NCBI GenBank assembly: GCA_963700155.1 | Contig: OY969472.1 | Span: 598,431-662,430, forward strand | Reading direction: 5' to 3' | Source of the DNA: an uncultured bacterium | GTDB lineage: Bacteria > Patescibacteriota > Dojkabacteria > J137 | Length of the DNA: 64,000 bases | Shown: one piece after another, positions 1-64,000 of the stretch | Numbering within the stretch: position 1 is the first letter of the stretch | How the letters are laid out: each line of letters starts with the position of its first letter | Notes under the pieces: model-generated | What the model was told of the DNA's origin: nothing | Database searches by the model: none | The model's input: the letters and a program-made list of their open reading frames with translations, nothing else | Program-made: the position numbers and the translations under genes

Positions 1-1599
1 TCAAAAGGATAATGGAATCTTGCATAGGGCATAGCCCCCGAATCATACCAAACATCTATTACATCAGGGATTCTTTTGTATTTTTCACCATCTATTTCAA
101 ACTCAATTTCATCGACAAAAGGTTTATGAGGATCATTTAATTCTGCTCCTGATAATTCTTTTAATTCTTTAAATGAGCCGATAACCATTACTTTCCCAGA
201 TTCTGACTTCCAGACAGGGAGAGGAGTTCCCCAATATCTTGATCTTGATATTCCCCAATCTTTTATTTCGGCTAACCAATTTCCAAATCTACCTTCTTTT
301 ACATGAGACGGAACCCAATTAATTTTTTCATTATTAGCTACTAATTTATCTCTTAATTGGCTCATTGATATGTACCAGGATGTAATAGGTTTATAGATCA
401 GTGGAGTATTAGTTCTCCAACACATTGGCATATCATGTTCATATTGTTCTTCTCTAAATAATCTATCTTTTTGTTTTAAATCTTCAATAATTTTAGGGTT
501 TGCATCTCTATAATTTAACCCAGCATAAGGCTGGATCTCGTCAGTAAAGTCTCCTTGATCATCAAGAACATCGAAACTTTTTATTCCAACTTTTTGAAAA
601 ATTTCATTATCCTCAGCTCCGTAAGGCGCCAAATGAACAATCCCTGTTCCTGAATCAGTTGCTACATAATCAGCATCATATATTTTGTGGGCATTTTCTC
701 GACCAATAAAAAAATCAAATGGAGGAACATATTCTTTTCCTATTAATTCTTCAGCCGAAATTTCACCAACAACTGTGAATGGATCTCCTTTAAATACATT
801 ATCCAAAAGATCTTTTGCAACAATATATGTATTTTCTGTATAGATCCTTTCACTTTTACATATTTAATATTTTTATTAATTAGCTAATCCTAGATTTGAG
901 GGAATAGTCCAAGGAGTTGTCGTCCAAGCTAATAATTATAGTTTTAGGATCTTCTTTTAATGGAAATTCAACAGTTATTGCAGGATCTATAAAAGGTTTG
1001 TATCCTCCTAAAGCTACTTCTGCATTAGATAAAGTTGTTCCTGCTCTAGTTGAATAAGGTACAACTTTGAATCCTTCATACAGTAGTCCTTTATTCATAA
1101 AGCTCTTTTAATGACCACCAGATAGATTCTATGTAATCTTTATCCATTGTTGCATATTCTTCTTCATCATTTGTTAATCTCCCCATCATTTCTTCTAGTT
1201 CCACAATTTGTGCTCTTTTATCAGTTACTAATTTTCTACATAGTTCATTGAACTTGGCAACTCCAAATTTTTCTATATCCTTTTTTTCTTTAAATCCTAA
1301 GTTTTTTTCAACTTCATACTCAACAGGTAATCCTTGGCAATCCCAGCCGATACTTCTTGAGTTACTCTAAATCCTTGCATAGTCCAATATCTTGGAATAA
1401 TGTCTTTTAGTGAGAATGTGAGTGCATGGCCTATATGAGGATCTCCATTTGCAGTAATTGGTCCATCATAAAAAGTTTTATTTTTATCATCAGGTCTTTG
1501 GTTAATTGATTTTTCAAGAATATTGCTTTCTTTCCAATATTTTAGTATTTCTTGTTCAAAAGAAAAAAAATCAGGTTTTCCTGAAGGTTTGCTAAACAT
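1..1599 (-). pseudogene. ileS: Isoleucyl-tRNA synthetase (ileS), N-terminal ~530 codons running off the window start; interrupted by at least five single-nucleotide A indels between ~845 and ~1365
   Basis: The minus-strand translation shows the HIGH-region 'DPHIGHAL...PRYWTMQGFRV', then 'RSIGWDCQGLPVEYEVEK', 'SIWWSLKELYE', 'KGLLYEGFKVVPY', 'WTTTPWTIPSNLGLA', and from ~845 down to 1 an uninterrupted 'ERIYTENTYIVAKDLL...DVWYDSGAMPYARFHYPF'. These are class I IleRS motifs. Consecutive pieces lie in different frames, and each junction can be repaired by one A insertion or deletion. Confidence 0.7.
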
Positions 1600-1631
1600 A
1601 TTTTTCTAATTTCTAAAAGGTAATTGAGTAC

Positions 1632-2087
1632 ATGCAATTTTACATTCAATGTAAGTTATATGCAATGTTGTATAATCAACCAAATAAATATTATTCCAAT
1701 AGTATGGACAAACATTTTAGAGTTGATGATGGATATAATAATACTATTACAAAAAAGAATGCATTAGTAGCTTTTATAACAATGTCTAGATGGGATTTAT
1801 GGCACTGTGAATATTTGATAAATTTTGCAAAAAATTTAGTTTCAGATTTCGATAAACTTAGCTATTTAGATGTAGGACTTTTTAATGATTTACCTGAAGT
1901 TAGGACGATATTAAATTTAAGATTGGAAGGAACAATAAAAGAAAGAGAATTAGAAGTAATGTCAGGGATAATATATATTGTATTTATGATTAAAAAAAAT
2001 ATTGAGAGAGAATCTATGATACAAAAACTAGAAAAAGTTCTTGAATACAAAGTATCTTTTTTTGATCCTAATTCTTATTTATATTAA
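1632..2087 (+). CDS. hypothetical protein (151 aa)
   Basis: ORF with no recognisable motif; it sits between ileS and the next ORF. Confidence 0.3.
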   Translation: MQFYIQCKLYAMLYNQPNKYYSNSMDKHFRVDDGYNNTITKKNALVAFITMSRWDLWHCEYLINFAKNLVSDFDKLSYLDVGLFNDLPEVRTILNLRLEGTIKERELEVMSGIIYIVFMIKKNIERESMIQKLEKVLEYKVSFFDPNSYLY

Positions 2088-2119
2088 TCATAAATATTCA
2101 AGAATCTTTAAACAAAAGA

Positions 2120-2455
2120 GTGACACTTGATAATTTAATAGTTTCTTATTTTATGTACGATATTCCCGAGAGTGAGAGAGAAGAAGTTCTAGATACATTA
2201 GTAAAAGATTTAGCGATATTAGTCAGACAAAGTGAAATATTCTCGCCTAAAGATCCATATAAACTCTATGGACTTTCTGAAATAATTGATATCCTAAATG
2301 TTGATTTGGGTAGTCAAGTTTCAGTTGAGACACAAATACGAAATAAAATTTTAGAAATGATAGATATAGTAAATAGTAAGGGGTATGGATATAAAACTAA
2401 AGTTGAGAATCTCCTCAAGTTAACAAAGTTTTTTACCCAAGCAAAATATTATTAA
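2120..2455 (+). CDS. hypothetical protein (111 aa)
   Basis: ORF only. Confidence 0.3.
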   Translation: MTLDNLIVSYFMYDIPESEREEVLDTLVKDLAILVRQSEIFSPKDPYKLYGLSEIIDILNVDLGSQVSVETQIRNKILEMIDIVNSKGYGYKTKVENLLKLTKFFTQAKYY

Positions 2456-2498
2456 TTAACGTCACAAACAGTCCTACGTTAGAATAATTAGGTTAACA

Positions 2499-3311
2499 GT
2501 GTATAATTGCAAAATGAATCCAATAACTGAAAAAATTTTAAATTCGAGAAAGTATAAAGATATCTATCCAAAAACAATCGAAAGAATAGTAAATGATTGT
2601 ATTAAAAGATATGGAGAAAAACGTGCAGAGAAAGAAGCGAAAGAGCTTATCCATCAAGTATGGGGAGCCTTCTATCGAAGTAGACCAGATTTCCAGAAAT
2701 TACTTGAAAAATTCTCTGCAGATGTTCCAGAAGATGATTATGATTTTGCAAATTTAAAACAGATAGATGATTTATTAAGAATACATTCTTCTACAGTAGA
2801 AAGAATGAAATTCATAGATGAATTTTATTCTAAAATATTTAAAATTACTGGGAAACCAAAGTCCATACAGGATATTGGTTGCGGATTTACTCCTCTGGGT
2901 ATTAAACATATGGGGATTTCAAAGAAAACTATGTATACCGCCTCTGATATTGATTTGGAGGAAATCCGCTTCTTGGCAAAAATATCTAAAATATTATTTC
3001 CGGACTATAATGTAAAATTTGAGGCTGCTGATGTTTTAGTGGATGATTTTGAATATGCTGATGTAGTATTTTTATTAAAAACTATTCCAATCTTAGAAAG
3101 ACAAGAAAAAAATGCTTCTGAAAATATTTTGGATAAGTTAAAGTATAAATATTTAGTTGTTAGTTTCCCTTTAAAAAGTTTATCTGGAAGAGAAGTGGGA
3201 ATGTCAAAATTTTATTCTGAGAACTTTGATGAGATTTTACAAAAAAAATCATTAGTTTATAAAAAATTAGAATTTACAAATGAACTTGTATATGTCATTA
3301 GTTCTGTATAA
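2499..3311 (+). CDS. FmrO/ArmA/RmtB-family 16S rRNA (guanine1405-N7)-methyltransferase homologue (aminoglycoside-resistance type)
   Basis: At 270 aa it matches the family in length. It is collinear with RmtB as I recall it. 'ILNSRKYKDIYPKTIERIV' aligns with 'ILASKKYRALCPDTVRRIL'. The SAM motif 'IQDIGCGFTPLGI' aligns with 'VLDIACGLNPLAL'. 'VFLLKTIPILERQEKNASENIL' aligns with 'IFKLLPLLEREQAGSAMALL'. 'YLVVSFPLKSLSGREVGMSKFYSENFD' aligns with 'RMAVSFPTRSLGGRGKGMEANYAAWFE'. The C-terminal 'ELVYVISSV' aligns with 'ELIYLIKKNG'. Confidence 0.6.
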   Translation: MYNCKMNPITEKILNSRKYKDIYPKTIERIVNDCIKRYGEKRAEKEAKELIHQVWGAFYRSRPDFQKLLEKFSADVPEDDYDFANLKQIDDLLRIHSSTVERMKFIDEFYSKIFKITGKPKSIQDIGCGFTPLGIKHMGISKKTMYTASDIDLEEIRFLAKISKILFPDYNVKFEAADVLVDDFEYADVVFLLKTIPILERQEKNASENILDKLKYKYLVVSFPLKSLSGREVGMSKFYSENFDEILQKKSLVYKKLEFTNELVYVISSV

Positions 3312-3349
3312 TGCTAATATAATAAATATTAGTTTTTAATTATTTACTA

Positions 3350-3604
3350 ATGGGTAAAGTTGAAGCAAATATGGATAGCTCTATCGATGTACAGAAGGTG
3401 TTAAAGTATATCCCAAGAGTTATTGCAGCATTATTCTTTGGAGGATTGGTTGTTTATCAAAATTATATTATATTTCATCTTTTGCAAACTACATTAGGTT
3501 GGGAAAACATTGGAGATATGCAGATAGTTCTGGCTGCAGCTGTTGCCTCAACTGTAATTGAGACATACTTAATTGCAAGAGAGATTGGAAAGTGGATGAG
3601 ATAG
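3350..3604 (+). CDS. small integral membrane protein (84 aa, two predicted TM helices)
   Basis: Hydrophobic segments 'VIAALFFGGLVVYQNYIIF' and 'IVLAAAVASTVIETYLIA'. Its stop is 1 nt before the fmt ATG. Confidence 0.35.
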   Translation: MGKVEANMDSSIDVQKVLKYIPRVIAALFFGGLVVYQNYIIFHLLQTTLGWENIGDMQIVLAAAVASTVIETYLIAREIGKWMR

Positions 3605-3605
3605 T

Positions 3606-4532
3606 ATGGACAAAATTAAGACGATTATTATTGGGACTTCTGAATTTGCTGTACCGATTTTAGAGGCGGCTTTAGCACATCCAATGCTTGAAGTTGCTGC
3701 AATTGTAACTCAACCTGATCGTCCTGCAGGCCGTGAACAAACGCTAAAGCCGTCTGCTGTAAAACAATTCCTTTTAGACAAAAAAAGTGAAATTACAATA
3801 ATTCAACCCGAAAAAATAAAAGATATTTCAGGCGAACTACTTGATGAATATGAACCTGAATTAATTATAGTAGCTTCTTATGGGCAGATAATTCCGAATA
3901 ATATTTTGGAATATCCAAAATATAAATGTCTAAATTTTCATGGTTCATTACTTCCAAAATTAAGAGGTGCTGTTCCAGTAAATATGGCAATTTTACTTGG
4001 ATTTGAGAAAACAGGAGTAACTTTACAGATTATGGCTGAAAAAATGGATGTTGGAGATATTATCTCAACTAGAGAATATATTTTAAAACCTGATGAAACG
4101 GCTGAATCTTTGATGGCTGAACTTTCAATGCTCTCAGTTGAAATCTTAAATCAAGATTTAGAGAAATGGATATTAGGTCAGATTCAGCCATCTGCTCAAG
4201 ATGAATCAGAAGCTACTTATTGTTATAGAGGTGATATTTCTAAAGATAAAGCAGAGATAAAATTTGAAACTGATATAGATTTAGCAGAGCGAATGATTAG
4301 AGCTTTTTATCCATGGCCGGTTGTCTGGTTTGAGCTTCCGGGAAAGGGAAGAGTAAAAATATTTAAAGCTAAAAAATCTGATATTCAAAGCCAGGCAACC
4401 GGCCTTCAATTAACAAAATCAGATAAAAAATTACTACTGAATCTTCAAAATGGTACTCTTGAACTTTTAGAACTTCAACTTGAAGGAAAGAAGAGGGATA
4501 GTGTAATTAATTATTACTTTCTTGTTAATTAA
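3606..4532 (+). CDS. fmt: methionyl-tRNA formyltransferase
   Basis: N-terminal formyltransferase fold with 'IIGTSEFAVPILEAAL', 'IVTQPDRPAGR' and 'NFHGSLLPKLRGAVPVNMAIL' (cf. E. coli SLLPRWRGAAPIQ), followed by the C-terminal Fmt domain. Length is 308 aa. Confidence 0.9.
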   Translation: MDKIKTIIIGTSEFAVPILEAALAHPMLEVAAIVTQPDRPAGREQTLKPSAVKQFLLDKKSEITIIQPEKIKDISGELLDEYEPELIIVASYGQIIPNNILEYPKYKCLNFHGSLLPKLRGAVPVNMAILLGFEKTGVTLQIMAEKMDVGDIISTREYILKPDETAESLMAELSMLSVEILNQDLEKWILGQIQPSAQDESEATYCYRGDISKDKAEIKFETDIDLAERMIRAFYPWPVVWFELPGKGRVKIFKAKKSDIQSQATGLQLTKSDKKLLLNLQNGTLELLELQLEGKKRDSVINYYFLVN

Positions 4533-4534
4533 TG

Positions 4535-5074
4535 TTAATATCTGAATTTCTTTTCATCAGGGTAGTATGTCATTTCAGAAACATCAGGATCTAAAGATAA
4601 TTCTTTTATGAATCTTGCTCTTTTCTCCGAGATTGAAAGTGCTTCCATAAGATCTAACCCATGTTCTTCGACACAACAATAGAAATATTCTCCAAAAACC
4701 AGTAATCTCAATCGTGAACTAAAACTGAATCCCCTAATTTCAAATGCAGTAATTATTGATGATTTATTATTAAGATCACTGAAGAAGAATAGTCTTTCAC
4801 GCAATATTTGTGAATATCGATTAATTCTATCAAGTTCCCTTTCTATTCTTATTTTTATTGTATCATCTGAAAGCTTAGATACTTCCATTGCTTGAATTGC
4901 TGGCAAATAGAAAAGTACAGCCTCCGGATCATTACTAATTTGACTAACTAGTTTATCCCACTTGTTATTTAGTTCTATCTCTTCACGAAGTTTAAGTTCA
5001 TTATAGCCATCACCTCTTTGATAGAAATCATAATCAGGATGAACCAAAAGATATATTTTATTTATTTCTGTCAT
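4535..5074 (-). CDS. hypothetical protein (179 aa)
   Basis: ORF convergent with fmt; it overlaps the next ORF by 4 nt (ATGA), suggesting an operon. Confidence 0.4.
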   Translation of the reverse strand: MTEINKIYLLVHPDYDFYQRGDGYNELKLREEIELNNKWDKLVSQISNDPEAVLFYLPAIQAMEVSKLSDDTIKIRIERELDRINRYSQILRERLFFFSDLNNKSSIITAFEIRGFSFSSRLRLLVFGEYFYCCVEEHGLDLMEALSISEKRARFIKELSLDPDVSEMTYYPDEKKFRY

Positions 5075-5331
5075 GGTTCAATAAAGAAGGGTCTTTTAAC
5101 ATTTATACCTTCTTCAGTTAGTTCATATTTACCTAAATAATCTGCAATTTCTTCTGAATCATTCTTACAACCGACAATTAATCTTTTATAAATTTCTTCA
5201 TCGCTAAATCGTGTATCAGTTATCATAATATAAATCCTTGCTTTTTCTTCATTACTGCCAATATAAGGAGTTATTCTTTCAAATAAGTCTTCTCTAGCTT
5301 CTGTATAGTTTTCTATTGAGGGTATATCCAT
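5071..5331 (-). CDS. hypothetical protein (86 aa)
   Basis: ORF translationally coupled to 4535..5074. Confidence 0.35.
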   Translation of the reverse strand: MDIPSIENYTEAREDLFERITPYIGSNEEKARIYIMITDTRFSDEEIYKRLIVGCKNDSEEIADYLGKYELTEEGINVKRPFFIEP

Positions 5332-5379
5332 AAAATTGCTTTAAAAAATAATAGTTAAAATTCTACCATATGATGAATT

Positions 5380-5622
5380 TTAGTTCTGAAGATCACTGAT
5401 TTTTTGAAGTATATATTGCTCCGGCCAATAATCTGCGGCTTGGTGTAAATATTCTAGTTCTTTTGATTTATTTCCATCTTTCTCAGCTTGGACAGCAAGG
5501 TTATAGAAGTTTCTTGCTTTTGTTTTGGGAACTCCAATAAAATACATATAAGAAAGGAATAAAGCTCCAACAGCAATAGATACTAAAACAAAAACGGAAA
5601 ATTTTTTAATCATCTTCATCAT
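5380..5622 (-). CDS. small signal-anchored protein (80 aa)
   Basis: N-terminal TM 'FSVFVLVSIAVGALFLSYMYFI', then a short helical tail; it overlaps the AI-2E gene by 17 nt. Confidence 0.3.
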   Translation of the reverse strand: MMKMIKKFSVFVLVSIAVGALFLSYMYFIGVPKTKARNFYNLAVQAEKDGNKSKELEYLHQAADYWPEQYILQKISDLQN

Positions 5623-6721
5623 ACTTTACTTTTAAATAACCACCGCTACTTAAGAATTTTTGATGATAAATATCAATTATTGAAATAAAGAAGACAATTA
5701 TCAAAGGTCCATATAGTATTCCTAAAGGACCAAAGTAGTAAAGACCTCCTAAAACACTAAAAATAGTAACTAGTGGATGGATTTTTACAGTATTTTTCAT
5801 TATTCTTGGTCTTACTGTAGTATCAATAACATTAATGATAACTGCACAATAAACAACAAGCGCAACTGCAATTAATATTTCAGATGCATTTCCTGTACGT
5901 ATTCCATCAAACGCTAAGAATATTCCTAATGGTCCCCAGACTAGACCTGATCCAATAGGCAATAAAGATAAAATTACCATAATGATCCACAATAATATTG
6001 GTGCACCAACATTTAGAATTAATAAAGGTATCAATACAGCAGTTGCTTGTAATATTGCTACAAAGAAGCTTCCTTTTATAACCCCTTTTGTAGTAGCTTT
6101 AAAATTTTTTACTAAAATTAAGTCTAAATCTTTATCTAGTGGAGATAATCTACTTATAATTTCTGGTAAATTATCATAAATTGGAAAGAAATATATCAAG
6201 CAAAGTAAAAGCAAGAATAAACTAAATAATATTAATCCACTGAGCGATAGAAATTGTTGAACAAATGGTAATAATTGATCCTGTACATTATTTGCAATAC
6301 TTACAGCTAATTGCTGACTATTTAAAGAAGAAATTGTATAGTTCAAATTCAAGCTTTTGAAAACATTATTAATATTATCTATTGTCACATTTATGCTAGA
6401 TTGAAGATTGCTTAAACTCCCAAATAAATCTGAATTTGCTGTTACTGTCGAAACTTCACTTAGTGTTAATAATGCCAAAATAATTATCGGAATAATCATT
6501 AATAATATTGTTAGTATGACAGAAAGAGTAGTACTGATTGCCTTGCTCTTAGTTCTTCTCAAAAAGAATTTATAAAATGGATGGAAAATTTGAACAAGAA
6601 TTAACGCAACAATGATAATGTTCAGATAAGGCAAAAATAATGTGATAGCTAAGTATGCTATTAATACTAAAACTACAAGTAGAAAAATATTTTTTATTTC
6701 AAGTTCTTTTAGTGTACTCAT
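5606..6721 (-). CDS. AI-2E family transporter (PerM/UPF0118-like permease)
   Basis: 371 aa with ~8 TM segments and the characteristic N-terminal TM pair followed by 'FHPFYKFF'. A conserved C-terminal 'GPLGILYGPLIIVFF' hairpin matches AI-2E family topology. Confidence 0.7.
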   Translation of the reverse strand: MSTLKELEIKNIFLLVVLVLIAYLAITLFLPYLNIIIVALILVQIFHPFYKFFLRRTKSKAISTTLSVILTILLMIIPIIILALLTLSEVSTVTANSDLFGSLSNLQSSINVTIDNINNVFKSLNLNYTISSLNSQQLAVSIANNVQDQLLPFVQQFLSLSGLILFSLFLLLLCLIYFFPIYDNLPEIISRLSPLDKDLDLILVKNFKATTKGVIKGSFFVAILQATAVLIPLLILNVGAPILLWIIMVILSLLPIGSGLVWGPLGIFLAFDGIRTGNASEILIAVALVVYCAVIINVIDTTVRPRIMKNTVKIHPLVTIFSVLGGLYYFGPLGILYGPLIIVFFISIIDIYHQKFLSSGGYLKVKYDEDD

Positions 6722-6756
6722 ATCTAGGTATAAGTTTACCCTGTTTTAAAAATTTT

Positions 6757-8748
6757 TTACACTATATTATTTTTGCCCCTATTAATTACCAATCCGACAC
6801 GGTTTAATCTTGACCAGTAATAATCAAATGTTCCAGAATCCATCCAGATTAATCCAAACCAAGGATCATTTATATAAAAGGCTTGTGGATTATCAACGGT
6901 ACCTCTTATTCCAGTTATAACTCCACCATGCTGACCATTAATAGCATAAATTCCCGGAGTTCCCCATTGTAAATCGGAATTACTGCTTGTCCCATTATAT
7001 CTCCATATCTCTACTGGATGACCATTTTCTATCGATTTTGCGAGATCATAAATATTCCAGTTAGTATGAAGTTCCGTTTGTATTCCATGATTTGTATAAA
7101 CTTTTTGAATAGGATTCCAATAAACTCCATATCCCCAACTTCCATCTGAATTTCCGACAAAAACTTGATTAGGATCAGCTAGCCATCTTCCTTGTGCATC
7201 CTGGCTACTATCATGTCCTGTTTCTGAAATAATTGAAGTTATACTTAAATCTACTCCTTTCCAAGCTAGTCCCATTTTGGTTGCATAAATATTACATGAG
7301 AACGAGACTGGGTATTGAGGCTGGTAATATAAAGGCATTGAAATTATTACTTCATTATTCCTAATAGTAAATTGAGAGCTGAATTCTTCTGTACTGTTTA
7401 TTCCATCTACAGATTTAACACCTTTAGAAATTTTTACTGTGTAGGATGTTGAGAATGATAAATTACTACTAGGTGTGAAAATTAATGTTTGCTCTTTCCA
7501 TCTATATTTACCTGCAACATTTGGTTGAATTGAGAAATGTTCTTGTGCAGATGTATGATCGACATCCTGATTAAATGTAATTTTAATTTGCGATTTTTCA
7601 TCAACTTTAACTTCACCATTGAAAGGATCAAATTCTTTTACTGCAGCTTTTCCAATAGTTTCAAAAGTATATTTTAATTTCTTGTTTGTTGTTAACCCAC
7701 TTTTACTTTTTGCACCAGAACTCAGTGTAACAGTGTACTTTGTTTCTTTTGGTAATAATGATTCTGGTGTAAATATTAAGGCCCGATCATTTAGCCAATT
7801 ATATGTTCCTTGGGTATTTGGTTCAATTTCCAAATTTTGTTCAACAGAAGATCGATCCATTGCAGTGGAAAATAGTATTTTTATTTTTTCATCAGACTTT
7901 ATATCACTACCGTTTGGTGAAAAGTGGCTTATTAAAGGTTCATTTTGAGTATCAAATTCAAAGTTATGAATAAGAACCGGATTATCATGTTCAATTTCAG
8001 TATTTGTCTCTAAATTATAAGTTTTTGCAGTCCGAAAGATTTGAAGAGTATAGTGAGTACTTAACTCATAATTATCTTTTGGAGTGATTTTAAATTCAGT
8101 ATCACTAATTTTATTTAAAGAAAAATCAATATTAGGCGTGAATTTATAATTAATGTCTACTAAATTATTAACAGGTTTATCGTAAGTTAAAGTTATTTCT
8201 TGATTCTCACTAACTTCAAGAGCTTTATTTTGCGGATTTGTCTCGATAATCTCAGGCAGTTTAGGGCTATCAAAAACAAATCCGCCTTCATGGCCTTCAT
8301 CTCTAAAGCCAAATCTACCTATACCAGTAAAGTAAATAACAATTCGCTGTCCCGGGAAAAGCGTTTCTTTAGGATAAAATTCACCTTCTCTTGTCAACCT
8401 TTGTATTCCTAAATATGGTTTCCATACCCAGTCACCATTTATTTTAGGATTTATATTCTCATAGAGCTTTAAAACATCTACAGGCATATTAAAAATTACT
8501 TTTATTGGCTTATCATAACTTTCCCAGATTCCTTCTGTAACAGGTGTGGTATTTTGAATTTGAGGAGTTATAGTGACATATTTAACCAATGTTATCCCTA
8601 ATGCAGCTATAAGCAATACAACGCTGATAAAAAGCTTTAGAAATTTTTTATTTCTCTTCTTTTTTATTATCCAATAGACATTAAGCCCGAGATCTAAAGC
8701 AATCAATAAAAGAGAGAAGAGTATTATTAAGTCAAAATCAATATCCAT
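6757..8748 (-). CDS. secreted/membrane-anchored protein with tandem Ig-like (SbsA/Big-type) domains and a C-terminal peptidase C39-like (BtrH-type) domain
   Basis: N-terminal TM 'LIILFSLLLIALDLGL'. Repeated ~90-aa beta-rich modules follow. The C-terminus 'PLYYQPQYPVSFSCNIYATKMGLAWKG...GHDSS' resembles the Cys-containing Peptidase_C39_2 core. Confidence 0.5.
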   Translation of the reverse strand: MDIDFDLIILFSLLLIALDLGLNVYWIIKKKRNKKFLKLFISVVLLIAALGITLVKYVTITPQIQNTTPVTEGIWESYDKPIKVIFNMPVDVLKLYENINPKINGDWVWKPYLGIQRLTREGEFYPKETLFPGQRIVIYFTGIGRFGFRDEGHEGGFVFDSPKLPEIIETNPQNKALEVSENQEITLTYDKPVNNLVDINYKFTPNIDFSLNKISDTEFKITPKDNYELSTHYTLQIFRTAKTYNLETNTEIEHDNPVLIHNFEFDTQNEPLISHFSPNGSDIKSDEKIKILFSTAMDRSSVEQNLEIEPNTQGTYNWLNDRALIFTPESLLPKETKYTVTLSSGAKSKSGLTTNKKLKYTFETIGKAAVKEFDPFNGEVKVDEKSQIKITFNQDVDHTSAQEHFSIQPNVAGKYRWKEQTLIFTPSSNLSFSTSYTVKISKGVKSVDGINSTEEFSSQFTIRNNEVIISMPLYYQPQYPVSFSCNIYATKMGLAWKGVDLSITSIISETGHDSSQDAQGRWLADPNQVFVGNSDGSWGYGVYWNPIQKVYTNHGIQTELHTNWNIYDLAKSIENGHPVEIWRYNGTSSNSDLQWGTPGIYAINGQHGGVITGIRGTVDNPQAFYINDPWFGLIWMDSGTFDYYWSRLNRVGLVINRGKNNIV

Positions 8749-8751
8749 AAT

Positions 8752-11700
8752 TTAATCACCATTAATAAACTTGGTTGTATCCCACTGTGAAAAAACAGTT
8801 TCTAGATTTGCAAAAACAACAGGACCTTTATCATCTGAATATCTATACTGTTTTATATCATCAAATAATGCTTTAATTTTCCATTCATCAACTGAAACAA
8901 ACCAGTGAGGGTGCGTAAGGTAAACTAAATCTTGAGGATGATCTAGAGGCGCTTGCTTGTTTGTGAAATTGTCATTAAATCTTTTTATTAAATCTTCTTT
9001 TGTAAACCAATAGGAGTCAGCTCCATTATCTGGAAATTCCCAAATGCTTAATCTGTCTGAAAGATTACCTTCCCATTTGTTAATATCACTTTTGCTTGGA
9101 AGATATGGATATGTAGTATCTTTTAAATTCCATGGAAGTTTTGTACTATATGACACATTAGCATTTACTAAACCTCCTGTCCTCCCAGATGAATCAATAA
9201 GAAATCCAGTATTTTGCAGTGCGGTTAGTACATTTTCACCTCCCATCCAAGCTCCAATTCTGAAAGAAATTGGACTACCTAGGCCTTTATCGATGAGTTT
9301 ATTTCTTCCCCAAGTATAAATTTTTTCAAGTTCACTTTCAGTATAAGCATAAGAAGGTACATCAGAACCATAAGTTCCTTGTATTATAGGACTTGTTCTT
9401 GGAGTAACTCCGGCTTCTTTCACCATATCATCCCACATATGAATGTGCATTCCAATTTCATCACCATGATTTTGCTGCCTGTCTTTTATCCAATTTGTTA
9501 AGTAATCAGCTCTTTCTTTAGAAATTGTTGCTATTGTTCCATTTTGATCACTTTGTTTTTTTACATAAATTCTTGGATTAAAGAAATGGGTCGATTGAAT
9601 TCCATAAGTATCTTCGATATTAGCTATTGCATTCAAATTATCCTGAGACACATCCCATCCTTCCCAGTCAAATGTCCATGTTACATATAGCGGGTAGGTA
9701 TAAATAAAGGATAATTTCTGGCTTCGATTAATTTTTAGAATGTTATTTGAGTCTGTTGCATTTACTTGGATTGAATATGTCCCTGTATCAAGTCCTGTTA
9801 AATTAATCGAAGCCTCGTAAACACTATTTCCTTTTAAAGTTAACTTTCCAGATTTATTAGTTCCATCGATTGCATAGGTGACAACACTATTGTCGGTAAT
9901 TCCAGCACCTTTGGTATTTGCATCAATTATTAAATTTGTTGATGCTGCAGTAGAAATTTGATTTTTCAAGAACCATTTCCTATTTAAACTTAATTTTACA
10001 GGGTGAATTTGTTCATCTCCTAAAGATATTCCATCACTCGTTGGAGTAGAAGTATATTTATCTTTAGATACGCTAAACTTTTCTGCAAATTCATTACCAT
10101 AATACAAAAAATAATTTGTTGTTATATTTCCAGGGTCTAGATTATCGATAAGTTTAAATGAAATAGCAGTTGAAGATGTATTAGGTTTTTCAAGAAGGAA
10201 CGGCAGCACAAGGTAACTTCCTTTATCGCTGTCAAAATAAATTATTCTTAAATCTGTTCCATCTTTCATCGCTGCTGTTCCTTCTCCGATAGCTTTTTCA
10301 TGATCAAACTTTAATGTTATCCAGCTTCCCGAAAAGAGTGGTAGTGATGAGCTAGTATTTTTTACCGTGATTAGTCTTTTTATCCCAAAACTATCATCCC
10401 ACCAATTTTCTTCTTGTAAAATTAACCTTTTTCTATATATGACAGTATTTGTATCTGCTAAAGCTGGCTTAATAAATACTTCTTGATATAGTGAAGCACC
10501 AACAACTGTAAAAATTATTATAAATACTAAACTTACTAAGGATCTTTCAGTAAAAAACCACCAGACTGTGTTGTAATCTTTTTCTTTAAGTGTCCATTTT
10601 TTTAAGTAATTTTTTATACTTGTAAAAACAGCTGAAAAGAATAAGACAATAAATGTTAGTATCAAAATATCTGTAAAATATAAATGTTTTATTCCGTCTG
10701 GATTTTCGGGAGTAGTAGTGAAATATTTATATCCAAACAACAAAAGTGTGCTGAAAACTAGAGCTTCAATTGCAGTTATCCCAAAATAATTAAATATATT
10801 TTTTATAAATTTCGGAGTGACTTTATAGAATATTTGAAATAACAATAAGACAATTAGTGTTAAAGATAGACTGAGTGTCAGGAATGTTATTGAAGGAGGA
10901 AATCTTCCTTGATCTGGGAGTGGGAATAATAAAGTTGATCTTAAATATAGATAACTTAAAGTTCCTGTTACTGTTAATCCAATAAAGACAATCAGCCAAA
11001 TTATATTTACCCGAATTCGATGAATAAGACTTCTATGATTGTAAAAAAAGTGACCTAGGTATATTCCCAATAAAAATATTGGGAAGTACTGAAAAAGAGG
11101 AAACGCATGTAATGCTCCATCTGAATAAACTTGACCTCCTAGAAGGGCTTTTAGCGTATTTAATTTATCCGATCCAAAATCAATTTGGGAAATTAAACTT
11201 CCAATTCCATAAATCACAGACATAAAGAATAGTCCGAATAAAGGATTCTTTATTAAATATTTATATAGTTTAGGTAGCAAAAGTACAGTAAGTGAAATCA
11301 GGAATAAAGGAATCAAAAACTCACTAAATACAGGAACTATAAAGAAAAATAATGTTGAAATAATATTATTCAGCCATGAGAATGATGGTGGAAATGAATA
11401 AAGTGAAGTATTAACCAAAATAGATGCTGTTGCTAGAATATAATAAGCAAATAATAATTTTATTAAACGGCCGGTTTTTCGTACAACTCTTGCATTTCTA
11501 GATCCATGTTCTTCAACTTCAGGGCTAAAAGTAGAGTAGTAAGCAGCCATTCCAGAGATAAAAAGAAATGAGGTGAAAGAAAATATACCACCAAAGAGAC
11601 CGATGTAATAAACAGCTTTGCTAGATGCATTCCCAGAATAAGTTATTGCAATTACATGAGTGATTATCATTGCAATAACTGCAAACCCTCGCAAAATATC

Positions 11701-11796
11701 GATTATCTTTTCACGTTTATGTTTTGGTGTCTGAATATTAATATTCTGATTTAAATCTGAATAAGTTGTTTCTGTTTTAGCAGGATAAATCTTCAT
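8752..11796 (-). CDS. large polytopic membrane protein with a ~600-aa extracytoplasmic domain
   Basis: 1014 aa. The N-terminal ~430 aa is a ~10-TM domain opening with 'IIDILRGFAVIAMIITH' (acyltransferase_3/DUF1624-like). It is followed by a 'WWDDSFG' motif (cf. WWDYG of STT3/PglB/AglB). The distal domain carries 'TFDWEGWD' and 'HIHMWDD', reminiscent of NodB-type deacetylase motifs. Confidence 0.5.
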   Translation of the reverse strand: MKIYPAKTETTYSDLNQNINIQTPKHKREKIIDILRGFAVIAMIITHVIAITYSGNASSKAVYYIGLFGGIFSFTSFLFISGMAAYYSTFSPEVEEHGSRNARVVRKTGRLIKLLFAYYILATASILVNTSLYSFPPSFSWLNNIISTLFFFIVPVFSEFLIPLFLISLTVLLLPKLYKYLIKNPLFGLFFMSVIYGIGSLISQIDFGSDKLNTLKALLGGQVYSDGALHAFPLFQYFPIFLLGIYLGHFFYNHRSLIHRIRVNIIWLIVFIGLTVTGTLSYLYLRSTLLFPLPDQGRFPPSITFLTLSLSLTLIVLLLFQIFYKVTPKFIKNIFNYFGITAIEALVFSTLLLFGYKYFTTTPENPDGIKHLYFTDILILTFIVLFFSAVFTSIKNYLKKWTLKEKDYNTVWWFFTERSLVSLVFIIIFTVVGASLYQEVFIKPALADTNTVIYRKRLILQEENWWDDSFGIKRLITVKNTSSSLPLFSGSWITLKFDHEKAIGEGTAAMKDGTDLRIIYFDSDKGSYLVLPFLLEKPNTSSTAISFKLIDNLDPGNITTNYFLYYGNEFAEKFSVSKDKYTSTPTSDGISLGDEQIHPVKLSLNRKWFLKNQISTAASTNLIIDANTKGAGITDNSVVTYAIDGTNKSGKLTLKGNSVYEASINLTGLDTGTYSIQVNATDSNNILKINRSQKLSFIYTYPLYVTWTFDWEGWDVSQDNLNAIANIEDTYGIQSTHFFNPRIYVKKQSDQNGTIATISKERADYLTNWIKDRQQNHGDEIGMHIHMWDDMVKEAGVTPRTSPIIQGTYGSDVPSYAYTESELEKIYTWGRNKLIDKGLGSPISFRIGAWMGGENVLTALQNTGFLIDSSGRTGGLVNANVSYSTKLPWNLKDTTYPYLPSKSDINKWEGNLSDRLSIWEFPDNGADSYWFTKEDLIKRFNDNFTNKQAPLDHPQDLVYLTHPHWFVSVDEWKIKALFDDIKQYRYSDDKGPVVFANLETVFSQWDTTKFINGD

Positions 11797-11886
11797 TTTA
11801 TTAAATTGATATTTCCTTTATAGGATATCATTTAATTACAAATTTTGAAATTTGGAATTTTGACCTAAAAAGAATTATGTTTTGGA

Positions 11887-11918
11887 AGGCAAAGTATGGA
11901 CTTAAGTCCATACTTTGC
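11887..11918. repeat. 32-bp perfect palindrome GGCAAAGTATGGACTTAAGTCCATACTTTGCC
   Basis: Read directly. It lies in the divergent region between the start of the 8752..11796 gene and tRNA-Asn, and it abuts a TATAAT hexamer at 11920..11925. Confidence 0.85.
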
Positions 11919-11952
11919 CTTATAATCTCTTCGCAATATTAATAATTTTTGT

Positions 11953-12024
11953 TCCGGCTTAGCTCAGCGGTAGAGCGCTCGCCTGTTAAGCGATTGGTCG
12001 CTGGTTCGAATCCAGCAGCCGGAG
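11953..12024 (+). tRNA. tRNA-Asn (anticodon GUU)
   Basis: Manually folded cloverleaf. The acceptor TCCGGCT pairs with AGCCGGA. The D-arm is GCTC/GAGC. The anticodon stem is CTCGC/GCGAT with loop CTGTTAA. The T-arm is GCTGG-TTCGAAT-CCAGC. The discriminator is G, and CCA is not encoded. Confidence 0.85.
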
Positions 12025-12046
12025 ATTTAAATTCTTCAATTTAGAA

Positions 12047-12379
12047 ATGATTGTATTTAAAGAAGAGATTGGTACTTCAGATGACAATTTGGTAGTAGAT
12101 GTTCCTAATGATCCGACAAGAAGGTCTGGAATTCCTTTTAATGAAACTTTAATCAATCTTTTTAAAGAGTGCGGTGCTTTAAGAAAAGCTGAGATTTTAG
12201 AAAGATTCTTATATGATTTTAGTTGTAACAATACAACAGATATTATAATCAGTATAAGAAGTGGGGATGTTCCTATGGAGTTGCTTTTAGATATTGTAGG
12301 TTTAAAAAGTGCCGGTGGGGATACAATGCCTATTAGTATAGTGGATGCTGCTCAAAACTGCTTAGAGAATTTAGTATAA
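12047..12379 (+). CDS. hypothetical protein (110 aa)
   Basis: ORF downstream of the tRNA; the overlapping minus-strand ORF 11986..12231 runs through the tRNA and is rejected. Confidence 0.3.
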   Translation: MIVFKEEIGTSDDNLVVDVPNDPTRRSGIPFNETLINLFKECGALRKAEILERFLYDFSCNNTTDIIISIRSGDVPMELLLDIVGLKSAGGDTMPISIVDAAQNCLENLV

Positions 12380-12441
12380 TTATTCCTTTATCTTTAATAT
12401 AAATTCAAGTATATTTTTTAATAATCTTTATAAATATTTAA

Positions 12442-12945
12442 ATGGCATTATTTAATTTTAAACCGCCTAAAAAAGAAGGGATTATAGATGGAAAATCACT
12501 TTTAGATAAATATCAAGTCCCTAAAGAACTTTTTAAAATGATTGAAGAAATACTTCAAGAAGAAGGTCTTAATAATTATTTTACTCCTAATGTAATTAAA
12601 TTAATGATTGAATCAAAAGATAAGGTTTTATCAAAAAGTAGACATTTTTCAGATCTGCTTGCTGTAGATAGAAATCATGAAGATCTAAAGATCTTTTTAT
12701 CGAGATTCAAGAGTGATTTAGAAGAAAGAATTAAAGATATAGAAGAGGGGATCAGCAAATATGATATTCAAGACAGTATCTTAAAAGAAAATCTTTTAAA
12801 AATTCTTAGGTCTTATTTATCACTAGATATTAATGTATTTAGGATAGCTTTTAATACACCTGAAAATATGGATATTAACGATAGAATAGAGCAAGTCAAT
12901 AGAAATCTCAGAGATTTCTTTTTAGATAAAGAAAAAGCTGCATGA
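12442..12945 (+). CDS. hypothetical protein (167 aa)
   Basis: ORF convergent with the ABC transporter gene; helical, charged. Confidence 0.35.
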   Translation: MALFNFKPPKKEGIIDGKSLLDKYQVPKELFKMIEEILQEEGLNNYFTPNVIKLMIESKDKVLSKSRHFSDLLAVDRNHEDLKIFLSRFKSDLEERIKDIEEGISKYDIQDSILKENLLKILRSYLSLDINVFRIAFNTPENMDINDRIEQVNRNLRDFFLDKEKAA

Positions 12946-12952
12946 TCAAATT

Positions 12953-15163
12953 TTATTCATATCTTAGCGCATCTAAAGCAGAGATCTTTGTAGCTCTAGT
13001 AGCTGGATATAATCCTGTCAAAACGCCTGTTATTCCAGAAATTAATAGAATTATAACTGCACTCGAAATAGGTAGATTTACAAGGTTCAGATATCCATAA
13101 CCTCTTGAAATTGAGATTAAGGAGATTATAAATGATAATAAATTTCCCGCAATAACACCAAATAGTATACCTACAATCCCTCCTAACAACCCCATTGTTA
13201 TAGATTCAGACAAGAACAAGTGTTTTACTTCTTCTGCTCTCATTCCGATAGCCTTCATTAATCCAACTTCTTTTGTCCTTTCTAAGAGTGATACAGTTAG
13301 TGTATTAAACATTCCTAATGCGGCAACAAATAATGCAACAAATCCTACTATGGCAAATACAACTCTAGCATTATCAAAAAAGCCCTGAATTTGTTGAACA
13401 GTATCTAAAATTGCAGTAGTTCTGAATCCAAGTACATTTAACTGTTGTCTCAAAGTATCAACATCAGTTTGATCACTAGTGACTAATCTTACTTGTGAGT
13501 AGTTCTTAATCCCAAGTGATTGTACGTCTTGGATTGGAGCATAAGCTTTTGGTGCGTCATTAGAAGATATTACTCCAACAATAGTATAATCAAAAGATTT
13601 TGGTTCAGATGTCTTATCAGTTTTTTGAGCACTATCAGTTAAAATGTATGAAATTTTTAATGTCTTATTAATCGCATTACCTGAGTTAAGACCTATAACG
13701 TCTAAGAATGACTGATTAACAACAATGCCTTCATTTCCAGAAATTGGATTATCTTCAAACAAATTCCCGGTAGTTATTTTTGATTCAATAGTATTTAAAT
13801 ATGCTGATTGTACGCCATAAACCACAACATCAGCATTAGAATCCTGATAATTAACATTCCCTGCGATACTTATTACAGGATATGTCTGTTCAACATGATC
13901 AAGTCCTTTTAAAGTACCAAGAGCATCTTCATTTATTATTACGCTTTCACCCAAAGACGGATAAACATCTATTTGTTTTAATTGTTCTAGTTCAGCAACT
14001 TGAGATATAACAAGATTTTCTATTCCAAAACCAATTGAAACTAAAAAGGCTGTGAATCCTATACCTAACGCAACTCCCCCTATTGTTATAAGTGCTCTAT
14101 TTCTTTTTGCAAAAAGATTTTTGAAAGAAAGTTCAAATATATCAATATAGCTGATACTTTGTATTTTTGATTTATCAAGAATATCAATAAATTTATCATA
14201 AATCCCAGTTATTAATTTATCTAATGGTTTAAATATAACTGAGATAGAGAATACTTTGTGCAAAATTCTGTAAGTTAAGGACACTATTACTAATATTGTT
14301 GAAAGTATAACAAGTCCAATTGTTGTGAAAATGTTTTTAAAAAAACCAGAATTTTGCTCTCTCTTTCGTTTTGGATTGCTAAGGTTAGAAAGATCGGCTT
14401 TATAAGGTACTGCTGTCCCATCATCAACTTTATTTTCAGTTATCAAAGACTCTTTTATTTCTTTAATGTTATCTTTAGTTATTACTGAATCTCGTACAAT
14501 CTTCCCATCAAAGATATATAGAAATCTTTTGGCGAAATCTAAATTATCAATATTATGAGTAACCATAATTACTGTTTTCCCCTCAATACTTAGTTTTTGA
14601 AGGTATTCGGACAGTTCTTTACCGCTTTTATAATCCAAGTTTCCAGTAGGTTCATCAGCAACAATTATTTGTGGATCTGTAATTAAAGCTCTTGCGAGGG
14701 AAACTTTCTGTTGTTGTCCTGAGGAAAGCTCGCTTGGCAAAAAAGTAGCCCATTCTGAAAGCTCGAATTGTTCAAGCATCTTTAAAGCTTTGGTATTTGC
14801 GTCAATCTTAGAGTAACCTCTTAAAACTAAGGGAAAAGCTACATTTTCTTGTACATTTAATGATTTTATCCAATAAGGTTGTTGATATATTATTCCCACA
14901 TTCTTTTTTCTGAAGTTAGCGAGTTCTTCACTATTTGCATTTGTTATATCAACCCCTGCAAAATTGATTGATCCTTTGGTGGCATCTTCTAATCCTAGCA
15001 GAACGTTAAGAAGTGTTGATTTACCACTTCCCGAAGGTCCAAATATCATTGCAAACTCACCTTGTGAGATTTCGACATTAACGTCTTTTAATACATCGAT
15101 GCTTTTAGGTTTTACATCATACCTTTTGAATATATTTTTTATCTTTATTATCGGATTATTCAT
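12953..15163 (-). CDS. ABC transporter, fused ATP-binding and FtsX-type permease (MacB-like topology)
   Basis: Walker A 'GPSGSGKST', signature 'LSSGQQQKVSLARAL', Walker B 'IVADEPTGNLD' and H-loop 'VTHN' in the first ~230 aa. A TM follows, then a ~300-aa extracytoplasmic domain, then three C-terminal TM helices (FtsX/MacB fold). Confidence 0.8.
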   Translation of the reverse strand: MNNPIIKIKNIFKRYDVKPKSIDVLKDVNVEISQGEFAMIFGPSGSGKSTLLNVLLGLEDATKGSINFAGVDITNANSEELANFRKKNVGIIYQQPYWIKSLNVQENVAFPLVLRGYSKIDANTKALKMLEQFELSEWATFLPSELSSGQQQKVSLARALITDPQIIVADEPTGNLDYKSGKELSEYLQKLSIEGKTVIMVTHNIDNLDFAKRFLYIFDGKIVRDSVITKDNIKEIKESLITENKVDDGTAVPYKADLSNLSNPKRKREQNSGFFKNIFTTIGLVILSTILVIVSLTYRILHKVFSISVIFKPLDKLITGIYDKFIDILDKSKIQSISYIDIFELSFKNLFAKRNRALITIGGVALGIGFTAFLVSIGFGIENLVISQVAELEQLKQIDVYPSLGESVIINEDALGTLKGLDHVEQTYPVISIAGNVNYQDSNADVVVYGVQSAYLNTIESKITTGNLFEDNPISGNEGIVVNQSFLDVIGLNSGNAINKTLKISYILTDSAQKTDKTSEPKSFDYTIVGVISSNDAPKAYAPIQDVQSLGIKNYSQVRLVTSDQTDVDTLRQQLNVLGFRTTAILDTVQQIQGFFDNARVVFAIVGFVALFVAALGMFNTLTVSLLERTKEVGLMKAIGMRAEEVKHLFLSESITMGLLGGIVGILFGVIAGNLLSFIISLISISRGYGYLNLVNLPISSAVIILLISGITGVLTGLYPATRATKISALDALRYE

Positions 15164-15213
15164 TATACTTATTAAACATTTAATATATGATTATGATTTT
15201 CAAGTTCATTTTA

Positions 15214-18200
15214 TTACAAAAAGCTAAAGATGTCTTGTAACCCTTTCAAAACAATATCAAGTGCACTCTCAGATTTCTGAGGTGCAATAGTTACAATATT
15301 ATTAGTTTGCGATTCATTCTTACTACTATCATCAGATACAGCTCTTAAGTGATATACACCGGATGGTTTAAGATTAGAAACAATTACAACATGTTTAAGA
15401 CCTAAAGTTCTATCAATCTGAGTACTTTGACTGTAATCACCAGAAGAACCTTCACCAAATTCTACTTGACTTGTAGCAAGTTCATCAGTGGTCCAAGAAA
15501 CAATAACTTGAGCAGTAGAGTCTTGAGAATCAGGATTAACAGCTTCAACTTTAATGTTAGAGATAGCAGGAGGTCTAGTATCAGTCGCAGTAGTAAATGT
15601 ATGAACATCAGAAGTAGCTTGATTACCAATAGAATCTGTACCTTTTACTACAAGTGAGTACTTAGTATCAGTCGAAAGATTTTCAATAGTTAACTTATGA
15701 TCGGTTTTAGGTTCAATATCGATGACATTTTTAATAAGATCTGGATTATCAGCAGGATAGAATGAAACAATTGATGATATCTCAGTATTAGAAGACCAAG
15801 AGACATCAACAGTAGGTTGGGCAACATTCTTAACTTCTTGAATTTGTATATTACTTACAGTTGGTCTTGGTAATGTAGTTAGGTCTAAAATGGTACCTTG
15901 ATACTCGAATCCTTCAACATCTGTTGGATTAATTTTAAAGTAATATTTAGTTCCGTCATCTAAATTACTTAAAAGAGCAGTGTAAGAACTTTCAATAAAT
16001 GCAGTGTCAATAGTTTTCAATCCTCCAAAATCAGTTGATTTTCCATAATATACTTTTACAGATTTAGCATTAGTAACTGTAAAATTGATTAATGCTGAAT
16101 CAATTCCAACATTAGATGCATTTGCATTCTTAACTGTTGGTGCAGGATCTGTGGAGAAAGTTTTCTCTTCACTGATACCTGTATTCCCATCTTCATCAGT
16201 CCATTTAGCTCTGTAGTAGTAAGTTGTTCCAGCCGACAGATTATCAAGAGTAACAGTATGAGCAGTAACTTGAGCAGAAACAGCACTTTCAGCTTCAAGA
16301 TAATCATTAGATGAAAGTCCTATTTGAATTTTAGAGTCAGATCTTCTGTCTGTTACCCATGAGATAACTGCTTTTCTTGTAGTAGTAGCATTAACAGTAG
16401 GACCGGAGATTAAATCAGCAGGACTAGTATATTTACCTGTAGGATATTTAGTAACAGTACTAGAAACAGCAGAGCAATTGTTTGCAGAGTCACATGCTTT
16501 TATGCAGTAATAGTAATCTTGTTGTGATAGTCCTGTATCAATATATGATGTTCCTAATACTGTACTGATTTTTGAGAAGTCTCCAAAACTGACACTACAA
16601 GAAGCACTGGTAGTAGTAGATCTATATACATCGTAATTAGAAACTCCTGCACCAACATTAGAAGGAGTGGTCCAAGTTAAAGCTAATTTCCAATCAGAAG
16701 TATCTTTATTAGAGATATCAGCAACATCAGGGTTCAAAGGAATACCAGGTGCTTGTCCGGAATAGGTAAATGTAATAGATGTATATGTACTGTAATTGAT
16801 ATTCCCAGCCTCATCTTTAGCAACTACATAGAAAGTATTAGTGTCAGGTTGATTAGCGAATGCGTCTGCTGATAAACTTGTTACACCTGCGCTAGTATAT
16901 GTACAAGTGTTTACGCTAGGTAAGGTATTAATTGTATAGCAGTATGTTAGGTTGCTAACACTACCAGTAAAAGTTCCTGGAGGATCCCAGTCAAAAGCAT
17001 AAGAATTAGTAGTATTATCACTTGGTGTAACACTTAAGTTTTGTGGTTCACTAGGTGCATTAGTGTTAATTTTTAGTACTCCTGAGATACTTGATGTAGA
17101 AATATTCCCAGCTAAGTCTAATGTTCTAAAGTAAATGATGTTGTTACCATCAGAAAGGTTAGGATAATCATAAGTAGGATCAGTAGTATAGGTGCCGTCA
17201 TTAACAAGTCGGTCAGTTAAATCTTGATTACCATTATGTAAATCTCCATACCATGTACCTCCACTTCCAATTCTGTATTGTAAACCTGCTAAACCGGCAC
17301 CAACATCAGTAGCTTCATTACCTCCAGTTGTTGGCCAAGTGATAGTGGCATCTTTAGTAGAGATAAAGTTAGATGGCATAGAGATAAAGTCAGGGTTCTC
17401 TGGAGGTGTATTATCAAATTTGAATGAAATTAAATCCTGGTAAAGATTAGAAGCACCACTCCAAATATTACCGGTAACATCAACAGCTTTGATAGAGAAG
17501 TAGTATTGTTTACCTGTTGTTAGAGTCAATCCAGAGATACTACTTAAGTCAACGTGATCCCCTGTAGCAATGTAATCACAATAACTTTCACTTACACCAT
17601 CATCAAGACCATGGAGGATACCTCCACTAGTAGCAGGGTTAACACTGCTAGAGTTACCAGGAGTAGCTTCGTCAAGTGAAATACAATATCCTAACAACCC
17701 ACTTCCACCAACATTGTCGTTACCTTCGGTCCAGTTAATTTGAGGTTTAGACTTGACCCAGTCACCGTCATTAACTCCTGAGATATTAATACTTGTGGCA
17801 TTTTGTGTTGGTAAGGTTGTATCATAAGTTAAGTCTAAAGATACATCTGAAAGAACAGGAGTATTCTGTCCACCAGAACTTAGGAATGATTTAAATGCAA
17901 AATATTTACTAGAAGGACTAAAGCTAGAGATATTAGTGTTAATATCAGAAGCAATATTGGAATTAGCACTTGAACTAGCGTTACTCCAAGCAGCACCATC
18001 CCAGTATTTCCAAGTATTATTTGAATTACAATTAGAAACAGTATCACCACATATTTGATAATATATCTCACTTCCTGCAGGTTTAGTAGAAGTAGTAGTA
18101 CAGTTACTACTACCATCTAAAGTACCTTCACAGAAGTGATCAATCGATTGTGGCCTAGATGTTAGATCTAAAGAGTTAGTAGAACTAACTGATGGTTTAT

Positions 18201-18440
18201 CAACAGGATAATTTTGATAAGTAAATGTATTACTTGATATTTTAGGTAAGTAACTAGAATTATCAGTTTCAAGAATAGTTTTGTATTGAAAATATTGATT
18301 ATTAGAAACGTTACTTAAAGCAAAAGTAGGTAAGTCAGTAGAAGTATTATTAGCATCAGAATAATATGTATTGGAAGTCCCATCAGGACCGATAAATGAC
18401 TCTCCAGAGCAAGCATTATCATCACATGATCTAACCTGGT
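15214..18440. repeat. ~3.2-kb near-identical direct repeat, copy 1 (3' two-thirds of paralogue A)
   Basis: Nucleotide stretches from 15214 to ~18440 are almost identical to 20217 to ~23445. The encoded proteins run from 'KYQVRSCDDNACSGESFIGPDG...' to the C-terminus with only scattered substitutions. Confidence 0.8.
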
Positions 18441-20196
18441 ATTTTACATTTTGGAGACCTCTTTTATAAATAGTATTAATTTCAGTTGGAGAAAGACTTT
18501 TATTGAAGATAGAGAATTCGTCCATAAATCCTTTAAATTTAGATGATGGACTGCCTGAGTATAGTGCTCCAATTTCCATTTTATTTTGTGTTATTGATCC
18601 AAAGGTGGTAGAAACTGTTGAAGCTGCAACACCATTTACATATGTAGTTAAATTATTCCCATTACGAACTCCTACTACATAATACCATTTTCCTGCTTCA
18701 ATAATATTGGAGTAAGTTGATCCTACTATATGACTAGCATCATCTCTAACTAAAAACGTTATGTCATTATTACCTGTAGCGAATTGAAATAATACGGCTG
18801 AACCGGCTGTAGTAGTTCGATAAGCACCGATCGTGTATGAAACAGACACTGAGTCTACATTTATCCAAGCTGATACAGAATAATTTGTTCCCAGAGTTGT
18901 TCCAGGGTAGGGATCATTAAGTTCAATATAGCTATTGCCATCAAAGTATTCTGAGTAACTACCTAATTTATAGACTAAATTAGAAAATTGGGATGAGCCT
19001 ACAATAGTACCATTTTTGCTATTGCCACTTGAATCATTTGCATTCCCGTCAAAGTGCCAAAGCCCCTGATTGTTCGACATATCAACATTATCTGTACTAT
19101 ATTGAGTTTCAATTCCTTTATTATCTGGCAAATTCTTCCCGTAAGGAGCATTTGGTAACCAATTAATATTTTGCCAAGTTGTCCCATCAGAAACAGATGT
19201 ATCAAAAACTTTTGAAGTATATTCCCCATACAGACCTGCACCTTTTTCATAATTTGTTTTAATTTCACTTGCAGACAAGGCAGTAGAGTATATCGTTGTA
19301 TCGTCTAGAGCTCCGACAAAATATCCATGCCCCCCAGAAGGATCAATAGAAATACTTTTCCAATTAAAATATCGTAAGTTACCAGATGAAGATCCATTCT
19401 TAATATACTCACCATTTAGATATAGTGATATTGTATTATTATTATTGACAACGGTAACAAAATTCCATCCAGAAAGAGTAGTGCTATAAACTAAATTATA
19501 AGGCATTAACCCAGATTTTTGCTCACATAATGTAATCCCATTAGTCCCAACATTGATTCCTAATCCGGTTCCACCTGTAACATAGTGGGGATAGAATATA
19601 GTTCTATTAGATGTTAAATTTGAAAAGCATTCAACCCCACTTCCACTTTGAGATCCAAGATGAGTAGTTGATTCAGGTTTAACCCATGTACTTATTGTAA
19701 ATGTTGTACTACTAATTTCCCCATCAGGAACATCTACATAACTAGTGTTGTCAAAATGTCCAGCTGTTCCTATCTGTCCTGTTGTAAATATTGCTCCATA
19801 AGATGTACCATTATAATTACCTAATTCATCATTCCAGTTATTCTCAAATCTCCACTGTGCAACAACCCCCGGATCGTTTGAAGGGGTAGAAGCTGGTGTA
19901 TTACTTAAAGTTAAATTACCAGAAGAATATTGAGTATTATTGTATGTACCTAAATCATATTTAGCTTGAGAATCATCAGTAATATCAGTTTGAACTTGTT
20001 TTAAAGAAGCTTCACCTCCAGTTACTTGAATCTTATTGGAATCAGATAAAGTATAGTCTGAAGGTGTAGAAAAATCCCAGGTGAAGCTGGTTGATGCAAA
20101 TAATTTAGTACCTATAAAAATTATAGGTATGCTAACCAGAACAATAATAATAAAGACTTCTTTTTTTTCAATTTTCTTAATTCTAAATTTTTTCAT
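15214..20196 (-). CDS. giant surface protein, paralogue A (1660 aa): signal anchor, LamG/ConA-like lectin modules, Cys-rich linkers, multiple Fn3/PKD-like domains
   Basis: N-terminus 'MKKFRIKKIEKKEVFIIIVLVSIPIIF' with one TM. The conserved module 'FASTSFTWDFSTPSDYTLSDSNKIQVTGGEASLKQVQT' follows. Two LamG-like modules are present (e.g. 'NYSVSAWINVDSV...YVVGVRNGNNLTTYVNG'). Repeated ~95-aa beta modules such as 'TSPADLISGPTVNATTTRKAVISWVTDRRSDSKIQIGL...TTYYYRAKWTDEDGNTG' follow. The C-terminus is 'ALDIVLKGLQDIFSFL'. Confidence 0.7.
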   Translation of the reverse strand: MKKFRIKKIEKKEVFIIIVLVSIPIIFIGTKLFASTSFTWDFSTPSDYTLSDSNKIQVTGGEASLKQVQTDITDDSQAKYDLGTYNNTQYSSGNLTLSNTPASTPSNDPGVVAQWRFENNWNDELGNYNGTSYGAIFTTGQIGTAGHFDNTSYVDVPDGEISSTTFTISTWVKPESTTHLGSQSGSGVECFSNLTSNRTIFYPHYVTGGTGLGINVGTNGITLCEQKSGLMPYNLVYSTTLSGWNFVTVVNNNNTISLYLNGEYIKNGSSSGNLRYFNWKSISIDPSGGHGYFVGALDDTTIYSTALSASEIKTNYEKGAGLYGEYTSKVFDTSVSDGTTWQNINWLPNAPYGKNLPDNKGIETQYSTDNVDMSNNQGLWHFDGNANDSSGNSKNGTIVGSSQFSNLVYKLGSYSEYFDGNSYIELNDPYPGTTLGTNYSVSAWINVDSVSVSYTIGAYRTTTAGSAVLFQFATGNNDITFLVRDDASHIVGSTYSNIIEAGKWYYVVGVRNGNNLTTYVNGVAASTVSTTFGSITQNKMEIGALYSGSPSSKFKGFMDEFSIFNKSLSPTEINTIYKRGLQNVKYQVRSCDDNACSGESFIGPDGTSNTYYSDANNTSTDLPTFALSNVSNNQYFQYKTILETDNSSYLPKISSNTFTYQNYPVDKPSVSSTNSLDLTSRPQSIDHFCEGTLDGSSNCTTTSTKPAGSEIYYQICGDTVSNCNSNNTWKYWDGAAWSNASSSANSNIASDINTNISSFSPSSKYFAFKSFLSSGGQNTPVLSDVSLDLTYDTTLPTQNATSINISGVNDGDWVKSKPQINWTEGNDNVGGSGLLGYCISLDEATPGNSSSVNPATSGGILHGLDDGVSESYCDYIATGDHVDLSSISGLTLTTGKQYYFSIKAVDVTGNIWSGASNLYQDLISFKFDNTPPENPDFISMPSNFISTKDATITWPTTGGNEATDVGAGLAGLQYRIGSGGTWYGDLHNGNQDLTDRLVNDGTYTTDPTYDYPNLSDGNNIIYFRTLDLAGNISTSSISGVLKINTNAPSEPQNLSVTPSDNTTNSYAFDWDPPGTFTGSVSNLTYCYTINTLPSVNTCTYTSAGVTSLSADAFANQPDTNTFYVVAKDEAGNINYSTYTSITFTYSGQAPGIPLNPDVADISNKDTSDWKLALTWTTPSNVGAGVSNYDVYRSTTTSASCSVSFGDFSKISTVLGTSYIDTGLSQQDYYYCIKACDSANNCSAVSSTVTKYPTGKYTSPADLISGPTVNATTTRKAVISWVTDRRSDSKIQIGLSSNDYLEAESAVSAQVTAHTVTLDNLSAGTTYYYRAKWTDEDGNTGISEEKTFSTDPAPTVKNANASNVGIDSALINFTVTNAKSVKVYYGKSTDFGGLKTIDTAFIESSYTALLSNLDDGTKYYFKINPTDVEGFEYQGTILDLTTLPRPTVSNIQIQEVKNVAQPTVDVSWSSNTEISSIVSFYPADNPDLIKNVIDIEPKTDHKLTIENLSTDTKYSLVVKGTDSIGNQATSDVHTFTTATDTRPPAISNIKVEAVNPDSQDSTAQVIVSWTTDELATSQVEFGEGSSGDYSQSTQIDRTLGLKHVVIVSNLKPSGVYHLRAVSDDSSKNESQTNNIVTIAPQKSESALDIVLKGLQDIFSFL

Positions 20197-20216
20197 TAAT
20201 TTCTACCCATACTTGA

Positions 20217-23200
20217 TTACAAAAAGCTAAAGATATCTTGTAAACCTTTCAATACAATATCGAGTGCACTCTCAGATTTCTGAGGAGCGATAGTTACAAT
20301 ATTATTAGTTTGCGATTCATTTTTACTACTATCATCAGATACAGCTCTTAAGTGATAAACACCAGATGGTTTAAGATTAGAAACAATAACAACATGTTTA
20401 AGACCTAAAGTTCTATCAACTTGAGTACTTTGACTGTAATCACCAGAAGAACCTTCACCAAATTCAACTTGACTTGTAGCAAGTTCATCAGTAGTCCAAG
20501 AAACAATAACTTGAGCAGTAGAATCTTGAGAATCAGGATTAACAGCTTCAACTTTAATGTTAGAGATAGCAGGAGGTCTAGTATCAGTAGCAGTAGTAAA
20601 TGTATGAACATCAGAAGTAGCTTGATTACCAATAGAATCTGTCCCTTTAACTACTAAGGAATATTTAGTATCTGCTAAGAGACTAGTAACTTCAAGTTTA
20701 TGCTCGGTTTTAGGTTCAATATCGATAACATTTTTAACAAGATCAGGCTGATCAACAGGATAGAATGAAACAATTGATGATATCTCAGTATTAGAAGACC
20801 AAGAGACATCAACAGTAGGTTGAGCTACATTCTTAACTTCTTGAATTTGTATATTACTTACAGTAGGTCTTGGTAATGTAGTTAAGTCTAAAATAGTCCC
20901 TTGATATTCGAATCCTTCAACATCTGTTGGATTAATTTTAAAGTAATATTTAGTGCCGTCATCTAAGTTAGTCAATAATGTAGTATATGAGCTTTCGATA
21001 AATGCAGTGTCAATTGTCTTTAATCCTCCAAAATCTGTTGATTTCCCATAATATACTTTTACAGATTTAGCATTAGTAACTGTAAAATTGATTAATGCTG
21101 AATCAATTCCAACATTAGATGCATTTGCATTCTTAACTGTTGGTGCAGGATCAGTTGAGAAAGTTTTCTCTTCACTAATACCTGTATTCCCATCTTCATC
21201 AGTCCATTTAGCTCTGTAGTAGTAAGTTGTTCCAGCAGATAAATTATCAAGAGTAACAGTATGAGCAGTAACTTGAGCAGAAACAGCACTTTCAGCTTCA
21301 AGATAATCATTAGATGCAAGTCCTATTTGAATTTTAGAGTCAGATCTTCTGTCTGTTACCCAAGAGATAACTGCTTTTCTTGTGGTAGTAGCATTAACAG
21401 TAGGACCGGAGATTAAATCAGCAGGACTGGTATATTTACCTGTAGGATATTTAGTAACAGTACTAGAAACAGCTGAGCAATTGTTAGCAGAGTCACATGC
21501 TTTGACACAATAGTAATAGTCTTGTTGGATAAGTCCAGTATCAATATATGAGGTACCTAATACTGTACTGATCTTGGAGAAGTCTCCAAAACTGGCACTA
21601 CAAGAAGCACTAGAAGTAGTAGATCTGTAAACATCATAACTAGAAACTCCAGCACCAACATTACTTGGAGTAGTCCAAGTTAAAGCTAATTTCCAATCAG
21701 AAGTATCTTTATTCGAAATATCAGCAACATCAGGATTCAATGGAATACCTGGTGCTTCTCCAGAATAGGTAAAAGTAATAGATGTATAGGTACTGTAATT
21801 AATATTTCCGGCTTCATCTTTAGCGACTACATAGAAAGTATTAGTATCAGGTTGATTAGCAAATGCATCTGCTGAAAGTGAGGTTACTCCTGCAGATAGT
21901 ATACGTGCAAGTAGTGCTACTAGGTAGAGTATTAATTGTATAACAGTATGTTAAGTTCCTAACACTACCGGTAAAAGTTCCAGGAGGATCCCAGTCAAAA
22001 GCATAAGAATTAGTAGTATTATCACTTGGTGTAACACTTAAGTTTTGTGGTTCACTAGGTGCATTAGTATTAATCTTTAAAACTCCACTAATACTTGATG
22101 TAGAAATATTCCCAGCTAAGTCTAATGTTCTAAAGTAAATGATGTTGTTACCATCAGAAAGGTTAGGATAATCATAAGTAGGATCAGTAGTATAGGTGCC
22201 GTCATTAACAAGTCGGTCAGTTAAATCTTGATTACCATTATGTAAATCTCCATACCATGTACCTCCACTGATCCAATTTTGTACTGCAATCCAGCTAAAC
22301 CAGCTCCAACATCAGTAGCTTCATTACCTCCGGTTGTTGGCCAAGTGATAGTAGCATCTTTAGTAGAGATAAAGTTAGATGGCATTGAGATAAAGTCAGG
22401 GTTCTCTGGAGGTGTATTATCAAATTTGAATGAAATTAAATCCTGGTAAAGATTAGAAGCACCACTCCAAATATTACCGGTAACATCAACAGCTTTGATA
22501 GAGAAGTAGTATTGTTTACCTGTTGTTAGAGTCAAACCAGAGATACTACTTAAGTCAACGTGATCACCAGTAGCAATGTAGTCACAATAACTTTCAGTAA
22601 CACCATCATCTAAACCATGGAGAATTCCACCACTAGTAGCAGGGTTAACACTGTTAGAGTTACCAGGAGTAGATTCATCAAGTGAAATACAATAACCTAA
22701 CAAACCACTTCCTCCAACATTATCATTACCTTCAGTCCAATTAATTTGAGGTTTAGACTTAATCCAATCACCATCATTAACTCCAGAGATATTAATGCTA
22801 GTAGCATTCTGTGTTGGTAAAGTTGTGTCGTATGTTAAGTCTAAAGATACATCTGTCAGAACAGGAGTATTCTGACCACTAGAACTTAAGAATGATTTAA
22901 ATGCAAAATATTTACTAGAAGGACTAAAGCTAGAGATATTAGTGTTAATATCAGAAGCAATATTAGAATTAGCACTTGAACTAGCATTACTCCAAGCAGC
23001 ACCATCCCAATACTTCCAGGTATTATTACTATCACAATTAGAGACAGTATCACCACAAATTTGATAATATATCTCACTTCCAGCAGGTTTAGTAGAAGTC
23101 GTAGTACAGTTACTACTACCATCTAAAGTACCTTCACAGAAGTGATCAATAGATTGTGGTCTTGATGTTAAATCTAAAGAGTTAGTAGAACTAACTGATG

Positions 23201-23445
23201 GTTTATCAACAGGATAATTTTGATAAGTAAAAGTATTACTTGAAATTTTAGGTAAGTAACTAGAATTATCAGTTTCAAGAATAGTTTTGTATTGAAAATA
23301 TTGATTATTAGAAACGTTACTTAAGGCGAAAGTTGGTAAATCAGTAGATGTATTATTAGCATCAGAGTAGTAAGTATTAGAGGTTCCATCAGGTCCGATG
23401 AAGGATTCACCTGAACAAGCATTGTCATCACAAGAACGTACCTGA
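20217..23445. repeat. ~3.2-kb near-identical direct repeat, copy 2 (3' two-thirds of paralogue B)
   Basis: See copy 1. Identity extends through the conserved C-terminus 'ALDIVLKGLQDIFSFL'. Confidence 0.8.
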
Positions 23446-25157
23446 TATTTTACATCATTTATTCCACGTTTGTATAAGGAGCCCACTTCAGAATTAGTTA
23501 AGACATGGTTAAAAATTGCTAATTCATCCATTCCACCAGTCCAGTACTGTGAATTACCTCCTCCTAAAGACATAGTTTGTATTGCCGGAGCAGTCAGTGC
23601 GGTAGTGTTAGTTCCTAGCTTGGTACCATTTTCATAGATGTTATAAACATCATTATTAAAATCCCAATCGATAGCAACATGAATCCAGGTATTTGCGGCA
23701 AATGCAATAGGGCCAGTTATTGCTCTATAGTTCAAATTAATATAAGAATAAAATCCTGAAGCAACACTATAAGATAATTGTATACCAGAAGTTGTTGTTC
23801 CCCACTGAAAAATAGGGTTATATGTTGTTGGTGGAGAGCTTGAGTTAAAACTTGGTTTCAACCATACACTTAATGTTCCTGTATTAACATTAAATCCTGT
23901 ATTTCCTAAAGTTATATAATCACCACTCCCATCAAAATAAGCACCATTACTACCAAATTTTGCAGTCGATGATGGTGTTGAATTCCCGGATGGACTTGCT
24001 GTATTATTTTGTCCACTAGAATCATTCCAATTTCCATTAAAATGCCAAAGTCCAATATTTCCACTCATATCTACATTATCTTCAGAATATTGTGTTTCAG
24101 CAGCTGCATTATTTGGAAGTTCTTTCCCATAGGGAGAATTTGGTACCCAATTAACATTTTGCCAAGTAACCCCATCTGTTATCGAAGTATTGAAAACTTT
24201 TGAAGAATACTCACCATAATGTCCAACATTTTTAAGGTAATTTTCCTTAATTTGTGTATCTGTTAATACAGTATTATATACAATTACTTCGTCTGCTGAT
24301 CCTGCTGTCCCATGTGCACCTGAAAGACTTCCTATTGCAAAAGGTGCGTTATTTGTTACTCCATTACTTATTACATCAGTATCTTCGAGGTTACCATCAA
24401 AATATAATTTCTGTGTATTTGTTGCCGCATTAAATGTACATATAACATAATGCCAATTCCCGTCAGTGATTGTAGATGTTGATGTTGAATATGCATCTGG
24501 GGCATAACAACTAACCTTATTTGCTGTAGGATAATTTGTTGTAATGAAAGAACCATTTGGACTACCAGCTAAGTGCTTTGAAATAGGGATACCTTGAGTT
24601 GTTATCGTGGTTTTTATCCAGCCACCATATGATCTATCATAATCTCCAAACTCAATTTGTGAATATTCCGGGATTGTAACGTAGTTTGTTCCAGAGAAGG
24701 AAAGTGCATTTCCTACTTTACCTGTTGTCCATGTAGGTGAACCAACAAGTGTCCCGTTATGCCCCAATCCGCTAGAATCACTTGCAGTGGTTCCTGACCC
24801 ATCGTCTAGTTTCCAAAACCCTACTAAGCCACTATCAGGCGCAGTTATATGCTGAGATGTATTTCCTAATGTTAAATTACCAGAAGAATAAAGTGTGTTT
24901 GAATATGTACCTAAATCAAATTCAGATTGAGAGTTATCAGTGATATTAGTTTGAACTTGTTTTAAAGAAGCTTCACCTCCAGTAACTTGAATCTTATTAC
25001 TGTCCGATAAAGTGTAATCAGATGGAGTAGAGAAATCCCAAGTGAAGCTAGTGGATGCAAAAAGTTTAGCAGTAATAAAAATTATTGGAATACTTATTAA
25101 AATTACTATGATTAATATTTCTTTTTTTTGAATTTTTCTAGATTTAAATCTTTTCAT
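20217..25157 (-). pseudogene. giant surface protein, paralogue B; reading frame broken by two single-nucleotide insertions (near 22275 and 21905), splitting it into 22221..25157, a middle piece, and 20217..21740
   Basis: Piece 22221..25157 (978 aa) has the same N-terminal module as A but different LamG cassettes. Piece 20217..21740 (507 aa) is ~97% identical to the C-terminus of A. In between, B has 'ggatcagtggagg' where A has 'ggaagtggagg', and 'gcagatagtatac' where A has 'gcgctagtatat'. Each is a 1-nt insertion that shifts the frame, and a TAA follows in the shifted frame. Confidence 0.6.
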
Positions 25158-25169
25158 TATATATTTTAA

Positions 25170-28100
25170 TTACAAAAAGCTGAAAATATCTTGCAAACCT
25201 CTTAAGACAATATCTAATGCATTCTCGGATCTCTGAGGAGTAATAGTAACAATATTATTGCTTAAGGTTTCGTTTTTGCTACCATCTTCTGAAACTGCTT
25301 CTAAGTGATATACACTTGATGGTTTCAGGTTTGAGATAATGACTACATGCTTTAAGCTCAAACTTCTATCAATTTGAGTCCCTTGAGCGAAGGAACCTCC
25401 GGTTCCTTCGCCATAAAGAACTTGACTTGTTGCTAGCTCATCTGTAGTCCAAGACACTACAATTTGAGCAGTAGAATCTTGAGAATCAGGATTCACAGCT
25501 TCAATTTTTATATTAGAAATTTCTGGTGGTCTTGTATCTGTTGCTGTAGTAAAAGTATGAACTTCTGAAGTCGCTTCATTGCCGATAGCATCTGTACCTT
25601 TAACAACAAGTGAGTATTTAGTGTCGGCATTTAAAGTTGCAACCTCAAGCTTGTGATCAGTTTTCAAATCAAGATCAATAACATTTTTTACAAGGTCAGG
25701 ATTATCAGCTGGATAGAATGAAACAATAGATGATATATCTGTATTTGATGACCAGGTTACATCAATTGTAGGTTGAGCAACATTCTTAACTTCTTGAATT
25801 TGTATATTACTTACAGTTGGTCTAGGAAGAGTAGTGAAATCCAGAACAGTTCCTTGATATTCTGTACCTTCTGTGTCGGTTGGATTAATTTTGAAATAAT
25901 ATTTCACACCATCAGTTAACTCTGTTAATACAGCAGTATAAGAACTTTCAATAAATGCAGTATCTAGTTCCTGTACTGCTCCAAATCCTGTAGTTTTACC
26001 ATAATATATTTTTACTAAGTTAGCATTATTACTTGTAAATTTAATTAAAGCTGAATCAATTCCAACGTTTGTAACTTTAACATTTGTAATAACAGGAGGT
26101 GGATCGGTAGTGAATGATTTTTCTCCACTTGTGCCAGTATTTCCATCTTCATCAGTCCACTTGACTATATAGTAATATGTAGTACCAGCCTTAAGATTAT
26201 TGAGTGTTACTGTATGTGCAGTGACCTGAGCGGAAATACCGACTTCTTCTTCAAAGTAATCACCAGAGGATAAACCATATTGAATTTTAGAGTCGGATCT
26301 TCTATCTGTTACCCACGAGATAACTCCCTTTGTAGTAGTTTTTGCATTTAATGAAGGGCCTGAGATCAGATCGGCAGGACTAGTATATTTCCCTGTAGGA
26401 TATTTAGTAACTGTACTGGATACTGCAGAACAGTTGTTAGCAGAGTCACATGCCTTCACACAATAGTAATAGTCCTGTTGGCTAAGTCCTGAATCAACAT
26501 AAGATGTTCCTAATACTGTACTAACTTTATTAAAGTCACCAAAATCAGAACTACAAGAAGCACTAGCAGTTGTAGATCTATATACATCATAATTAGAAAC
26601 TCCAGCTCCAACATTACTTGGGGTAGACCAAGTTACAGCTAATTTCCATTCTGAAGTATCCTTATTGGAGATATCTGCAACATCGGGATTTAAAGGAATC
26701 CCTGGAGCTTCACCTGAATAAGTAAAGGTAATTGATATATTGGTACTATAATTAATATTCCCAGCTTCGTCTTTAGCAACAACATAGAAAGTATTGGTGT
26801 CAGGCTGGTTAGCAAATGCATCGGCTGATAAACTTGTTACACCCGCACTAGTATATGTACAAGTAGTTGAGCTTGGCAAGGTGTTAACAGTATAACAATA
26901 TGTTATCGCTGAAACACTTCCTGTGTAAGTTGCCGGAGGATCCCAATCAAATGCGTATGAGTTGGCGGTGTTATCAGAAGGTGTTACACTTAAGTTTTGT
27001 GGTTCACTAGGAGCAGTTGTATTGACTTTTAATAAACCATTTACCGTTGAACTGGAAACATTTCCTGCAAGGTCCAATGTTCTGAAATATATAATATTGT
27101 TTCCATCAGATAGGTTAGGGTAATCATAAGTGGGGTCAGTAGTATATGTACCATCATTAACAAGAAGATCCATTAAATCTTCACTCCCAGTATGTAAATC
27201 TCCATACCATGTACCTCCAGAACCAATCTTATATTGTAATCCATCTAAACCAGCACCAACATCGTTAGCAGCATTACTATCACCAACAGGCCAAGTAATA
27301 GTTGCGTCTTTAGTAGAGATAAAGTTAGACGGCATAGAGATAAATGTAGGATTAGTAGGAGGGGTATTGTCATATCTAAATGATATTAAATCTTGATAAT
27401 CTCCTGATGATCCACTCCAAATATTACCGACGACATCAACAGCTTTAATAGAGAAGTAGTATTGTTTACCTGTTGTTAAAGTAAGTCCTGGAATACTACT
27501 AAGGTCAACATGATCTCCTGTAGCAATAAAGTCACAATAAGTGTCTGTTACTCCATCATCAAGACCATGAAGAATGCCAGCACTAGTAGCAGGGTTAATA
27601 CTACTGGAGTTATCAGGTTCAGCTTCATCTAAGGCAATGCAATATCCAAGGATTCCACTTCCATTAACATTATCATCACCTTCAGTCCAGTTGATTGTTG
27701 GTTTAGATTTGACCCAGTCACCATCATTTACATCTGAAATATTTATACTGGTGGCATTCTGTATAGGTGCAGTTGTATCATAAGTTACATCAAGTGACAC
27801 ATCAGAGAGTACTGGTGTATTTTGACCACCGGAGCTTAAGAAAGATTTAAATGAAAAGAACTTACTAGAAGGACGAAAGATAGAAATATTAGTATTAATT
27901 GTACTTGCAGTATTAGAGTTAGAACTTGAGCTTGCATTGCTCCAAGCAGCACCATCCCAATACTTCCAAGTATTATTAGAATTACAATTAGAAACAGTAT
28001 CGCTACATACTTGATAATATAGTTCGGTATTTGTAGGCTTAGTAGAAGTAGTAGTACAGTTACTACTTCCATCTAAAGTACCTTCACAGAAATGATCGAT

Positions 28101-29591
28101 AGATTGAGGTCTGTATGTTAAATCCATAGAAGTAGTAGGATTAACTGTTGGTTTATCAACAGGATAATTCTGATAAGTAAATGTATTACTAGAAATTTTT
28201 GGTAAATAACTTGCATTACCACTTTCTAGAGTAGCTTTATATTGAAAGTATTGATTACGGGTTAAAGATGATATATCGAAAGTGGCAGGTGAATTTGTCG
28301 TGTTATGGATTTCATCATAGTAACTACTTGAAGTTCCATCAGGACCAATAAAACTTTCGCCAGAACATGCATTATCATCGCATGATCTAATCTGGTATTT
28401 TACATTTTGAATTCCACGTTTATAAATATTAAGAATTTCAGTGTCCGATAAAATTCTGTTCCAAACAGCCACATCTTCAATTTGACCCTTGAAGTTGTTT
28501 AAGTAAGCATGAGAATATTGATTGTATACAGTACCTATAAGAAAACTAGAATAATATGCATTTAAAGTCTCAGTTCTTGAATTCTCTAGTTGTCCGTTTA
28601 CATATATATATCCATATCCTGTTGTACCATTACGGACACCAGTTATTAAGTACCAAACACCTGGTGTTAATGTGGTAGTTGACACAACTGAAGATCCATT
28701 ACTGCAGCCTGAAGGAAGTATGTCCATCCCAGCTTTACCAGTACTTCCTATGTTTATACCATATCCATACCAACAACTTATTGAGTCTGCTGCTTCCTTG
28801 CCTGCTATTGCCATAGTAGTCCCAATTTGTGTAATTTTTACCCATGCAGAAATAGTAAAGGTACTTATTCCTAATGACCCTCCATCACTTACTGTTCCAT
28901 AGTCACCGTTGCCATCTAGGTCTAATACCTTAGTTGGCCTATCTGAGTTTACAAATGCAGCATTCCCGCTGAGAGTTACCGAATGATTGTATCCGCTTGA
29001 ATCACTTGTATTATTCATATGCCATAAGCCAAGATTCCCGGTCATATCGATATTACCAGTTGAGTATCCTGATTCAGTTGCATGATTATTAGGCAATTCT
29101 TTTCCATAAGGTAACTCTGCACTCCAATTAAAGTTTTGCCACGCTACGCCATCTATGGCTGATGTGTCATATATTTTTGAGGTATAACTTCCTGATAGTG
29201 ACAAACTATCCAAGGTTAAATGCCCAGAAGAGTATTGAGTATTATTATATGTTCCTAAATCGAATTCAGATTGTGAATCATCAGTTGTATTTGTCTGTAT
29301 TTGTTGTAAAGATACATTTCCACCTGTGATTTGCATCTTGTTGCTGTCAGATAATGTGTAATCCGAAGGAGTAGAAAAATTCCATGAAAAACTAGTAGAG
29401 GCAAATAATTTTATATAAATTACAGGAATAATTAAGATAGCTATAAAAATAACAGTCAAAACGACATATGCTTTCCTGACCTTGTTTAAAGGATTTTTTT
29501 TGCCTAAATTTGTATGTAACATCTTCTTTAACATAATATATAGGTTTCCCCTATAAATCAACATAGATAATAAGGATAAATGAAAAATCAA
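25170..29591 (-). CDS. giant surface protein, paralogue C (1473 aa as listed; the true start is probably the internal Met near 29531)
   Basis: Same architecture as A and B but ~75-80% identical. It has the N-terminal 'LFASTSFSWNFSTPSDYTLSDSNKMQITGG' module, a LamG-like module, the 'KYQIRSCDDNACSGESFIGPDG' Cys linker, Fn3-like repeats and the C-terminus 'ALDIVLRGLQDIFSFL'. Confidence 0.7.
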   Translation of the reverse strand: MIFHLSLLSMLIYRGNLYIMLKKMLHTNLGKKNPLNKVRKAYVVLTVIFIAILIIPVIYIKLFASTSFSWNFSTPSDYTLSDSNKMQITGGNVSLQQIQTNTTDDSQSEFDLGTYNNTQYSSGHLTLDSLSLSGSYTSKIYDTSAIDGVAWQNFNWSAELPYGKELPNNHATESGYSTGNIDMTGNLGLWHMNNTSDSSGYNHSVTLSGNAAFVNSDRPTKVLDLDGNGDYGTVSDGGSLGISTFTISAWVKITQIGTTMAIAGKEAADSISCWYGYGINIGSTGKAGMDILPSGCSNGSSVVSTTTLTPGVWYLITGVRNGTTGYGYIYVNGQLENSRTETLNAYYSSFLIGTVYNQYSHAYLNNFKGQIEDVAVWNRILSDTEILNIYKRGIQNVKYQIRSCDDNACSGESFIGPDGTSSSYYDEIHNTTNSPATFDISSLTRNQYFQYKATLESGNASYLPKISSNTFTYQNYPVDKPTVNPTTSMDLTYRPQSIDHFCEGTLDGSSNCTTTSTKPTNTELYYQVCSDTVSNCNSNNTWKYWDGAAWSNASSSSNSNTASTINTNISIFRPSSKFFSFKSFLSSGGQNTPVLSDVSLDVTYDTTAPIQNATSINISDVNDGDWVKSKPTINWTEGDDNVNGSGILGYCIALDEAEPDNSSSINPATSAGILHGLDDGVTDTYCDFIATGDHVDLSSIPGLTLTTGKQYYFSIKAVDVVGNIWSGSSGDYQDLISFRYDNTPPTNPTFISMPSNFISTKDATITWPVGDSNAANDVGAGLDGLQYKIGSGGTWYGDLHTGSEDLMDLLVNDGTYTTDPTYDYPNLSDGNNIIYFRTLDLAGNVSSSTVNGLLKVNTTAPSEPQNLSVTPSDNTANSYAFDWDPPATYTGSVSAITYCYTVNTLPSSTTCTYTSAGVTSLSADAFANQPDTNTFYVVAKDEAGNINYSTNISITFTYSGEAPGIPLNPDVADISNKDTSEWKLAVTWSTPSNVGAGVSNYDVYRSTTASASCSSDFGDFNKVSTVLGTSYVDSGLSQQDYYYCVKACDSANNCSAVSSTVTKYPTGKYTSPADLISGPSLNAKTTTKGVISWVTDRRSDSKIQYGLSSGDYFEEEVGISAQVTAHTVTLNNLKAGTTYYYIVKWTDEDGNTGTSGEKSFTTDPPPVITNVKVTNVGIDSALIKFTSNNANLVKIYYGKTTGFGAVQELDTAFIESSYTAVLTELTDGVKYYFKINPTDTEGTEYQGTVLDFTTLPRPTVSNIQIQEVKNVAQPTIDVTWSSNTDISSIVSFYPADNPDLVKNVIDLDLKTDHKLEVATLNADTKYSLVVKGTDAIGNEATSEVHTFTTATDTRPPEISNIKIEAVNPDSQDSTAQIVVSWTTDELATSQVLYGEGTGGSFAQGTQIDRSLSLKHVVIISNLKPSSVYHLEAVSEDGSKNETLSNNIVTITPQRSENALDIVLRGLQDIFSFL

Positions 29592-29688
29592 ACCTTTTTC
29601 TAATCTGGGAAATTATTATTATTTTATGGATTTCTGAAAGTGTCTTTTCCTTAACAGGGAGGCTTTATAAAGTTTATATAATTTTTCT

Positions 29689-29735
29689 TGACACTTTTGG
29701 TATACCATGTATACCATATAAGTATACTAATTTAT
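29689..29735 (+). promoter_or_regulatory. candidate lexA promoter (TTGACA -35) overlapping a triple GTATAC / TGGTATACCA palindromic array (putative LexA operator) in the divergent intergenic region shared with the giant-protein operon
   Basis: Sequence 'cTTGACActtttGGTATACCatGTATACcatataaGTATACtaa' lies 12-58 nt upstream of the lexA ATG. TGGTATACCA is a perfect 10-bp palindrome. Confidence 0.4.
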
Positions 29736-29747
29736 TAACTTAGGTAT

Positions 29748-30386
29748 ATGTCAAAATTTTTAACTTCAAAACAAAGAATAGTTTTAGATGCTCTTTCATC
29801 TTATCTTGAAGAAAATGGCGAGGCGCCAACCTTGGCTGAACTTCAAGAAATCCTTGGAATAAAAACTAAGAGAGGCGTTGCAAAACACCTAGAAGCTTTA
29901 GAAAGAAAAGGCTTTATTTATCGAAGTGGGAAATCTAGAGGAATTATGTTAGAAAATAGCCTTAATTCGGAAATGTATGATGTCCCAATTTTAGGGTATG
30001 CAAATGCAGGTCAGCCTTTAGTTTTTGCCGAAGAAGATATAGTTGGATCAATTAAAGTTGACAAAGATATTATTAAAAACAAAAAAAATATTTTTGCTCT
30101 TGTTGTAAAAGGTGATTCCATGAATATGAGAACTATTAATAAAGTCCCAATTGTAGATAAGAATTTTATCTTAGTTCAAAAAGAGAGCTCTTATGATAAT
30201 GGAGATGTTGTACTTGCAGTAATAGATAATGCAGCAACAGTAAAAACATTTAAAAGAAGTGATAATTCAGTAATACTTTATCCTGAATCAAATAATCCTG
30301 TTCATACTCCAATTTATTTAAGAGATGATGTTCATGGATTTATTAATGGGAAAGTAATTGCTGTTTTAGAAAATCCATCAAATTAA
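29748..30386 (+). CDS. lexA: LexA-like SOS repressor (S24 peptidase family)
   Basis: N-terminal winged HTH 'PTLAELQEILGIKTKRGVAKHLEALERKGFIYR', a linker, and the C-terminal S24 domain with 'VVKGDSMNM' (catalytic Ser) and a downstream Lys in 'ATVKTFKR'. Confidence 0.85.
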   Translation: MSKFLTSKQRIVLDALSSYLEENGEAPTLAELQEILGIKTKRGVAKHLEALERKGFIYRSGKSRGIMLENSLNSEMYDVPILGYANAGQPLVFAEEDIVGSIKVDKDIIKNKKNIFALVVKGDSMNMRTINKVPIVDKNFILVQKESSYDNGDVVLAVIDNAATVKTFKRSDNSVILYPESNNPVHTPIYLRDDVHGFINGKVIAVLENPSN

Positions 30387-30403
30387 ATATTATTTTAAAT
30401 ATA

Positions 30404-30838
30404 ATGAATAGGTACAAAATTTCAAATTTAAAGTCATCAGTAAGAATAGAGGAGATAGTAAAATTATTTATGGAATGTGGTTGGGGTCAAAAATATAGTA
30501 TTCAAAGTGCAAAAGAGATTTTAAAGAATAACAACATGGCAATATTTGCAAGAGATAACAAAGGCAAATTAGTTGGATTGTTAAGAATTTTGAATGAAGG
30601 CTCACGTTCAGCTAATGTAATGGATGTCGTAATTCATCCTAGGTATTCAAGCAGTTTAATTACGTCAAAATTAGTAAATTCTATAAAGAAACAATTTAAA
30701 GGAAGAAAAATTTATATAGATGAACTAAATGAATCAAGCAACTATTTTTTTATAAACCGAGGATTTAAATTAAGAAATTCGGTTCAAACACAGCAAGTTC
30801 AAGTTCCTTGGTTCGCGAAATTATTTGGAAACTATTAA
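30404..30838 (+). CDS. GNAT-family N-acetyltransferase-like protein
   Basis: 144 aa with 'LVGLLRIL...VMDVVIHPRYSSSLITSKLVNSI', resembling GNAT motif A. Confidence 0.45.
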   Translation: MNRYKISNLKSSVRIEEIVKLFMECGWGQKYSIQSAKEILKNNNMAIFARDNKGKLVGLLRILNEGSRSANVMDVVIHPRYSSSLITSKLVNSIKKQFKGRKIYIDELNESSNYFFINRGFKLRNSVQTQQVQVPWFAKLFGNY

Positions 30839-30955
30839 CTATTTTTATTTATTATATTAAAAAAATGAAAGCAGGAATGGATTATGCAAAATATGTAGAA
30901 GCTAGAAAACAGAGCTTTTTTCAGAAACTAAATCAATTTATGGGGAAGAAGTTTG

Positions 30956-31333
30956 CTAATATTTAAATCTTTTGTTCTTTTTTCTACGATTTAATTCCAA
31001 ATAAACAATGAGAATAATAGAAATTGCTAGACACGAACCACCTACAAGAATAAACAACCCTGATTCTGAGGTAAGTGTGTTTGAGATATTTAATCCTGAA
31101 GTTAATTTTGAATTAGTATCATCGTTATTATTTGATGATATTACTCCCGCTACTTTCCCGTCATAAGATATATTCTGAGTTTGTTCAATCCTTTTATTAG
31201 AATTGTTAGTAAAATTGCTAATAACCAAACAAGGTAAAATAAAAAAAAGAATGACCGAAAAAAAAGCTATAATAAACTTCCCAAAGCTTAATTCTTTTTT
31301 AATTTGTTTTAATTCAATTGAAAACTGATCCAT
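30956..31333 (-). CDS. small membrane protein (125 aa, two TM helices)
   Basis: Hydrophobicity only. Confidence 0.3.
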   Translation of the reverse strand: MDQFSIELKQIKKELSFGKFIIAFFSVILFFILPCLVISNFTNNSNKRIEQTQNISYDGKVAGVISSNNNDDTNSKLTSGLNISNTLTSESGLFILVGGSCLAISIILIVYLELNRRKKNKRFKY

Positions 31334-31361
31334 ATTTATATTCTATACAAAAGCATAGAAT

Positions 31362-32438
31362 TTACAAATATTTGGAAATATTTGACTGATGTTCTTCATA
31401 AGTCACTGAATAGTGAGTTATATTATTTTTATCTCTTAAGAAATAAAAATAGTCAGTCTGTTCAGGTGAAATAGCTGCTTTGATTGATGTTATACCTGGA
31501 CTGTTTATTGGTGTTGGTGGAAGTCCAGCATGCAGATAAGTATTATACGGTGAATCGATTTTTGTGTCAGAAATTAAGACAGTATCATCCTGCTTTCTAG
31601 TTATATAAACGATTGTGGCGTCCGATTGTAAAGGATAGTTCTGATTTAATCTATTATGAAAAACTCCAGAAATCAATGCATAATTATCACCAAGAGTTGC
31701 CTCTTTTTCTATTATTGAAGCTAGTACAATAACTTCATAAAGACTATTTAAACCTGTTTGTTTAGATAAAGTAGATTGATTGATATTATTATCATCAAGT
31801 TTCTTTTTAAAGTTGCTAACTAATGTTTCTACAACTGATTTAGCATCCGTATCAGTATTAAAACTATATGTATCTGGGAAAATCAACCCCTCTAATGAGT
31901 TACCTTTAGGTTTGAAATCATCCAAGAAGGTAGAAATATCAGAGTTAAATGTAGTGTTGTCAGGGTTGTTAACAATATTTAAAAACTCACTTTCACTGAA
32001 TTTTGCTTCAGGAACTTTACTAAATTGATTATTAAGGACATTTGCTATTTCATCACTTCTTAATCCCTCTTTAATTGTTATCTGAAGTGAAGGTTTATAT
32101 ACACCTTGATCAAGAATATCTATTAGCTCTGGAAAGTTTACATTAGAAGCGATGGTGTATTTACCTACCTTAATTATAGGTGAAACATTCTGTAGTCTTA
32201 AATAAATTCTAGCAGCATTTTCATCTTTAACTAATCCTTGGGTTTGAAGCTGATCTAAAATATTTAAAAGTGTATTACCTTCTTTTACTTCAAATTCAAC
32301 ATAGCTAGTATTTGAATTTGCAGGATCATAAATCGAACTGTTGTACCAGTTTGTAATCAAAATTGAAATTCCTACCAAGATTATTACAATTATAAGAACA
32401 AACAGAATTATTTTAGGGAAATTGGATTTCTTCTTCAT
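31362..32438 (-). CDS. mltG: endolytic murein transglycosylase MltG (YceG family)
   Basis: N-terminal TM, a LysM-like region, and the YceG core 'GLIFPDTYSF...LASIIEKEA...GVFHNRLN...LQSDATIVY...PYNTY...GLPPTPI'. Confidence 0.8.
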   Translation of the reverse strand: MKKKSNFPKIILFVLIIVIILVGISILITNWYNSSIYDPANSNTSYVEFEVKEGNTLLNILDQLQTQGLVKDENAARIYLRLQNVSPIIKVGKYTIASNVNFPELIDILDQGVYKPSLQITIKEGLRSDEIANVLNNQFSKVPEAKFSESEFLNIVNNPDNTTFNSDISTFLDDFKPKGNSLEGLIFPDTYSFNTDTDAKSVVETLVSNFKKKLDDNNINQSTLSKQTGLNSLYEVIVLASIIEKEATLGDNYALISGVFHNRLNQNYPLQSDATIVYITRKQDDTVLISDTKIDSPYNTYLHAGLPPTPINSPGITSIKAAISPEQTDYFYFLRDKNNITHYSVTYEEHQSNISKYL

Positions 32439-32839
32439 AATTTATATCTTTTATAATCTAAATATTCTTGTAACATAATTCTTGCAGCCTCTGCATCAAT
32501 ATATCCGTGCTTGTAATTTTTTAAATTTTCTTTTGCAGCTTCTGAAGTTAAAGTCTCATTCCAAAGTTTGTAATCTAATTCAGATTCTTTTGCTAATTTT
32601 TTCGAAAATAGATTAATTTTTTCTGACATTTGTGTAGGTTTAGATTCAAGTCCTAATGGATTTCCTATTACTAAAAAATTAATATTATATTTCTGAATAA
32701 TCTCTTTCAATTGTTTTATTCCATCATTCTCATCTTTAACTTCTAGAACTTGGAATGCTTGTGCAATAGTTTCTGTTTCATCAGAGATAGCAGTCCCAAT
32801 TCTTTTTGTACCATAGTCAATTCCTAATATTAAAGACAT
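32435..32839 (-). CDS. ruvX: Holliday-junction resolvase-like RuvX/YqgF
   Basis: 'LGIDYGTKRIGTAISD' RNase H-like N-terminus; 134 aa; overlaps mltG by 4 nt. Confidence 0.8.
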   Translation of the reverse strand: MSLILGIDYGTKRIGTAISDETETIAQAFQVLEVKDENDGIKQLKEIIQKYNINFLVIGNPLGLESKPTQMSEKINLFSKKLAKESELDYKLWNETLTSEAAKENLKNYKHGYIDAEAARIMLQEYLDYKRYKL

Positions 32840-32906
32840 TTGTAAGAAGTTTGTAATATGTATTTTTTAAAATTATTAAGCATTCTATCACTAATTTCAA
32901 TAAGAT

Positions 32907-33602
32907 ATGTTTTTGATTAATGAATACTTAAACTTATTCCTGGATTTCATATTCCCAAAAAGATGTTATTTTTGTAAATCAACAGGAAATTATATTTGTA
33001 GAAATTGTAAAAAAAATTTAAACATAAATTTAGTCCAAAGATGTCATGTTTGTGGCAAAGAAGTAAGGTTAGGTTTTGTACATTCAGACTGCAAAGATTC
33101 TACCTATTTGGATGGACTAATTTACGTTGTTTTATACGATGGAGCAATAAAAACAATGATTAAAGACGTAAAGTACCATTTTTATTATGATATTTTGAAT
33201 GAAATTTCAGAAATAATGGCAGATCATATCTCGAAATATAATTTTGATAAAATTTTATATACATCTGTACCTCTGCATTGGAAAAAGAAAAATTATAGAG
33301 GTTTTAATCAAGCAGAATTACTTTCAAGAAAAGTTGCAAAAAGAACAAAAAAAGAATATTCAGAACTTCTAATTAGAAAGCGAAATACAATTGCACAAGC
33401 TAGTTTAGGTAGAGAAGATAGAGAGAATAATCTAAAAGAAGTTTTTGATTATGTTGGAGAGTGGAATTTAAATGAGAGGTCGATAATTTTAGTTGATGAT
33501 GTATTTACAACAGGATCTACTTTGAATGAGTGCGCCAAAGTGCTAAAGCACTTTGGCGCACGACAGGTTTATGGATTTTGCTTCGCAAAATCCCGTGAGT
33601 AA
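32907..33602 (+). CDS. comFC: ComF/ComFC-family phosphoribosyltransferase-domain protein
   Basis: N-terminal 4-Cys finger (CYFC...CRNC...CHVC) and C-terminal PRT motif 'ILVDDVFTTGSTLNE'. Confidence 0.7.
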   Translation: MFLINEYLNLFLDFIFPKRCYFCKSTGNYICRNCKKNLNINLVQRCHVCGKEVRLGFVHSDCKDSTYLDGLIYVVLYDGAIKTMIKDVKYHFYYDILNEISEIMADHISKYNFDKILYTSVPLHWKKKNYRGFNQAELLSRKVAKRTKKEYSELLIRKRNTIAQASLGREDRENNLKEVFDYVGEWNLNERSIILVDDVFTTGSTLNECAKVLKHFGARQVYGFCFAKSRE

Positions 33603-33604
33603 CT

Positions 33605-34099
33605 ATGTTAATATTCTTTATGACTACAGAATTATTTGATAATAGTTTTAAAACTTATTTTGACTCCTTTGGAGATAAAGCTATATATCTTTTAAAATTA
33701 CTTTTTAGTGAAAAACATTTTAGAGGTCCAAGTAGCGACATTTACTTCTACTTAAAATTTAAAAGATTCGTTATTTTTTTATCTTGTTTAAATGACCAAC
33801 AGTTAACAATCTTGAGAGAATTAATTGTCAAGAAATATAACTGTACTCCGAAAACTTTTACTAGAATATATAATACTTTACAAAAATACTTTGGTTTTAA
33901 AGAACCAGAAACAAATTTTGAAGTTTTAAATTTAAAACTAGATAAAATCGAGAATCAACTTAGTTTGCCTAAGTCTTATAAAAGAGGTTCATTGTCAATA
34001 ACTAATTTACAAAACCTTTATGATAAAAGAAGAGCTTTAAGAGAGGCTCTTTTTGAGTTGATTCTTTCTGAATACAATCTCTCCATAGAAGAGCTATAA
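33605..34099 (+). CDS. hypothetical protein (164 aa)
   Basis: ORF only. Confidence 0.3.
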   Translation: MLIFFMTTELFDNSFKTYFDSFGDKAIYLLKLLFSEKHFRGPSSDIYFYLKFKRFVIFLSCLNDQQLTILRELIVKKYNCTPKTFTRIYNTLQKYFGFKEPETNFEVLNLKLDKIENQLSLPKSYKRGSLSITNLQNLYDKRRALREALFELILSEYNLSIEEL

Positions 34100-34131
34100 T
34101 CAAATCTAGCAAGGAGATCTAGCCTATTTTA

Positions 34132-34140
34132 TGGTATAAT
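34132..34140 (+). promoter_or_regulatory. extended -10 promoter (TGGTATAAT) for ssrA
   Basis: TGnTATAAT match ~60 nt upstream of the tmRNA 5' end. An 11-bp stem hairpin (34173..34200, GAGAAAGACAT/ATGTCTTTCTC) lies in the leader and abuts the mature 5' GGGG. Confidence 0.4.
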
Positions 34141-34200
34141 GTATTGCTCATTAAAAAAGGATAAACATTCGCGAGAAAGACATCTACTAATGTCTTTCTC

Positions 34201-34655
34201 GGGGATGTTTATTCGACAGTGAATTGCGGGTTTTAAAGCAAGTCAGAAGTTTATTAATTTCTTCTGTAAATCTCAAATTAATCGTTCCGTAAGGAATGTT
34301 TTGACAATAAACGTCAATAAAATTTCTAATGCATTTAACAGTGCTGTAAATGCTGTAGCTAGAGCTTTTGCTCCCAACTACAACTTATTTGTAGCCTAAG
34401 TTATTTGCAGTAGCTCGAATACAAAAGTAGAGCTACCGTTTGATTTTTCTTCTCTCGATGAGAAACTTCAGGCGAAACAAAGTCGGGATACAAGAAAAGT
34501 TTTTTAATTTATGAAACTTTTCCCAAGTTTAAAATAAATTCGGCATAAGTTTGTTTTTCTAGTTTTTAGAATTTATGCTGTAAAGAAAATTAGATAAACT
34601 TGTAAAACTTTAAGATTTTATATTTGCTGGACAGGGGTTTCCCTCATCTCCACCA
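34201..34655 (+). ncRNA. ssrA: tmRNA (ssrA)
   Basis: The 5' end GGGGATGTTTATTCGACAGTGAATTGCGGG parallels E. coli GGGGCUGAUUCUGGAUUCGACGGGAUUUGCG. The 5' GGGGATG pairs with 3' CATCTCC, including the G3:U70 wobble (Ala identity), and is followed by an encoded ACCA. An internal reading frame GCT..AAC TAC AAC TTA TTT GTA GCC TAA gives the tag '...(A)PNYNLFVA' (cf. ANDENYALAA). The T-arm looks unusually compact. Confidence 0.75.
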
Positions 34656-34784
34656 AAAGAATCTCACATAAAGTGGGATTTTTTTGTATATAATGTAAAA
34701 AATAAATATAGGTTCTTCGCATTTTTGATATTATAGGTTATTATTAGAACTGCAAATTCAAGTTTTAGCGATTAATTTAAATAA

Positions 34785-35645
34785 ATGGATATATTTACAA
34801 TTCTTTTTTATCAGCCGATTTATAATCTCCTGATTGTTCTATACAGATTGTTTTCAGACAATTTAGGACTTGCGATTATTATTGTTGCATTGCTTTCCAG
34901 ATTAATTACTTTGCCAATCACAATCAGGCAGATGAAAATGATGGGTAGTAACAAAGAAATGCAAAAGAAGATGAATGAGATAAAGAAGAAATATAAGAAC
35001 AATAAAGAAAAGTTACAGCAGGAACAGATGAAAATTCAATCAGAATATCTACCTTCACAACTTGCTGGATGTCTTCCAGCTATTCTTCAATTAGTCTTAT
35101 TTATAAATGTTTATAATGTTATAAATAACATCATTGCTCAAGGAGTAGAAAGTTTCAATGTTGTAGCATATTCATTTGTTCCAGGTTTTGATCCAAGTTA
35201 TCACTTGAATACTAATTTTTTAGGAATTTTTGATCTAAAAACTTCAGCAGCTTCGGTTGTACAAGCAGATGGAGCAGTTACTTTAGCTGTAGTTTTATAT
35301 TTAGGACTAATTGTATTAGTTGCAGCTTCTCAATATTTATCAATGAAATATATGACAGGTGGAAATATGATGATGCAATCTGATGATAAACAAAAAGAGA
35401 ATGATAAGAATAAATCAAAGAATAAAGACAAAAAAGATAAGGAAAAGCCAGAAGACTTTGCATCAATTGTTCAGCAATCTTCAAAACAAACGGCTTTCTT
35501 ATTTCCTATGATGATTGGTTTAATTTCTTACAATGTTGCTTCTGGTCTTGCTTTTTACTGGATTGCACAGAGTGGTTTTGTTATAATACAACAGTTTGTT
35601 ACAAAGCGGATTAATAAAAGCCAGATTCAGCCTAGTGTGGTATAA
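34785..35645 (+). CDS. yidC: membrane protein insertase YidC (short Gram-positive/CPR type) with a Lys-rich cytoplasmic insertion
   Basis: 'LLSRLITLPITIRQMKMMGSNKEMQKKMNEIKKKY...LPSQLAGCLPAILQLVLF' is the YidC/Oxa1 core; 5 TM. Confidence 0.8.
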   Translation: MDIFTILFYQPIYNLLIVLYRLFSDNLGLAIIIVALLSRLITLPITIRQMKMMGSNKEMQKKMNEIKKKYKNNKEKLQQEQMKIQSEYLPSQLAGCLPAILQLVLFINVYNVINNIIAQGVESFNVVAYSFVPGFDPSYHLNTNFLGIFDLKTSAASVVQADGAVTLAVVLYLGLIVLVAASQYLSMKYMTGGNMMMQSDDKQKENDKNKSKNKDKKDKEKPEDFASIVQQSSKQTAFLFPMMIGLISYNVASGLAFYWIAQSGFVIIQQFVTKRINKSQIQPSVV

Positions 35646-35676
35646 TTGACCGCTAAAATTATTACAATAATGATTT

Positions 35677-36357
35677 ATGAAAATTGAAGCAGAGAATAGA
35701 GAATTAACTGGGAAAAAATCAAAGACCTTAAGGACACAAGGTTTAGTTCCTGGTGTTGTTTTTGGACCTAATATTCAGCCAAAAAACGTTCAAGTTGATA
35801 AGAAAGCTTTAGCAGCTTTATTCAAAAAAGTTGGTCACAGTAAGTTTTTTGATTTAGATGTTGAGGGTCAAAAACCATCAAAAGTTTTGATTAAAGAGAT
35901 AGCAATTCATCCTTTAACTGATGAATTTTTAAATGTTAACTTTTATCAAGTTGCTGAGGATAGAAAGATTACTGTTGAAGTTCCAATAAACTTTATTGGA
36001 GATGCTCCAGCAATAAAGTTGAATTTAGGATTCTTGATCACACCAATGGAATCAATTATGCTTCACTGTTATCCAAAGGATCTTCCTACAGAATTAACAG
36101 TTGATATTTCTACATTAGCTAATACTGGAGATGCAATTACTGTCGGAGATATCCAACTTCCAGAAAATGTTGAATTAGATAGTAGTATGGATGCATCGTC
36201 TGCTATTGTATTTATTGCTGCTGCTCAGAAAGAAGAAGTTGAAGAAGTTAAGGAACCTGAGTTAGATGAAGAAGGTAATCCAATTGTTCCTGAAGGTGAA
36301 GAAGGAGCTGTTGCTGCTGAAGGTACTGAAACTGCTGAAACAGAAGAGGAAAAGTAA
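35677..36357 (+). CDS. rplY: 50S ribosomal protein L25 / general stress protein Ctc
   Basis: 'LRTQGLVPGVVFG' (cf. RRAGKVPAVVYG), beta-barrel N-domain plus Ctc C-domain, acidic tail. Confidence 0.85.
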   Translation: MKIEAENRELTGKKSKTLRTQGLVPGVVFGPNIQPKNVQVDKKALAALFKKVGHSKFFDLDVEGQKPSKVLIKEIAIHPLTDEFLNVNFYQVAEDRKITVEVPINFIGDAPAIKLNLGFLITPMESIMLHCYPKDLPTELTVDISTLANTGDAITVGDIQLPENVELDSSMDASSAIVFIAAAQKEEVEEVKEPELDEEGNPIVPEGEEGAVAAEGTETAETEEEK

Positions 36358-36389
36358 TATTCCAACTATCTTTATGGTAAACTTCCAGT

Positions 36390-36857
36390 ATGGAAATACC
36401 AGATCAATTACATGATTTTTTAGCAAAAAGGAGGCTCCTTTCAATAGCTACAGTTGATGAGAATTCGATTCCATGGATATCAAATGTATACTATTCTTCA
36501 GATGATGATTTAAACTTGTTTTTCATTTCTCCAGAAGATAATAACCACAGCAGACATATTGCAGAGAATAAAAATATATCTTTTTCTATAGCTTGGTACA
36601 ATGAAGAAGATTTAGGAGATAGAAAATCTGTTCAAGGTAAAGGAGTTTGTGAAAAAGTAACAAACATAAAAGAGATGGCTAATGTTTTAAAAATTCATCT
36701 AAAGAAATATCCTGATTGGAAAGATATAATAAATTTGGACAATATTGTGAAAAAAGTTATCGAGTCCAAAGTCTATAGAATAAAACCATCATATATAAAA
36801 TTCTGGAATGATGAACTTTATGGAGATGAAGGTACAGAAGAATTTTTTATTTCTTAA
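36390..36857 (+). CDS. pyridoxamine 5'-phosphate oxidase-like FMN-binding split-barrel protein
   Basis: 'LLSIATVDENSIPWISNVYYSSDDDLNLFFIS...H..NI..N' pattern, 155 aa. Confidence 0.45.
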   Translation: MEIPDQLHDFLAKRRLLSIATVDENSIPWISNVYYSSDDDLNLFFISPEDNNHSRHIAENKNISFSIAWYNEEDLGDRKSVQGKGVCEKVTNIKEMANVLKIHLKKYPDWKDIINLDNIVKKVIESKVYRIKPSYIKFWNDELYGDEGTEEFFIS

Positions 36858-36866
36858 ATCCAAAAT

Positions 36867-37175
36867 ATGGGATATATGGTTGAACTAAACACATTACTTG
36901 GTCTTCCAAAAGAATTTGATTCTAATTCTTTACAAGTTGGTAATAGTTTCCAAATTCTTAAAGATAGAGAACGCGCGTTCCCCCTACATATTGCAGTATT
37001 AATGGTTGATAGTGAATGGAACTTCTATGGTTATGCTGTTGTTCACTCGGCTTTAGTTAAAGATAAGAAAACAGAATTTAATTTTGAAGTCTTATCCTTA
37101 TTTTCTGAAGAGATTCGGGAAGAATATAAAAAGAACTTTCTCCATGCAGCTAAAATTACAGGCGAAGTTAGTTAA
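36867..37175 (+). CDS. hypothetical protein (102 aa)
   Basis: ORF only. Confidence 0.3.
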   Translation: MGYMVELNTLLGLPKEFDSNSLQVGNSFQILKDRERAFPLHIAVLMVDSEWNFYGYAVVHSALVKDKKTEFNFEVLSLFSEEIREEYKKNFLHAAKITGEVS

Positions 37176-37270
37176 TCAAGTTATTTAAATCGGAATACTT
37201 AAATAGTAATCTTGATTACTTAAGTCATCTATTATAAATTAGATAGGTAGTTACTATTTATCTAATATTA

Positions 37271-38428
37271 ATGTCAGATCAACAAAATATAAATAATACA
37301 TCAACAAAACCAACTCAAAGTGCTGCTTCACCAAATCTAGATTTAGATTATGAAATTAATGTTCTAAAGCAGAAAGTTGAATCTGCTAATTTACCAAAGG
37401 CTTTAAATGAGAAAGTAAATGGAATGATATTCCGTTTAATTAAAATGTCTCAAAAAGGAAATTTCTCACAGGAATTTGAACCGGTCTCTGAATATATAAA
37501 TTGGGTGGTTCAAATTCCGTTCGATAAGTTTAGTGATGACAATATTGATATTAATCATGCTAAAGAAATGTTGACTAAAAATCATTATGGACTTGAGGAA
37601 GTGAAGAACAGAATTATGGAATATCTTGCAGTTATAAAACTACATCAAGTCGAGAGCTCCCAAAGCAGCTCTGATGCAGAGCTCAGAGGAAGCTCATATA
37701 ATGCCCCAATTCTTTGTTTTGTCGGTATCCAAGGTGTTGGTAAAACATCTATGGCTAAGTCAATAGCTTCAGCTCTAGGTAGAGAATTCTCAAGGATTGC
37801 TTTGGGAGCTCTCGGTTCAGTTACTGAAATAAGAGGGATTTCAAAAGGTACGGTTGGTGCTGAGCCTGGGCAAATTATAAAAACACTTATCCGAGCTCAA
37901 GTAATGAATCCACTAATACTTCTTGATGAAATTGATAAAGTTAGCTCAGATACAGGTTTGAGATCCGATGTTATGGCAGCGCTATTAGAAATTTTAGATC
38001 CTGAGCAAAACTCAGCTTTTACGGATAAATATGTTGATTATCCAGTAAATCTTTCCAAAACAATATTTATCTGTACTGCAAATAATCTTGGAGGAATTTC
38101 AGCAGCTCTTTTGGATAGGCTTGAAATAGTTAGATTTGGAAGTTATACAGATGAAGAAAAAATTATTATAGCTAAAGATTATTTACTCCCTAAAGTTAGA
38201 AAAGCCACAGGGATAACAGAAGATCAATTATCGTTTGAGGATGATGTTTGGCCGTTAGTAGTCAGGCCTCTTGGTTTTGATGCTGGTGTCAGACAACTTG
38301 AAAGGACTTTAACTCAACTTGCTAGAAAAGTAGCACTTCAAATTGTGCAAGGTTTAACAAAGGGAGTGGTGCTAACAAAAGATAATTTTAGACAATATAT
38401 TCCAGAAGATTTTGGAGTTTATAGTTAG
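37271..38428 (+). CDS. Lon-like AAA+ ATPase lacking the S16 protease domain
   Basis: Collinear with the Lon A-domain. 'HYGLEEVKNRIMEYLAV' aligns with DHYGLEKVKERILEYLAV. Walker A 'GIQGVGKTSMAKSIASALGREF' is present. 'LLDEIDKVSSD' (Walker B), 'LLEILDPEQNSAFTDKY' and 'FICTANNL...LLDRLEIVRF' follow. The protein ends after the AAA module at 385 aa with no Ser-Lys protease domain. Confidence 0.65.
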   Translation: MSDQQNINNTSTKPTQSAASPNLDLDYEINVLKQKVESANLPKALNEKVNGMIFRLIKMSQKGNFSQEFEPVSEYINWVVQIPFDKFSDDNIDINHAKEMLTKNHYGLEEVKNRIMEYLAVIKLHQVESSQSSSDAELRGSSYNAPILCFVGIQGVGKTSMAKSIASALGREFSRIALGALGSVTEIRGISKGTVGAEPGQIIKTLIRAQVMNPLILLDEIDKVSSDTGLRSDVMAALLEILDPEQNSAFTDKYVDYPVNLSKTIFICTANNLGGISAALLDRLEIVRFGSYTDEEKIIIAKDYLLPKVRKATGITEDQLSFEDDVWPLVVRPLGFDAGVRQLERTLTQLARKVALQIVQGLTKGVVLTKDNFRQYIPEDFGVYS

Positions 38429-38453
38429 AAATTTTTACTCTTAGAAATATTTC

Positions 38454-38843
38454 ATGAATGATTCTTTTACAGAGGAATTAGTTGATGGTGGTTTATCTGA
38501 ACCATTTGTTTATGAAAATGAATTTTATAGAGAATTAAAAGATGGTAACTGGATTATTTTATTTAAACAGCCTGATCCGAAAGATTATCTTCTTGAGCCT
38601 GGTGAAGAGGAATTCAAATTAATAATCGATGGCGCAATTGGGCAGACAATTACTTTAAATTTAAGAGGAAAAGAGATTAAATTTTGGATTATTGATTGGA
38701 TTGATTCAGCTGAACCTGATCTTTTAGAACTTATGGAATTTATTACTAGTTTCAAAATATTTGTAACAAATGATTCTGTGATAGAAGCGTATGATTTGAA
38801 AGATAAGCTACGTAAGGATAACAAAAGCAATAGTTATTACTGA
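38454..38843 (+). CDS. hypothetical protein (129 aa)
   Basis: ORF only. Confidence 0.3.
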   Translation: MNDSFTEELVDGGLSEPFVYENEFYRELKDGNWIILFKQPDPKDYLLEPGEEEFKLIIDGAIGQTITLNLRGKEIKFWIIDWIDSAEPDLLELMEFITSFKIFVTNDSVIEAYDLKDKLRKDNKSNSYY

Positions 38844-38899
38844 TGGGGTTTAGTGACTGATTCCTAAAGAGAGTAGAGAATTCTTCTAAAGTGATTTAA

Positions 38900-39466
38900 T
38901 TAGCCTTGCAAGTAGGTCTTGTATTCTTTATCTTTTTTCATTTGTTGCTCAACAGCATTTCTAACTATTTGAGCTTTATGCATTCTCTTTGTTTGAGCTG
39001 ACCATTCAAGGTATCTATCAATCTCTGGAGAAATGATAAGAATGAATTTAGAATCTAATTTACTAGCAGCTTCTTTCAAAGCTTTATTGATTACATCGAT
39101 TATATCGTTTGAAGTGTACTTTTTTCTAATAAGTGTTCTAGATTTATTTCCGTGAATATTAGGATAAATATTCTTAGATTTTTCATCTTCAAAGGCAATA
39201 ACTACTTTTTTCTCATCTAAAGCTCTGGCAATTTCATATCCAACTTTAGAATCAGCATTAGTAATTTCTGCAATTAAAATATCAGAATCTTTGATAGCTT
39301 TATCAGTCTTGTTAAAATTTTTTATTATGTCGTTTACAGCATTCTTTTTATTAGTATCATAAGTTTCATATACATTATGACCTAATTTTTTTAAATGAGA
39401 AACACCTTCTAAAAAAGAACCTAATTTTTCAGGTTCATCTATTGGCAACGAAACTACAATTTTCAT
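38900..39466 (-). CDS. nucleoside 2-deoxyribosyltransferase-like domain protein with a ribbon-helix-helix-like C-terminal tail
   Basis: 'DILIAEITNADSKVGYEIARALDEKKVVIAF' resembles the Nuc_deoxyrib_tr core; the C-terminus 'RMHKAQIVRNAVEQQMKK' is RHH-like. Confidence 0.3.
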   Translation of the reverse strand: MKIVVSLPIDEPEKLGSFLEGVSHLKKLGHNVYETYDTNKKNAVNDIIKNFNKTDKAIKDSDILIAEITNADSKVGYEIARALDEKKVVIAFEDEKSKNIYPNIHGNKSRTLIRKKYTSNDIIDVINKALKEAASKLDSKFILIISPEIDRYLEWSAQTKRMHKAQIVRNAVEQQMKKDKEYKTYLQG

Positions 39467-39721
39467 AATTAATTTTACTAAAATCTTTATTTACTTACAA
39501 AATGTGCCTAGATCACAATCTAAGCCTAAAATTAATACTACCTTATCTTTTGTTAGGTAGTATATACTAAGTATATCACATCTTTAATTTTTTGCAAATA
39601 AGCTTTAAAGTTCTAGTATGTAATCTAATTTCATTATCTGTACAAAACATTTATACTTTATCAGGTCTGGATTGAGAATTCTAGCTTTTTTATGTATATT
39701 ATCTTAGATTAAATAAATAAA

Positions 39722-40948
39722 ATGCTTTTTAGTAGGAAAAAAAACACAAAAACAAACCAACAAAAGAATCAGTCATTTATTGCCATTGATATTGGTACAG
39801 AGTATGTAAAGACAGTTGTATACGTAAGAAATGATGATGGAGTAGAAGTTATTGGATATAACCAGATGAGACAAAAAGAGTCATCTATGTATGCAGCTTT
39901 TATAATAAGTATAAAGGAAGTTACAGACACAGTTGATAAAAGTATTGGTGAAGCTTTAAATGTTGCAAAAAAAACTGCTGGTGAATCTTTCCAAATGCCG
40001 CAAGAGGCAATAATAGGGATAGCTGGTGAACTTGTTCAAGGAGTAACTGTTATGGTCAATATAGATAGGGAGAATCCAAATTCGGCAATAAATGAGAAAG
40101 AATTAAGAGATTTAATAAAAAAAGTTAAAAGACATACTTTTGAAAATACTAAAGGAGAAATTGCAAAAGAAATTAGTATTAACCCAAGTTTGATTCAAGA
40201 AATTGATACTTATATCAATAGTGTTTATATCGATGGTGTAAGAGTTACAAATCCTTTGGATTTCAAAGGCAATGAACTTATTTATAGAGTATTTTCTACA
40301 TTTGCCCCTAAAATTTATTTAGATTCGTTAAACCAGATAGCAGAAAATTTAAATTTAAAATTAAAAAAAATAGTTGTTGAGCCTTATGCTTTAACCTTGG
40401 GGCTAAAAGGTATGAGAGATACAAACTCAAGTGCAATAGTAATTGATATTGGAGGAGGAACTACAGATGTAGCCCTTGTTCAGAATGGAGATATTATTGG
40501 AACTAAAATGTTTGCAATCGGTGGAAGAGTGTTTACTAAAAGAGTAGAAAAAGAGTTAGGTATAAGTTTTGAAGAAGCTGAACAAACAAAGATCGATTAT
40601 TCAAATGGGAAAATTGATAAAAATACTGCAGATAAACTCGCAAGGGTTTTTACAGCAGATGTAAAAGTATGGTTAACAGGAGTTGAAATTTGTTTAGAAG
40701 AGTTTGAAGATACAAGTGAATATCCATCAACTATTTATTTATGCGGTGGAGGAGCCTTATTACCTGAAATACAGGAAGGATTAATTACACATCCATGGAT
40801 GCAGACTTTGAATTTTAAAAAGTATCCAAAAGTTAATTTTGTATTTCCAACAGGAGTTAAAGATATTGTAGATAAAACAAAACTTGCAAATATGCCTACA
40901 GATGTAACTCCATTGGCATTAGCAAGAATGGATTTAGAAATTAGTTAG
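39722..40948 (+). CDS. ftsA: actin-like ATPase of the FtsA/PilM family
   Basis: 'FIAIDIGTEYVKTVVY' phosphate-1, 'IVIDIGGGTTDVALV' phosphate-2, 'AEQTKIDY' and 'YLCGGGALLPEI' adenosine motif; 408 aa. Confidence 0.55.
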   Translation: MLFSRKKNTKTNQQKNQSFIAIDIGTEYVKTVVYVRNDDGVEVIGYNQMRQKESSMYAAFIISIKEVTDTVDKSIGEALNVAKKTAGESFQMPQEAIIGIAGELVQGVTVMVNIDRENPNSAINEKELRDLIKKVKRHTFENTKGEIAKEISINPSLIQEIDTYINSVYIDGVRVTNPLDFKGNELIYRVFSTFAPKIYLDSLNQIAENLNLKLKKIVVEPYALTLGLKGMRDTNSSAIVIDIGGGTTDVALVQNGDIIGTKMFAIGGRVFTKRVEKELGISFEEAEQTKIDYSNGKIDKNTADKLARVFTADVKVWLTGVEICLEEFEDTSEYPSTIYLCGGGALLPEIQEGLITHPWMQTLNFKKYPKVNFVFPTGVKDIVDKTKLANMPTDVTPLALARMDLEIS

Positions 40949-40971
40949 ATTCTAGCTTTAATATTAATAAA

Positions 40972-43101
40972 ATGGCGATTGTAAGTTCTGAAAAAATTTT
41001 TGTTGATCCTAAAGAAGAGGTAACAACAGTATTAGAAAGAATCCTTAAAAGTGAGAAAAACAGGGTAATTATTGTTTTGCCACAAAATTCTTTATTAATG
41101 AGTAGTTATGTAACAATAGATATCCTTTTTAGAGAAATTGCAAAATCTTCCAAAGTATCTGTAATGGTAACAGAAGATGAATATGGAGCAAATATTGCAA
41201 AGAAAGCAGGATTCCAAGTTGTTTCTAAAGTTAGTCAAGTTACTTCTGACCATTGGGACTTAGCAACTCAAAGTAAGAAAGATTTACTAAATAAGTTAGA
41301 ACTGAGAAAAAGAAAACTGTTAGAAAACTTTCAAGGTGATCAACCAATCGAAGAATCTCCTACAATAACTTCTGAAAATGAAGTTCAAGGTGGGGAGGTT
41401 TTGCCTCCGGAAAGTGCTGAAAATATTGAGAAACCCGAAACTTCAATGGAGGCAAAACCTCCCCTTGAAACAGCTGAAACAATTGAAACAGAGATGTCAG
41501 AAACTCCAGAACCAAAAGAAAAAGTGCTTTCAAAAGAGGAAGCTGCGGAAGAAGAGGCGATAGTTAAAAAGTTTATGAAACCAAGACGAGAGCCTAAAAT
41601 GACAAATATTGAAGGTATTGAAATTCTTAGTGGTGGGGATATACTTAATGAGAATCATGATAAAGAAAATTATGATAAAATAGAAGGCTTAAATGAGAAT
41701 AGTAATATTATGAATGATATAGGTTCAGAAGAATCACCGGATGAAAATATTATCCCTGCAAGAAGACTCCCTGAGAGAAGAGTTTCTAATTTTACAGGTA
41801 AAGATTTTACCAGAGCTGTTGGCAAAGGTATTTCGATTGGTGGCTTTTTCAACTTCTTTAAAAGAGGACCAAAAGCAAATATTTTTCAAGATAATGAACT
41901 TAGAAGAGGAAATAACAAAAAAAGAAGGAAATTTATTTTATTTGGTATTGCAGCGTTTGTCTTTTTATTTTTACTAGGTGGTTATGTTTTAGCTTTTCAG
42001 TCTTCTTCAGTAAATATTACGCTACAACTAAAAAAAGAGAATGTGAGCACTTCAGCTTCAATTATTGTTGATACAACTGCTGATCAAGTTACATATGATC
42101 CTTTAACAATTCCAGGCATTGTTCTTAAACAGGATGATTTAAGTATTTCTAGAACTGGTGAAGCTAATGGTACTGGTGAAACTGGAGATAAAGCTACAGG
42201 ACTTATTGATTTGATTAATATTATGGATCCAACTACAGAGATAGTTCTTAATAAAGGTACAAAAGTCACTAGTGTTTCTAATAATTTAGTTTATGTATTA
42301 ACAAAAGATACTACGGTTCCAAAAGCAACTAAGGATTCGGAAGGTGTAATAGTTCCTAAAAGACTCGAAGACGTTCCTGTAGAAGCTGCAGAAATAGGGA
42401 AGGAATATAATGTTACAGGGACTGATTCAAATACTACATTTACTGTAGAAGGTTATTCAAGGTCAACTCAACTCCAAGCAACAAGATATGTAGATTTTAC
42501 CGGTGGAACTTCCAAGAGTTTTGTTGCGGTTTCAAAAAGTAATGTAAATTCTTTAAAGAAACAGATTTTACCTGATATAAAAAGTGAAGGAGAAACAAAA
42601 TTAAAACTTCAAGTTCCTAATGATTATAGATATCTTCCAGAAACTTTAGAATTTGTTGAAAAAGAAGCAGATGCAAATCCAAAAGTTGGAGAAGCTGCTC
42701 CTGATAAAACTTTTAATTTGTCTTTGGTGGGTTCTGTAACTGCAATTGCTGTTAAGAATGAAGATTTAGAGGCTGCAATTACAAGAATTATTCAGCAGGA
42801 TAAGAATAATGGTGGGAATGTATCTGTTCAAGGAATAGAGGATCTAAGTATTGATAAAGTTGAAAAGTCTGATGATAAACTGGTTTTGACTGTGTCTTCA
42901 AAGAGTTCTTTACAAAAGAATCTAACAATTGATCAGATAAAAAAGGATATCGCAGGAAAGAATATCACTGAGGCAAAAGACTATTTGAATCTTTTAGAAG
43001 AAGTTGATAAATATTCATTCTCATTCTCTCCGGATATAGTTCCTTTAAGTCTTCAACGTGTTCCGACTGATTTGTCCAGAATTAATATAAAAACTCAGTA
43101 A
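40972..43101 (+). CDS. large membrane-anchored protein with an acidic low-complexity N-terminal half and a beta-rich C-terminal domain (709 aa)
   Basis: Single TM 'FILFGIAAFVFLFLLGGYVLAF' at ~residue 315. The cytoplasmic part is Glu/Pro/Thr-rich. No FtsZ GGGTGTG motif. Confidence 0.4.
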   Translation: MAIVSSEKIFVDPKEEVTTVLERILKSEKNRVIIVLPQNSLLMSSYVTIDILFREIAKSSKVSVMVTEDEYGANIAKKAGFQVVSKVSQVTSDHWDLATQSKKDLLNKLELRKRKLLENFQGDQPIEESPTITSENEVQGGEVLPPESAENIEKPETSMEAKPPLETAETIETEMSETPEPKEKVLSKEEAAEEEAIVKKFMKPRREPKMTNIEGIEILSGGDILNENHDKENYDKIEGLNENSNIMNDIGSEESPDENIIPARRLPERRVSNFTGKDFTRAVGKGISIGGFFNFFKRGPKANIFQDNELRRGNNKKRRKFILFGIAAFVFLFLLGGYVLAFQSSSVNITLQLKKENVSTSASIIVDTTADQVTYDPLTIPGIVLKQDDLSISRTGEANGTGETGDKATGLIDLINIMDPTTEIVLNKGTKVTSVSNNLVYVLTKDTTVPKATKDSEGVIVPKRLEDVPVEAAEIGKEYNVTGTDSNTTFTVEGYSRSTQLQATRYVDFTGGTSKSFVAVSKSNVNSLKKQILPDIKSEGETKLKLQVPNDYRYLPETLEFVEKEADANPKVGEAAPDKTFNLSLVGSVTAIAVKNEDLEAAITRIIQQDKNNGGNVSVQGIEDLSIDKVEKSDDKLVLTVSSKSSLQKNLTIDQIKKDIAGKNITEAKDYLNLLEEVDKYSFSFSPDIVPLSLQRVPTDLSRINIKTQ

Positions 43102-43144
43102 ATAAATTCAGTAATTATATATTATTCCTTGTGTAGTAGTTAAT

Positions 43145-43199
43145 TGACAATTTCGTACTTGAATTGATATTATTAGCATGCGCTCATATAAACTGCTAA
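43145..43199 (+). promoter_or_regulatory. sigma70-type promoter (TTGACA-17-ATATTA) followed by a CIRCE-like inverted repeat TTAGCATGC-N9-AACTGCTAA upstream of groES
   Basis: Read directly. Compare the HrcA operator consensus TTAGCACTC-N9-GAGTGCTAA: the 9-nt spacer is identical and 13/18 arm positions match. Confidence 0.45.
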
Positions 43200-43234
43200 G
43201 CGCTTCAAACAAATTATTTATTATTTAATTATTT

Positions 43235-43543
43235 ATGGCAAAAACTGTAAAAGGTATAAAGCCAGTTGGCGAATATATTCTTGTAAAACCTGAAGAAGAT
43301 CAGGAACAAACAACTGCTTCAGGTTTGATAATTCAATCTTCCAGCAAAGGTGAGAGACCTCAAAAAGGAACAATCATTGCTTTAGGGAAAGGGAGAAGAG
43401 ATGAGAATGGAAAACTGGTTGAGTTTAATGTTTCAGAAGGTGATATTGTTATGTTTAAAAAATATTCTCCAGAAGAGATTGAATTAGATGGAGAAAAGCT
43501 ATTACTGATGAAAGAATCAGATATTTTAGCAATTATAGAATAA
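43235..43543 (+). CDS. groES: co-chaperonin GroES
   Basis: 'IKPVGEYILVKP...TTASGLII...GDIVMFKKY'; 102 aa. Confidence 0.9.
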   Translation: MAKTVKGIKPVGEYILVKPEEDQEQTTASGLIIQSSSKGERPQKGTIIALGKGRRDENGKLVEFNVSEGDIVMFKKYSPEEIELDGEKLLLMKESDILAIIE

Positions 43544-43570
43544 TTATTTAGATATTAAATATTAATTTAA

Positions 43571-45205
<1,635 letters not shown>

Positions 45206-45214
45206 TCCAGGAAA

Positions 45215-45236
45215 ACCCCTCGAAAGAGGGGTTTTT
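45215..45236 (+). terminator. rho-independent terminator after groEL
   Basis: CCCCTC-GAAA-GAGGGG followed by TTTTTT. Confidence 0.8.
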
Positions 45237-45258
45237 TAATTTTTAACTAAAAAATTTT

Positions 45259-45858
45259 ATGACAAATAATAGTCTAGTACAGCAGCCAATAAAGAAAACT
45301 GCCTATATAGTTTATAATGATATTATAGATGAGCCTAGAATTCAGTGGTTTATGACACAATTAGGAGGGCTTTTCTCATCTAATAATTATGATAAATTTG
45401 TAATCTTAATTTCATCAAATGGTGGAGATCCAGCAGCAGGTTTGACAGCATATAATTTTTTAAGAAGTTTACCGCTAAAAGTAGTTACGCATAGTATTGG
45501 ATACGTACATTCCGCAGCAGTTATTCTTTTTCTAGCTGGAGAAGAAAGATACTCGTGTGAAGGTAGTACTTTCTTGATACATAGTATAGCATTTAACCTC
45601 CCAAATGGAGGCCAGATAACCCCAATTAATTCTGGAGATATAGATTCCGTAATCAAGGTAAATAATGAGACTGCGAGAAAGATATATAAAGAACGAACAA
45701 CTTTAACTGCACAAAAAATTACCGGATTGCTAAAATCTAACATATTACAAGATACCAAATTTGCTAAGGATTATAGTCTTATCAATGAAGTCAAACCTAT
45801 TGAAATTAAAGATGGTGATTTATTTGTTGTTAACTATATTGCCCAGGCTCCTAAGTAA
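45259..45858 (+). CDS. ClpP-family serine peptidase-like protein (divergent)
   Basis: Aligns to the ClpP core. 'ILISSNGGDPAAGLTAYNF' aligns with INSPGGSVTAGLAIYDT. 'GYVHSAAVILFLAGE' aligns with GQAASMGAFLLTAG (Ser retained). 'FLIHSI' aligns with MIHQP (His retained). A downstream Asp lies in 'QDTKF'. Confidence 0.55.
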   Translation: MTNNSLVQQPIKKTAYIVYNDIIDEPRIQWFMTQLGGLFSSNNYDKFVILISSNGGDPAAGLTAYNFLRSLPLKVVTHSIGYVHSAAVILFLAGEERYSCEGSTFLIHSIAFNLPNGGQITPINSGDIDSVIKVNNETARKIYKERTTLTAQKITGLLKSNILQDTKFAKDYSLINEVKPIEIKDGDLFVVNYIAQAPK

Positions 45859-45955
45859 ACTAGAATAGCTAGTCTATTTCTTACTAAGGCTGATTAGTGT
45901 AAAATTAGCTCAAGAAGCTATTTTAGCTTTTTGTTCTTAGCTCTTAGTTTAAAAC

Positions 45956-46288
45956 ATGTTCACATTCGCAATTAATTTTATTGTCTGGTGGTATCTAATA
46001 AAGTCTAGAGAATTCTTTACTTCAGAAGTCTTTGGTGGCTTTATATTCCAAATGAACTACACTAGAACTTTACCAATGGTGCGAAATTTTACTACACCAT
46101 TATTTAGAGATAGTTCATCTTTTGGCAAATCGATAAGTATTTTTATAAAATTTTGGTGGATAGGTTTTGGAACAATAGTAAGCTTAATAAAAATAATTCC
46201 CAAATTTCTAATATTTTTAGTGATTATTTCATTACCGATAATTCCGGTAATTCAATTCATTCTCTTTTTAACGAGAACTTTAGTATGA
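45956..46288 (+). CDS. small polytopic membrane protein (110 aa)
   Basis: Three or four hydrophobic helices; its stop overlaps the ATG of the following Clp ATPase (ATGA). Confidence 0.3.
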   Translation: MFTFAINFIVWWYLIKSREFFTSEVFGGFIFQMNYTRTLPMVRNFTTPLFRDSSSFGKSISIFIKFWWIGFGTIVSLIKIIPKFLIFLVIISLPIIPVIQFILFLTRTLV

Positions 46289-48882
46289 AAGTATTAACAG
46301 GTAAAAGACAACTTGCAACTTTTAAAAACTCATTAATCTATGTTGATTTTGATGAGCTCCTTAGATACAAAGGGGAGCGTTTATCAATTGTAAGAGCAGA
46401 GTACGGATTTGGTAGAATGTTTTTTTATGGTGGTTTATTCTTATTTTTCGGTTCTTTAATATTATTATTTCTTGCTGGTGAGTTGAAATTTAATGCTATC
46501 GTTCTGCCTATAGATATCTTGGAGTTAATGCCTAGTATTTCACTCCTCCCTATTACTTTTGGATTTTATTTATCAAGAAATAGAGATATTTTTGATCATA
46601 AAATAAAAGATAATTTGTCTGATGAAATAATCAGTAATTTTGCCTCACATGATGAAGTTACAAATAAAGAAATTGATATTTCTGTGCTAATGTCAATTAA
46701 ATTGAAGTCATTTATGGATTATGCATATTTTAATCATAATCAGGACTTTTTAATCGAAACTTTAAATTACGCGTTTTCCCAGAAGAGTAGCAATTTGTTC
46801 ATTGAAAAAAGGCTTGGATTAAATCTGGGAAGTTTGCGTGAAGCTTCAATTAAATATTTCTTAGATAAAAATACTTCATTTGATGCAATTTATTTTGATC
46901 TATTCATAAGACTTTTTGATGAAGCAGTGAAATTTGAGAGTGAAAAAATTGATGATGATATCTTATTCTTTACCTTACTTAAATATTATCTTGTAAATGT
47001 TTTATTAGATTTTGGAATAACAGAACTTGAACTAGAAGGGTTAAGACGTTGGTTTAAAAATGAAAATAAGAAAAACGAGTACTACAGAAGATGGCAGAGA
47101 TTATCTAAACTAAAACCTAAAGGAGCAATCAACAGTACTTATACTTCAAAGGCAACCCCAACTCTAGATCAGTATGGGATTGATTTTACAAATTCAATTT
47201 CAAATAGAAATTTTGTACTTACATTAGGAAAAGAGTATGAAATGGGTTTGATTTTAAATATGCTCCAGAGGGAGAATGGAACAGCGATTATGATTTTAGG
47301 AGAACCAGGGGTAGGGAAGACTCAATTTATTAAACATCTCGCAACAAGAATGGTTGTCGAAGATGTTCCAAAAACATTACAAGATTATAGATTAGTAGTT
47401 TTAGATTTAAACAAGATATTTACACAAACTTCAACAGTTGAAAATTTCAAAGTGTCAATTCAGAAAATGGTAGATGAGGTCAAAAACTCAGGAAATATTA
47501 TTATTTGCTTCGAAGAAATTAGTCAAATATTCAATATTAGGGATGAGGGGAAACTTGAAGTTATTAATCTTTTAACAAATTCTATCGATAATTCACATAT
47601 AAAAATCCTAGCAACTGCTACACCTGAAAATTACAAAGATTATATTCAACCGAATAAATCGTTTGCTTCAAAGTTCGAAAATATTACACTAAAAGAACCA
47701 GATCCTAATGTACTTTTACAAATTCTGCTTGATGAAATACCAAGGCTAGAATCTAAATATAGGGTTAGTATTCAAATTACCGCTATAAAAAGAATCGTTG
47801 AATTTGGATATAAGTTTGATTATGAACGTGCGATGCCTGATAAAGGAATAGATTTGCTTGAAGAAGCTATTGTTAATGCACAAGCAAAAGGTTTGAACTA
47901 TCTAGACTTAGATACAGTTGATGAACTATTTAAAAATAAAACAGGAGTTAATGTTGGAACAATAAGTGAAGCTGAATCCAGTAATTTGCAGAAACTTGAA
48001 AGTAAAATGCATGAAAGAGTAATAGGTCAGGATGATGCTATTCATGCTATAGCCTCAGCGATCAGAAGATCTAGATCGGGATTAAGTAATAAGAAAAGAC
48101 CGATTGCTTCATTCTTATTTTTTGGACCAACAGGTGTAGGAAAAACTGAAGTAGCCAAAACCTTGGCTGAAACTTATTATGGTGATGAAAATTTAATGAT
48201 CAGGATAGACATGTCTGAGTATCAAGAAGATAAAAATCTAGATAGATTGATAGGGTATACCGATGAGAAAGGAACTTTTAATGGGGGATATTTAACTGAG
48301 AAGGTAAAATCAAGACCATTTTCACTAATCCTTTTTGATGAAATAGAGAAGGCCAATAGAAAAGTTTTAGACTTGTTTTTACAAATTCTTGATGATGGTT
48401 TTGTAACTGATGGATTGGGAAGAAGAGTAGACTTTACAAATACAATAATAATAATGACTTCTAATGCTGGAACAAAAGAAATTACAGAGCTTTTGAATCA
48501 GGGGGTGAAATATCATGATATAGAAAGAAAAGTATTAAATATTTTAAGAGATAATTTTAAAATTGAATTTCTTAATAGATTTGATAAGTTGGTAATGTTT
48601 AAAAGCTTAAGTCAAAATGAGGTTAAAAAAATAGTTTCTTTGATGTTGAATCAGTTAAATGATAAATTAGGTGAACAAGGGATTTCAATTAGCTGGAACA
48701 AAGATACAGAAAAAGAAATTTCTCAGATAGGATATAGTGAAATTTATGGAGCTAGAGAGCTAAGAAGAGTTATACAGGAACAAATTGAAGATCAATTGGC
48801 AGATTTAATAATCACAGGAGATTTGAAGAGTGGTAAAACTGCTGTATTTGAAGGGGTAAAAGTGGTAAAAATTAATGATTAG
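46285..48882 (+). CDS. ClpA/ClpC-type double AAA+ unfoldase with an unusual ~330-aa N-terminal domain containing TM helices
   Basis: The probable start is the ATG at 46285 (MKVLTGKRQ...); the 46153 start lies in a region overlapping the previous ORF. D1 is 'ILGEPGVGKTQFIKHLATRMVVEDVPKTLQDYRLVVLDL' with 'MPDKGIDLLEEA'. D2 is 'FGPTGVGKTEVAKTLAE', 'SLILFDEIEKANRKVLDLFLQILDDGFVTDGLGRRVDFTNTIIIMTSN'. The linker is short (ClpA/C-like, not ClpB). The N-terminal TMs are 'RMFFYGGLFLFFGSLILLFLAG' and 'LMPSISLLPITFGFYL'. Confidence 0.75.
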   Translation: MKVLTGKRQLATFKNSLIYVDFDELLRYKGERLSIVRAEYGFGRMFFYGGLFLFFGSLILLFLAGELKFNAIVLPIDILELMPSISLLPITFGFYLSRNRDIFDHKIKDNLSDEIISNFASHDEVTNKEIDISVLMSIKLKSFMDYAYFNHNQDFLIETLNYAFSQKSSNLFIEKRLGLNLGSLREASIKYFLDKNTSFDAIYFDLFIRLFDEAVKFESEKIDDDILFFTLLKYYLVNVLLDFGITELELEGLRRWFKNENKKNEYYRRWQRLSKLKPKGAINSTYTSKATPTLDQYGIDFTNSISNRNFVLTLGKEYEMGLILNMLQRENGTAIMILGEPGVGKTQFIKHLATRMVVEDVPKTLQDYRLVVLDLNKIFTQTSTVENFKVSIQKMVDEVKNSGNIIICFEEISQIFNIRDEGKLEVINLLTNSIDNSHIKILATATPENYKDYIQPNKSFASKFENITLKEPDPNVLLQILLDEIPRLESKYRVSIQITAIKRIVEFGYKFDYERAMPDKGIDLLEEAIVNAQAKGLNYLDLDTVDELFKNKTGVNVGTISEAESSNLQKLESKMHERVIGQDDAIHAIASAIRRSRSGLSNKKRPIASFLFFGPTGVGKTEVAKTLAETYYGDENLMIRIDMSEYQEDKNLDRLIGYTDEKGTFNGGYLTEKVKSRPFSLILFDEIEKANRKVLDLFLQILDDGFVTDGLGRRVDFTNTIIIMTSNAGTKEITELLNQGVKYHDIERKVLNILRDNFKIEFLNRFDKLVMFKSLSQNEVKKIVSLMLNQLNDKLGEQGISISWNKDTEKEISQIGYSEIYGARELRRVIQEQIEDQLADLIITGDLKSGKTAVFEGVKVVKIND

Positions 48883-48908
48883 CAATTTTAGTTATTAAAA
48901 ATGCATAC

Positions 48909-49271
48909 GTGAAAAAATTAAAAGGAACAATATTAACTTTACTAGTTGTTTATATAGGTTATCCTGCAATTGTATTTGCACAAAATGTTGGGCAAGTAAC
49001 AATACCAAATCCCTCAGGTTATAATAGTCTTGAAGAATTGATTAATGCAGGATTAAGTTTATTGAGACCACTTTTTATAGTTACTTTTGCGGCAATGATT
49101 ATGTATGGAGCTTGGACTTGGTTAACTTCACAAGGAGATGCAGAAAAGATTGGAAGAGCTCGAAAAATAATCATTGCCGCAGTCATAGGTTTTGCAATTG
49201 CTGTATTGGCACCATCTATAGCCGGAATTGTTGCAAACTTTATTAAATTACAAGGATTTAATGGAATATAA
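48909..49271 (+). CDS. small secreted two-helix hairpin protein, paralogue 1 (VirB2/TrbC-like topology; candidate pilin)
   Basis: Signal peptide 'MKKLKGTILTLLVVYIGYPAIVFA', then 'FAAMIMYGAWTWLTSQGDAEKIGRARKIIIAAVIGFAIAVLAPSIAGIV'. This is a TM, a short charged loop, and a second TM. Confidence 0.45.
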   Translation: MKKLKGTILTLLVVYIGYPAIVFAQNVGQVTIPNPSGYNSLEELINAGLSLLRPLFIVTFAAMIMYGAWTWLTSQGDAEKIGRARKIIIAAVIGFAIAVLAPSIAGIVANFIKLQGFNGI

Positions 49272-50106
49272 ATTTAGTAATAAATTAAAAAGCTTTACAA
49301 TAATAATCTTTATAGGATTCATTTTTGTATTCGGATCGTTTATTTATACCCATAAAGCATATGCTTCAATAATATGTTCAGGTGATACAGGGCCTTGTTC
49401 TGGAATGGCTGTTGGAAGGGATGGATGTTATTCAGGTGGTATTCCTAGTGTTTGTGAACCAAAGGATTTTAATTCTGGACCTACAAATAGTGCTGTTAGT
49501 TGTCAATGCGTACAATCAAATCAAGATGTCTTACAACAAATTGATACATGGAACAATAAATATGCAACTTCGTCAGCATCATCTTGTGAAAATGGTATTC
49601 CTTCAGCTTGTACTGATAGTTATGTACCTGATTTTGCATGTATTAATAAGAAGATTATAGATCCTGGATATGCTTGCTGTGAAAATACATGCATAGATTC
49701 TTCAGGCAATCCAACTTCAGGAGTATCTGATCCAGGGTTAGAGAAATATAGAGAGTTTGGGATATTAGGATTAACAGTTAAAATAACTCCTGAAAGTATA
49801 CCATCACTTATTAATGTATTGTTATCTACTTTCTTGGGAATAATCGCTCTATATGCATTGTTTAGAGGAATTTATGTAGCGGCTATAAAAAGAACTCAAG
49901 CTACAGAAGAAAATCTTGAAGCTGTTAATAAGGAGCTGACAAATATAGTGATAGCATTTGTTATTGCTTTTGCATCAATCTTTATTATTCAGTTAGTATT
50001 TAATTTACTTGGACTAGGGTCTTTAAATAAATTTAATGTAAACTTTACGAATGAAGATACTAGCGGACCTGCTTTAGTTATAAATAGTAATGGCTCTCAA
50101 CAATAA
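49261..50106 (+). CDS. hairpin-protein paralogue 2 with an N-terminal Cys-rich (16 Cys) ectodomain
   Basis: The probable start is the ATG at 49261, overlapping the paralogue-1 stop. The ectodomain is 'CSGDTGPCSGM...CQCVQ...CENGIPSACTD...ACCENTCID'. The C-terminal hairpin is 'LSTFLGIIALYALFRGIYVAAIKRTQATEENLEAVNKELTNIVIAFVIAFASIFII'. Confidence 0.45.
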   Translation: MEYKFSNKLKSFTIIIFIGFIFVFGSFIYTHKAYASIICSGDTGPCSGMAVGRDGCYSGGIPSVCEPKDFNSGPTNSAVSCQCVQSNQDVLQQIDTWNNKYATSSASSCENGIPSACTDSYVPDFACINKKIIDPGYACCENTCIDSSGNPTSGVSDPGLEKYREFGILGLTVKITPESIPSLINVLLSTFLGIIALYALFRGIYVAAIKRTQATEENLEAVNKELTNIVIAFVIAFASIFIIQLVFNLLGLGSLNKFNVNFTNEDTSGPALVINSNGSQQ

Positions 50107-50123
50107 ATTAGTTTATTTATATT

Positions 50124-50663
50124 ATGAAAAAAAATATTTTAAAAATTTCAGGTTTTATTTTTCTTTTTGTGACATTAACCTTAAATTTGATAGTATATGC
50201 TGCTAATAATGATGCTAATTTAAATGTAGGTGATCTTAATCTACAGTCAATAAGAATTCCACTTTTCCTGCCATTTGATCCTAAATTCGGATCCTCTTTA
50301 ACAGTATTTTCATGGATAACTTATATTGGGATAATTGCTACTGGAGCTATAATTGTTTTCTGGATATATTTAATCATTAGAACTGCAGTAAAAGCAATGC
50401 AGAGTCATGGAGAAGCTGATGCATTGGCAGATGTAAGTAAAAGATTTAGATCAATTTTTATAGGAATGTTTATAACATTCCTTTTCCCAATAGTATTAAG
50501 TGTAATAGGTGTTTTATTAGGAGTAGGTACGATATTCGCTTGGCCAAAAATGTTTAGTCGTTGTGATAATCATAGCGGAAGTACAGGTTATGAGTACTAT
50601 TTTCAAGCGTATCTTGAGTTAGGTGGGGATGATGCTGATGTTCGTTGCGGTTATACAACTTAA
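50124..50663 (+). CDS. hairpin-protein paralogue 3
   Basis: Signal peptide, then 'IIATGAIIVFWIYLIIRTAVKAMQSHGEADALADVSKRFRSIFIGMFITFLFPIVLSV', then a Cys-containing tail. Confidence 0.45.
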   Translation: MKKNILKISGFIFLFVTLTLNLIVYAANNDANLNVGDLNLQSIRIPLFLPFDPKFGSSLTVFSWITYIGIIATGAIIVFWIYLIIRTAVKAMQSHGEADALADVSKRFRSIFIGMFITFLFPIVLSVIGVLLGVGTIFAWPKMFSRCDNHSGSTGYEYYFQAYLELGGDDADVRCGYTT

Positions 50664-50694
50664 ATAATAATTAATCCTTAAATATTAATATAAA

Positions 50695-51162
50695 TTGAAA
50701 AAACCTAAGAATTTAAAATCTAACCTAGCTAAAAGTTTACTCTATTTTTCTATAATTGGATTACTATTTCCAGTTATAGCTTACGCAGATGATAATACAG
50801 GAGGATTGTGCGGAATTCTTCCTTGTCAATTAGCATCTCCATGTCTTGGGACAAACTGTGGTGGTGATTCACTTTCGCTTGTTGGAACTTTATTAGAATT
50901 TGCTTTAAGTTTTATATTTGTCGGGATTTTAATTTTTGGAATATGGCTAATCCTTCAAGCTACCTTAAAGATAATTAGAAGTGAGGGGAATGAAGAGCAA
51001 GTTCAATCTGGGTACAAACTAATTAAAGGAGCTTATACTGGAATAGTATTAATATTTGTTGGAATAATTGGATTAGTTGTAGTTTTTGCATTATTTAATG
51101 CAACTGATATTTTTAAAGTAGGGACGGGAAATATACCAGAATTATCAGCACCAACTCAGTGA
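50695..51162 (+). CDS. hairpin-protein paralogue 4
   Basis: Signal peptide, a CGILPCQ...CLGTNCGG Cys knot, then 'FVGILIFGIWLILQATLKIIRSEGNEEQVQSGYKLIKGAYTGIVLIFVGIIGLVVV'. Confidence 0.45.
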   Translation: MKKPKNLKSNLAKSLLYFSIIGLLFPVIAYADDNTGGLCGILPCQLASPCLGTNCGGDSLSLVGTLLEFALSFIFVGILIFGIWLILQATLKIIRSEGNEEQVQSGYKLIKGAYTGIVLIFVGIIGLVVVFALFNATDIFKVGTGNIPELSAPTQ

Positions 51163-51242
51163 TTAAATTATAAAGTAATAACTTGATTTCATCTTTATAT
51201 TGTGTTTTAATGATGAAAATTAATATATGTTAGTTTAAAAAA

Positions 51243-51674
51243 ATGCCAGTATTATTAGCTCAAGCAGGAACAGCTCCATCAGGGAATTTAGTTTGTAAAG
51301 TGTTTCCTTTTCTACAGAATATAAAATTTGATTATATTCAACAACTTTGTGGAACTGGACAAGAAATTACATCTCAAACAGCTGTTCAACAAGGAGTTCT
51401 ATTAGTGCAAACATTAGTCAGTCTTATTTTTGTAGGAATAATAATAATTGCAGTTTATGTAATTATTAAAGCTGCAATCAAGTATATTAGAAGTGAAGGA
51501 AATGATGAAAAGATTCAAGAAGCTCAGAAAGCAATTAAGAGTGTATTTATTGGTTTAGTTGCTTTATTTGTAGGAATAATAGGTTTAGTATTAATACTTG
51601 TAATCTTCAATGCATTAGGTGCAGTAAATAGCGCTACAGTAAATGATACTGGAGATATTGTTCGGCCTACATAA
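51243..51674 (+). CDS. hairpin-protein paralogue 5
   Basis: 'FVGIIIIAVYVIIKAAIKYIRSEGNDEKIQEAQKAIKSVFIGLVALFVGIIGLVLI' is near-identical in pattern to paralogue 4; there is no obvious signal peptide at the listed start. Confidence 0.4.
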   Translation: MPVLLAQAGTAPSGNLVCKVFPFLQNIKFDYIQQLCGTGQEITSQTAVQQGVLLVQTLVSLIFVGIIIIAVYVIIKAAIKYIRSEGNDEKIQEAQKAIKSVFIGLVALFVGIIGLVLILVIFNALGAVNSATVNDTGDIVRPT

Positions 51675-51708
51675 TAAATACTTAAAAGTAGATTTTAAAA
51701 GGTAAGAA

Positions 51709-52488
51709 ATGCAGATGTTCTCAAAAAAGATTTTAATAACATCGCTTCTTACCTTTTTGTTTTTAAATTTCTTTCTTACATTTGTTTCAGCTCAAATTCA
51801 AACGACTCCTTTTTCAGGAAATGATGCTTCCAGCTATCAATGTATTGGGAAAAACGGACAAATTGAGCCTAATGCAAAAGTTCAAAAAGATTCAGTAACT
51901 AATAATTTTGTTTGTTATAACGCAGATGGAAGTATTATAGATAGAGATGGAAATGGCAAACCGGATCAAGCAATATTAAAACCTGTTGCCCTTGAACAAA
52001 TTCAAATTTGGTTTGTAAGAATAATTTATGTTATTTGGGCATTGGTTGGAACTTATTCATTCTTATTATTGGTATATTTAGGCTATCAATATATGCTTAG
52101 AGGAGGGACCTCAGATGAAGAATTAGTTAAACTACGAAAAAGAATAATCTACTATGTAATAGGATTTGCATTGGTATTTTTAGCAATTCCAATTCTTTCA
52201 ACTGTTTTTAGGCTTTTAAATATTAATACTGCAGTAGATTGTTATAATGTTAATATCCCAACTTTTCAGTTTTTCTTTGCAACACTTTGTACAGATCCAA
52301 ATGAAATTATTGTAGGTGAGCCATGTAACGTAGAAAACTGGCAAAGCGGAGCTGCTGTAGGGTTAGCATGTCCTACTAATGGTGAGGCGCATGGGTGTCC
52401 TACAGATTCATTACCTTTGATTTGTTATTACTGTAGCGGGAACATATGGAATAAAGGGACAATTTTCAACTCGCAATGTAGGCAATAA
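51709..52488 (+). CDS. hairpin-protein paralogue 6 with a C-terminal Cys-rich domain
   Basis: Signal peptide 'MQMFSKKILITSLLTFLFLNFFLTFVSA'. The hairpin is 'VIWALVGTYSFLLLVYLGYQYMLRGGTSDEELVKLRKRIIYYVIGFALVFLAIPIL'. The Cys-rich tail is 'CYNVN...CTDPN...CNVEN...CPTNGEAHGCPTDSLPLICYYCSG'. Confidence 0.45.
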   Translation: MQMFSKKILITSLLTFLFLNFFLTFVSAQIQTTPFSGNDASSYQCIGKNGQIEPNAKVQKDSVTNNFVCYNADGSIIDRDGNGKPDQAILKPVALEQIQIWFVRIIYVIWALVGTYSFLLLVYLGYQYMLRGGTSDEELVKLRKRIIYYVIGFALVFLAIPILSTVFRLLNINTAVDCYNVNIPTFQFFFATLCTDPNEIIVGEPCNVENWQSGAAVGLACPTNGEAHGCPTDSLPLICYYCSGNIWNKGTIFNSQCRQ

Positions 52489-52566
52489 TTATATCCTAAG
52501 TGTTGTAACAAAATGTCAAACTTTCGTAATTTCTTTTTTTCATATACAATGTGTTAGTTAACTACT

Positions 52567-54141
52567 TTGCTTAACTTTAAAACTATGGCTTTAAAAATTT
52601 TATCAATCGAAATAAAAGATTCTAGGGTAAACTTTCAGAAGAAATATGAATTTGCCGAAGAATTATTTGTAAGACAAAGTGAAGCGGTTTTAATTCTTCA
52701 AAATATTTTGAACTTTATTTCAATACCGAATAGAAATCTGATCGAAGCTACAACCGAAGTTCAGATCGATTCTGATTTAATTAAGATTTATAAATCATAT
52801 TCTACAAACTCTGTTAAATATTTTATTAACAATAAGGAAGAAAATATAGACATATATAAGTGGCTGTCAGAGAAACTGAAATTGACAATAGATCCACCAT
52901 CATGGGGAAGCAGGTTTATTGATTTAAAAAATGAGAATGTTCAAAATATTGATGATTTGAATAAGCTGTTCAGAAATAAAGATGCGATTTTGCAGCCTTC
53001 TTCTGAACTCCTTCAGAAGAAGGCTGCTTTGACAGCTCAATTTGAGAAGTTAAGATTGGAATCGATTAAGGGATTAACTCAAGAACAAGTTCAAAAAAGC
53101 GATAGGTTGCGTGAAGTTAAATTACGAATAGATAGTATTCAAAAAGAAGTTGATGCTTATCAATCAGAAAAAACTGGGAAAGAAGATTTAGATTCAAATA
53201 TTAGAAATAAAGAGCAGGAACTAAGTACGATAAATGAAAAATTACAATCAGTAGAATCATTAAAGATCTCCAAGCAAAAAGCTGTTCAAGAGCTTCAAAA
53301 ATACAATTCTGTTTCAAATGTACAAAATTCTTCTGATTTAAAAAACGAAAAGATACAAAAACTTGAACAATCGCTGTACGGAGCCTTTACTAAACCAGTC
53401 CACAAAAGCATATCTGATGATGAGGCAGATGAATCTAAATTAAATTTGAAAAAAGTGCTCCTTATCATTCAAATCCCATTTACCTTAACTGTATTAATTA
53501 TTTTTTATCTATTAGTAAAACAAGAGTTAATTCTTTTAATAGGTTTTCTTTTGATAGTTTTAGAATTTGCTTATACTATTTTTGAATTCCAGAAAAAGCC
53601 TAAAGAGGACTTAAATCTTTTACAGCCGGAATCTCCACAACAGAATCAACAAGATGATATATCAGTTAACCTTAACCAAGATCAGATATTAATAAAACAA
53701 GCTTGGAGAGGAGCATATGAACAAGAATTGAACAGAATTGATCAATTAATTTCATCTAATCTAGATGGTAAAAGTTATGAGGATATGCAAAGTGAAAAAT
53801 CTAAGATAGATAATGAAATCGCACAGTTAAAAAAACAACAGGAAGATTTAGAAAAAAATAGTTTGGATTCTGAGAGTTACTATAAAAAGAGAAGAGAGTT
53901 AGATATTTTAAAAATTGAAAAAGAGAATCTTGAATTTGGGTCAAATATACAAATACCAAATGAAGATCAGCTAAATAATTTGAGTCTTCAGCTAGATCAA
54001 ATAGATGAAGATATTGATTCGATTGAAGATATAAGAAGCTCTTTGCCTTTTATAATAATTAATATAAAAGATTCAATAAAAGAAATGCTAAAGAATTTAT
54101 CTTTAAGAAGGCAGATTATTTTAATTAGTAGCAGGAAATGA
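52567..54141 (+). CDS. coiled-coil protein with a central TM hairpin (524 aa)
   Basis: Long heptad-rich Q/E/K regions on both sides of 'VLLIIQIPFTLTVLIIFYLLVKQELILLIGFLLIVLEFAYTIF'. The N-terminus 'MALKILSIEIKDSRVNF' resembles an SMC/SbcC head but has no P-loop. Confidence 0.4.
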   Translation: MLNFKTMALKILSIEIKDSRVNFQKKYEFAEELFVRQSEAVLILQNILNFISIPNRNLIEATTEVQIDSDLIKIYKSYSTNSVKYFINNKEENIDIYKWLSEKLKLTIDPPSWGSRFIDLKNENVQNIDDLNKLFRNKDAILQPSSELLQKKAALTAQFEKLRLESIKGLTQEQVQKSDRLREVKLRIDSIQKEVDAYQSEKTGKEDLDSNIRNKEQELSTINEKLQSVESLKISKQKAVQELQKYNSVSNVQNSSDLKNEKIQKLEQSLYGAFTKPVHKSISDDEADESKLNLKKVLLIIQIPFTLTVLIIFYLLVKQELILLIGFLLIVLEFAYTIFEFQKKPKEDLNLLQPESPQQNQQDDISVNLNQDQILIKQAWRGAYEQELNRIDQLISSNLDGKSYEDMQSEKSKIDNEIAQLKKQQEDLEKNSLDSESYYKKRRELDILKIEKENLEFGSNIQIPNEDQLNNLSLQLDQIDEDIDSIEDIRSSLPFIIINIKDSIKEMLKNLSLRRQIILISSRK

Positions 54142-55913
54142 AAGAAAGATTAAGAGTTGCGGCTATAATAACTTTAATAATCTTTACACTAACTAGCAGT
54201 GTAGTTTTTGCCAGATCTTCTTCAGATATCCAAAAAGATATAGATAAACAACAGCAGGAGCTTCAACAAACAGAAGATGATTTGAATGCTGCCAAAAATA
54301 ACCTTGATTATTATAATGGTGCTTTATCACAGGCGAGTGGAGGAGTTCCGCAGCTTGAGGCTCAAATAAAACAGATAGAGGCACAGATTGAATATAATCA
54401 AAAACAGTTGGATTTATTAAAGCAGAGCAAAGATTTAAAAGAGCTTGAGAAGGCACAAAAGGAAGCTGAAAGACAGGAATCCTTAAAAAGTAATTATATG
54501 ACTTGGAGATCAAGGTCAATTGGATTTGTGCAGTTTTTGAATGATGAATATGATTTCAAAAAGAATGAACAGTACAGCGATTTGATTTTAAATCGTCAGC
54601 AAAATAATATTATGGGATTGAACTCAGAGCTTACTGTAATCAATGCTGATATAGACCAGTATGCAACAAAAAAGGCGGACTTAGAGAAGTCAAATACAGA
54701 TTTGCAAAAACAAAAACAAGATCTAGAAAATCAAATCGCGTACTATAACTCTCAAATTAACTATAACAGCAGCAGCATTAGTAATTTAGAAAATAATATT
54801 AACAGTATTCAAAAAACTATCTCGCTTTTATCTGGTGAACAAAAAGATGCTTATCTTAAAGAGGCTGAACTTGCCCAACAGGCAGGTAATGGGGGCCAAA
54901 GTATTGGAGGGTGCGTAACTTCAGATGATGGAAATAATGATAATAATATTCAATTTTGCGGAGTTGGAAATGATTTTGTTCAAGGACATGGTGTGGGTAT
55001 GAGCCAGTGGGGAGCAAATGGGATGGCCTTAAAAGGCTTTAGTGCTAATGAGATAACGCAGTTTTATTATACTGGAGTTCAAGTTGCTACTGGATATCAG
55101 AATAGAACTGTTAATGTGGAAGGGTATGGAACAATAAATGTTGAAGATTATGTTGCAGGACAAGGAGAGGTGCCGGGAAGAGCATGCGGAACGCAACAGC
55201 AAGCAAATCAAAATCCAAGCAAGTATGTTGTAGATAATCCGAACTCTTCTTGGGATTGTTGGCCAGAAGAGGCAATTAAAGCTCAGGCAATTGCATTTAG
55301 AACTTATGGACTTTATTATGCTGGCTTCTTGCATGCAGATGCAAGAAGCCAGGTCTACAACGGTTCCCATTATTCACAATGGGCTGCTGATGAGACTAAA
55401 GGTAAAGTCTTAACTTCTGGTGGTCAAATAATTGAAGCTTTGTATTCTGCAGATAATAATCAAGGCTTCGGAACTGCTAATAATGAAACTATATTTCAAG
55501 ATTTTGCTGGAAATGGTACAGCTATATCATATCTTAGATCAGTTAATGATAATGCTATGGCTACTTATACTAGTTACACCAATTGGGGGTATAGAAGTAA
55601 TACTTATACAATGAATGATATTTATAATATGATGAATTGGACCATTTCAAATGATGGAGGAGGCTTTGCCAGTTTTTTGCAAGGTATAAAAAATCAACTT
55701 GGGGCAAAGCCTACAAAGATTTCATTTATAAGAGATCCTTCACTTAGAGTAGCAAAGGTAAAGCTTCAAACTCAGAGTGGTAACTCAGCAATAATAGGTG
55801 CGTGGTGGTTTACGTATATGTACAATGTTTATAATAGCAGTCATAATGTGAAGACTCCTGAAGGTAATAAGGACTGGCTTTGGAGTCAGACATTCTTCGT
55901 GCATGTAAAGTAG
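54138..55913 (+). CDS. secreted coiled-coil protein with a C-terminal SpoIID/LytB-type peptidoglycan-hydrolase domain
   Basis: Signal/TM 'VAAIITLIIFTLTSSVVFA', ~230 aa of coiled coil, then 'FCGVGNDFVQGHGVGMSQWGANGMALKGFSANEI...QAIAFRTYGLYY' (SpoIID hallmark HGVGMSQ-GA). Overlaps the upstream gene by 4 nt. Confidence 0.6.
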   Translation: MKERLRVAAIITLIIFTLTSSVVFARSSSDIQKDIDKQQQELQQTEDDLNAAKNNLDYYNGALSQASGGVPQLEAQIKQIEAQIEYNQKQLDLLKQSKDLKELEKAQKEAERQESLKSNYMTWRSRSIGFVQFLNDEYDFKKNEQYSDLILNRQQNNIMGLNSELTVINADIDQYATKKADLEKSNTDLQKQKQDLENQIAYYNSQINYNSSSISNLENNINSIQKTISLLSGEQKDAYLKEAELAQQAGNGGQSIGGCVTSDDGNNDNNIQFCGVGNDFVQGHGVGMSQWGANGMALKGFSANEITQFYYTGVQVATGYQNRTVNVEGYGTINVEDYVAGQGEVPGRACGTQQQANQNPSKYVVDNPNSSWDCWPEEAIKAQAIAFRTYGLYYAGFLHADARSQVYNGSHYSQWAADETKGKVLTSGGQIIEALYSADNNQGFGTANNETIFQDFAGNGTAISYLRSVNDNAMATYTSYTNWGYRSNTYTMNDIYNMMNWTISNDGGGFASFLQGIKNQLGAKPTKISFIRDPSLRVAKVKLQTQSGNSAIIGAWWFTYMYNVYNSSHNVKTPEGNKDWLWSQTFFVHVK

Positions 55914-55971
55914 AAGGAATATTATTTTACTTCCCAAATACCCAGTAGAGTGGAGTTTCTTTAAATAGAGT

Positions 55972-56000
55972 CTAGAATCAACAATTCTAGTATTTAATTT
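55972..56000 (+). terminator. candidate rho-independent terminator after the SpoIID-domain gene
   Basis: CTAGAAT-CAACA-ATTCTAG followed by TATTTAATTT. Confidence 0.35.
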
Positions 56001-56461
56001 CCCTGCAATATTTAAAATTCCTATATAAGGTCCTCTCAGAACATTGTTAGAGTTTTAAAATATGTTCTTCGAGCAAGGTAGTTATTTAATAAGCTTAAAA
56101 ACTTGTTTAAGGGTTAGCTAGAGATATTTATTACAGTGTATTTATATATACTATTTACCTTATGAGGTCTCCCTTTTATTAGATTCTTGGCGTAATGAAT
56201 ATCATATACAAGACTAATAATTAACGTTTTGAATAGATATTCTTTAGAATACTGTATTTTCTTAATCAAAGTATCCACAATCTACGATCAAAGTTACATA
56301 GATGTAATTCTATTTAACAATTTATGTCAACTTATGGAAACTTTAGTATAATTAATAATAGTACAAACGCCAATTATCAATGACAGTTTTTAAGTGTGAA
56401 ACATTTACAAAAGTAAATTTAGCTTATAAATGCTAAAATAGGATAAATTTAATCAATTAAG

Positions 56462-57151
56462 ATGAATAATCAAGAAAGTGGTGTAAAAACTCCCATGAAT
56501 CTTTCAAATAAACCTCCTAGGCCATTTAACAGAGGTTTAGCTCAAGTAGTTGACGAAGAGTTAGAAAGAGTAGTTCCTGAAAAGGTTTCAAAATGGTTTG
56601 GAAGTCTTTCTTATAGACCTAAGGCTACTTTCTTTTCTAATCAGAATCCAGAAGAGAAAGTCTACTTATTATTAAGAAGACATTGGATAAAAAACCTCGG
56701 ATGGATAATAAGTAATACTTTCTACGCTTTTGTACCGATAATTATTCTTGTTATATCAGATGCCTTAAGAATTTCTCTTGATTTTATAAGCTTTAAAGTC
56801 TATTTCATTATAATATTGGCATATTATTCAGTTATTCTTACTAATGTACTTAGAAACTTCTATGACTGGTACTTTGATATTTATATAGTTACTAATGAGA
56901 GAGTTTTAGAATATTCATTTAGTCCTTTTGTATCATATAGTATTTTAGAAGCAGAATTAGAAAGCATTCAGGATGTAAAAGAGAGTGCAAATGGAGTAGT
57001 TGCTGATATTTTCAGCTACGGAGATTTACGGATAACAACTGCCTCAAGGCTAGGAGAGCTCTTTTTTGATTCAATTCCAAGTTCGACAGAAGTTCGTAAT
57101 ATTTTAATGGATCTTGTAGAAATTATTGACGAATATAAACATGAACTTTGA
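56462..57151 (+). CDS. membrane protein with bacterial PH (bPH_2/YdbT-like) domain
   Basis: 'YLLLRRHWIKNLGWIISNTFYAFVPIIILVIS' TM pair, followed by 'YFDIYIVTNERVLEYSF...GDLRITTAS', typical of DUF304/bPH_2. Confidence 0.45.
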   Translation: MNNQESGVKTPMNLSNKPPRPFNRGLAQVVDEELERVVPEKVSKWFGSLSYRPKATFFSNQNPEEKVYLLLRRHWIKNLGWIISNTFYAFVPIIILVISDALRISLDFISFKVYFIIILAYYSVILTNVLRNFYDWYFDIYIVTNERVLEYSFSPFVSYSILEAELESIQDVKESANGVVADIFSYGDLRITTASRLGELFFDSIPSSTEVRNILMDLVEIIDEYKHEL

Positions 57152-57362
57152 TATAAATATAAATAACAACTTAATACAATTTGCAAAAATAGTAGCTTTA
57201 TTCTTTGCTATGTTCCATCTTTTGGTTGGTTTCGTACTTTATAGAAGAGTAGCCAGAATAAATAAAATTTTAACTACTTCTAGATCCTGGCTGATTACTT
57301 CAATGAATATAACCTATATCGTCATTCTGATTCTTCTAATCATTTTGATTATTGTTGCCTAA
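57126..57362 (+). CDS. small two-TM membrane protein (78 aa; VirB3-like size and topology)
   Basis: Hydrophobicity only: 'IVALFFAMFHLLVGFVLY' and 'ITYIVILILLIILIIVA'. Confidence 0.3.
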   Translation: MTNINMNFDININNNLIQFAKIVALFFAMFHLLVGFVLYRRVARINKILTTSRSWLITSMNITYIVILILLIILIIVA

Positions 57363-57455
57363 AGGGATATTATTAATTAAATTTAGGGTTTAATATATTA
57401 ACTTCTAATGCAATTTTGATATACTGAACTTGAATTTAATCTAACTGGATTTTTT

Positions 57456-59852
57456 ATGAATATAAAAGCCGAATACCTTGTAGGTAAACAAAAGAATAAT
57501 GAATGGGCAGGAGTTTATGGTTATAGGCCTGAAAGTGATACTGATAAAAGTAAAGCAGAAATGTTTGCTGTTACTAGAATACAAACAGATGCTGAAGTTG
57601 ATAATCTTGAAAGAGTTGCAAAAATGCTTCTTGATGAACTTCAACAGAATTTTTACTCCGATGAAGAGTCTAAAGATGAAATCTTAAGAATTGAACATGC
57701 TTTCAACAAAATGAAAGCGAAATTAGAAGTAATACTTTCAAGGGAAGAGGAAATCCAGGAGAAAGGTCTTGATATTGAGATTGCAGCAGCATTTTTGCTA
57801 GATGATGTACTTTATGTTGGGGTTGTCGGCGAAAGTAAGGTTTTTATATTTAGAAATGATAAATTTGTAGATATAACAAGAGCATTAGTTGATGCTAATA
57901 TGTCTGGATTTATTAAAACTGGTAGTTTAAAGGTCCAGGATGACGACATATTTTGTTTAGCAACCTCCAAAGTAGCTGCTGATTCTGAGGCTTTGCAGAA
58001 TGGAGTGTCCAAATTGAATACAGAATTAATGGCAGAGCTCAAAGATATTGAAGGATCTGCAATATTATTATTTGCTGATGAGTCACTACAATGGAATAAG
58101 ACTGTTGAATTCCAAGATGAAAAAATGACAGAAGAAGCTTCAATTGATCAAACAGTTGAAGAAGAAAAAGACTTCTCCTCTCAAGATTTTGCCCCAGAAT
58201 TTTCGGAAGATAATCAAGAAGTACAACAATTAAGTCCTGTTGTAGGTGCTGTTCCAAATACTCCAATAGGAGATAATAATATTGTTGAAAATGAAAATAA
58301 GTTCTCAGAATTCAATGAGGAAGAAAATTCTGAAGATGAAGGTGAATATATTGAGACTGAAGAAAATGCAGATTTAAGTGGAAGATCACAAATGGCTAAT
58401 AAGCTTACAAATCAAGTTGGTAATATAAAAACTAAATTATTCTCAATTTTCAGTAATGTAAAAACTAAAGGATCTAATTTTGCCGATAATTCAGACACTG
58501 GAAGTAAGAAGACTTATATAAAAATAATAAGCGATATTATTACCTGGATAAAAAATGGAATAACATCACTAATAAATATGTTTAAGCGCGAAATCTTAGG
58601 GCAGGGAATTGATCGAACAAACAGAGTACTTTATCAGAATAAGTTACAAAGAAACAGGAAGATTTTGTTTATAGTATTAGTTATTGCGGTAATATTTATT
58701 TATATTGGATTAAAAGATGCAGAATCAAGACGGATTGAAGCTGAGAGAATTGATAATGCGAGAACAGAGCTTACTCAGTTACAAAATGATTTCGCGCCTT
58801 TGAACTCCCAGGTTGAAACAGTAAAAACACAAGCTCAAGCTAAAAAAGATATTCTAATTTCAAGTTTAGATAATATTATTAATGAAGCAGAATCACAAAA
58901 GAGTACTGGTTTGTTGACGAATGATCTAAATGATTTAATTACTCAAGCAAATCAAGCAAAAGACAATGTCCAGTTAATAAAAGAAGTAAATTCTGAAAAT
59001 ATACAGGTAATTTCGGATATTGGGAAAGTTCATGCAGATTCAGAACCTACTGGTATTGTATTTACGAATGGTAATATATTCGTAAGTGATAATAAAAGAG
59101 GTGTAATATATAAAATAACTCCAAATGTTAACTCTGATCCAACAGAATTTGTTAAAAACTTAACAAGTCCTAATGTACTTACAAAAAATTCAGCTGGAGA
59201 TATAATTTTCTATGACAGTGATTCTTCAACTGCAATAGCAAAAGTAAATCCTAAATCTGGTGAAGTTTATCGATTTCCTTATTTATCTACCGGGGTTATA
59301 GGCACAATTACTAAGGCTGCTGTATATAGTGGGAATGATGCTTTATATGAAATTCATCAGGATCACCAGCAGATATTTAAAAGGGATAAAGATGGACAAA
59401 ACTATTTTGGAGGTGGGGCGATTTATTCAACAGTTAATCCACCTAACTGGAAAACAGATCCAGAATTTTCAAAAGCAATTGATATAGCAGCACCTTACGA
59501 GATATATGTATTAATCCAAGGTGGAGGGTTAAGAAGATATCTTGCTGGCGGAGATAATTCGTTAACTTATGATACTTTCTCGAATTTCGCGCAAAGTGAT
59601 TATAATGCTATAAATGATGCAACAGCAATCGATGTCGATGGAAAGTATTTAGCAGTAGCAGATCCAAAGAACAAAAGAGTATTAGTGTTCGAAATACAGG
59701 ATAATGATCAGAAGAATTTGCGATTTACTAAGCAATTCGTTTATAGAGGAGATGATAATACTTTTAGTAACATTACAGAATTGGCTGTAAGTGAGGCAAA
59801 TAATGAAGTATTTGTTCTCGATGGAACTAAAGTAGTTAAATTAAATTTATAG
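57456..59852 (+). CDS. large bitopic membrane protein: cytoplasmic alpha/beta N-domain, acidic linker, TM, extracytoplasmic coiled coil and NHL/beta-propeller-like C-domain (798 aa)
   Basis: TM 'KILFIVLVIAVIFIYIGL' at ~residue 400. The C-terminus has repeated 'SD...GVIYKIT', 'AVADPKNKRVLVFE' and 'NEVFVLDGTKVVKL' blades. Confidence 0.4.
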   Translation: MNIKAEYLVGKQKNNEWAGVYGYRPESDTDKSKAEMFAVTRIQTDAEVDNLERVAKMLLDELQQNFYSDEESKDEILRIEHAFNKMKAKLEVILSREEEIQEKGLDIEIAAAFLLDDVLYVGVVGESKVFIFRNDKFVDITRALVDANMSGFIKTGSLKVQDDDIFCLATSKVAADSEALQNGVSKLNTELMAELKDIEGSAILLFADESLQWNKTVEFQDEKMTEEASIDQTVEEEKDFSSQDFAPEFSEDNQEVQQLSPVVGAVPNTPIGDNNIVENENKFSEFNEEENSEDEGEYIETEENADLSGRSQMANKLTNQVGNIKTKLFSIFSNVKTKGSNFADNSDTGSKKTYIKIISDIITWIKNGITSLINMFKREILGQGIDRTNRVLYQNKLQRNRKILFIVLVIAVIFIYIGLKDAESRRIEAERIDNARTELTQLQNDFAPLNSQVETVKTQAQAKKDILISSLDNIINEAESQKSTGLLTNDLNDLITQANQAKDNVQLIKEVNSENIQVISDIGKVHADSEPTGIVFTNGNIFVSDNKRGVIYKITPNVNSDPTEFVKNLTSPNVLTKNSAGDIIFYDSDSSTAIAKVNPKSGEVYRFPYLSTGVIGTITKAAVYSGNDALYEIHQDHQQIFKRDKDGQNYFGGGAIYSTVNPPNWKTDPEFSKAIDIAAPYEIYVLIQGGGLRRYLAGGDNSLTYDTFSNFAQSDYNAINDATAIDVDGKYLAVADPKNKRVLVFEIQDNDQKNLRFTKQFVYRGDDNTFSNITELAVSEANNEVFVLDGTKVVKLNL

Positions 59853-59873
59853 GAATATGCTATTATAAGCTTT

Positions 59874-60329
59874 ATGAAAAGCTTAAGCAGTAACAAAAAA
59901 GCACACTTTGATTATGAAGTTTTAGATAAAATTGAAGCAGGGATTTCCTTATTTGGATGGGAAGTTAAATCAATAAAAGCTGGTTCAATGTCTTTATCGT
60001 CTTCATTTGTAATAATCAGAGATGGTGAGGTTTATATAATCGATAGCTTTGTCCCTTCATGGAAATCTGCACCAAAAGAGAGTAAAGAAGTTGAGAATCG
60101 AAAGAGGAAATTATTAATGACAAAATCAGAGATACATAGCCTTGAAGGAAAATTAAAACAAACTGGATTTTCTGCTGTTCCTTTAGAGATTTATGAAAAT
60201 GAAAAAGGGATAATAAAAGTTACTGTTGCTGTTGTAAGGGGTAAAAAAAGATTTGATAAGAGAAGGAAGTTAAAAGAGAAAGATTTAAAAAGAAGAGTGG
60301 AGTCTGAAAGAAAACAATATAATTTTTAA
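59874..60329 (+). CDS. smpB: SsrA-binding protein SmpB
   Basis: 'FDYEVLDKIEAGISLFGWEVKSIKAG' and basic C-terminal tail; 151 aa. Confidence 0.85.
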   Translation: MKSLSSNKKAHFDYEVLDKIEAGISLFGWEVKSIKAGSMSLSSSFVIIRDGEVYIIDSFVPSWKSAPKESKEVENRKRKLLMTKSEIHSLEGKLKQTGFSAVPLEIYENEKGIIKVTVAVVRGKKRFDKRRKLKEKDLKRRVESERKQYNF

Positions 60330-60331
60330 TT

Positions 60332-60934
60332 TTGTCCGATTTACAGACATTAAATATGGATAGTAATAATAATCAAAAAGTAGATCCTCAATTAGTTCAG
60401 ATTTTAGAACTTTTAGGTAAATTTGGTTTTAAATTTTTTGGATATAGTGAGAATAAAGAACCTTTAGTTATTGCAGAGAATGGGCAGGTGGTAACTGTCT
60501 CTGTAGCATATAACTTTGTACAGACACAAATGGCAAAAGCATCTGCGGCAGCTTCAATGGGGAATATTGAAACGATGCCACAAATGCCGCAGATGCCTCA
60601 AATGCCAACATCGCCAGAAGGTAAAGTTGAAAGCAAATTAGAGCAAGGTATGGAAAAGCAGGATAAGACAAACTTTGGCCTAGAAAATATACCTAAAATT
60701 GGGAATCAGCAACAGACTAATCCTCAAAATCAAGGGCAACAGCAAGTTCCTCAACAAGTCTTTGGAGATGGTTTCAAAATTAGCTCTTTTAATCCATCTA
60801 ACATTGATCAGACAATAGAATTTGTTAAGAAAAATAGTCAAGCAAGTCAAACTTCCCCAAAAAAGTATTTAGCAATTCAGTTAGAAAAATTCTTGGCGGA
60901 AATACGCATGTCAAGGCAAAATAATAAAAGCTAA
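60332..60934 (+). CDS. hypothetical Gln/Pro-rich protein containing an (MPQ)4 repeat
   Basis: 'TMPQMPQMPQMPTSPEG' is encoded by a 9-bp tandem repeat at ~60575..60610. Confidence 0.35.
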   Translation: MSDLQTLNMDSNNNQKVDPQLVQILELLGKFGFKFFGYSENKEPLVIAENGQVVTVSVAYNFVQTQMAKASAAASMGNIETMPQMPQMPQMPTSPEGKVESKLEQGMEKQDKTNFGLENIPKIGNQQQTNPQNQGQQQVPQQVFGDGFKISSFNPSNIDQTIEFVKKNSQASQTSPKKYLAIQLEKFLAEIRMSRQNNKS

Positions 60935-61017
60935 AGTTAATCTTGAATTACTAAACTTTTCTTTCAACAGCGGTTATAATGAAGGGAATAAATTTAATTT
61001 TGGGACTGTAAATATTT

Positions 61018-63462
61018 ATGCTAGGTTCTTCCAATATTTTTGATACGTCAATTTTAATAACAATTGTAATTGGACTGTTAGTTCTTCTTGTTATTGCGTT
61101 CGTAATTATTATAGGTGTGAATAGATTCTATAAAAGTATAAAAGAGAGCATCTTAAAAGAAAAAAATTTAGGATTGGTTTTCTATGAAGTCAGGTTGCCG
61201 AATGTTAATGAAGTTGAAATCAAAGCAGCAGAACAAATGTTTACAGGTTTAATTGGTATCGGAGAAAAACTTACAGGCTTAAAAAAGTATTTCGGTGCAA
61301 AGACTTTTGTAAGTTTTGAAGTTGTAGCTTTTAAAGAGAGTATAAAGTTTTTTGTAGTTTGTCCAAAGCGAATAGCCTCGGTAGTTGATAGGCAAATAAA
61401 TGGAACATATCCTACTGCAGAGATAATAAAAGTAAAGGAGTACAATTTATTCCCTGAAGATGGATACGTAGCTTCTACAGCTTTACAGCTTGAAAAAGAG
61501 TACAGATATCCAATCCAAACTTATGAAGAGCTCCCAGTTGATACTATTGCGACTTTAACTGATGCATTCAGTAAATTACAAGAAGGAGAAGCAGCTGCAT
61601 TCCAATTGATTATTTCACCCGCTGGCTCAGAATGGAGAAATCAATCAAGAGAGTATGTAAAGAAAATGCGTGAAGCTCCAACTGATGAAGAAGGCAAAAA
61701 GAAAGTCAATGTTGATGATGAGGCATTAAATTTAATTGATCAAAAGATTCAAAAATCCGGATTCTTTGCTAACGCAAGGTTAATTGTTGTTTCAAATGAC
61801 AAATACTCAGCTGATTCACACTTAGCAAATATTTTAAGTTCTTTTGATCCTTTTACAAAGGAAGGGAGTAATCGCTTTAAGAAGGTTAAATCGGATAAAT
61901 TAAAGAACTTTGCTACAGATTTTGTTTATAGAATTCCAAGAGAAGGTATGATTTTAAATACCGCAGAACTTGCGACTTTGTTTCACTTTCCTAATAGAAA
62001 TATAAAGACACCTTATATTCAATGGCTTTTATCTAAAAGGGAACCAGCACCTGATTTTGTTACGAGCAGATATGATAAGGATTATATGTATGTTGGACGA
62101 AATACATATAGAGGGCAGACTAGAGAAGTTTTCTTAAAACCAGAAGATAGATTAAGGCATTTTTATGTCATTGGACAAACTGGTACTGGTAAATCTGTGT
62201 TTATGTCAGGAATGATGATAAGAGACATGAAATTAGGTCATGGATGCGGATATATTGATCCACACGGAACAGACGTTGAAAAGATCATGCAGCAAATTCC
62301 TCCAGAAAGAGTAGAGGATGTTGTTATTTTTGATCCTGCTGATTTGGATAGACCAGTGGGTTTAAATATGCTTGAATTTAATTCAGAGGCTCAAAGAACC
62401 TTGGTAATTAATGAGATGCTTAATATATTTGATACTCTTTATAATCTTAAAGTTACTGGTGGACCAATGTTTGAGCAGTATTTTAGATATGCAATCATGC
62501 TTTTAACAGAAGATCCTGAGTCGGGTTCAACTTTAATGGAAGTGCCAAAAGTATTCGCTGATGAAGGATATAGAGCTTATAAGCTTTCGAAATGTAAAGA
62601 CCAGGAAGTCATAGATTTCTGGAAAAAGCAAGCAGAGCAAGCTGGTGGAGATGTTTCTTTAAAGAATGTTACACCATATGTAACTTCGAAAATGGCAAGC
62701 TTTTTATCAAATGCATACGTAAGACCAATTATTGCACAGCAACAATCTACTATAAAATTCAAAGAGATAATGGATCAACAAAAAATCCTTTTAGTAAAGC
62801 TTTCCAAAGGCAAGATTGGAGATTTTAATGCATCTCTTTTGGGAATGGTAATGATAGGTAAGCTTTTAATTGCAGCTCTTGAAAGAGAAGGGACAGCTGA
62901 AAAAGATAGAAAGCCTTTCTATCTTTACATTGATGAGTTTCAAAACTTCTTGACTGATGGAATTATGATTATCCTTTCTGAAGCTAGAAAATATCGATTA
63001 GCATTAACAATAGGACATCAGTTCTTAGGACAGTTAACAAGAGAAGGGGGAAATACTAAGATTAAAGATGCAGTTTTTGGAAATGTAGCTAATAAAGCAA
63101 TTTTCAGAGTTGGAGAAGAAGATTCTCCATTCTTAAGAAAAGTAATAGGTGAAGAGCTTCTTGAAGAAAAAGATTTACAGCAAGTTGAAAACTTTAACTT
63201 TTATCTAAAGATGCTTGTTGATGGAAGACCGACACCTGCATTCTCGGTTAATACTTTCTATAAAAGTATGTCACCATATGATATGTTAGGAGATCCAAAT
63301 GTAGAAATAGCTGAAGTTGCAAGACAGATTTCAAGATTGAAGTATGGAAAAGATAGAAATATTGTTGAGAATGAGATTAAGCTTAGAGGAACCTTTATAA
63401 AAGAGAAGGAAGATGATGGTAAAGGTAAAAATTCATTATTTGGTGGCTTTGGAGGATTCTAG
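61018..63462 (+). CDS. membrane-anchored FtsK/HerA-superfamily ATPase of the type IV secretion family (VirD4/TraG coupling-protein-like; VirB4/TraE-like not excluded)
   Basis: N-terminal TM 'ILITIVIGLLVLLVIAFVIIIGV'. Walker A is 'FYVIGQTGTGKSV', followed by 'GYIDPHGTDVE...VVIFDPADLDRPVGLNMLEF' (cf. T4CP DPKGD...NPL). Walker B is 'FYLYIDEFQNF'. The family-typical 'ARKYRLALTIGHQ' R...Q motif is present. 814 aa. Confidence 0.55.
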   Translation: MLGSSNIFDTSILITIVIGLLVLLVIAFVIIIGVNRFYKSIKESILKEKNLGLVFYEVRLPNVNEVEIKAAEQMFTGLIGIGEKLTGLKKYFGAKTFVSFEVVAFKESIKFFVVCPKRIASVVDRQINGTYPTAEIIKVKEYNLFPEDGYVASTALQLEKEYRYPIQTYEELPVDTIATLTDAFSKLQEGEAAAFQLIISPAGSEWRNQSREYVKKMREAPTDEEGKKKVNVDDEALNLIDQKIQKSGFFANARLIVVSNDKYSADSHLANILSSFDPFTKEGSNRFKKVKSDKLKNFATDFVYRIPREGMILNTAELATLFHFPNRNIKTPYIQWLLSKREPAPDFVTSRYDKDYMYVGRNTYRGQTREVFLKPEDRLRHFYVIGQTGTGKSVFMSGMMIRDMKLGHGCGYIDPHGTDVEKIMQQIPPERVEDVVIFDPADLDRPVGLNMLEFNSEAQRTLVINEMLNIFDTLYNLKVTGGPMFEQYFRYAIMLLTEDPESGSTLMEVPKVFADEGYRAYKLSKCKDQEVIDFWKKQAEQAGGDVSLKNVTPYVTSKMASFLSNAYVRPIIAQQQSTIKFKEIMDQQKILLVKLSKGKIGDFNASLLGMVMIGKLLIAALEREGTAEKDRKPFYLYIDEFQNFLTDGIMIILSEARKYRLALTIGHQFLGQLTREGGNTKIKDAVFGNVANKAIFRVGEEDSPFLRKVIGEELLEEKDLQQVENFNFYLKMLVDGRPTPAFSVNTFYKSMSPYDMLGDPNVEIAEVARQISRLKYGKDRNIVENEIKLRGTFIKEKEDDGKGKNSLFGGFGGF

Positions 63463-63478
63463 TGTATAATCCTCCGTA

Positions 63479-64000
63479 TGAATGTTTTTGATGAATCATT
63501 TCTAAAAGATCCCTTGCAGTTAAGACCTGATGAGACTTTAATTTTTCCTCATGCATTTGGAGAGCATAGATTAAGGATTAATGAGAATCTTGTGCTAGAT
63601 TCTTCACAAGATGAAATAGATATCCATAAGGTAGATAAAGTATTAATAAGCGATCTTTCTAACTTTGCTAAAGCTGCACAAGACTTCTTAACACCAAATA
63701 GAATTGAAGATTATCTAATTTATTGCAAGAATCCTAATATTATAAATTATCTAAAACTTATTAGAGATAATGGATATTTGGATTCAATTGATTTGTCTTG
63801 TTATGGAATAGAGTATGTATACCATTCTGCATGCAACTTATATGTAGATTCTGATGGAGCATTATCTGATAAGTTAGAAACTTTAAAGTTAAATAGAGTA
63901 TATGGATCACAAACAAGGGTTAGTTATTTTAGTGTTGACCCAGCGATGGCCCTGAGTCATGGCATTGGAAATTATAATTATCTTACCCAAAGACGATCGA
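63479..64000 (+). CDS. hypothetical protein, 5' part (continues beyond window end)
   Basis: Open frame from the ATG at 63479 to the window end with no stop. Confidence 0.3.

Follow-up and report, generated by a model that had tools for sequence, protein, structure and literature searches.

The gene for isoleucyl-tRNA synthetase (IleRS) at the start of the 64-kb window, by which we mean the whole stretch of DNA analysed here, has no single uninterrupted reading frame as deposited. This raises the question of whether an essential gene has truly been broken in this bacterium or whether the break belongs to the sequence on record.

Reading frame of ileS and its annotation in the public record

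Three-frame translation placed ileS on the minus strand, with its ATG at 1599 and its reading frames extending past the window edge at position 1. The homologous frame was traced by translation, by tblastn with the nearest full-length relative (L029) as query, and by a 15-sequence alignment of the repaired IleRS and 14 homologues, for which a dummy residue was set at each frame junction. It changes five times (f0 to f2 to f0 to f1 to f2 to f1), and all three approaches bear out the five changes of frame read from the sequence in the original prediction. The alignment divides the gene as follows.

1-1599, minus strand: visible part of ileS (type-2 isoleucyl-tRNA synthetase), with ~1.37 kb more beyond the window start
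1363-1599, minus strand: segment 1, frame f0, M1 to V79, including the PHIGH motif
1094-1360, minus strand: segment 2, frame f2, SRSIGWDCQGLP...WWSLKELYE, stopping at TAA 1091-1093
937-1092, minus strand: segment 3, frame f0, KGLLYEGFKVVPYSTRAGTTLSNAEV...EDPKTI
882-935, minus strand: segment 4, frame f1, LLAWTTTPWTIPSNLGLA
848-880, minus strand: segment 5, frame f2, INKNIKYVKVK
1-845, minus strand: segment 6, frame f1, open as far as the window edge (728 open codons in the record, P0018)

On the deposited contig (1,140,724 bp) ileS is called as two proteins, P0240 (100 aa, an N-terminal stub) and P0018 (728 aa, the C-terminal part); the breaks are therefore present in the public record itself. 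Three of the lesion positions first proposed (~1362, ~878 and ~850) agreed with our mapping, whereas those at ~1120 and ~925 were off by ~27 and ~11 nt and really lie at ~1093 and ~936. The last two shifts, at most about 50 nt apart, do compensate each other as had been claimed, and frame f1 between them contains the three expected TAA codons (N, stop, stop, K, Y, stop).

Identity and genomic context of the interrupted gene

By sequence comparison, the broken ileS is itself a type-2 gene, the naturally mupirocin-tolerant kind. The repaired 531-aa product aligned to the Thermus thermophilus structure in one stretch (residues 4-531 against residues 3-533 of 1ILE_A). Scores against PDB entries were 508 bits for T. 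thermophilus 1ILE, 476 bits for 8C9D and 445-474 bits for eukaryotic cytoplasmic IleRS, and 224 bits for both the type-1 enzyme of Staphylococcus aureus (1FFY) and 8C9E. The class I motifs are shared between the pieces, with PHIGH in segment 1 and KLSKS in P0018. The latter, encoded on the same contig, ends in a C-terminal DUF5915 domain (PF19302, precomputed Pfam assignment), its C-terminus lying outside the window. In DUF5915, HIGH, KLSKS and best bit scores the gene thus resembles T. thermophilus IleRS (1ILE) and a 1032-aa bacterial IleRS (8C8U/8C9D); it differs from them in being broken five times, such that no enzyme could be made from it as written.

Genes for Fmt, an AI-2E transporter, a C39-like protein and an acyltransferase surround ileS both here and in relatives. 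Because its position beside fmt, AI-2E and the C39-like gene is conserved (shared with L001, L002, L003, L004, L016, L023 and L029), the broken ileS is the lineage's own essential copy. Its nearest IleRS relatives were Dojkabacteria MAG proteins of 70-75 % identity. The earlier idea that a second, type-2 or mupirocin-insensitive ileS might exist elsewhere found no support, given that the broken gene is of type 2 itself and occupies the conserved fmt/AI-2E position. Pfam scans of the 56 ORFs in the window revealed no second ileS, and no genome with two ileS loci was present among the fetched loci.

Divergent IleRS of ~40 % identity were seen in two other Dojkabacteria loci (L022 and L024). The L024 gene (8621-12628) encodes a 1336-aa protein with large in-frame insertions, as does that of L022, and inside the L024 synthetase one of the insertions, at residues 683-847, matched His_Phos_1, a family of histidine phosphatases (8e-19). 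Large in-frame insertions also characterized the IleRS of L037, L038, L042 and L043.

The interval between ileS and fmt differed from that of the relatives, in which fmt directly adjoins ileS.

1632-3604, plus strand: FmrO methyltransferase and three hypothetical ORFs between ileS and fmt, absent from the ileS-fmt interval of relatives

Their absence from that interval in the relatives marks these genes as a lineage-specific 2-kb insertion. A nearby methyltransferase gene of the aminoglycoside-resistance type had been pointed out previously, and a predicted full-length FmrO-family gene is indeed located at 2499-3311, its product matching positions 2-255 of the 255-position PF07091 profile (156 bits, gathering cut-off 27; 1.3e-45). 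FmrO acts on 16S rRNA and not on IleRS. The proposed connection between this gene and the ileS lesions had proximity as its sole support, and nothing ties the 2-kb insertion functionally to IleRS.

Placement of the individual ileS lesions

The five lesions, designated L1 to L5 in the direction of the gene, were placed as follows.

1358-1365, minus strand: L1, two surplus nucleotides (1361-1362) separating GTA (V) from TCA (S); more parsimoniously +2 than -1
1090-1096, minus strand: L2, one surplus nucleotide in GAA-T-AAA (+1) at ~1093-1096, placed with 14 homologues
933-939, minus strand: L3, one surplus nucleotide in ATA-A-TTA (+1) at ~933-936, placed with 14 homologues
879-884, minus strand: L4, one surplus nucleotide in GCT-A-ATT (+1) at ~881, placed with 14 homologues
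828-848, minus strand: L5, -1 (possibly A5 to A4 in CAGAAAATACA) or +2 (GGA-TC-TAT), placed with 14 homologues

The dummy residues at L1 to L4 fell opposite a gap in all 14 homologues, which at L2, L3 and L4 points to a single surplus nucleotide. At L1 a +2 change is the simplest reading, since V-x-RS[LIM]GWD is found there in 14/14 homologues and a -1 change would need a residue present in none of them. Directly after L4, frame f1 meets TAA TAA. L5 is placed to the range 828-848, where the encoded loop varies in length among homologues. Each lesion had been described as a 1-nt insertion or deletion of A. An extra A is compatible with L2 to L4, but an extra T fits equally well at L2 and L4; overall, a single-A change is possible at four sites, disfavoured at L1, where +2 is favoured, and not demonstrable.

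Homopolymer-length sequencing error, defined as affecting runs of at least five identical bases, does not fit L1 to L4. These all lie in runs of three bases or fewer, L1 at a site without any homopolymer, and L5 may be a change from A5 to A4. Nearby, A7 runs at 1281-1287 and 1302-1308 (segment 2) and an A8 run at 1563-1570 read correctly in frame. No convincing sequence or methylation motif was shared across the lesions. GATC is confined to L5 and the +2 site of a surface-protein gene described below. Insertion of 'TC' is proven at 22270 alone, L1 and L5 being further possible cases.

Clustering of the lesions and conservation of the affected patch

The clustering of lesions in ileS is non-random: all five fall within 518 nt of the ~2950-nt gene (scan-statistic P ~0.004) and are thus limited to 17 % of its length. 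Once repaired, the patch (residues 80-262) matched the homologues in 69/69 invariant columns and in 81/81 columns conserved at >=90 %, leaving 0/81 changed. Identity to relatives was as high inside the patch (74-84 %) as outside it, and the 728 codons that follow the lesions are open (P0018). Two further candidate causes were tried and rejected. The composition of the patch is not anomalous (31.7 % GC against 31.8 % for the window), and mis-polishing through a repeat of the patch was set aside as it has no second occurrence within the 64-kb window.

A second lesion cluster in tandem surface-protein genes

The remaining ~62 kb had been described as reading cleanly. A codon-usage frame scan nonetheless flagged 21,750-22,230, which falls within one of three tandem genes for surface proteins (15214-29591).

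15214-20196, minus strand: paralogue of the split gene, 1660 aa
20217-25157, minus strand: split surface-protein gene, ~1650 aa, in ORFs 22221-25157 and 20217-21740
25170-29591, minus strand: paralogue of the split gene, 1473 aa

The split gene is represented by a 978-aa and a 507-aa ORF with Laminin_G_3, Pur_ac_phosph_N and fn3 domains, and fusing the two gave a Pfam domain order colinear with that of the paralogue. Read in another frame, the 125 aa between the ORFs matched residues 978-1101 of the 1660-aa paralogue at 98 % identity and the 1473-aa paralogue at 84 %. DNA alignment identified two lesions that are absent from both paralogues, a +2 'TC' at 22270-22271 and a +1 at ~21895. With this frameshift pair the claim of a clean remainder no longer holds, and the window contains seven frame-breaking indels in total, in two clusters.

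The 15214-20196 and 20217-25157 genes share 92 % nucleotide identity over 3.2 kb. This identity is patchy, ranging from 0 to 24 mismatches per 100 nt, a pattern that suggests gene conversion or consensus mixing. Each of the two lesions sits where mismatches to the paralogue switch between 0-2 and 8-23 per 100 nt, and lesions at such switch points would be expected from consensus flipping between copies.

Quality of the rest of the window and searches for independent sequence

The window has 31.8 % GC and is 93 % coding. Pfam scans of its other ORFs showed full-length domains for the housekeeping genes, including those of fmt, YceG, RuvX, YidC, L25, GroES/GroEL, ClpP and SmpB. Independent sequence was available from two Logan contigs of run ERR11571143 (L046 and L049), which were reached through genes neighbouring ileS and together match 11.2 kb of the window, differing from it by 4 SNPs and no indel. 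L046 was identical over 3.8 kb; L049 displayed 0 indels and all four SNPs (38092, 39766, 39796 and 42375) over 7.4 kb. These data indicate that the assembly is clean elsewhere and that the population is microdiverse.

Logan contig coverage breaks at 1607, 8 nt short of the start codon of ileS. This is not specific evidence concerning ileS, because the contigs are only 3.8-7.4 kb long and several other genes are missing too. The ERR11571143 contigs yielded no gene call for the ileS 5' region (845-1606), and no exact products of the ileS fragments were on record in Logan, ENA or NCBI assemblies. Searches for ileS from an independent member of the same species returned best matches of 65 % amino acid identity in the GTDB genome scan and 74 % in the JGI metagenome scan. 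In the protein-database search, short 100 %-identical IleRS fragments came only from the record's own P0018 and P0240.

Broken ileS genes in other public assemblies

Broken ileS genes were present in 3/47 other loci with an IleRS match (L033, L047 and L048). The most informative was L048 (GCA_048500195.1, JASNYL010000019.1), a Dojkabacteria MAG with a +1 'C' at 4424 and in-frame +6/-3 indels at 4495-4510, ~70-85 nt downstream of the +1 and all within 90 nt. Its break falls at the SLKELY|KGLLY junction, where L2 also lies. L029 and L001 belong to the same species as L048 (98 % nucleotide identity), and their ileS is intact. In L047 (ERZ17986947 NODE_4207, coverage 4.96) ileS is ~11 nt short at GWDCQGI|PVEYE (~2990-3000), and the L033 gene changes frame near residue 312. 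A further IleRS, P0241, carries a frameshift after SLKE, at the same junction as L2.

Origin of the ileS lesions

We regard the ileS lesions as probably a local consensus or assembly artefact and not a biological feature, with a probability of roughly 0.7. The gene would then be a type-2 ileS at a single locus, native to a Candidatus Dojkabacteria (WS6/CPR) MAG, and its five indels in 828-1365 would be faults of the deposited consensus. Their presumed source is the assembly process, through local mis-assembly or mis-polishing in a population with strain microdiversity rather than through mutations in a living cell, and the cell would make a normal full-length IleRS. A consensus fault is favoured because the second cluster affects a repeated gene at paralogue switch points, because the population is microdiverse, and because broken ileS genes have a base rate in other assemblies. 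Tight clustering together with correct A7/A8 runs points to a local fault and not to a genome-wide base-calling bias. A localized low-quality patch was one alternative raised in the original prediction, and it is the one to be preferred, given that no conserved column is replaced, that the lesions occupy a small part of the gene, that a second cluster exists in the window, and that other assemblies contain breaks, one of them contradicted by the same species.

Indel errors that split genes are familiar from metagenome-assembled and long-read genomes, and IDEEL-type length-ratio checks were built for them. The present case is alike in that an essential single-copy gene survives in perfectly conserved pieces, the locus is otherwise normal, and comparable breaks occur elsewhere (L033, L047 and L048), with that of L048 absent from same-species assemblies. 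It is unlike them in having five lesions in 518 nt, mostly non-homopolymer insertions, alongside correct A7/A8 runs. Four or five of the lesions being of this kind, and the nearby A7/A8 runs being correct, argue against a consensus fault: such an insertion-rich, non-homopolymer spectrum is not the usual residue of nanopore or Illumina consensus errors.

The same spectrum, atypical of common platform errors, speaks for a real and recent inactivation of the native type-2 ileS, with IleRS supplied by a second gene (e.g. of type 1) elsewhere in the 1.14-Mb genome or by the host of this presumed episymbiont. The indels are, after all, present in the deposited sequence, the locus has been remodelled by a lineage-specific 2-kb insertion (FmrO and three ORFs) that abuts the 5' end of ileS, and the divergent IleRS of L022 and L024 exist in other Dojkabacteria. 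We nevertheless consider such inactivation unlikely. With none of the 81 conserved columns replaced and 728 codons open, it would require that the five hits all occurred extremely recently and only within 17 % of the gene. Neither a second IleRS in the 64-kb window nor a genome with two ileS loci among those fetched was found, and the L048-type break is absent from two assemblies of its own species. More broadly, that the indels are real in the DNA of the cell, the broken native ileS being covered by a second ileS, by host supply or by recoding, strikes us as quite improbable.

Gradual decay of a dispensable ileS into a pseudogene, for which the several frameshifts and in-frame stops might be cited, is effectively excluded as a neutral process on the evidence of the sequence, and we give it a very small chance in any form. 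Neutral pseudogene decay generally produces more substitutions than indels, with lesions spread along the gene; indels without replacements therefore fit it poorly. Here there are no substitutions at conserved sites, the lesions are clustered in 518 of ~2950 nt, HIGH and KLSKS are intact, and the position of ileS is syntenic. With gradual decay set aside, either the indels are real and arose in a burst very recently, or the consensus is at fault.

Decoding of the frame changes by programmed ribosomal frameshifting, transcriptional slippage or insertion/deletion RNA editing has a negligible chance of being correct: at L2 and L4 a +1 shift directly at a TAA codon would yield the homologous protein, but L1, L3 and L5 lie away from stops, none of the five sites has a slippery heptamer, an SD-like stimulator or a long poly(A) run, the shift directions are mixed, no site is shifted in the 14 aligned homologues or ~40 related loci, and like lesions occur in an unrelated surface-protein gene. 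In Buchnera and Blochmannia, poly(A)-tract frameshifts in reduced endosymbiont genomes are rescued by transcriptional slippage. That system shares with the present one a reduced, AT-rich genome, a host-dependent bacterium and a frameshifted essential gene. It differs in that long A runs are absent from all five sites here, A4-A5 at L5 being the longest candidate, and the A7/A8 runs are in frame.

Implications for the genome record

The main value of these results is as a quality flag on the genome record. If the lesions are artefactual, local frame-breaking errors of the consensus would affect at least two patches of a public 1.14-Mb Dojkabacteria genome, one essential gene would be mis-annotated as two fragments, and metabolic or essential-gene conclusions from this record, for instance that IleRS is missing or pseudogenized in CPR, would be wrong. 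If they are real, an episymbiont that has lost a native aminoacyl-tRNA synthetase would deserve attention; none of the present findings leads in that direction.

Other features of the window

Several further features lie on the plus strand.

11952-12025, plus strand: tRNA-Asn(GTT)
34201-34655, plus strand: tmRNA (Rfam, 53 bits)
48909-49271, plus strand: T4SS_pilin ORF
51709-52488, plus strand: T4SS_pilin ORF
59874-60329, plus strand: SmpB
61018-63462, plus strand: ORF of 814 aa, weakly matching a TrwB-type coupling protein

The tmRNA, SmpB and tRNA-Asn genes all look intact. The two T4SS_pilin ORFs and the TrwB-like ORF may represent a type IV secretion or conjugation-like cluster.

Follow-up and report, generated by a model that had tools for sequence, protein, structure and literature searches.

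What is a gene of the FmrO/Rmt family of 16S rRNA (guanine1405-N7) methyltransferases doing beside fmt in the chromosome of an uncultivated bacterium: is it an acquired resistance determinant, an intrinsic one, or a component of the translation apparatus? The gene (hereafter rmt) lies in a stretch of 64,000 nucleotides, the window, of a closed 1.14-Mb genome of Candidatus Dojkabacteria (CPR/Patescibacteria); the best named matches of GroEL, at 70-80% identity, come almost all from this group. The 16S rRNA gene of the host lies outside the 64-kb window. On the evidence set out below, rmt probably encodes an active SAM-dependent 16S rRNA (guanine1405-N7) methyltransferase and is a resident chromosomal gene of this Dojkabacteria lineage.

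2514..3311, + strand: rmt-like gene for a 265-aa FmrO/Rmt-family 16S rRNA (guanine1405-N7) methyltransferase, recognized from its open reading frame, profile and structure matches

The 270-aa open reading frame of the original prediction (2499..3311, + strand) is present, with both of the motifs quoted for it, DIGCGFTPLG and LLKTIPILERQEKNA...VVSFPLKSLSGREVGMSKFYSENFD, inside. It opens with GTG 2499, an alternative start that falls within the TGTATAAT box described below; ATG 2514, giving 265 aa, is probably the true start, since the database gene call (P0001) and the homologues begin there. Residues are numbered on the 265-aa product unless the 270-aa frame is named.

The rmt product is a genuine member of the FmrO/Rmt family, as had been predicted. 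Pfam PF07091 (FmrO) matches it with E=1.3e-45 and 156.2 bits (gathering score 27), protein residues 16-266 of the 270-aa frame aligning with profile positions 2-255 of 255. The NCBIfam equivalog model for Rmt family 16S rRNA (guanine(1405)-N(7))-methyltransferases (NF000466) is passed marginally, with 250.5 bits where 250 are required, and the cut-offs of the named-allele ('exception') models are not reached (RmtC 138.9/550, RmtD 113.6/500, RmtB 81.1/525; others similar). Sequence matches to solved structures are all full length (Sgm, 4e-41; RmtC, 1e-40; RmtF, 2e-29; RmtB, 2e-20), and the structure of ArmA is matched as well. Identity to the characterised enzymes is 26-37%, and RmtB (26%) is among the more distant relatives, ArmA (37%) and RmtC (32%) being nearer.

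The predicted structure agrees with this assignment. The AlphaFold model (pLDDT 89.3, pTM 0.88) shows a helical N1/N2 region followed by a class I SAM-methyltransferase domain, and in a Foldseek search of the PDB the top 16 matches are all m7G1405 methyltransferases (Sgm, RmtC, RmtF, RmtB and ArmA). The query-normalised TM scores are 0.78-0.87 for full-length structures (Sgm, 0.87; RmtC, 0.78-0.84) and 0.63 for a 196-residue ArmA entry, and the best non-Rmt fold reaches at most 0.52.

2514..2849, + strand: N-terminal helical domain with N1/N2 subdomains (residues ~1-112), all-helical in the AlphaFold model
2850..3308, + strand: C-terminal class I SAM-methyltransferase domain, Rossmann-like, with strand/helix alternation in the model and a TM of 0.87 to Sgm (3lcv)
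2871..2900, + strand: SAM-binding motif I, DIGCGFTPLG (residues 120-129), aligned with RmtC and ArmA
3078..3080, + strand: Lys189 (Lys194 in the 270-aa frame), equivalent to RmtC Lys204 and invariant in the clade
3174..3203, + strand: KSLSGREVGM loop, equivalent to RmtC K236 and Loop237-246, with K, S, R and M all kept

Conservation extends to the individual residues on which RmtC depends. At the RmtC positions compared, 17/22 are identical and 19/22 are identical or conservatively replaced, and every position found critical by mutagenesis is among these 19. The SAM-binding set is identical at 5/5 positions (RmtC S107, R111, D160, D188 and Q212; S98, R102, D150, D178 and Q202 in the 270-aa frame). 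The docking set (RmtC K20, Y21, R39, K47, R50 and His54) corresponds to K13, Y14, R32, K40, K43 and H47 of the N-terminal domain (K18, Y19, R37, K45, K48 and H52 in the 270-aa frame), and this domain is predicted to form the 30S-docking surface. The G1405/helix-44 set (RmtC Y60, K204, R211, K236, R241 and M245) corresponds to F58, K194, R201, K226, R231 and M235 of the 270-aa frame, and the loop residue S239 is likewise identical. Two of the replacements in these sets are conservative: at R50 the window protein has K, a residue shared with ArmA and Sgm, and at Y60 it has F, shared with Sgm and RmtF. RmtC T207 is replaced by Pro, which is also found in ArmA, RmtB, RmtF and Sgm, so that the only unique difference is the Phe in place of N248, a position whose replacement by Ala leaves the MIC of RmtC unaffected (PMC10054953; 10.1101/712810). 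A further difference from RmtC is a shorter insert in the N2 subdomain.

Motif I has the counterparts DAGCALNPFS in RmtC and DFGCGFNPLA in ArmA, and its D120, C123 and P127 show no variation in 23 clade members. Throughout these 23 proteins, which are 42-64% identical to the window protein, the key residues are invariant or nearly so, and their invariance at such identities points to purifying selection. In RmtC, Lys204 touches N7 of the flipped G1405 (PMC10054953), and K236 together with Loop237-246 (K236, S239, R241 and M245) serves helix 44 distortion and G1405 flipping (PMC10054953; 10.1101/712810). Residues 225-228 of the KSLSGREVGM loop are the sole segment of the model with pLDDT <50, in agreement with the disorder that the corresponding loop shows in RmtB, RmtC and Sgm as free enzymes (10.1101/712810).

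A protein with an FmrO fold might nonetheless have drifted to another nucleotide or substrate, or be catalytically dead, and the identity of only 26-37% to characterised enzymes, the borderline NF000466 score (0.5 bit over the cut-off) and the absence of an MIC effect with another homologue from CPR (see below) could be read in this way. We regard such a loss or change of function as improbable, given that the residues for 30S docking and G1405 handling are retained under purifying selection in the clade and that the predicted structure can be superposed from end to end. Moreover, the divergence between Sgm and RmtB is reportedly as large, and m7G1405 is nevertheless the product of both.

If the rmt product is active on G1405, it would work as its relatives do. 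By homology with RmtC, Sgm and RmtB, the helical N-terminal domain would first bind the assembled 30S subunit at its h24/h27/h44/h45 surface. Helix 44 would then be distorted and G1405 made to swing out by the KSLSGREVGM loop together with the His47 equivalent, Phe53 and Lys189 would position the flipped base, and the methyl group of SAM would be transferred to its N7. The m7G1405 so formed would sit in the decoding centre; to our knowledge, this mark blocks 4,6-disubstituted 2-deoxystreptamine aminoglycosides (kanamycin, gentamicin, tobramycin and amikacin) in every tested system. In view of the residue conservation, it is plausible that the rmt product would confer high-level aminoglycoside resistance, the pattern expected of the family being resistance to 4,6-DOS drugs with none to 4,5-DOS compounds or apramycin. 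In the only published functional test of a G1405-type homologue from CPR, a 2026 preprint on a different, more distant protein whose expression was unverified, the MIC in E. coli BL21 did not change (10.64898/2026.07.13.738296).

The surroundings of rmt bear on whether it is resident or acquired. In the window it is flanked by the following features, its further neighbours being an AI-2E transporter and surface proteins.

1..1599, - strand: 5' half of ileS, disrupted, with frameshifts near 1355, 1100 and 927 and three in-frame TAA at 864-878
1632..2087 and 2120-2455, + strand: a pair of lineage-specific ORFans, 151 aa and 111 aa long, that fill the ileS-rmt spacer
3350..3604, + strand: orf84, which lies between rmt and fmt, is predicted to encode a small membrane protein and stops 1 nt before the fmt start
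3606..4532, + strand: fmt, methionyl-tRNA formyltransferase (TIGR00460, 234.9 bits; cut-off 201.5), the conserved downstream partner

The proposed placement between ileS and fmt thus holds in that both genes flank rmt, ileS being divergent from it; it needs qualifying in that ileS is disrupted and in that two ORFans and an 84-aa ORF intervene. The same order, ileS (-), rmt (+), fmt (+) and AI-2E transporter (-), is conserved in five related genomes (L082-L087 and L092), and it holds at Fmt identities as low as 52-54%. The ileS-rmt spacer is 914 nt long in the window versus 109-133 nt in L087 and L082. Its ORFans are absent from the relatives and show no similarity to the ORFs of the relatives' spacers, orf84 has no homologue in the relatives, and none of orf151, orf111, orf84, orf179 and orf86 has a Pfam, NCBIfam or PHROG match; orf151, with a GC of 0.24, has the lowest value of the region.

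The disrupted ileS can be followed collinearly along residues 1-530 of the L087 IleS, which is intact, with 73-92% identity spread over four different frames. An alternative genetic code was considered for it and rejected, the stops being TAA and the other long genes of the window being intact under code 11. Homopolymer sequencing error was likewise considered, and the frameshift junctions do not lie in long runs. The frameshifts may reflect misassembly.

Could rmt be a mobile resistance gene that landed only recently between ileS and fmt? The variable ileS-rmt spacer and the low-GC ORFans of the window would fit such an event, as would the disruption of the adjoining ileS, the incomplete congruence of the Rmt, IleS-N and Fmt identity matrices among the relatives, and a 14-nt exact direct repeat at 1699-1712 and 3601-3614. 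Against this, five related genomes have rmt at this very place, its GC3 (0.19) matches that of its neighbours (0.14-0.20), and the nearest plasmid-borne gene, armA, encodes a protein only 37% identical. Pfam and PHROG scans found no transposase, IS, integrase, integron or plasmid genes among the neighbours of rmt, and the search for IS or transposon ends and terminal repeats around it returned only short, low-identity repeat pairs of the kind expected in AT-rich DNA. A recent mobile origin is therefore largely refuted, and we give it hardly any credence. Since the locus is shared by relatives, the composition is native and mobile-element signatures are lacking, rmt is intrinsic, in keeping with what had been proposed on both the status of the copy and the lack of mobile-element signatures nearby. 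Neither a mobile association nor a foreign composition, the marks of an acquired gene, was found, and no aminoglycoside biosynthetic genes were found near rmt, which thus does not lie in an actinomycete aminoglycoside cluster as a producer's self-resistance gene would.

As a resident gene, rmt is probably co-transcribed with fmt, judging from the arrangement of the reading frames. The two genes overlap in two of the five relatives, by 4 nt (L082-L084) and 8 nt (L085), and no terminator-like site was found between them in the window. A candidate promoter lies immediately upstream of the preferred start codon.

2500..2507, + strand: TGTATAAT, an extended -10-like box found by eye, 6 nt before ATG 2514 and with no Shine-Dalgarno sequence

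This box may be the promoter of a leaderless rmt(-orf84-fmt) transcript. The same layout of a box 6 nt before ATG is seen in L082 (TGCTAAAAT) and L087 (GGTAAAAT), which makes three sequences in all, with L085 and L092 showing no clear instance; a generic sigma-70 promoter scan gave counts equal to those of shuffled controls. Should transcription start at this box, a leaderless rmt mRNA shared with fmt would be made, the modification would be constitutive and part of the translation apparatus, and the ribosomes would be intrinsically protected.

The family to which rmt belongs turns out to be far more widespread than the original prediction held. The claim that it hardly occurs outside aminoglycoside producers and the mobile genes of pathogens is contradicted by homologues in >581 GTDB species representatives in one scan, mostly Chloroflexota, with others in Planctomycetota, Armatimonadota, CPR and Firmicutes, and by 1,954 homologue clusters at 50% identity in a profile search among 1.84 billion representatives. 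The statement that the family is not universal is borne out. Far from being a rarity, the rmt of the window is an ordinary further member of a family widely distributed among environmental bacteria, and it shares one broad environmental radiation with uncharacterised FmrO homologues from the Chloroflexota and the CPR. Chloroflexi homologues are present in a published tree of the RmtC family (10.1101/712810), and CPR genes for '16S rRNA (guanine(1405)-N(7))-methyltransferase' have been catalogued and one of them expressed (10.64898/2026.07.13.738296); in the literature on these homologues we found no description of a Dojkabacteria clade with the ileS-rmt-fmt arrangement. Other Dojkabacteria (L009, L011, L015 and L026) carry a homologue in unrelated contexts, and its occurrence within the Dojkabacteria is patchy. 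A scan of metagenome contigs with Fmt gave only 15 loci, none of which has rmt nearby and all of which are too distant (Fmt identity at most 49%) to bear on the ileS-fmt junction. Among the relatives, Rmt diverges at least as much as its neighbours, being 40% identical to the L092 copy where Fmt reaches 54% and IleS 73%.

Two kinds of known enzymes invite comparison. Sgm, the best solved-structure match, belongs with GrmA, KgmB and FmrO, which like the window gene are intrinsic and chromosomal; these serve the self-resistance of aminoglycoside-producing actinomycetes, whereas the host of the window is not an actinomycete. RmtC, which is acquired and has been resolved on the 30S subunit by cryo-EM (PDB 8GHU), differs in that the window gene is not mobile. 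No other acquired enzyme comes as close as ArmA, borne on plasmids and Tn1548 in Enterobacterales and Acinetobacter, which is 37% identical across 99% of the length and has the same domain order as the window protein. ArmA shares the K/Y docking pair, the His, the SAM-binding Ser/Arg/Asp, the catalytic Lys and the loop Ser/Met, but has K at the positions of R39, R211 and R241 and N at those of K47 and D188; the window gene, unlike armA, is chromosomal, of native composition and free of mobile elements.

The original prediction had further called the copy possibly ancestral, a suggestion that fares poorly. In a neighbour-joining phylogeny that placed ArmA, RmtC, RmtB, RmtF and Sgm among the homologues, ArmA falls beside a CPR-dominated group with <10% bootstrap (2-8% around ArmA), and Sgm clusters with homologues from Chloroflexota and Planctomycetota, apart from the window clade. 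The best environmental matches of ArmA do include members of the window clade, at 38-41%. With tree support <10%, no claim of ancestor and descendant is made for ArmA, and at ~40% identity the window clade is, by sequence comparison, not the armA donor. A search of the literature on an environmental origin of armA, or on functional-metagenomic FmrO clones, returned nothing usable.

What selection maintains rmt for is a separate question. CPR bacteria are regarded as fermenters, and since the uptake of aminoglycosides depends on a membrane potential driven by respiration, they may, as has been argued, not import these drugs at all (10.64898/2026.07.13.738296); drug protection may then not be the target of selection. 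One possibility, which we hold tentatively, is that m7G1405 is a constitutive housekeeping mark co-regulated with fmt, kept in a reduced genome for tuning decoding or initiation, or in place of lost Rsm enzymes, with aminoglycoside insensitivity as a by-product. Besides the argued lack of an uptake route, this is favored by the fact that diverged relatives keep rmt beside fmt, or overlapping it, among translation genes, by the presence of the family in hundreds of environmental species that are not producers, in ordinary chromosomal contexts at all loci inspected, and by the measurable effects that Arm and Rmt enzymes have in E. coli on the fidelity of translation and on the tolerance of stress. 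On the other side stand the patchy occurrence even within Dojkabacteria and the ~2,000 clusters among 1.84 billion representatives, together a pattern unlike that of a core rRNA-modification enzyme, and the faster divergence of rmt than of its neighbours. Additionally, we know of no organism in which m7G1405 is documented as a housekeeping mark.

A broader scenario, more speculative still, would make m7G1405 a constitutive housekeeping mark made from a leaderless transcript translationally coupled to fmt and serving ribosome function instead of drug defence, since CPR cells may import no aminoglycosides, would derive the clinical family from rRNA-modification enzymes of uncultivated phyla, and would trace the low-GC armA to a CPR-dominated pool. 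The intrinsic enzyme favored here adds a well-documented case, with its closed 1.14-Mb genome, a locus kept in five relatives and a probable operon with fmt, to the m7G1405 methyltransferase genes that many uncultivated lineages carry as residents of the chromosome. It bears on the source of the clinical genes, notably armA, among whose nearest environmental relatives the window clade is found, and on the role of m7G1405 in organisms that probably never meet or import aminoglycosides; this locus alone answers neither the question of origin nor that of role. Standard pipelines would annotate rmt correctly. Among its database relatives is AIA13108.1 ('FmrO [uncultured bacterium]'; P0016), which is 43% identical and may come from a functional selection.

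The ORF at 2499-3311 (+) carries the motifs quoted in the original prediction, and three independent searches (Pfam, NCBIfam, and phmmer against PDB sequences) agree on the family of its product. Pfam FmrO (PF07091) aligns with residues 16-266 over profile positions 2-255 of 255 (E=1.3e-45), bearing out the proposed FmrO-family membership, and with 250.5 bits the protein passes the curated cut-off (250) of the NCBIfam equivalog "Rmt family 16S rRNA (guanine(1405)-N(7))-methyltransferase". In PDB sequences, m7G1405 methyltransferases are the only phmmer matches, all full length (Sgm, E=4e-41; RmtC, 1e-40; RmtF, 2e-29; ArmA C-terminal domain, 1e-28; RmtB, 2e-20). A standard annotation pipeline would name the gene, called rmt here. 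Its start codon is more likely ATG 2514 (265 aa) than GTG 2499, since the database gene call (P0001) and homologues begin at the former and the latter falls within a promoter-like box, TGTATAAT.

The predicted structure leads to the same enzymes. In an AlphaFold model based on 23 clade members (pLDDT 89.3, pTM 0.88), the 16 top PDB fold matches are without exception Sgm, RmtC, RmtF, RmtB or ArmA, with TMq of 0.78-0.87 for full-length structures and 0.63 for a 196-residue ArmA entry, against at most 0.52 for the next fold. Values of pLDDT below 50 are confined to residues 225-228, inside the equivalent of a loop that takes on order on the ribosome, being disordered in RmtB, RmtC and Sgm when these are free (10.1101/712810). 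The roles of RmtC residues were set by mutagenesis and a 30S-RmtC cryo-EM structure (10.1101/712810; PMC10054953), and 22 such positions were mapped to the window protein.

RmtC residues of known role and their counterparts in the window protein (270-aa numbering)
30S docking: K20 to K18, Y21 to Y19, R39 to R37, K47 to K45, R50 to K48
Helix-45/44 distortion: H54 to H52, R211 to R201, K236 to K226, S239 to S229, R241 to R231, M245 to M235
Base positioning: Y60 to F58, K204 to K194
SAM binding: S107 to S98, R111 to R102, D160 to D150, D188 to D178, Q212 to Q202

Identity holds at 17 of the 22 positions and two changes are conservative; K48 is likewise Lys in ArmA and Sgm, and F58 is Phe in Sgm and RmtF. 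RmtC T207 is replaced by Pro, the residue present in all four other reference enzymes, and N248 by Phe, a position at which N248A leaves the MIC of RmtC unaffected (PMC10054953). The mapped positions are invariant or nearly so in the 23 clade members although these are only 42-64% identical to the window protein, a sequence pattern that indicates purifying selection on function. The window protein is probably a functional m7G1405 methyltransferase, its activity, target and phenotype being what we infer.

The gene occupies a conserved locus. In a neighbor-joining (NJ) tree, the window protein and its closest homologues (P0002-P0005, 57-64% identity) are united in one clade at 100% bootstrap, and where the homologues' contigs are long enough to show flanks, the order is ileS(-), rmt(+), fmt(+), a small ORF, and genes for an AI-2E transporter(-), a Big_5/Peptidase_C39_2 protein(-) and an acyltransferase(-). 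In a more distant Dojkabacteria genome (L092; GCA_041750555.1), to which a GroEL (P0071) 83% identical to that of the window probably belongs, the order is ileS, rmt, two ORFans, fmt and AI-2E; identities to the window are 40% for Rmt, 54% for Fmt and 73% for the N-terminal half of IleS. In L082-L084 the end of rmt and the beginning of fmt share 4 nt, and in L085 8 nt, which indicates an rmt-fmt operon. In the window, the gap between them is taken up by an 84-aa ORF that stops 1 nt short of fmt, with no terminator-like site between rmt and fmt. Upstream, exactly 6 nt separate the end of an extended -10-like box from the rmt ATG, and a Shine-Dalgarno sequence is lacking, an arrangement suggesting, from sequence, that the rmt mRNA may be leaderless.

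Regions with an extended -10-like box before rmt
2500-2516, window: TGTATAAT
3015-3032, relative L082: TGCTAAAAT
7986-8003, relative L087: GGTAAAAT

The box is not clearly present in L085 and L092. Pairwise identity matrices of the locus genes among relatives are only roughly congruent: for Fmt and AI-2E, the window, L087 and L085 group together; for Rmt, L082 is nearer the window than expected and L092 further. The position of rmt between ileS and fmt is thus long-standing in this lineage, although exchange of alleles has probably occurred. The rate at which Rmt evolves equals or exceeds that of its neighbours. Other Dojkabacteria (L009, L011, L015, L026) and other CPR relatives hold copies in different, ordinary chromosomal contexts, e.g., beside prfA/ftsEX, tsaD or a nitroreductase gene, so the gene is patchy within the phylum.

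Candidatus Dojkabacteria, formerly WS6, belong to the CPR/Patescibacteria. The exact window protein is encoded on a single contig of 1,140,724 bp, and the best named relatives of the GroEL at 43577-45205 (70-80% identity) are nearly all Candidatus Dojkabacteria. Window GC is 31.8%, and the GC3 of rmt (0.19) is indistinguishable from that of fmt (0.18), the AI-2E transporter gene (0.17), the acyltransferase gene (0.20) and groEL (0.14). No meaningful direct or inverted repeats flank rmt, and no transposase, integrase or phage family matches its neighbours within ~10 kb. The predicted chromosomal setting free of mobile-element signatures therefore stands, and rmt is intrinsic to this Dojkabacteria lineage. 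An exact 14-nt direct repeat, ATAGTATGGACAAA, occurs at 1699-1712, encoding an internal MDK of orf151, and at 3601-3614, across the start codon of fmt (ATGGACAAA, MDK); the pair may be a chance match in DNA this AT-rich, or what a small duplication has left behind. Further features of the window are as follows.

11952-12025, tRNA-Asn(GTT)
15214-29591 (-), cluster of four very large predicted surface proteins (1660, 507, 978 and 1473 aa) with Laminin_G_3, fn3 and purple-acid-phosphatase-N domains
29748-30386, lexA homologue
34201-34655, tmRNA (Rfam, 53 bits)

The tRNA, tmRNA and lexA homologue are ordinary housekeeping features, in keeping with a core chromosomal region, and such large surface proteins are typical of CPR cell-surface repertoires.

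The family is not, as had been supposed, essentially restricted to aminoglycoside producers and pathogens. Scanning GTDB species-representative genomes with two peptide patterns gave at least 581 confirmed FmrO/Rmt homologue loci; Chloroflexota (Anaerolineae, Caldilineae, Ktedonobacteria, Limnocylindria) dominate the best 80 of these, among which are also Planctomycetota, Armatimonadota, Poribacteria, Bacteroidota, Firmicutes and several CPR phyla. Among 1.84 billion representatives clustered at 50% identity, a profile search matched 1,954 clusters with E≤1e-3, of which 782 reach E≤1e-30. In absolute terms, the family is thus rare, and it is by no means universal, yet it is vastly more diverse than "producers plus pathogens". 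Its environmental and CPR occurrence is already known: uncharacterised Chloroflexi homologues appear in a 2019 RmtC family tree (10.1101/712810), and CPR resistome surveys list 16S rRNA methyltransferase-like genes (PMC8651080). The window rmt is a new member of a known, environmentally widespread family. DPANN archaeal bins, too, contain proteins annotated as FmrO-family (P0040-P0042; P0046, Candidatus Nanoarchaeia MAG), and in P0283 (628 aa) and P0299 (907 aa) the FmrO domain is C-terminal, fused to something else.

Among 72,556 plasmids, tblastn matched 1,594 records, every one armA (37% identity to the window protein, 99% coverage), rmtC (32%), rmtF (29%) or rmtB (26%). Reciprocally, window-clade members are among ArmA's best environmental matches (38-41%). 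The bootstrapped NJ tree of 126 sequences places ArmA inside a CPR-dominated group with support of 2-8%, Sgm with Chloroflexota and Planctomycetota, and RmtB and RmtF with Firmicutes MAGs. The suggestion of an "ancestral" copy is not supported, since no sequence is near enough to be a donor. In this data set, the nearest environmental relatives of RmtB (45%) and RmtF (51%) come from L066 (Candidatus Faecivicinus avistercoris MAG) and L071 (Eubacteriales MAG), whose proteins group with both enzymes in the tree, a possible lead on the rmtB and rmtF source pool.

Regarding resistance, in a 2026 preprint a CPR gene annotated as a G1405 methyltransferase left the MIC unchanged when expressed in E. 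coli BL21, and fermentative CPR cells, it was argued, should not import aminoglycosides (10.64898/2026.07.13.738296). That protein differs from the window's, and its expression and methylation were unverified in the test (10.64898/2026.07.13.738296); the null result lowers the resistance claim for the window protein but does not remove it. Selection may favour either drug protection or, in cells that might never import aminoglycosides, a housekeeping effect of m7G1405.

In the window, ileS (1-1599, -) is interrupted by frameshifts at three places (near 1355, 1100 and 927) and by three TAA codons in frame (864-866, 873-878). It keeps 73-92% identity to L087's intact IleS, and no other gene in the 64 kb is visibly broken. 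It looks like a recent pseudogene; as ileS is essential, this implies that the genome has another ileS or that the assembly is faulty here. L001, an independent Logan contig from this organism, breaks off right where ileS starts. At this locus, the N-terminal half of IleS comes in two types among relatives, ~40% identical between types and 72-82% within.

IleS loci by N-terminal type
First type: L085, 4321-7569; L082, 2-2896
Second type: L087, 4919-7891; L092, 6883-9906

L085 and L087 share 71% identity in their C-terminal halves, and the distribution of the types does not follow similarity in Fmt and AI-2E, suggesting that these ileS genes are mosaics or recombinants. Two ORFans (+), at 1632-2087 (orf151, 151 aa) and 2120-2455 (orf111, 111 aa), match no family and lack counterparts in relatives; they widen the ileS-rmt spacer to 914 nt, versus about 110-130 nt in relatives. 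The GC of orf151 (0.24) is the region's lowest, and L085 holds a different 127-aa ORFan at the same place.

Follow-up and report, generated by a model that had tools for sequence, protein, structure and literature searches.

Gram-positive stalk-and-head adhesins of the MSCRAMM and SasG-Aap types, which are LPXTG-anchored, start with a Sec signal and carry a variable, often lectin-like region for ligand binding at the distal end, followed by a long rod in which Ig/Fn3-like domains are repeated and, at the C-terminus, a short element tying the protein to a dedicated envelope machine; they form paralogue families with conserved stalks. The three giant proteins described here are, as predicted from sequence and models, alike in each of these respects. 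They differ in that they have no LPXTG motif, hydrophobic-plus-basic sorting tail or sortase neighbour, ending instead in a 16-residue amphipathic helix and having a MacB-type ABC transporter as their conserved neighbour, and their sequence kinship with the LPXTG adhesins is limited to generic Fn3 and LamG.

The neighbour has the ABC_tran, MacB_PCD and FtsX architecture of the MacB-superfamily (type VII) mechanotransducers FtsEX-EnvC/PcsB/CwlO, LolCDE and MacAB-TolC, and is coupled genetically to an extracytoplasmic protein, as FtsEX is to hydrolase activators and LolCDE to lipoproteins. The putative client here, however, is a beta-rod of 1,000-4,000 aa with a lectin head and no coiled coil, hydrolase domain or lipobox.

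Divergent binding regions on near-identical flanks, patchy conversion tracts between copies and occasional out-of-frame copies are also found in babA/babB of Helicobacter pylori and the MgPa repeats of Mycoplasma. In our array, by contrast, complete copies stand next to one another in what is probably one operon, conversion has affected the stalks, and the window contains no partial silent donors. The GhpA grappling-hook fibres of Aureispira (ixotrophy; PDB 9fly) are likewise giant surface fibres made of Ig-like strings and involved in cell-cell contact, but they differ in organism, secretion route and tip. Large Fn3/ConA-domain surface proteins of Absconditicoccaceae (PMC13059738) and LamG-bearing giant proteins of Nanohaloarchaeota (PMC10266531), for which the published accounts give no more than domain content, come from the same kind of organism, use the same domain vocabulary and have a speculative role in host recognition. 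A family with a conserved ~930-aa C-terminal rod, a universal C-terminal helix and a near-obligate MacB-type neighbour was not found described in the open-access literature.

Organization of the array

The window, a 64,000-nt stretch of DNA, belongs to a 1.14-Mb contig (1,140,724 bp; ~31% GC) of an ultra-small Patescibacterium with a small genome, the nearest relative of which is BroJett037. On the minus strand, three co-directional paralogues with products of ~1,500 residues each, genes A, B and C, occupy 15214-29591. Three such genes had been described in the original prediction, to which the present analysis adds that gene B is broken and that the array ends in a MacB-type ABC transporter gene tied to the whole family.

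29535..29747, no strand: intergenic region upstream of the array, the only sizeable one, common to the divergent lexA; presumed promoter region of C-B-A-ABC
25170..29534, minus strand: gene C, 1454 aa from the ATG at 29534; signal/TM segment, N-module, linker, one LamG and 1078-aa rod
20217..25157, minus strand: gene B, a 1645-aa protein once 3 nt are taken out; as given, two ORFs
15214..20196, minus strand: gene A, 1660 aa, intact; Pfam matches to two Laminin_G_3 (131.7 bits) and fn3/Pur_ac_phosph_N
12953..15163, minus strand: fused MacB-type ABC transporter, 736 aa; ABC_tran 25-173, MacB_PCD 358-576, FtsX 605-728

The product of gene C is identical to database protein P0001, and its ATG at 29534 (1454 aa, as in P0001) is the likely start rather than the TTG at 29591, to which the ORF can be extended upstream. 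Genes A and B are 20 nt apart (20197-20216), and the B-C gap (25158-25169) is 12 nt, not the 13 nt first reported. Gene A is followed after 50 nt by the ABC gene, which has the same orientation. With gaps of 12, 20 and 50 nt and no terminator-like sites within C-B-A-ABC, the four genes are probably one operon. In the array, 300-nt blocks recur ~5.0 kb apart with 74-96% identity, far above chance.

Conserved N-terminus, rod and C-terminal helix

20095..20196, minus strand: export signal of A, residues 1-34; K-rich n-region, modelled hydrophobic helix 11-34, then LFA followed by STSF, with putative cleavage between them
19888..20094, minus strand: conserved N-module of A, residues 35-103, 'STSFTWDFSTPSDYTLSDSNK...'; 74-84% identity among A, B and C
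15217..18450, minus strand: rod (scaffold) of A, residues 583-1660; a string of about ten beta-sandwich domains of the Ig/Fn3 type, in which Cys pairs are conserved
20220-23456 (B, frameshifts included) and 25173-28406 (C), minus strand: rod equivalents
15217..15264, minus strand: C-terminal amphipathic helix of A, ALDIVLKGLQDIFSFL; same element at 20220-20267 (B) and 25173-25220 (C)

All three translations show the common N-terminal module and the invariant C-terminal end that had been claimed for them. Each starts with a K-rich n-region and a single hydrophobic segment leading into 'FASTSF(T/S)W(D/N)FSTPSDYTLSDSNK'; the shared N-terminus is of the Sec type and includes the TWDFSTPSDY module. 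AlphaFold confidence for the N-module of A is low. The same plan holds for the wider family, in which a K/R-rich n-region and one hydrophobic segment are followed by an AxA-like site and a conserved mature N-terminus. In many relatives, however, the hydrophobic segment is preceded by a cytoplasmic n-region that is long and conserved (Y..WH....H...H), a sequence feature that could mean that the N-terminal anchor is retained, in which case the heads would be next to the membrane.

The shared C-terminal region, originally put at ~1000 aa, is exactly 1078 aa in each protein, with 97% protein identity between A and B and 81% between either and C. At the DNA level, the A and B rods are 92% identical (84-98% per 150-nt window) and that of C is ~78% identical to either. 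The rod was modelled by AlphaFold as all-beta with a terminal helix (mean pLDDT 84.2), its only helices being residues 138-144, 167-176 and 1064-1074, and it contains three nearly invariant Cys pairs, in keeping with an extracytoplasmic location. Pfam placed fn3/Pur_ac_phosph_N repeats in the C-terminal ~450 aa of the giants, as had been foreseen for this part. Foldseek matches in the PDB (titin/MyBP-C, ROS1 ectodomain, GhpA base, mastigoneme) are generic Ig/Fn3 rods. GhpA ranks fourth and is the highest-ranked bacterial surface fibre (E 7e-18), with a low TM-score (0.16-0.19) and 13% identity that indicate a generic bead-on-string likeness. We estimate the rod to be a few tens of nm long.

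The invariant ending ALDIVL(K/R)GLQDIFSFL corresponds to the terminal helix (model residues 1064-1074, pLDDT 50-69; muH 0.56). The tail motif is present in 97 of 103 giant family members with a complete 3' end, versus 6 of 1868 other ORFs.

A family paired with MacB-type transporters

Judged by sequence, the array is an expansion of a widespread family found across Patescibacteria, many lineages of which carry giants. A search of 185,579 species-representative genomes yielded relatives encoded on 285 genomic stretches, and most of the 79 loci retrieved from these carry a Patescibacteria label. With E ≤ 1e-30, the family matches at least 1,298 clusters defined at 50% identity, and among the matches listed the aligned stretch nearly always extends to the protein C-terminus. 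Tandem arrays are present independently in other genomes. In BroJett037 the syntenic locus, bordered by AI-2E at one end and by LexA/YceG/RuvX at the opposite end, contains a single copy, which is inverted and differs in its head; the locus thus varies among relatives, in keeping with what was expected of it.

An ABC ATPase and a MacB_PCD/FtsX permease lie directly downstream of the giant gene in 77 of 82 loci (median gap 1 nt) and directly upstream in two more, and neither another conserved neighbouring family nor a MacA-like adaptor gene was found at the giant loci. Where a genome has two units, each permease shares 66-70% identity with its counterpart in another genome versus 43% with the second permease of its own genome, which argues that giant and permease are inherited as cognate pairs. 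The best NCBIfam match of the ABC protein in our array is MacB PRK10535, under its cutoff, and its scores are far below the equivalog cutoffs for MacB (263 vs 966), LolD (198 vs 308) and FtsE (187 vs 265), which sets it apart from these transporters. Two points weigh against a role in servicing fibrils: transporters of the MacB type serve many purposes that are unrelated to one another, and in Southlakia epibionticum, the one Saccharibacterium with dissected genetics that was checked, no giant gene adjoins the one MacB-type pair linked to a growth defect (SEML1_0053/54).

The near-constant linkage of giant and ABC genes as cognate pairs also suits a reading in which the transporter is the core and exports a toxin, a peptide or a lipid or glycolipid, while the rod is an extracellular adaptor or conduit replacing MacA/TolC in a one-membrane cell; known MacB-type pumps do have extracytoplasmic partners, as in MacAB-TolC and DevBCA. 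The rod, however, is modelled as a string of all-beta sandwiches with no alpha-hairpin or barrel-forming adaptor features, and three lectin-headed giants on one pump, with heads that vary freely, fit a binding device better. We therefore regard an exporter with the rod as its conduit as improbable.

Variable LamG heads

19246..19887, minus strand: LamG1 of A, residues 104-317; model pLDDT ~80-90
19042..19245, minus strand: linker between LamG1 and LamG2 of A, residues 318-385; A-B dS 0.95
18451..19041, minus strand: LamG2 of A, residues 386-582
24234..24848, minus strand: LamG1 of B, residues 104-308
23457..24029, minus strand: LamG2 of B, residues 377-567
28407..29009, minus strand: single LamG of C, residues 176-376; Pfam Laminin_G_3 at 207-367

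The presence of LamG domains in the heads was borne out by Pfam, with Laminin_G_3 scores of 131.7 bits for A, 112.4 for B and 75.3 for C (cutoff 27.6). The variable part is N-proximal, however, and not central as originally described, nor is it one cassette: in A it comprises LamG1, a conserved 68-aa linker (56-71% identity) and LamG2. A and B each have two Laminin_G_3 domains, whereas C has one and lacks any LamG1. Across the window, LamG identities are 25-33% versus 81-97% for the scaffolds, the LamG domains of A and B being 32-33% identical and that of C 25-32% identical to LamG2 of A and B. LamG1 of A appears, on sequence identity, to be orthologous to LamG1 of P0002/P0003 (49-52%, versus 59-60% for the scaffold). 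LamG1 of B is 19-26% identical to all relatives. The head models, with two LamG sandwiches, match laminin LG4-5, neurexin LNS, AbnA domain 4 (TM 0.76) and clostridial neurotoxin Hc, and the predicted fold thus resembles receptor- or glycan-binding LamG pairs. LamG domains have non-adhesive roles too.

Heads vary just as widely elsewhere in the family. LamG2 is the head domain most often replaced in the clade, tandem arrays in other genomes combine scaffolds of 68-82% identity with heads of 21-41%, and the head modules of 53 relatives include LamG_3, DUF2341, LamG_2, F5/8-type-C (discoidin), BclA_C/TNF, FGE-sulfatase and FG-GAP. LamG and F5/8-type-C are carbohydrate-binding types, and the head model matches the arabinan-binding domain 4 of AbnA, which would also suit envelope or nutrient-capture rods that bind polysaccharides from the environment, other cells of a biofilm, or the wall or S-layer of the cell itself, head diversity then reflecting the range of substrates and not of hosts; the family occurs in many Patescibacteria lineages of unknown lifestyle, and the data name no host. 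Against this reading, though not decisively, the heads turn over much faster than the stalk (the near-orthologues P0075 and P0076 are 82% identical in the scaffold and just 34% in LamG2), and no donor for the B head was found among 5.8 billion proteins, the best match being 39% identity over one LamG. Fast turnover and unique heads would be expected at an interface exposed to diversifying pressure more than in binding to common polymers, and we consider the nutrient or envelope role rather unlikely.

Gene conversion and the frameshifts in gene B

The A-B scaffolds have a dS of 0.335, versus ~0.92-0.95 for the conserved head flanks and 1.1 for A-C. Synonymous differences between A and B range from 0/48 to 23/48 per 49-codon window (chi2 87.7, p 4e-10), whereas A-C is homogeneous, and local patches are seen where B equals C but not A, or A equals C but not B. 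This mosaic is better explained, on the substitution patterns, by patchy gene conversion that homogenises the stalks than by cassette swapping, for which the protein search gave no donor of the B head.

Gene B is not an intact ORF in this sequence. Relative to A and C, it has 2 extra nt at 22270-22271 and 1 near 21896, 375 nt apart:

21896..22271, minus strand: out-of-frame stretch of B, 126 codons between the insertions, with 6 stops

Translation with table 11 yields two ORFs, 22221-25157 (978 aa) and 20217-21740 (507 aa), and the public gene calls for the contig split B in the same way (P0004, 978 aa; P0171, 507 aa). Both insertions are at Ser codons where the paralogues alternate between AGY and TCN, and no homopolymer or short-repeat tract was found at either site. 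The longest tract over which A and B do not differ, 179 nt at 22091-22269, abuts the +2 site exactly, which points to either a scar left by gene conversion or a chimeric assembly.

Paralogues in tandem whose divergent heads are set between identical flanks, clear gene conversion among the copies and one copy out of frame might suggest programmed antigenic or phase variation, in which heads are switched or shuffled in a directed way and B is an off-state or silent donor. While the architecture of scaffold and variable head that had prompted this comparison holds, the window contains none of the expected machinery: no recombinase, invertase or reverse transcriptase adjoins the array, and no inverted repeats flanking a promoter, invertible segments, DGR-like repeats, silent cassettes or frameshift-site repeats were found. 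Moreover, the conversion tracts are in the stalks and not the heads, all three copies are in one apparent operon, and B has, over its whole length, an A-B dN/dS of 0.066, as for an expressed gene; B was under strong purifying selection until very recently. Programmed variation is therefore very unlikely.

An equally slight probability attaches to the array being partly an assembly artefact, with copy number, A/B near-identity or the B frameshifts not real. Repeats of 3.2 kb with 92% identity pose difficulties for assembly, each of the two indels in B is an insertion at an AGY/TCN switch, like merged codon variants (TC-A-GT, A-TCT), they sum to exactly 3 nt, and the first adjoins the longest A-identical tract. 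However, the three copies differ from one another in their heads and, all along, in their substitution patterns, which indicates that the three genes are real; none of the ten other large ORFs in a Pfam scan has a split domain, which speaks against an assembly rich in indels overall; and independent tandem arrays occur in other genomes. Only the frameshifts are seriously in doubt, with an assembly artefact and a real scar about equally probable.

Proposed function

The reading we favour, with somewhat more confidence than doubt, is that the C-B-A-ABC unit produces stalk-and-head fibrils that are exported by Sec and serviced by the MacB-type partner. We infer from sequence and models that the three paralogues would be located at the surface, with the heads as the distal ligand-binding end, most plausibly for glycans or proteins on a host cell surface, and the conserved rod and C-terminal helix as the cell-proximal end. 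After Sec export, the MacB-type transporter may engage this end and serve to anchor, load or, at the expense of ATP, release the fibril, by an outside-membrane 'mechanotransmission' as in MacB, LolCDE and FtsEX.

The array arose when a module of which most relatives have a single copy was duplicated in tandem, after which the heads diverged or were replaced while repeated gene conversion kept the rods similar; the frameshifts in B are either a fresh conversion scar or an assembly error. The data thus establish the anatomy of the proteins, their family, the linkage to the transporter and the pattern of evolution, whereas surface location, orientation, binding and the part played by the transporter are deduced; the broken state of one copy, in the sequence as given, counts against the proposed function. 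The giants are good but unproven candidates for host attachment, and an array of this kind would offer the cell a common chassis with several binding specificities and a single transporter to serve them.

Organization and surroundings of the array

Between 12,953 and 29,591 every long ORF lies on the minus strand. This stretch holds the three tandem giant genes A, B and C and an adjoining transporter gene, here called the ABC partner, in the order C-B-A-ABC, probably as one operon.

Genes of the array and the region upstream of it

29535-29747: intergenic region, the only sizeable one upstream of the array, common to the divergent lexA
25170-29591, minus strand: gene C as maximal ORF; from the ATG at 29534 it encodes 1454 aa, identical to database protein P0001
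20217-25157, minus strand: full span of gene B, two ORFs under the bacterial code, 22221-25157 (978 aa) and 20217-21740 (507 aa)
15214-20196, minus strand: gene A, 1660 aa
12953-15163, minus strand: ABC partner, a fused ABC ATPase, MacB periplasmic core domain and FtsX permease

The genes are separated by 12 nt (C-B), 20 nt (B-A) and 50 nt (A to the ABC gene). A promoter and terminator scan found no terminator-like sites inside the array and fewer promoter-like sites than in shuffled sequence. The three giant paralogues claimed in the original prediction are real in substance, with the amendments that B is interrupted, that C carries one LamG domain and that C probably starts at the ATG at 29534. 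The flanking genes are ordinary chromosomal ones (tRNA-Asn, tmRNA, YidC, L25, GroEL, ClpC, RuvX and YceG), the GC content of the window is ~31%, and the closest relative is “Patescibacteria group bacterium BroJett037”. In NCBI/ENA the array proteins are placed on a contig of 1,140,724 bp.

The ABC partner scored 113.9 bits for ABC_tran, 65.2 for MacB_PCD and 58.9 for FtsX in Pfam, all above the cutoffs, and by this combination of NBD, MacB_PCD and FtsX it is a MacB-type (type VII) ABC transporter, not one of the ABC_membrane/HlyB type. It is no orthologue of E. coli MacB, LolD or FtsE, as its scores fall far below the NCBIfam equivalog cutoffs (PRK10535 MacB, 263.6 vs 966; LolD, 197.8 vs 307.75; FtsE, 187.1 vs 264.85).

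A perfect inverted repeat, GTATAC-N3-GTATAC, is located at 29700-29714 between C and lexA, ~35 nt upstream of lexA, where 0.04 matches per window are expected by chance. The BroJett037 locus (L007, 16353-16367) has the same repeat at equal distance upstream of a lexA which does not adjoin the giant gene there. This is probably a LexA operator of the lineage. Gene C begins ~165 nt downstream of the repeat, so the array might conceivably be under SOS control.

Two minus-strand genes adjoin each other between the ABC gene and the AI-2E transporter gene: the product of 6757-8748 (663 aa) combines three Big_5 Ig-like domains with a Peptidase_C39_2 domain, and that of 8752-11796 (1014 aa) has an acyltransferase_3/HGSNAT domain at its N-terminus. 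BLASTP (E<=1e-5) matched neither protein to any ORF of the 23-kb BroJett037 locus, in which the AI-2E gene is directly beside the giant gene, and the two genes appear to be lineage-specific envelope genes inserted at this point.

Further along the window, two ORFs (48909-49271 and 51709-52488) match PF18895, the family of type IV secretion system pilins. They stand amid large ORFs without a Pfam match (52567-54141, 57456-59852 and 61018-63462) and near a SpoIID-like protein at 54138-55913, with neighbouring ORFs up to ~63.5 kb. The region from 48909 to ~63.5 kb may, from this gene content, be a T4SS-like envelope cluster; such clusters are reportedly essential in Saccharibacteria. The GC skew of the plus strand rises from about zero or negative at 1-30 kb to strongly positive values, between +0.12 and +0.26, over the rest of the window. 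This shift, at ~30,000-34,000, falls where the genes turn from mostly minus-strand to plus-strand and may mark a replication-related strand switch; no dnaA was seen among the window ORFs checked.

A conserved rod and divergent heads

Translations of A, B and C bear out the common N-terminus and the invariant C-terminal ALDIVL(K/R)GLQDIFSFL that the original prediction described. The common C-terminal region, termed the rod or stalk, is exactly 1078 aa long and is preceded by the N-proximal LamG part, or head.

Amino acid identity between the array proteins by region (residues of A)

LamG1, residues 104-317: A-B 32-33%; absent in C
Linker, residues 318-385: A-B 71%; A-C 56-57%
LamG2, residues 386-582: A-B 33-34%; A-C 32%; B-C 25-26%
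Rod, residues 583-1660: A-B 97%; A-C 81%

At the DNA level, the rods of A and B are 92% identical (84-98% per 150-nt window) and that of C is ~78% identical to either. Pfam confirmed both the LamG and the Fn3-like domains that had been proposed for the array proteins. Laminin_G_3 (PF13385, cutoff 27.6 bits) scored 131.7 bits over two stretches in A, 112.4 over two in B and 75.3 over one in C, all above the gathering cutoff, and gene A matched Pur_ac_phosph_N (63.6 bits) and fn3 (42.8 bits), these Fn3-like repeats being located in the last ~450 residues. The variable part does consist of divergent LamG domains, but it is not the single central cassette of the original prediction; it is N-proximal and bipartite, with two LamG domains flanking a conserved linker. 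The finding is real, and only part of it had been described.

Structure prediction likewise points to lectin-like and Fn3 folds, in the form of LamG jelly-rolls and an all-beta, bead-on-string rod. The AlphaFold2 model of the rod, made with a 63-sequence alignment (mean pLDDT 84.2), has about ten serial beta-sandwich domains and then a short terminal helix at model residues 1064-1074, which correspond to A residues 1646-1656 (pLDDT 50-69). Foldseek matched this rod only to generic Ig/Fn3 rods, namely titin/MyBP-C, the ROS1 ectodomain, contactin, mastigonemes and the GhpA base of Aureispira. Three Cys pairs are nearly invariant in the rods of the family, which fits an extracytoplasmic protein.

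The head model (mean pLDDT 66) has a helix near its N-terminus (residues 11-34) and two jelly-roll domains predicted with reasonable confidence, with AlphaFold pLDDT mostly 80-90 at residues 110-320 and mostly 65-90 at 375-580, while the N-module and linker are ill-defined. It resembles laminin LG4-5 and neurexin LNS pairs (E ~1e-11 for both), AbnA domain 4 (TM 0.76) and clostridial neurotoxin Hc in Foldseek. AbnA domain 4 binds arabinan and neurotoxin Hc binds a receptor, and the modules matching the head are all ligand-binding. Sequence searches of the PDB with the giants returned only generic Fn3 and LamG matches.

A Patescibacteria family paired with a MacB-type transporter

A search of 185,579 species-representative genomes gave 285 stretches that encode relatives of the giants. 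The 79 loci retrieved carry the labels Saccharibacteria, Microgenomates, WWE3, Doudnabacteria, Dojkabacteria and “Patescibacteria group”, along with a few Gammaproteobacteria MAGs. Seven loci with typical giants and an ABC partner are labelled Gammaproteobacteria/Pseudomonadales (L011, L014, L015, L042, L058, L064 and L081). Loci so labelled are 44-52% identical to the window rod, one of them on a 1.57-Mb single contig, and their architecture and identity suggest that they are mislabelled Patescibacteria bins.

An exhaustive search with a single rod sequence yielded at least 1,298 clusters at 50% identity (E<=1e-30). The best 150 of these 1,298 align to query residues ~150-1078, almost always reaching their own C-terminus, in proteins of ~470 to 4,400 aa. 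The family-defining rod is ~930 aa long (A residues ~730-1660), stands at the very C-terminus and is present in A, B and C. Source annotations name the giants “hypothetical”, “LamG-like jellyroll” or “fibronectin type III domain-containing”, and no NCBIfam model covers them.

Of 82 assessable loci, 77 encode an ABC ATPase and a MacB_PCD/FtsX permease immediately downstream of the giant, and two of the other five have the transporter immediately upstream. The median gap between the giant and the ABC gene is 1 nt, with 67 loci at <=20 nt or overlapping; a single fused gene encodes ATPase and permease in 18 loci, and separate genes do so in 59. Where a genome has two complete units, a permease is 66-70% identical to its counterpart elsewhere vs 43% to the other permease of its own genome, which indicates that giant and transporter are inherited as cognate pairs. 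Across 80+ loci no neighbour family other than the giant and the ABC components is conserved. A MacAB-TolC tripartite pump was rejected, there being no MacA-like adaptor among these conserved families.

The C-terminal tail is almost universal. The motif (D/E)(S/N)(A/V)L.(I/L)(I/V)(L/F)..L..(I/V)F(G/S)F, followed by 0-8 further residues, ends all three window copies and 97 of 103 3'-complete members, and the exceptions are pieces of broken genes, apart from one slight variant. Among 1,868 other ORFs it occurs in six, all of them in transmembrane segments. The tail is amphipathic (muH 0.56, mean hydrophobicity 0.45).

N-termini in the family have a basic n-region, one hydrophobic segment and an AxA-like site, then either of two conserved motifs at the presumed mature end, TWDFS...DY or WTQ(S/T)DWSGG. 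Many n-regions (e.g. P0006-P0009; L043-L076) are 60-110 aa long with a conserved Y..WH....H...H, which is absent from A, B and C; such a region could be an extended signal peptide or a retained cytoplasmic anchor contacting the ABC ATPase. The heads of 53 relatives comprise 31 Laminin_G_3, nine DUF2341, six Laminin_G_2 and four F5/8-type-C domains, and more rarely BclA_C/TNF-like (two), FGE-sulfatase-like (two) and FG-GAP (one) domains. One three-giant locus (L003, 14343-16080) has two Lcl_C-domain genes inside the array, between the giants and the ABC transporter. Lcl_C is the C-terminal domain of the Legionella collagen-like adhesin, and this gene order suggests that the module can take up further adhesin-type genes. 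In an 844-kb JGI relative (L001, 7391-8158) a heliorhodopsin gene lies ~2 kb upstream of a single-copy giant.

In the open-access literature we found no description of the giant family, its tail or its ABC partner, and nothing that connects a giant Patescibacteria protein with MacB or FtsX. Large Fn3/ConA proteins of Patescibacteria have been described, in general remarks only, as probably surface-exposed and as proteins that may contact hosts (PMC13059738). A Tn-seq study of Southlakia reported a growth defect on loss of a MacB-type pair, SEML1_0053/54 (PMC10633639). This pair, the only one of MacB type tied to a growth defect, has no giant neighbour and the “fibronectin III” protein of Southlakia, SEML1_0890, is only 195 aa, so that study holds no direct data on the giant family.

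Duplication, head turnover and gene conversion

One giant is present in 74 loci, two in six, and three in two (the window and L003). The BroJett037 locus is syntenic, being flanked by the AI-2E transporter and, at its other end, by LexA, YceG and RuvX, and contains a single giant with its ABC partner in inverted orientation; the triplication is hence lineage-specific. Comparison among relatives, proposed along with the original prediction, shows that the locus is not invariant, with one copy in BroJett037 vs three in the window. At strain level, a metagenome scan gave only distant relatives (<=43% identity), and a look-up of the exact P0001 sequence matched no recorded contig.

Other tandem arrays repeat the pattern of A, B and C, as their rods are 68-82% identical and their heads 21-41%; in one pair of database proteins (P0075 and P0076) the rods are 82% identical and LamG2 34%. 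By these comparisons, head turnover is a family trait. Relatives P0002 and P0003 have a LamG1 that is 49-52% identical to the one in A, and rods 59-60% identical to that of A, which marks the LamG1 type of A as old. LamG1 of B, in contrast, is like no other, with 19-26% identity to relatives. No donor of the B head exceeded 39% identity over one LamG among 5.8 billion proteins searched and the heads show no GC anomaly, so recent horizontal import from a sampled source is not supported.

Between A and B, dS is 0.335 in the rod vs 0.92-0.95 in the conserved N-module and linker, the latter close to the A-C rod dS of 1.1. Counted per 49-codon window, A-B synonymous differences run from 0/48 to 23/48 (chi2 87.7, 21 d.f., p 4e-10), whereas those between A and C are homogeneous (p 0.08), and local patches occur in which B equals C but not A, or A equals C but not B. 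The low rod dS, the uneven differences and the patches together point to repeated, patchy gene conversion in the rods. The comparisons indicate that conversion homogenises the rods, while the heads remain divergent.

The original prediction likened the array to a variation system with swapped cassettes, and this part was not supported. No silent cassettes, inverted repeats or DGR-type repeats were detected, the only repeats of at least 40 nt in the 64-kb window being the three full-length paralogues. Among the nine nearest flanking ORFs (~9 kb) and 20 further ORFs, taken from the larger ones of the window, Pfam identified neither a recombinase nor an RT. The absence of such repeats argues for concerted evolution and not for a programmed switching device, and with no machinery for it among the repeats and ORFs scanned we regard programmed variation as highly improbable.

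The interruption of gene B

Relative to A and C, gene B has two extra nucleotides at 22270-22271 and one near 21896. The 126 codons between the insertions hold six stops, and the frame is restored afterwards.

Insertions in gene B and the corresponding codons of its paralogues

Site 1 (22270-22271, +2): B, GGA TCA GT GGA GGT; A, GGA AGT GGA GGT; C, GGT TCT GGA GGT
Site 2 (~21896, +1): B, ACT A TCT GCA; A, ACT AGC GCA; C, ACT AGT GCG

These clean +2 and +1 insertions, with the frame restored after 126 codons, exclude an alternative genetic code as the source of the stops. Both fall on serine codons where the paralogues differ in codon family (AGY vs TCN), and each looks like a merger of an AGY and a TCN variant. 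The longest identical stretch between A and B, 179 nt at 22091-22269, starts exactly at the first insertion; in 1000 shuffled controls the longest identical run had a mean of 74 nt and a maximum of 165 nt. The frameshifts thus mark the edges of a tract derived from A, and are either a recent gene-conversion scar or an assembly or polishing chimera. That the array as a whole is an assembly artefact is scarcely probable, and such an explanation is credible only for these frameshifts; Pfam found no split domains in ten other large ORFs of the window. The A-B rod dN/dS of 0.066 (dS 0.335, dN 0.022) shows that B stayed functional and under constraint until very recently; it may be so today.

Proposed function

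We infer that the giants are Sec-exported surface fibrils, whose variable heads would bind external ligands, most plausibly on a host cell, and whose conserved rod and tail would contact the envelope of the producing cell itself, in particular the ABC partner. A role in nutrient capture or as envelope structures, and not as host adhesins, is a reading that we consider unlikely.

In the MacB family (MacB, LolCDE and FtsEX), ATP hydrolysis drives a conformational change at the outer face rather than moving a substrate across the membrane, and a post-export role for the ABC partner fits this mode. The partner might hold the amphipathic tail, load the fibril onto the surface, or release it. Three giants with one transporter and with stalks 81-97% identical would be expected if all must fit the same partner. 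The converse arrangement, in which the transporter is the core and the rod its adaptor or conduit, is improbable, as the rod is modelled as all-beta without adaptor-like hairpins.

The giants are alike in architecture to stalk-and-head adhesins of Gram-positive bacteria, and the giant with its ABC partner is alike in principle to transporter-client pairs of the FtsEX or LolCDE type. Two known ways of display were rejected. A, B and C end in ALDIVL(K/R)GLQDIFSFL-COOH with no LPXTG and no basic tail, unlike sortase-anchored LPXTG proteins, and type 1 secretion of the RTX/LapA-like kind is excluded by the Sec-type N-terminus, with no RTX repeats in Pfam and no MFP.

As a tentative proposal, held with low confidence, the giant and its partner may be an undescribed, widespread surface machine of Patescibacteria. 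An ABC mechanotransducer would grip the C-terminal helix of a lectin-tipped fibril of a few tens of nm, and ATP would serve to load, tension, retract or release the fibril. Such an energised attachment and detachment device would suit epibiotic life, and tandem arrays would give one motor several host specificities.

Biological significance

Tandem lectin-headed surface proteins as such are familiar; what is new is the coupling to a MacB-type transporter across Patescibacteria and the universal C-terminal helix. To our knowledge, host recognition and holding by Patescibacteria are largely unknown beyond type IV pili. In place of the vague “large Fn3/ConA proteins” of the literature there is now a bounded, testable family, defined by its conserved rod, its variable lectin head and the C-terminal helix universal among its members. 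Its dedicated MacB-type partner in most of the assessed Patescibacteria loci suggests an ATP-dependent step acting on a surface fibril. The array also suggests a route to new specificities, in which heads are duplicated or replaced and gene conversion keeps the stalks fit for a common partner. If the heads set host range, the five LamG domains (LamG1 and LamG2 in each of A and B, and the single one in C) are candidates for binding assays and for the prediction of host range from metagenomes. If the fibrils bind generic polysaccharides, the ecological interest would be more modest, and the family would still be a new conserved envelope module.

Follow-up and report, generated by a model that had tools for sequence, protein, structure and literature searches.

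The closest described systems to the locus analysed here are the giant LamG/Fn3 surface proteins of Patescibacteria (CPR), which appear in source annotations as "LamG-like jellyroll fold domain-containing protein," "DUF2341 domain-containing protein," or "fibronectin type III domain-containing protein." The nearest homologues of the proteins encoded in our window (the whole 64,000-nt stretch of contig that was analysed) are 38–58% identical and occur in Patescibacteria-type MAGs, namely Dojkabacteria, WWE3, Collierbacteria, records labelled "Saccharibacteria," and BroJett037. The described proteins have the same Laminin_G_3, fn3, and Pur_ac_phosph_N domains and the same downstream MacB-type gene as the proteins of our locus, and a MacB-type ABC gene likewise follows the homologue in the relatives L001, L010, and L002. 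Among the relatives examined, the gene is single or present as two diverged copies (1, 1, and 2; the two copies of L002 are in tandem), whereas our locus has three tandem copies, two of which have a homogenised stalk. The locus shows a lineage-specific expansion, from a single copy to three, of a giant LamG/Fn3 surface protein that in Patescibacteria-type genomes is always accompanied by a MacB-type ABC transporter. In Helicobacter pylori, the outer-surface adhesin paralogues babA and babB undergo concerted evolution by gene conversion.

Organization of the paralogue array

Three tandem paralogues, designated C, B, and A, lie side by side on the minus strand. C (25170..29591), the first gene of the array, is intact and encodes 1473 aa from a TTG or 1454 aa from an ATG at 29534, the latter form being database protein P0001; it comprises one LamG_3 head and an Fn3/Pur_ac_phosph_N stalk. 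B (20217..25157) follows with a broken frame. A (15214..20196) is intact, encodes 1660 aa, and has two LamG_3 stretches and an Fn3-like stalk. A gene for a MacB-type fused ABC transporter (12953..15163, also on the minus strand) lies 50 nt downstream of A.

Pfam analysis of the surface proteins revealed matches above the gathering score for Laminin_G_3 (131.7, 112.4, and 75.3 bits; cutoff 27.6), Pur_ac_phosph_N (47–80 bits; cutoff 30), and fn3 (43–48 bits; cutoff 25). No NCBIfam model scored above its cutoff for these proteins, and their sole match to a solved structure was a 50-residue LamG stretch. Viewed by eye, the N-termini of A, B, and C have a basic start followed by a hydrophobic stretch of ~20 residues (putative signal anchor). 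From these sequences, the three genes are predicted to encode giant exported proteins whose LamG jelly-roll head varies and whose Fn3-like stalk is conserved; these proteins may have an adhesin-like role at the cell surface. The ABC gene contains the ABC_tran (113.9 bits), MacB_PCD (65.2 bits), and FtsX (58.9 bits) domains and thus matches MacB in architecture; its score against the NCBIfam MacB equivalog (263.6) falls short of the cutoff of 966 and so does not establish orthology with MacB. C, B, and A are probably co-transcribed, in this order, with the ABC gene as an operon. A terminator scan found no terminator-like site within the C-B-A-ABC block, and a promoter scan found 81 promoter-like sites against 88 expected; both scans are uninformative.

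Homogenisation of the A and B stalks

The original prediction described an A/B repeat of ~3.2 kb, more than 95% identical, ending at ~18440 in A and ~23445 in B, and ascribed it to recent duplication or gene conversion. Such a repeat does exist, with a DNA identity of 92–93% (92.1%, or 2976 of 3230 alignment columns, over the extent first proposed). The conserved part, codon-aligned over 3093 nt, is 92.6% identical in DNA and 97.0% in protein; 228 positions differ in these 3.1 kb, and identity per 200 nt ranges from 86% to 98%. The ends of the repeat also had to be moved, because DNA homogenisation begins only at about 18318 in A and 23324 in B: from these points to ~18440/23445, the proteins are identical and the DNA is just 80–87% identical. 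The homogenised 3′ tract (A, 15214..18318; B, 20217..23324; minus strand) is a mosaic containing 25 blocks of shared 31-mers. C is less similar, as had been stated, with 72% identity to A over 81% of A (BLASTP) and 82% in the conserved part.

Upstream of this boundary, the N-terminal ~1.9 kb of A and B are 40–80% identical in DNA with many indels, and they are synonymously saturated, as is either gene when compared with C. In codon columns 0–700, the A/B dS exceeds 1 or cannot be computed, and it then falls to 0.14–0.58; in the 3′ 3.1 kb it is about 0.3, with identical tracts embedded and a sharp boundary, whereas the A–C and B–C dS values are about 0.6–1.9 along the whole length. A and B are identical over a run of as many as 186 nt in the frame-corrected codon alignment, where permutations gave a mean longest run of 76–78 nt (P = 2e-4; P = 5e-5 with codon position taken into account). 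In the raw sequence this run is an exact tract of 179 nt (22091..22269 in B, corresponding to 17087..17265 in A; minus strand), which becomes 186 nt when an inserted TC (described below) is left out, and we read it as a probable recent gene-conversion tract. The mosaic structure, the switch in dS, and identical tracts too long for chance indicate that gene conversion fits better than recent duplication; the 3.1-kb stalk would have been homogenised by repeated, patchy conversion. The variable heads, 40–60% identical in DNA, share a single identical block of 36 nt (19987–20022 in A, 24948–24983 in B). No exchange of segments between the variable heads was found; apart from this block, A and B share tracts only in the constant 3′ part.

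Two insertions in the reading frame of B

As had been noted, B is split into a 978-aa ORF (22221..25157) and a 507-aa ORF (20217..21740), with a premature TAA. The split had been put down to two 1-nt insertions; there are indeed two sites, but the insertions are of 2 nt and 1 nt. When these 3 nt (TC and A) are removed, B reads as a single frame of 1645 aa without an internal stop. The 5′ ORF (database protein P0004; minus strand) runs from the putative signal anchor through two LamG_3 stretches into the beginning of the stalk; the final 17 residues are out of frame, and it ends at a TAA (22223–22221) 48 nt past the first indel.

At frame break 1 (22270..22271, minus strand), the 2 extra bases are "TC" on the coding strand, and the sequence is GGA-TC-AGT-GGA in B, GGA-AGT-GGA in A, and GGT-TCT-GGA in C; that is to say, TCAGT equals TCA and AGT overlapped on their common A. 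The break adjoins the 179-nt A/B tract, and an AAA codon directly upstream of it (about 22280–22278) is also specific to B. The out-of-frame segment (21898..22269, minus strand; ~124 codons) has 6 stops if the upstream reading is continued, whereas the shifted frame is open and its product is nearly identical to the A protein. At frame break 2 (21897, minus strand; alignment ambiguity 21894–21897), 1 extra base, "A," restores the original frame, and the sequence is ACT-A-TCT-GCA in B, ACT-AGC-GCA in A, and ACT-AGT-GCG in C. This second break lies within the densest patch of B-unique substitutions (about 21860–21960). The assembled junctions are GCAGTACAAAATTGGATCAGTGGAGGTACATGG and CTTGCACGTATACTATCTGCAGGAGTAACCTCAC. 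Since the indels total +3, the 978-aa and 507-aa ORFs share a frame (25157 − 21740 = 3417 = 3 × 1139), and only the ~124 codons between the breaks are out of frame. The 3′ remainder (20217..21896, minus strand; 559 codons), which contains Fn3/Pur_ac_phosph_N domains, is in the original frame again: the homologous frame picks up at 21896, not at the TTG at 21740 from which the mechanically defined 507-aa ORF (database protein P0042) starts. Both fragments of B, P0004 and P0042, are already in public protein collections.

The two insertions, 374 nt apart, are the only indels in 1031 aligned codons of A, B, and C, despite an A–C dS of about 1 or more. At neither site is there a duplication of neighbouring bases or a repeat (contexts GGA[TC]AGTGGA and TATACT[A]TCTGCA). 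Both breaks fall on serine codons whose codon families differ (TCA and AGT giving TCAGT; AGC and TCT giving ATCT), and the inserted bases rebuild part of the codon of the other serine family. Switches between the TCN and AGY families separate A from B in 5 of the 130 Ser-Ser columns among the 1031 codons, with clean switches at alignment columns 795, 1108, 1177, and 1249. Across the wider family, both break-site serines are variable loop positions.

Our search found no sister strain with an orthologous B; the best match had 58% identity in the genome contig scan and 43% in the JGI metagenome scan. The exact A protein and the 978-aa ORF of B were absent from the assembly collections searched, and the protein-collection records of these proteins come solely from the same 1,140,724-nt contig.

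Selection on the broken copy

The A/B dN/dS is 0.03 upstream of the first break, 0.10 between the breaks, and 0.087 downstream. With C as the outgroup, the ratio of synonymous to non-synonymous changes downstream of break 1 is 43:16 on the B lineage and 49:16 on the A lineage (Fisher P = 0.84), and the 3′ remainder of B is still under purifying selection. No further stop or indel was found in B across 4.9 kb. The proposal that B is a decaying cassette donor is therefore not supported: B has its own ATG, a putative signal anchor, a complete variable head, dN/dS values of 0.03–0.10, and no other lesion. On this signature of selection, B is best explained as an ordinary member, maintained by selection, of a family of three tandem genes. 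It behaves in sequence as a working gene would, and the present evidence does not justify labelling it a pseudogene or a "cassette."

Origin of the two insertions

We favour, with modest confidence, a consensus artefact as the source of the B insertions over a genuine, very young gene-conversion lesion; the indels would have arisen in silico, and of the two alternatives left by the original prediction, a decaying donor or an assembly error, we think the error the more likely. Two near-identical templates differing by a whole serine codon (TCA versus AGT; TCT versus AGC) would have been merged out of register, most likely during consensus or polishing of the metagenome assembly, and the merged codons (TCAGT; ATCT) would keep parts of both alternatives. 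Reads of a second B allele or of paralogue A may have been aligned at the three-base differences as a paired insertion and deletion, and the real B gene would then have an intact frame of about 1645 aa. The absence of decay in B argues for this reading, as do non-duplicative indels that are unique to B and sit at serine-switch sites, and the position of break 1 at the edge of the longest A/B tract, where A and B reads or strands become interchangeable. The population is also heterogeneous, with 5 clustered SNPs at 12211–12391 relative to a k=31 assembly of run ERR11571143. The same independent assembly agrees with the window across 9.4 kb with zero indels, and the rest of the window is clean: it is 92% coding, a tmRNA accounts for its sole other long gap, and candidate split gene pairs, where they match a Pfam family, do so over the full length of the family. 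The fault would therefore be specific to the repeat, although such indel accuracy elsewhere also speaks for a consensus of good quality. If the assembly was a pure de Bruijn one from short reads, junctions of this kind could not have been invented, and the indels would be real. The other A/B serine-family switches, moreover, were assembled cleanly, even the one at column 1108, a site flanked by two identical tracts where the risk of cross-mapping should be greatest. At break 2, the surrounding patch is unique to B and should not attract mis-mapped A reads, so a second B allele must be postulated, and the merged-codon reading is itself post hoc.

It is possible, though we consider it the less probable explanation, that the lesion is genuine and very young, having arisen by A/B gene conversion in the cell, and that B yields at most a 978-aa truncated head protein. 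In a heteroduplex of the A and B stalks, the three-base differences between serine codons would have been mispaired, out of register (TCA-- / --AGT), before loop repair retained bases from both strands; a single event would then have broken B. The same non-duplicative indels on family-switch codons and the location of break 1, right where the longest conversion-like tract ends, are consistent with this, as are the lack of indel trouble elsewhere (9.4 kb free of indels against the independent k-mer assembly) and a lack of decay compatible with a very recent event. However, homologous gene conversion is normally in register, and two separate misaligned-loop retentions in one event would be rare on general grounds; break 2 lies inside the B-unique patch and not at the edge of an A-identical tract, and the search found no sister strain showing inheritance. 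We hold even more tentatively that both insertions are real footprints of a single conversion event in which TCN/AGY differences paired out of register. If so, the concerted evolution of tandem paralogues could in itself inactivate one of the copies, with serine codon-family switches as the preferred sites, and would provide a templated, site-predictable route to pseudogenes.

That B is an ordinary pseudogene hit by two independent random insertions, possibly retained as a donor for A and C, appears unlikely. The frame is broken and runs into a premature TAA, and the variable copy number among relatives (1, 1, and 2) suggests that a redundant copy could be lost; but constraint is not relaxed on the B lineage, and the two hits are only 374 nt apart in a gene of 4.9 kb, both of them on rare serine-switch codons (chance ~(6/1031)^2, a post hoc count). 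The 5′ end of B, complete with start codon and putative signal anchor, is unlike that of a silent cassette, and the breaks are in the conserved stalk rather than in the variable part that a donor would supply. The shifts do cancel (+2 and +1) around a segment that is open in the shifted frame, as would suit recoding (a −1 frameshift at site 1 and a +1 at site 2) or a phase-variation switch. Nevertheless, there is no slippery X_XXY_YYZ heptamer at AAAATTGGATCAGTGG or at either site and no homopolymer or simple repeat at either site; recoding would need two opposite programmed shifts in one gene, and the intact A and C, like all the relatives examined (20+ homologous loci), have this region in a single frame. 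Both phase variation and programmed frameshifting were rejected on these grounds (no repeat, no heptamer, single-frame homologues), and we regard them as highly improbable. Equally improbable is a mis-assembly, through a collapsed or mis-resolved repeat, that duplicated one gene into A and B, for which nothing speaks beyond their similarity. This possibility, raised in the original prediction, is refuted by the 228 differences in 3.1 kb and by N-terminal halves that differ over most of their 1.9 kb; relative L002 too has two tandem copies, and Logan contig L024 stops exactly at the first shared A/B 31-mer, as expected of two distinct copies converging in the read graph. Simulated k=31 unitigs correctly predicted this end at 15316. 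Among the indexed contigs of run ERR11571143, the partial products predicted over both breaks, with and without the extra bases, had no match, and a control with the 33-aa tail of A returned L024 alone; the index lacks the short unitigs inside the repeat, and this result speaks for neither reading.

Comparison with known systems

Under the favoured artefact reading, B resembles cases of consensus or polishing errors in metagenome assemblies, made at multi-nucleotide polymorphisms where repeats or mixed strains are present: small indels occur in the repeated gene only, they sit at three-base differences, they look like a partial union of alleles, and strain heterogeneity is present nearby. It departs from what such errors would lead one to expect in that the other equivalent A/B sites are clean. 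Whichever origin holds, the coincidence of indels with serine-family switches is a useful diagnostic, which could serve to detect consensus errors at multi-nucleotide polymorphisms or, with lower probability, a mutational mechanism that uses a template.

With Neisseria pilS, Mycoplasma genitalium MgPar, and Borrelia vls, the locus has in common that tandem, partly identical copies adjoin an expressed gene, and that a variable region lies between conserved sequences (here the 36-nt block and the 3′ tract). Unlike the silent cassettes of those systems, B is not a promoterless fragment but is complete, with its own start and putative signal anchor; there are three copies only, and conversion appears to have homogenised the constant part while the variable part stayed unshuffled.

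The babA/babB pair belongs to unrelated proteins and another organism, and bab genes are switched on and off through dinucleotide repeats, whereas no repeat is present at the breaks of B. As in babA/babB, however, a divergent, putatively ligand-binding part is joined to a conserved 3′ part homogenised by conversion, and identity is mosaic with sharp boundaries. Such a combination of diverged heads and homogenised stalks, a pattern already known, is that expected of host- or substrate-binding proteins under diversifying pressure.

Organization of the paralogue array

The window has a G+C content of 31.8% and a coding fraction of 92%. Its three giant surface-protein genes lie in tandem on the minus strand: paralogue C (25170..29591), intact, encodes 1473 aa from a TTG start or 1454 aa from an ATG; the middle copy B (20217..25157, minus strand) is broken into ORFs of 978 aa (22221..25157, minus strand) and 507 aa (20217..21740, minus strand); and paralogue A (15214..20196), also intact, encodes 1660 aa. 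The C/B and B/A spacers measure 12 and 20 nt, and Pfam identified a gene for a fused ABC_tran + MacB_PCD + FtsX transporter (12953..15163) 50 nt downstream of A. Pfam matches above gathering scores place Laminin_G_3 (LamG jelly-roll) domains in the N-terminal halves of the paralogues, with one LamG stretch in C and two each in A and B, and fn3 and Pur_ac_phosph_N (Fn3-like) domains in the C-terminal halves. We designate the variable LamG part the head and the conserved Fn3-like part (3' ~3.1 kb) the stalk. By eye, the N-termini of A, B, and C each show a basic stretch followed by a ~20-residue hydrophobic segment, which we read as a signal anchor. In this region, a 36-nt block is identical between A (19987-20022) and B (24948-24983), so that the LamG heads have shared sequence on both sides. 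This geometry would allow head swapping via recombination, of which no sign was seen.

A single transcript starting in the 156-nt region upstream of C probably spans C, B, A, and the ABC transporter gene; spacers within the block are 12–50 nt, and a scan found no terminator-like sites inside it, which is weak evidence. A LexA-like repressor gene (LexA_DNA_bind + Peptidase_S24; 29748-30386, plus strand) is divergent from the block across the 156-nt spacer. Each giant protein would be exported with its N-terminus as anchor and would display the variable head on the long stalk, the heads having diverged and the stalks having been kept alike. A MacB-type ABC gene also adjoins the 3' side of the giant gene in the relatives' loci L001, L010, and L002, and, given this conserved pairing, the transporter may act in the export, release, or mechanical coupling of the giant protein.

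Two further large envelope-type genes lie near the array (6757-8748 and 8752-11796, both minus strand); of this pair, a 663-aa protein carries three Big_5 Ig-like domains and a Peptidase_C39-like domain, and a 1014-aa protein has an acyltransferase-3/HGSNAT-like N-terminal domain. A tmRNA gene (34201-34655, plus strand; Rfam RF00023, 53 bits) occupies the only long non-coding gap besides that of B, and its partner SmpB (59874-60329, plus strand; full-length Pfam match) lies 25 kb away. A small protein (48909-49271, plus strand) matches the type IV secretion system pilin family PF18895 over its full length and sits amid large same-strand ORFs of 909, 292, 524, and 591 aa; these neighbours (46153-55913) are possibly a secretion or pilus cluster.

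Relatives and database records

The closest relatives are 38–58% identical and come from MAGs labelled Dojkabacteria, WWE3, Collierbacteria, "Saccharibacteria", and "Patescibacteria group bacterium BroJett037", which indicates a Patescibacteria/CPR-type source organism. L001 and L010 hold one giant gene each and L002 holds two, so that copy number differs by lineage (1, 1, 2, and, here, 3). In L002 (1526..9893 of the Dojkabacteria MAG DAOMOX010000002.1), the two tandem giant genes are followed by the downstream MacB-type ABC gene. These two copies are merely 50–70% identical in protein, stalk included, and are therefore without homogenization. Since relatives have single or diverged double copies, both the triplication and the likeness of A to B are specific to the present lineage.

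The database protein P0004 is identical (100%) to the 978-aa ORF of B and P0001 to C (100%), and both derive from one 1,140,724-nt contig (NCBI and ENA). The protein collection also includes A and the 507-aa ORF of B, from that same contig only. The P0042/P0043 cluster groups the 507-aa fragment of B with the intact 1660-aa A and takes the fragment as its representative; a probable artefact or lesion in B thus already shapes the way in which a public clustered protein database displays the family.

Patchy homogenization of the A and B stalks

Over the codon-aligned conserved 3093 nt, A/B stalk identity amounts to 92.6% for DNA and 97.0% for protein, compared with 78% and 81–82% for A–C and B–C. 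The N-terminal 1.9 kb of A and B is only 40–80% identical, with many indels. Synonymous sites of A and B have reached saturation in the head, just as those of each copy have relative to C; in the stalk, the A/B synonymous divergence falls to 0.14–0.58. Full A/B protein identity begins near A 18440, and DNA identity rises only at ~A 18318 / B 23324. Mismatches in the stalk, 228 in all, occur in clusters, and the longest stretch free of them spans 186 nt when frame-corrected (179 nt exact, 22091..22269 = 17087..17265), against a permutation mean of 76–78 nt (P = 5e-5 to 2e-4). Judged from these alignments, the pattern is that of old paralogues whose constant part has been repeatedly and patchily homogenized by gene conversion. 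The signature of a recent whole-gene duplication does not fit a saturated head and a mosaic stalk; of the two origins offered in the original prediction, recent duplication or gene conversion, the latter is retained. The same prediction had put A/B identity above 95%, and the value across its repeat (15214..~18440 and 20217..~23445) is 92.1%; it rightly placed C further off, at ~75–80% protein identity (81–82% in the stalk).

The two frame breaks in B

Alignment of A, B, and C revealed exactly two gaps in the conserved part: (i) at site 1, B has two extra bases, TC, at 22271-22270 (coding strand: A, ATT GGA AGT GGA; C, ATT GGT TCT GGA; B, ATT GGA TC AGT GGA); and (ii) at site 2, B has one extra base, A, at 21897 (A, ACT AGC GCA; C, ACT AGT GCG; B, ACT A TCT GCA). 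Two insertions had been predicted at 1 nt each; their number holds, and their sizes are +2 and +1. Because these sum to +3, the 978-aa and 507-aa ORFs share a common frame (25157-21740 = 3417 = 3 x 1139), and only ~124 codons are out of frame. Read in the upstream frame, this stretch contains six stops, the first being the anticipated premature TAA (22223-22221). Deleting TC and A from B gives a single 1645-aa ORF. On the coding strand, the assembled site 1 junction is GCAGTACAAAATTGGATCAGTGGAGGTACATGG, with the in-frame alternatives ...AAAATTGGATCAGGAGGTACATGG (TCA) and ...AAAATTGGAAGTGGAGGTACATGG (AGT); that of site 2 is CTTGCACGTATACTATCTGCAGGAGTAACCTCAC, with the in-frame alternative CTTGCACGTATACTTCTGCAGGAGTAACCTCAC. 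Sequence specific to B comprises the unique head above 23325, an AAA codon at ~22280-22278 just upstream of break 1, and a patch at ~21860-21960. The first start codon in the stalk remainder of B is the TTG at 21740, and this remainder lacks a signal; with real breaks, B would yield the 978-aa head fragment only.

By the Nei-Gojobori method, dN/dS between B and A is 0.03 before site 1, 0.10 from site 1 to site 2, and 0.087 beyond site 2. When changes were polarized with C as outgroup, 43 synonymous and 16 non-synonymous ones fell on the B lineage downstream of site 1, compared with 49 and 16 in the lineage of intact A (Fisher P=0.84), and B carries no further stops or indels. B is thus not the decaying copy that had been proposed as one option; measured against the evolutionary divergence of these sequences, the loss of frame took no time at all.

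Origin of the frame break

The two indels are the sole ones across 1031 codons of three paralogues, at an A–C synonymous divergence of ~1 or more, and lie 374 nt apart within a 4.9-kb gene. Neither has a repeat context or duplicates neighbouring bases. The longest A/B identical tract adjoins site 1, and both sites fall at serine codons; serine alone among the amino acids is encoded by two separate families of codons that do not overlap, TCN and AGY (PMC6872785). A and B differ in codon family in 5 of 130 Ser-Ser columns, site 2 among them, and at site 1 A uses AGT and C uses TCT. These features combined are unlike random mutation, and we regard ordinary random pseudogenization of B as improbable. 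Post hoc, TCAGT in B can be read as TCA and AGT overlapped at their common A, and ATCT as AGC and TCT aligned at their common C with the leading A of AGC kept. Taken with the features above, this points to templating of the insertions by a second near-identical sequence with the other serine codon. The one point that stays intriguing is that both indels coincide with switches of serine codon family.

Such a product is identical whether made in the cell or in silico, and we lean, with modest confidence, towards a consensus artefact. An aligner would have rendered a three-base difference in reads of A or of a second B allele as one insertion and one deletion, of which a column-wise consensus or polisher took one and omitted the other; consensus callers are well known to go wrong in this way. 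Two Logan contigs, assembled independently from run ERR11571143, differ from the window by 1 mismatch in 6144 nt (L023) and 5 in 3224 nt (L024). All five in L024 fall within 180 nt (12211-12391), with none elsewhere in its 3.2 kb, in an ORF (12047..12379) beside tRNA-Asn (11952..12025), which looks like a strain-level recombination patch. The mismatches, those of L024 being clustered, indicate a heterogeneous, non-clonal population, which counts for the artefact. A real templated lesion, in which a conversion heteroduplex paired the common base and loop repair kept bases of both strands, is distinctly less probable: faithful gene conversion seldom makes indels, and two even less. In its favour, the 9.4 kb of Logan contigs match the window without any indel, and no other gene in the window is broken, the only other long gap being that of the tmRNA and candidate split pairs with a Pfam-family match covering the family at full length. 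Moreover, the other serine-switch sites in B are clean, one of them between two identical tracts; site 2 lies inside the B-unique patch, in which mis-mapping of A reads is not expected; and if the contig is an unpolished de Bruijn assembly, its junctions must occur in reads. Other readings share what is left of the weight.

L024 ends exactly at 15316, the last base covered by a unique 31-mer ahead of the first one common to A and B; the Logan contigs therefore act as k=31 unitigs. Unitigs were predicted across the break sites at 22240..22383 and 21684..22012. Their predicted partial products over both sites returned no record, and a control with the 33-aa tail of A returned only L024, without the predicted 327-nt contig carrying the identical tail of B, which indicates that short repeat unitigs are not indexed.

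Comparison with known systems

The locus does not pass the defining tests of a silent cassette, a phase-variable gene, a programmed frameshift, or a decaying pseudogene, and the suggestion that B is a cassette donor thereby loses its support. A, B, and C belong to the uncharacterized LamG/Fn3 giant surface proteins of Patescibacteria, and the locus is an ordinary tandem family under concerted evolution, with a frame break of probably non-biological origin. Adhesin families combining a variable binding part with a conversion-homogenized constant part are well known, and A and B follow the same pattern.
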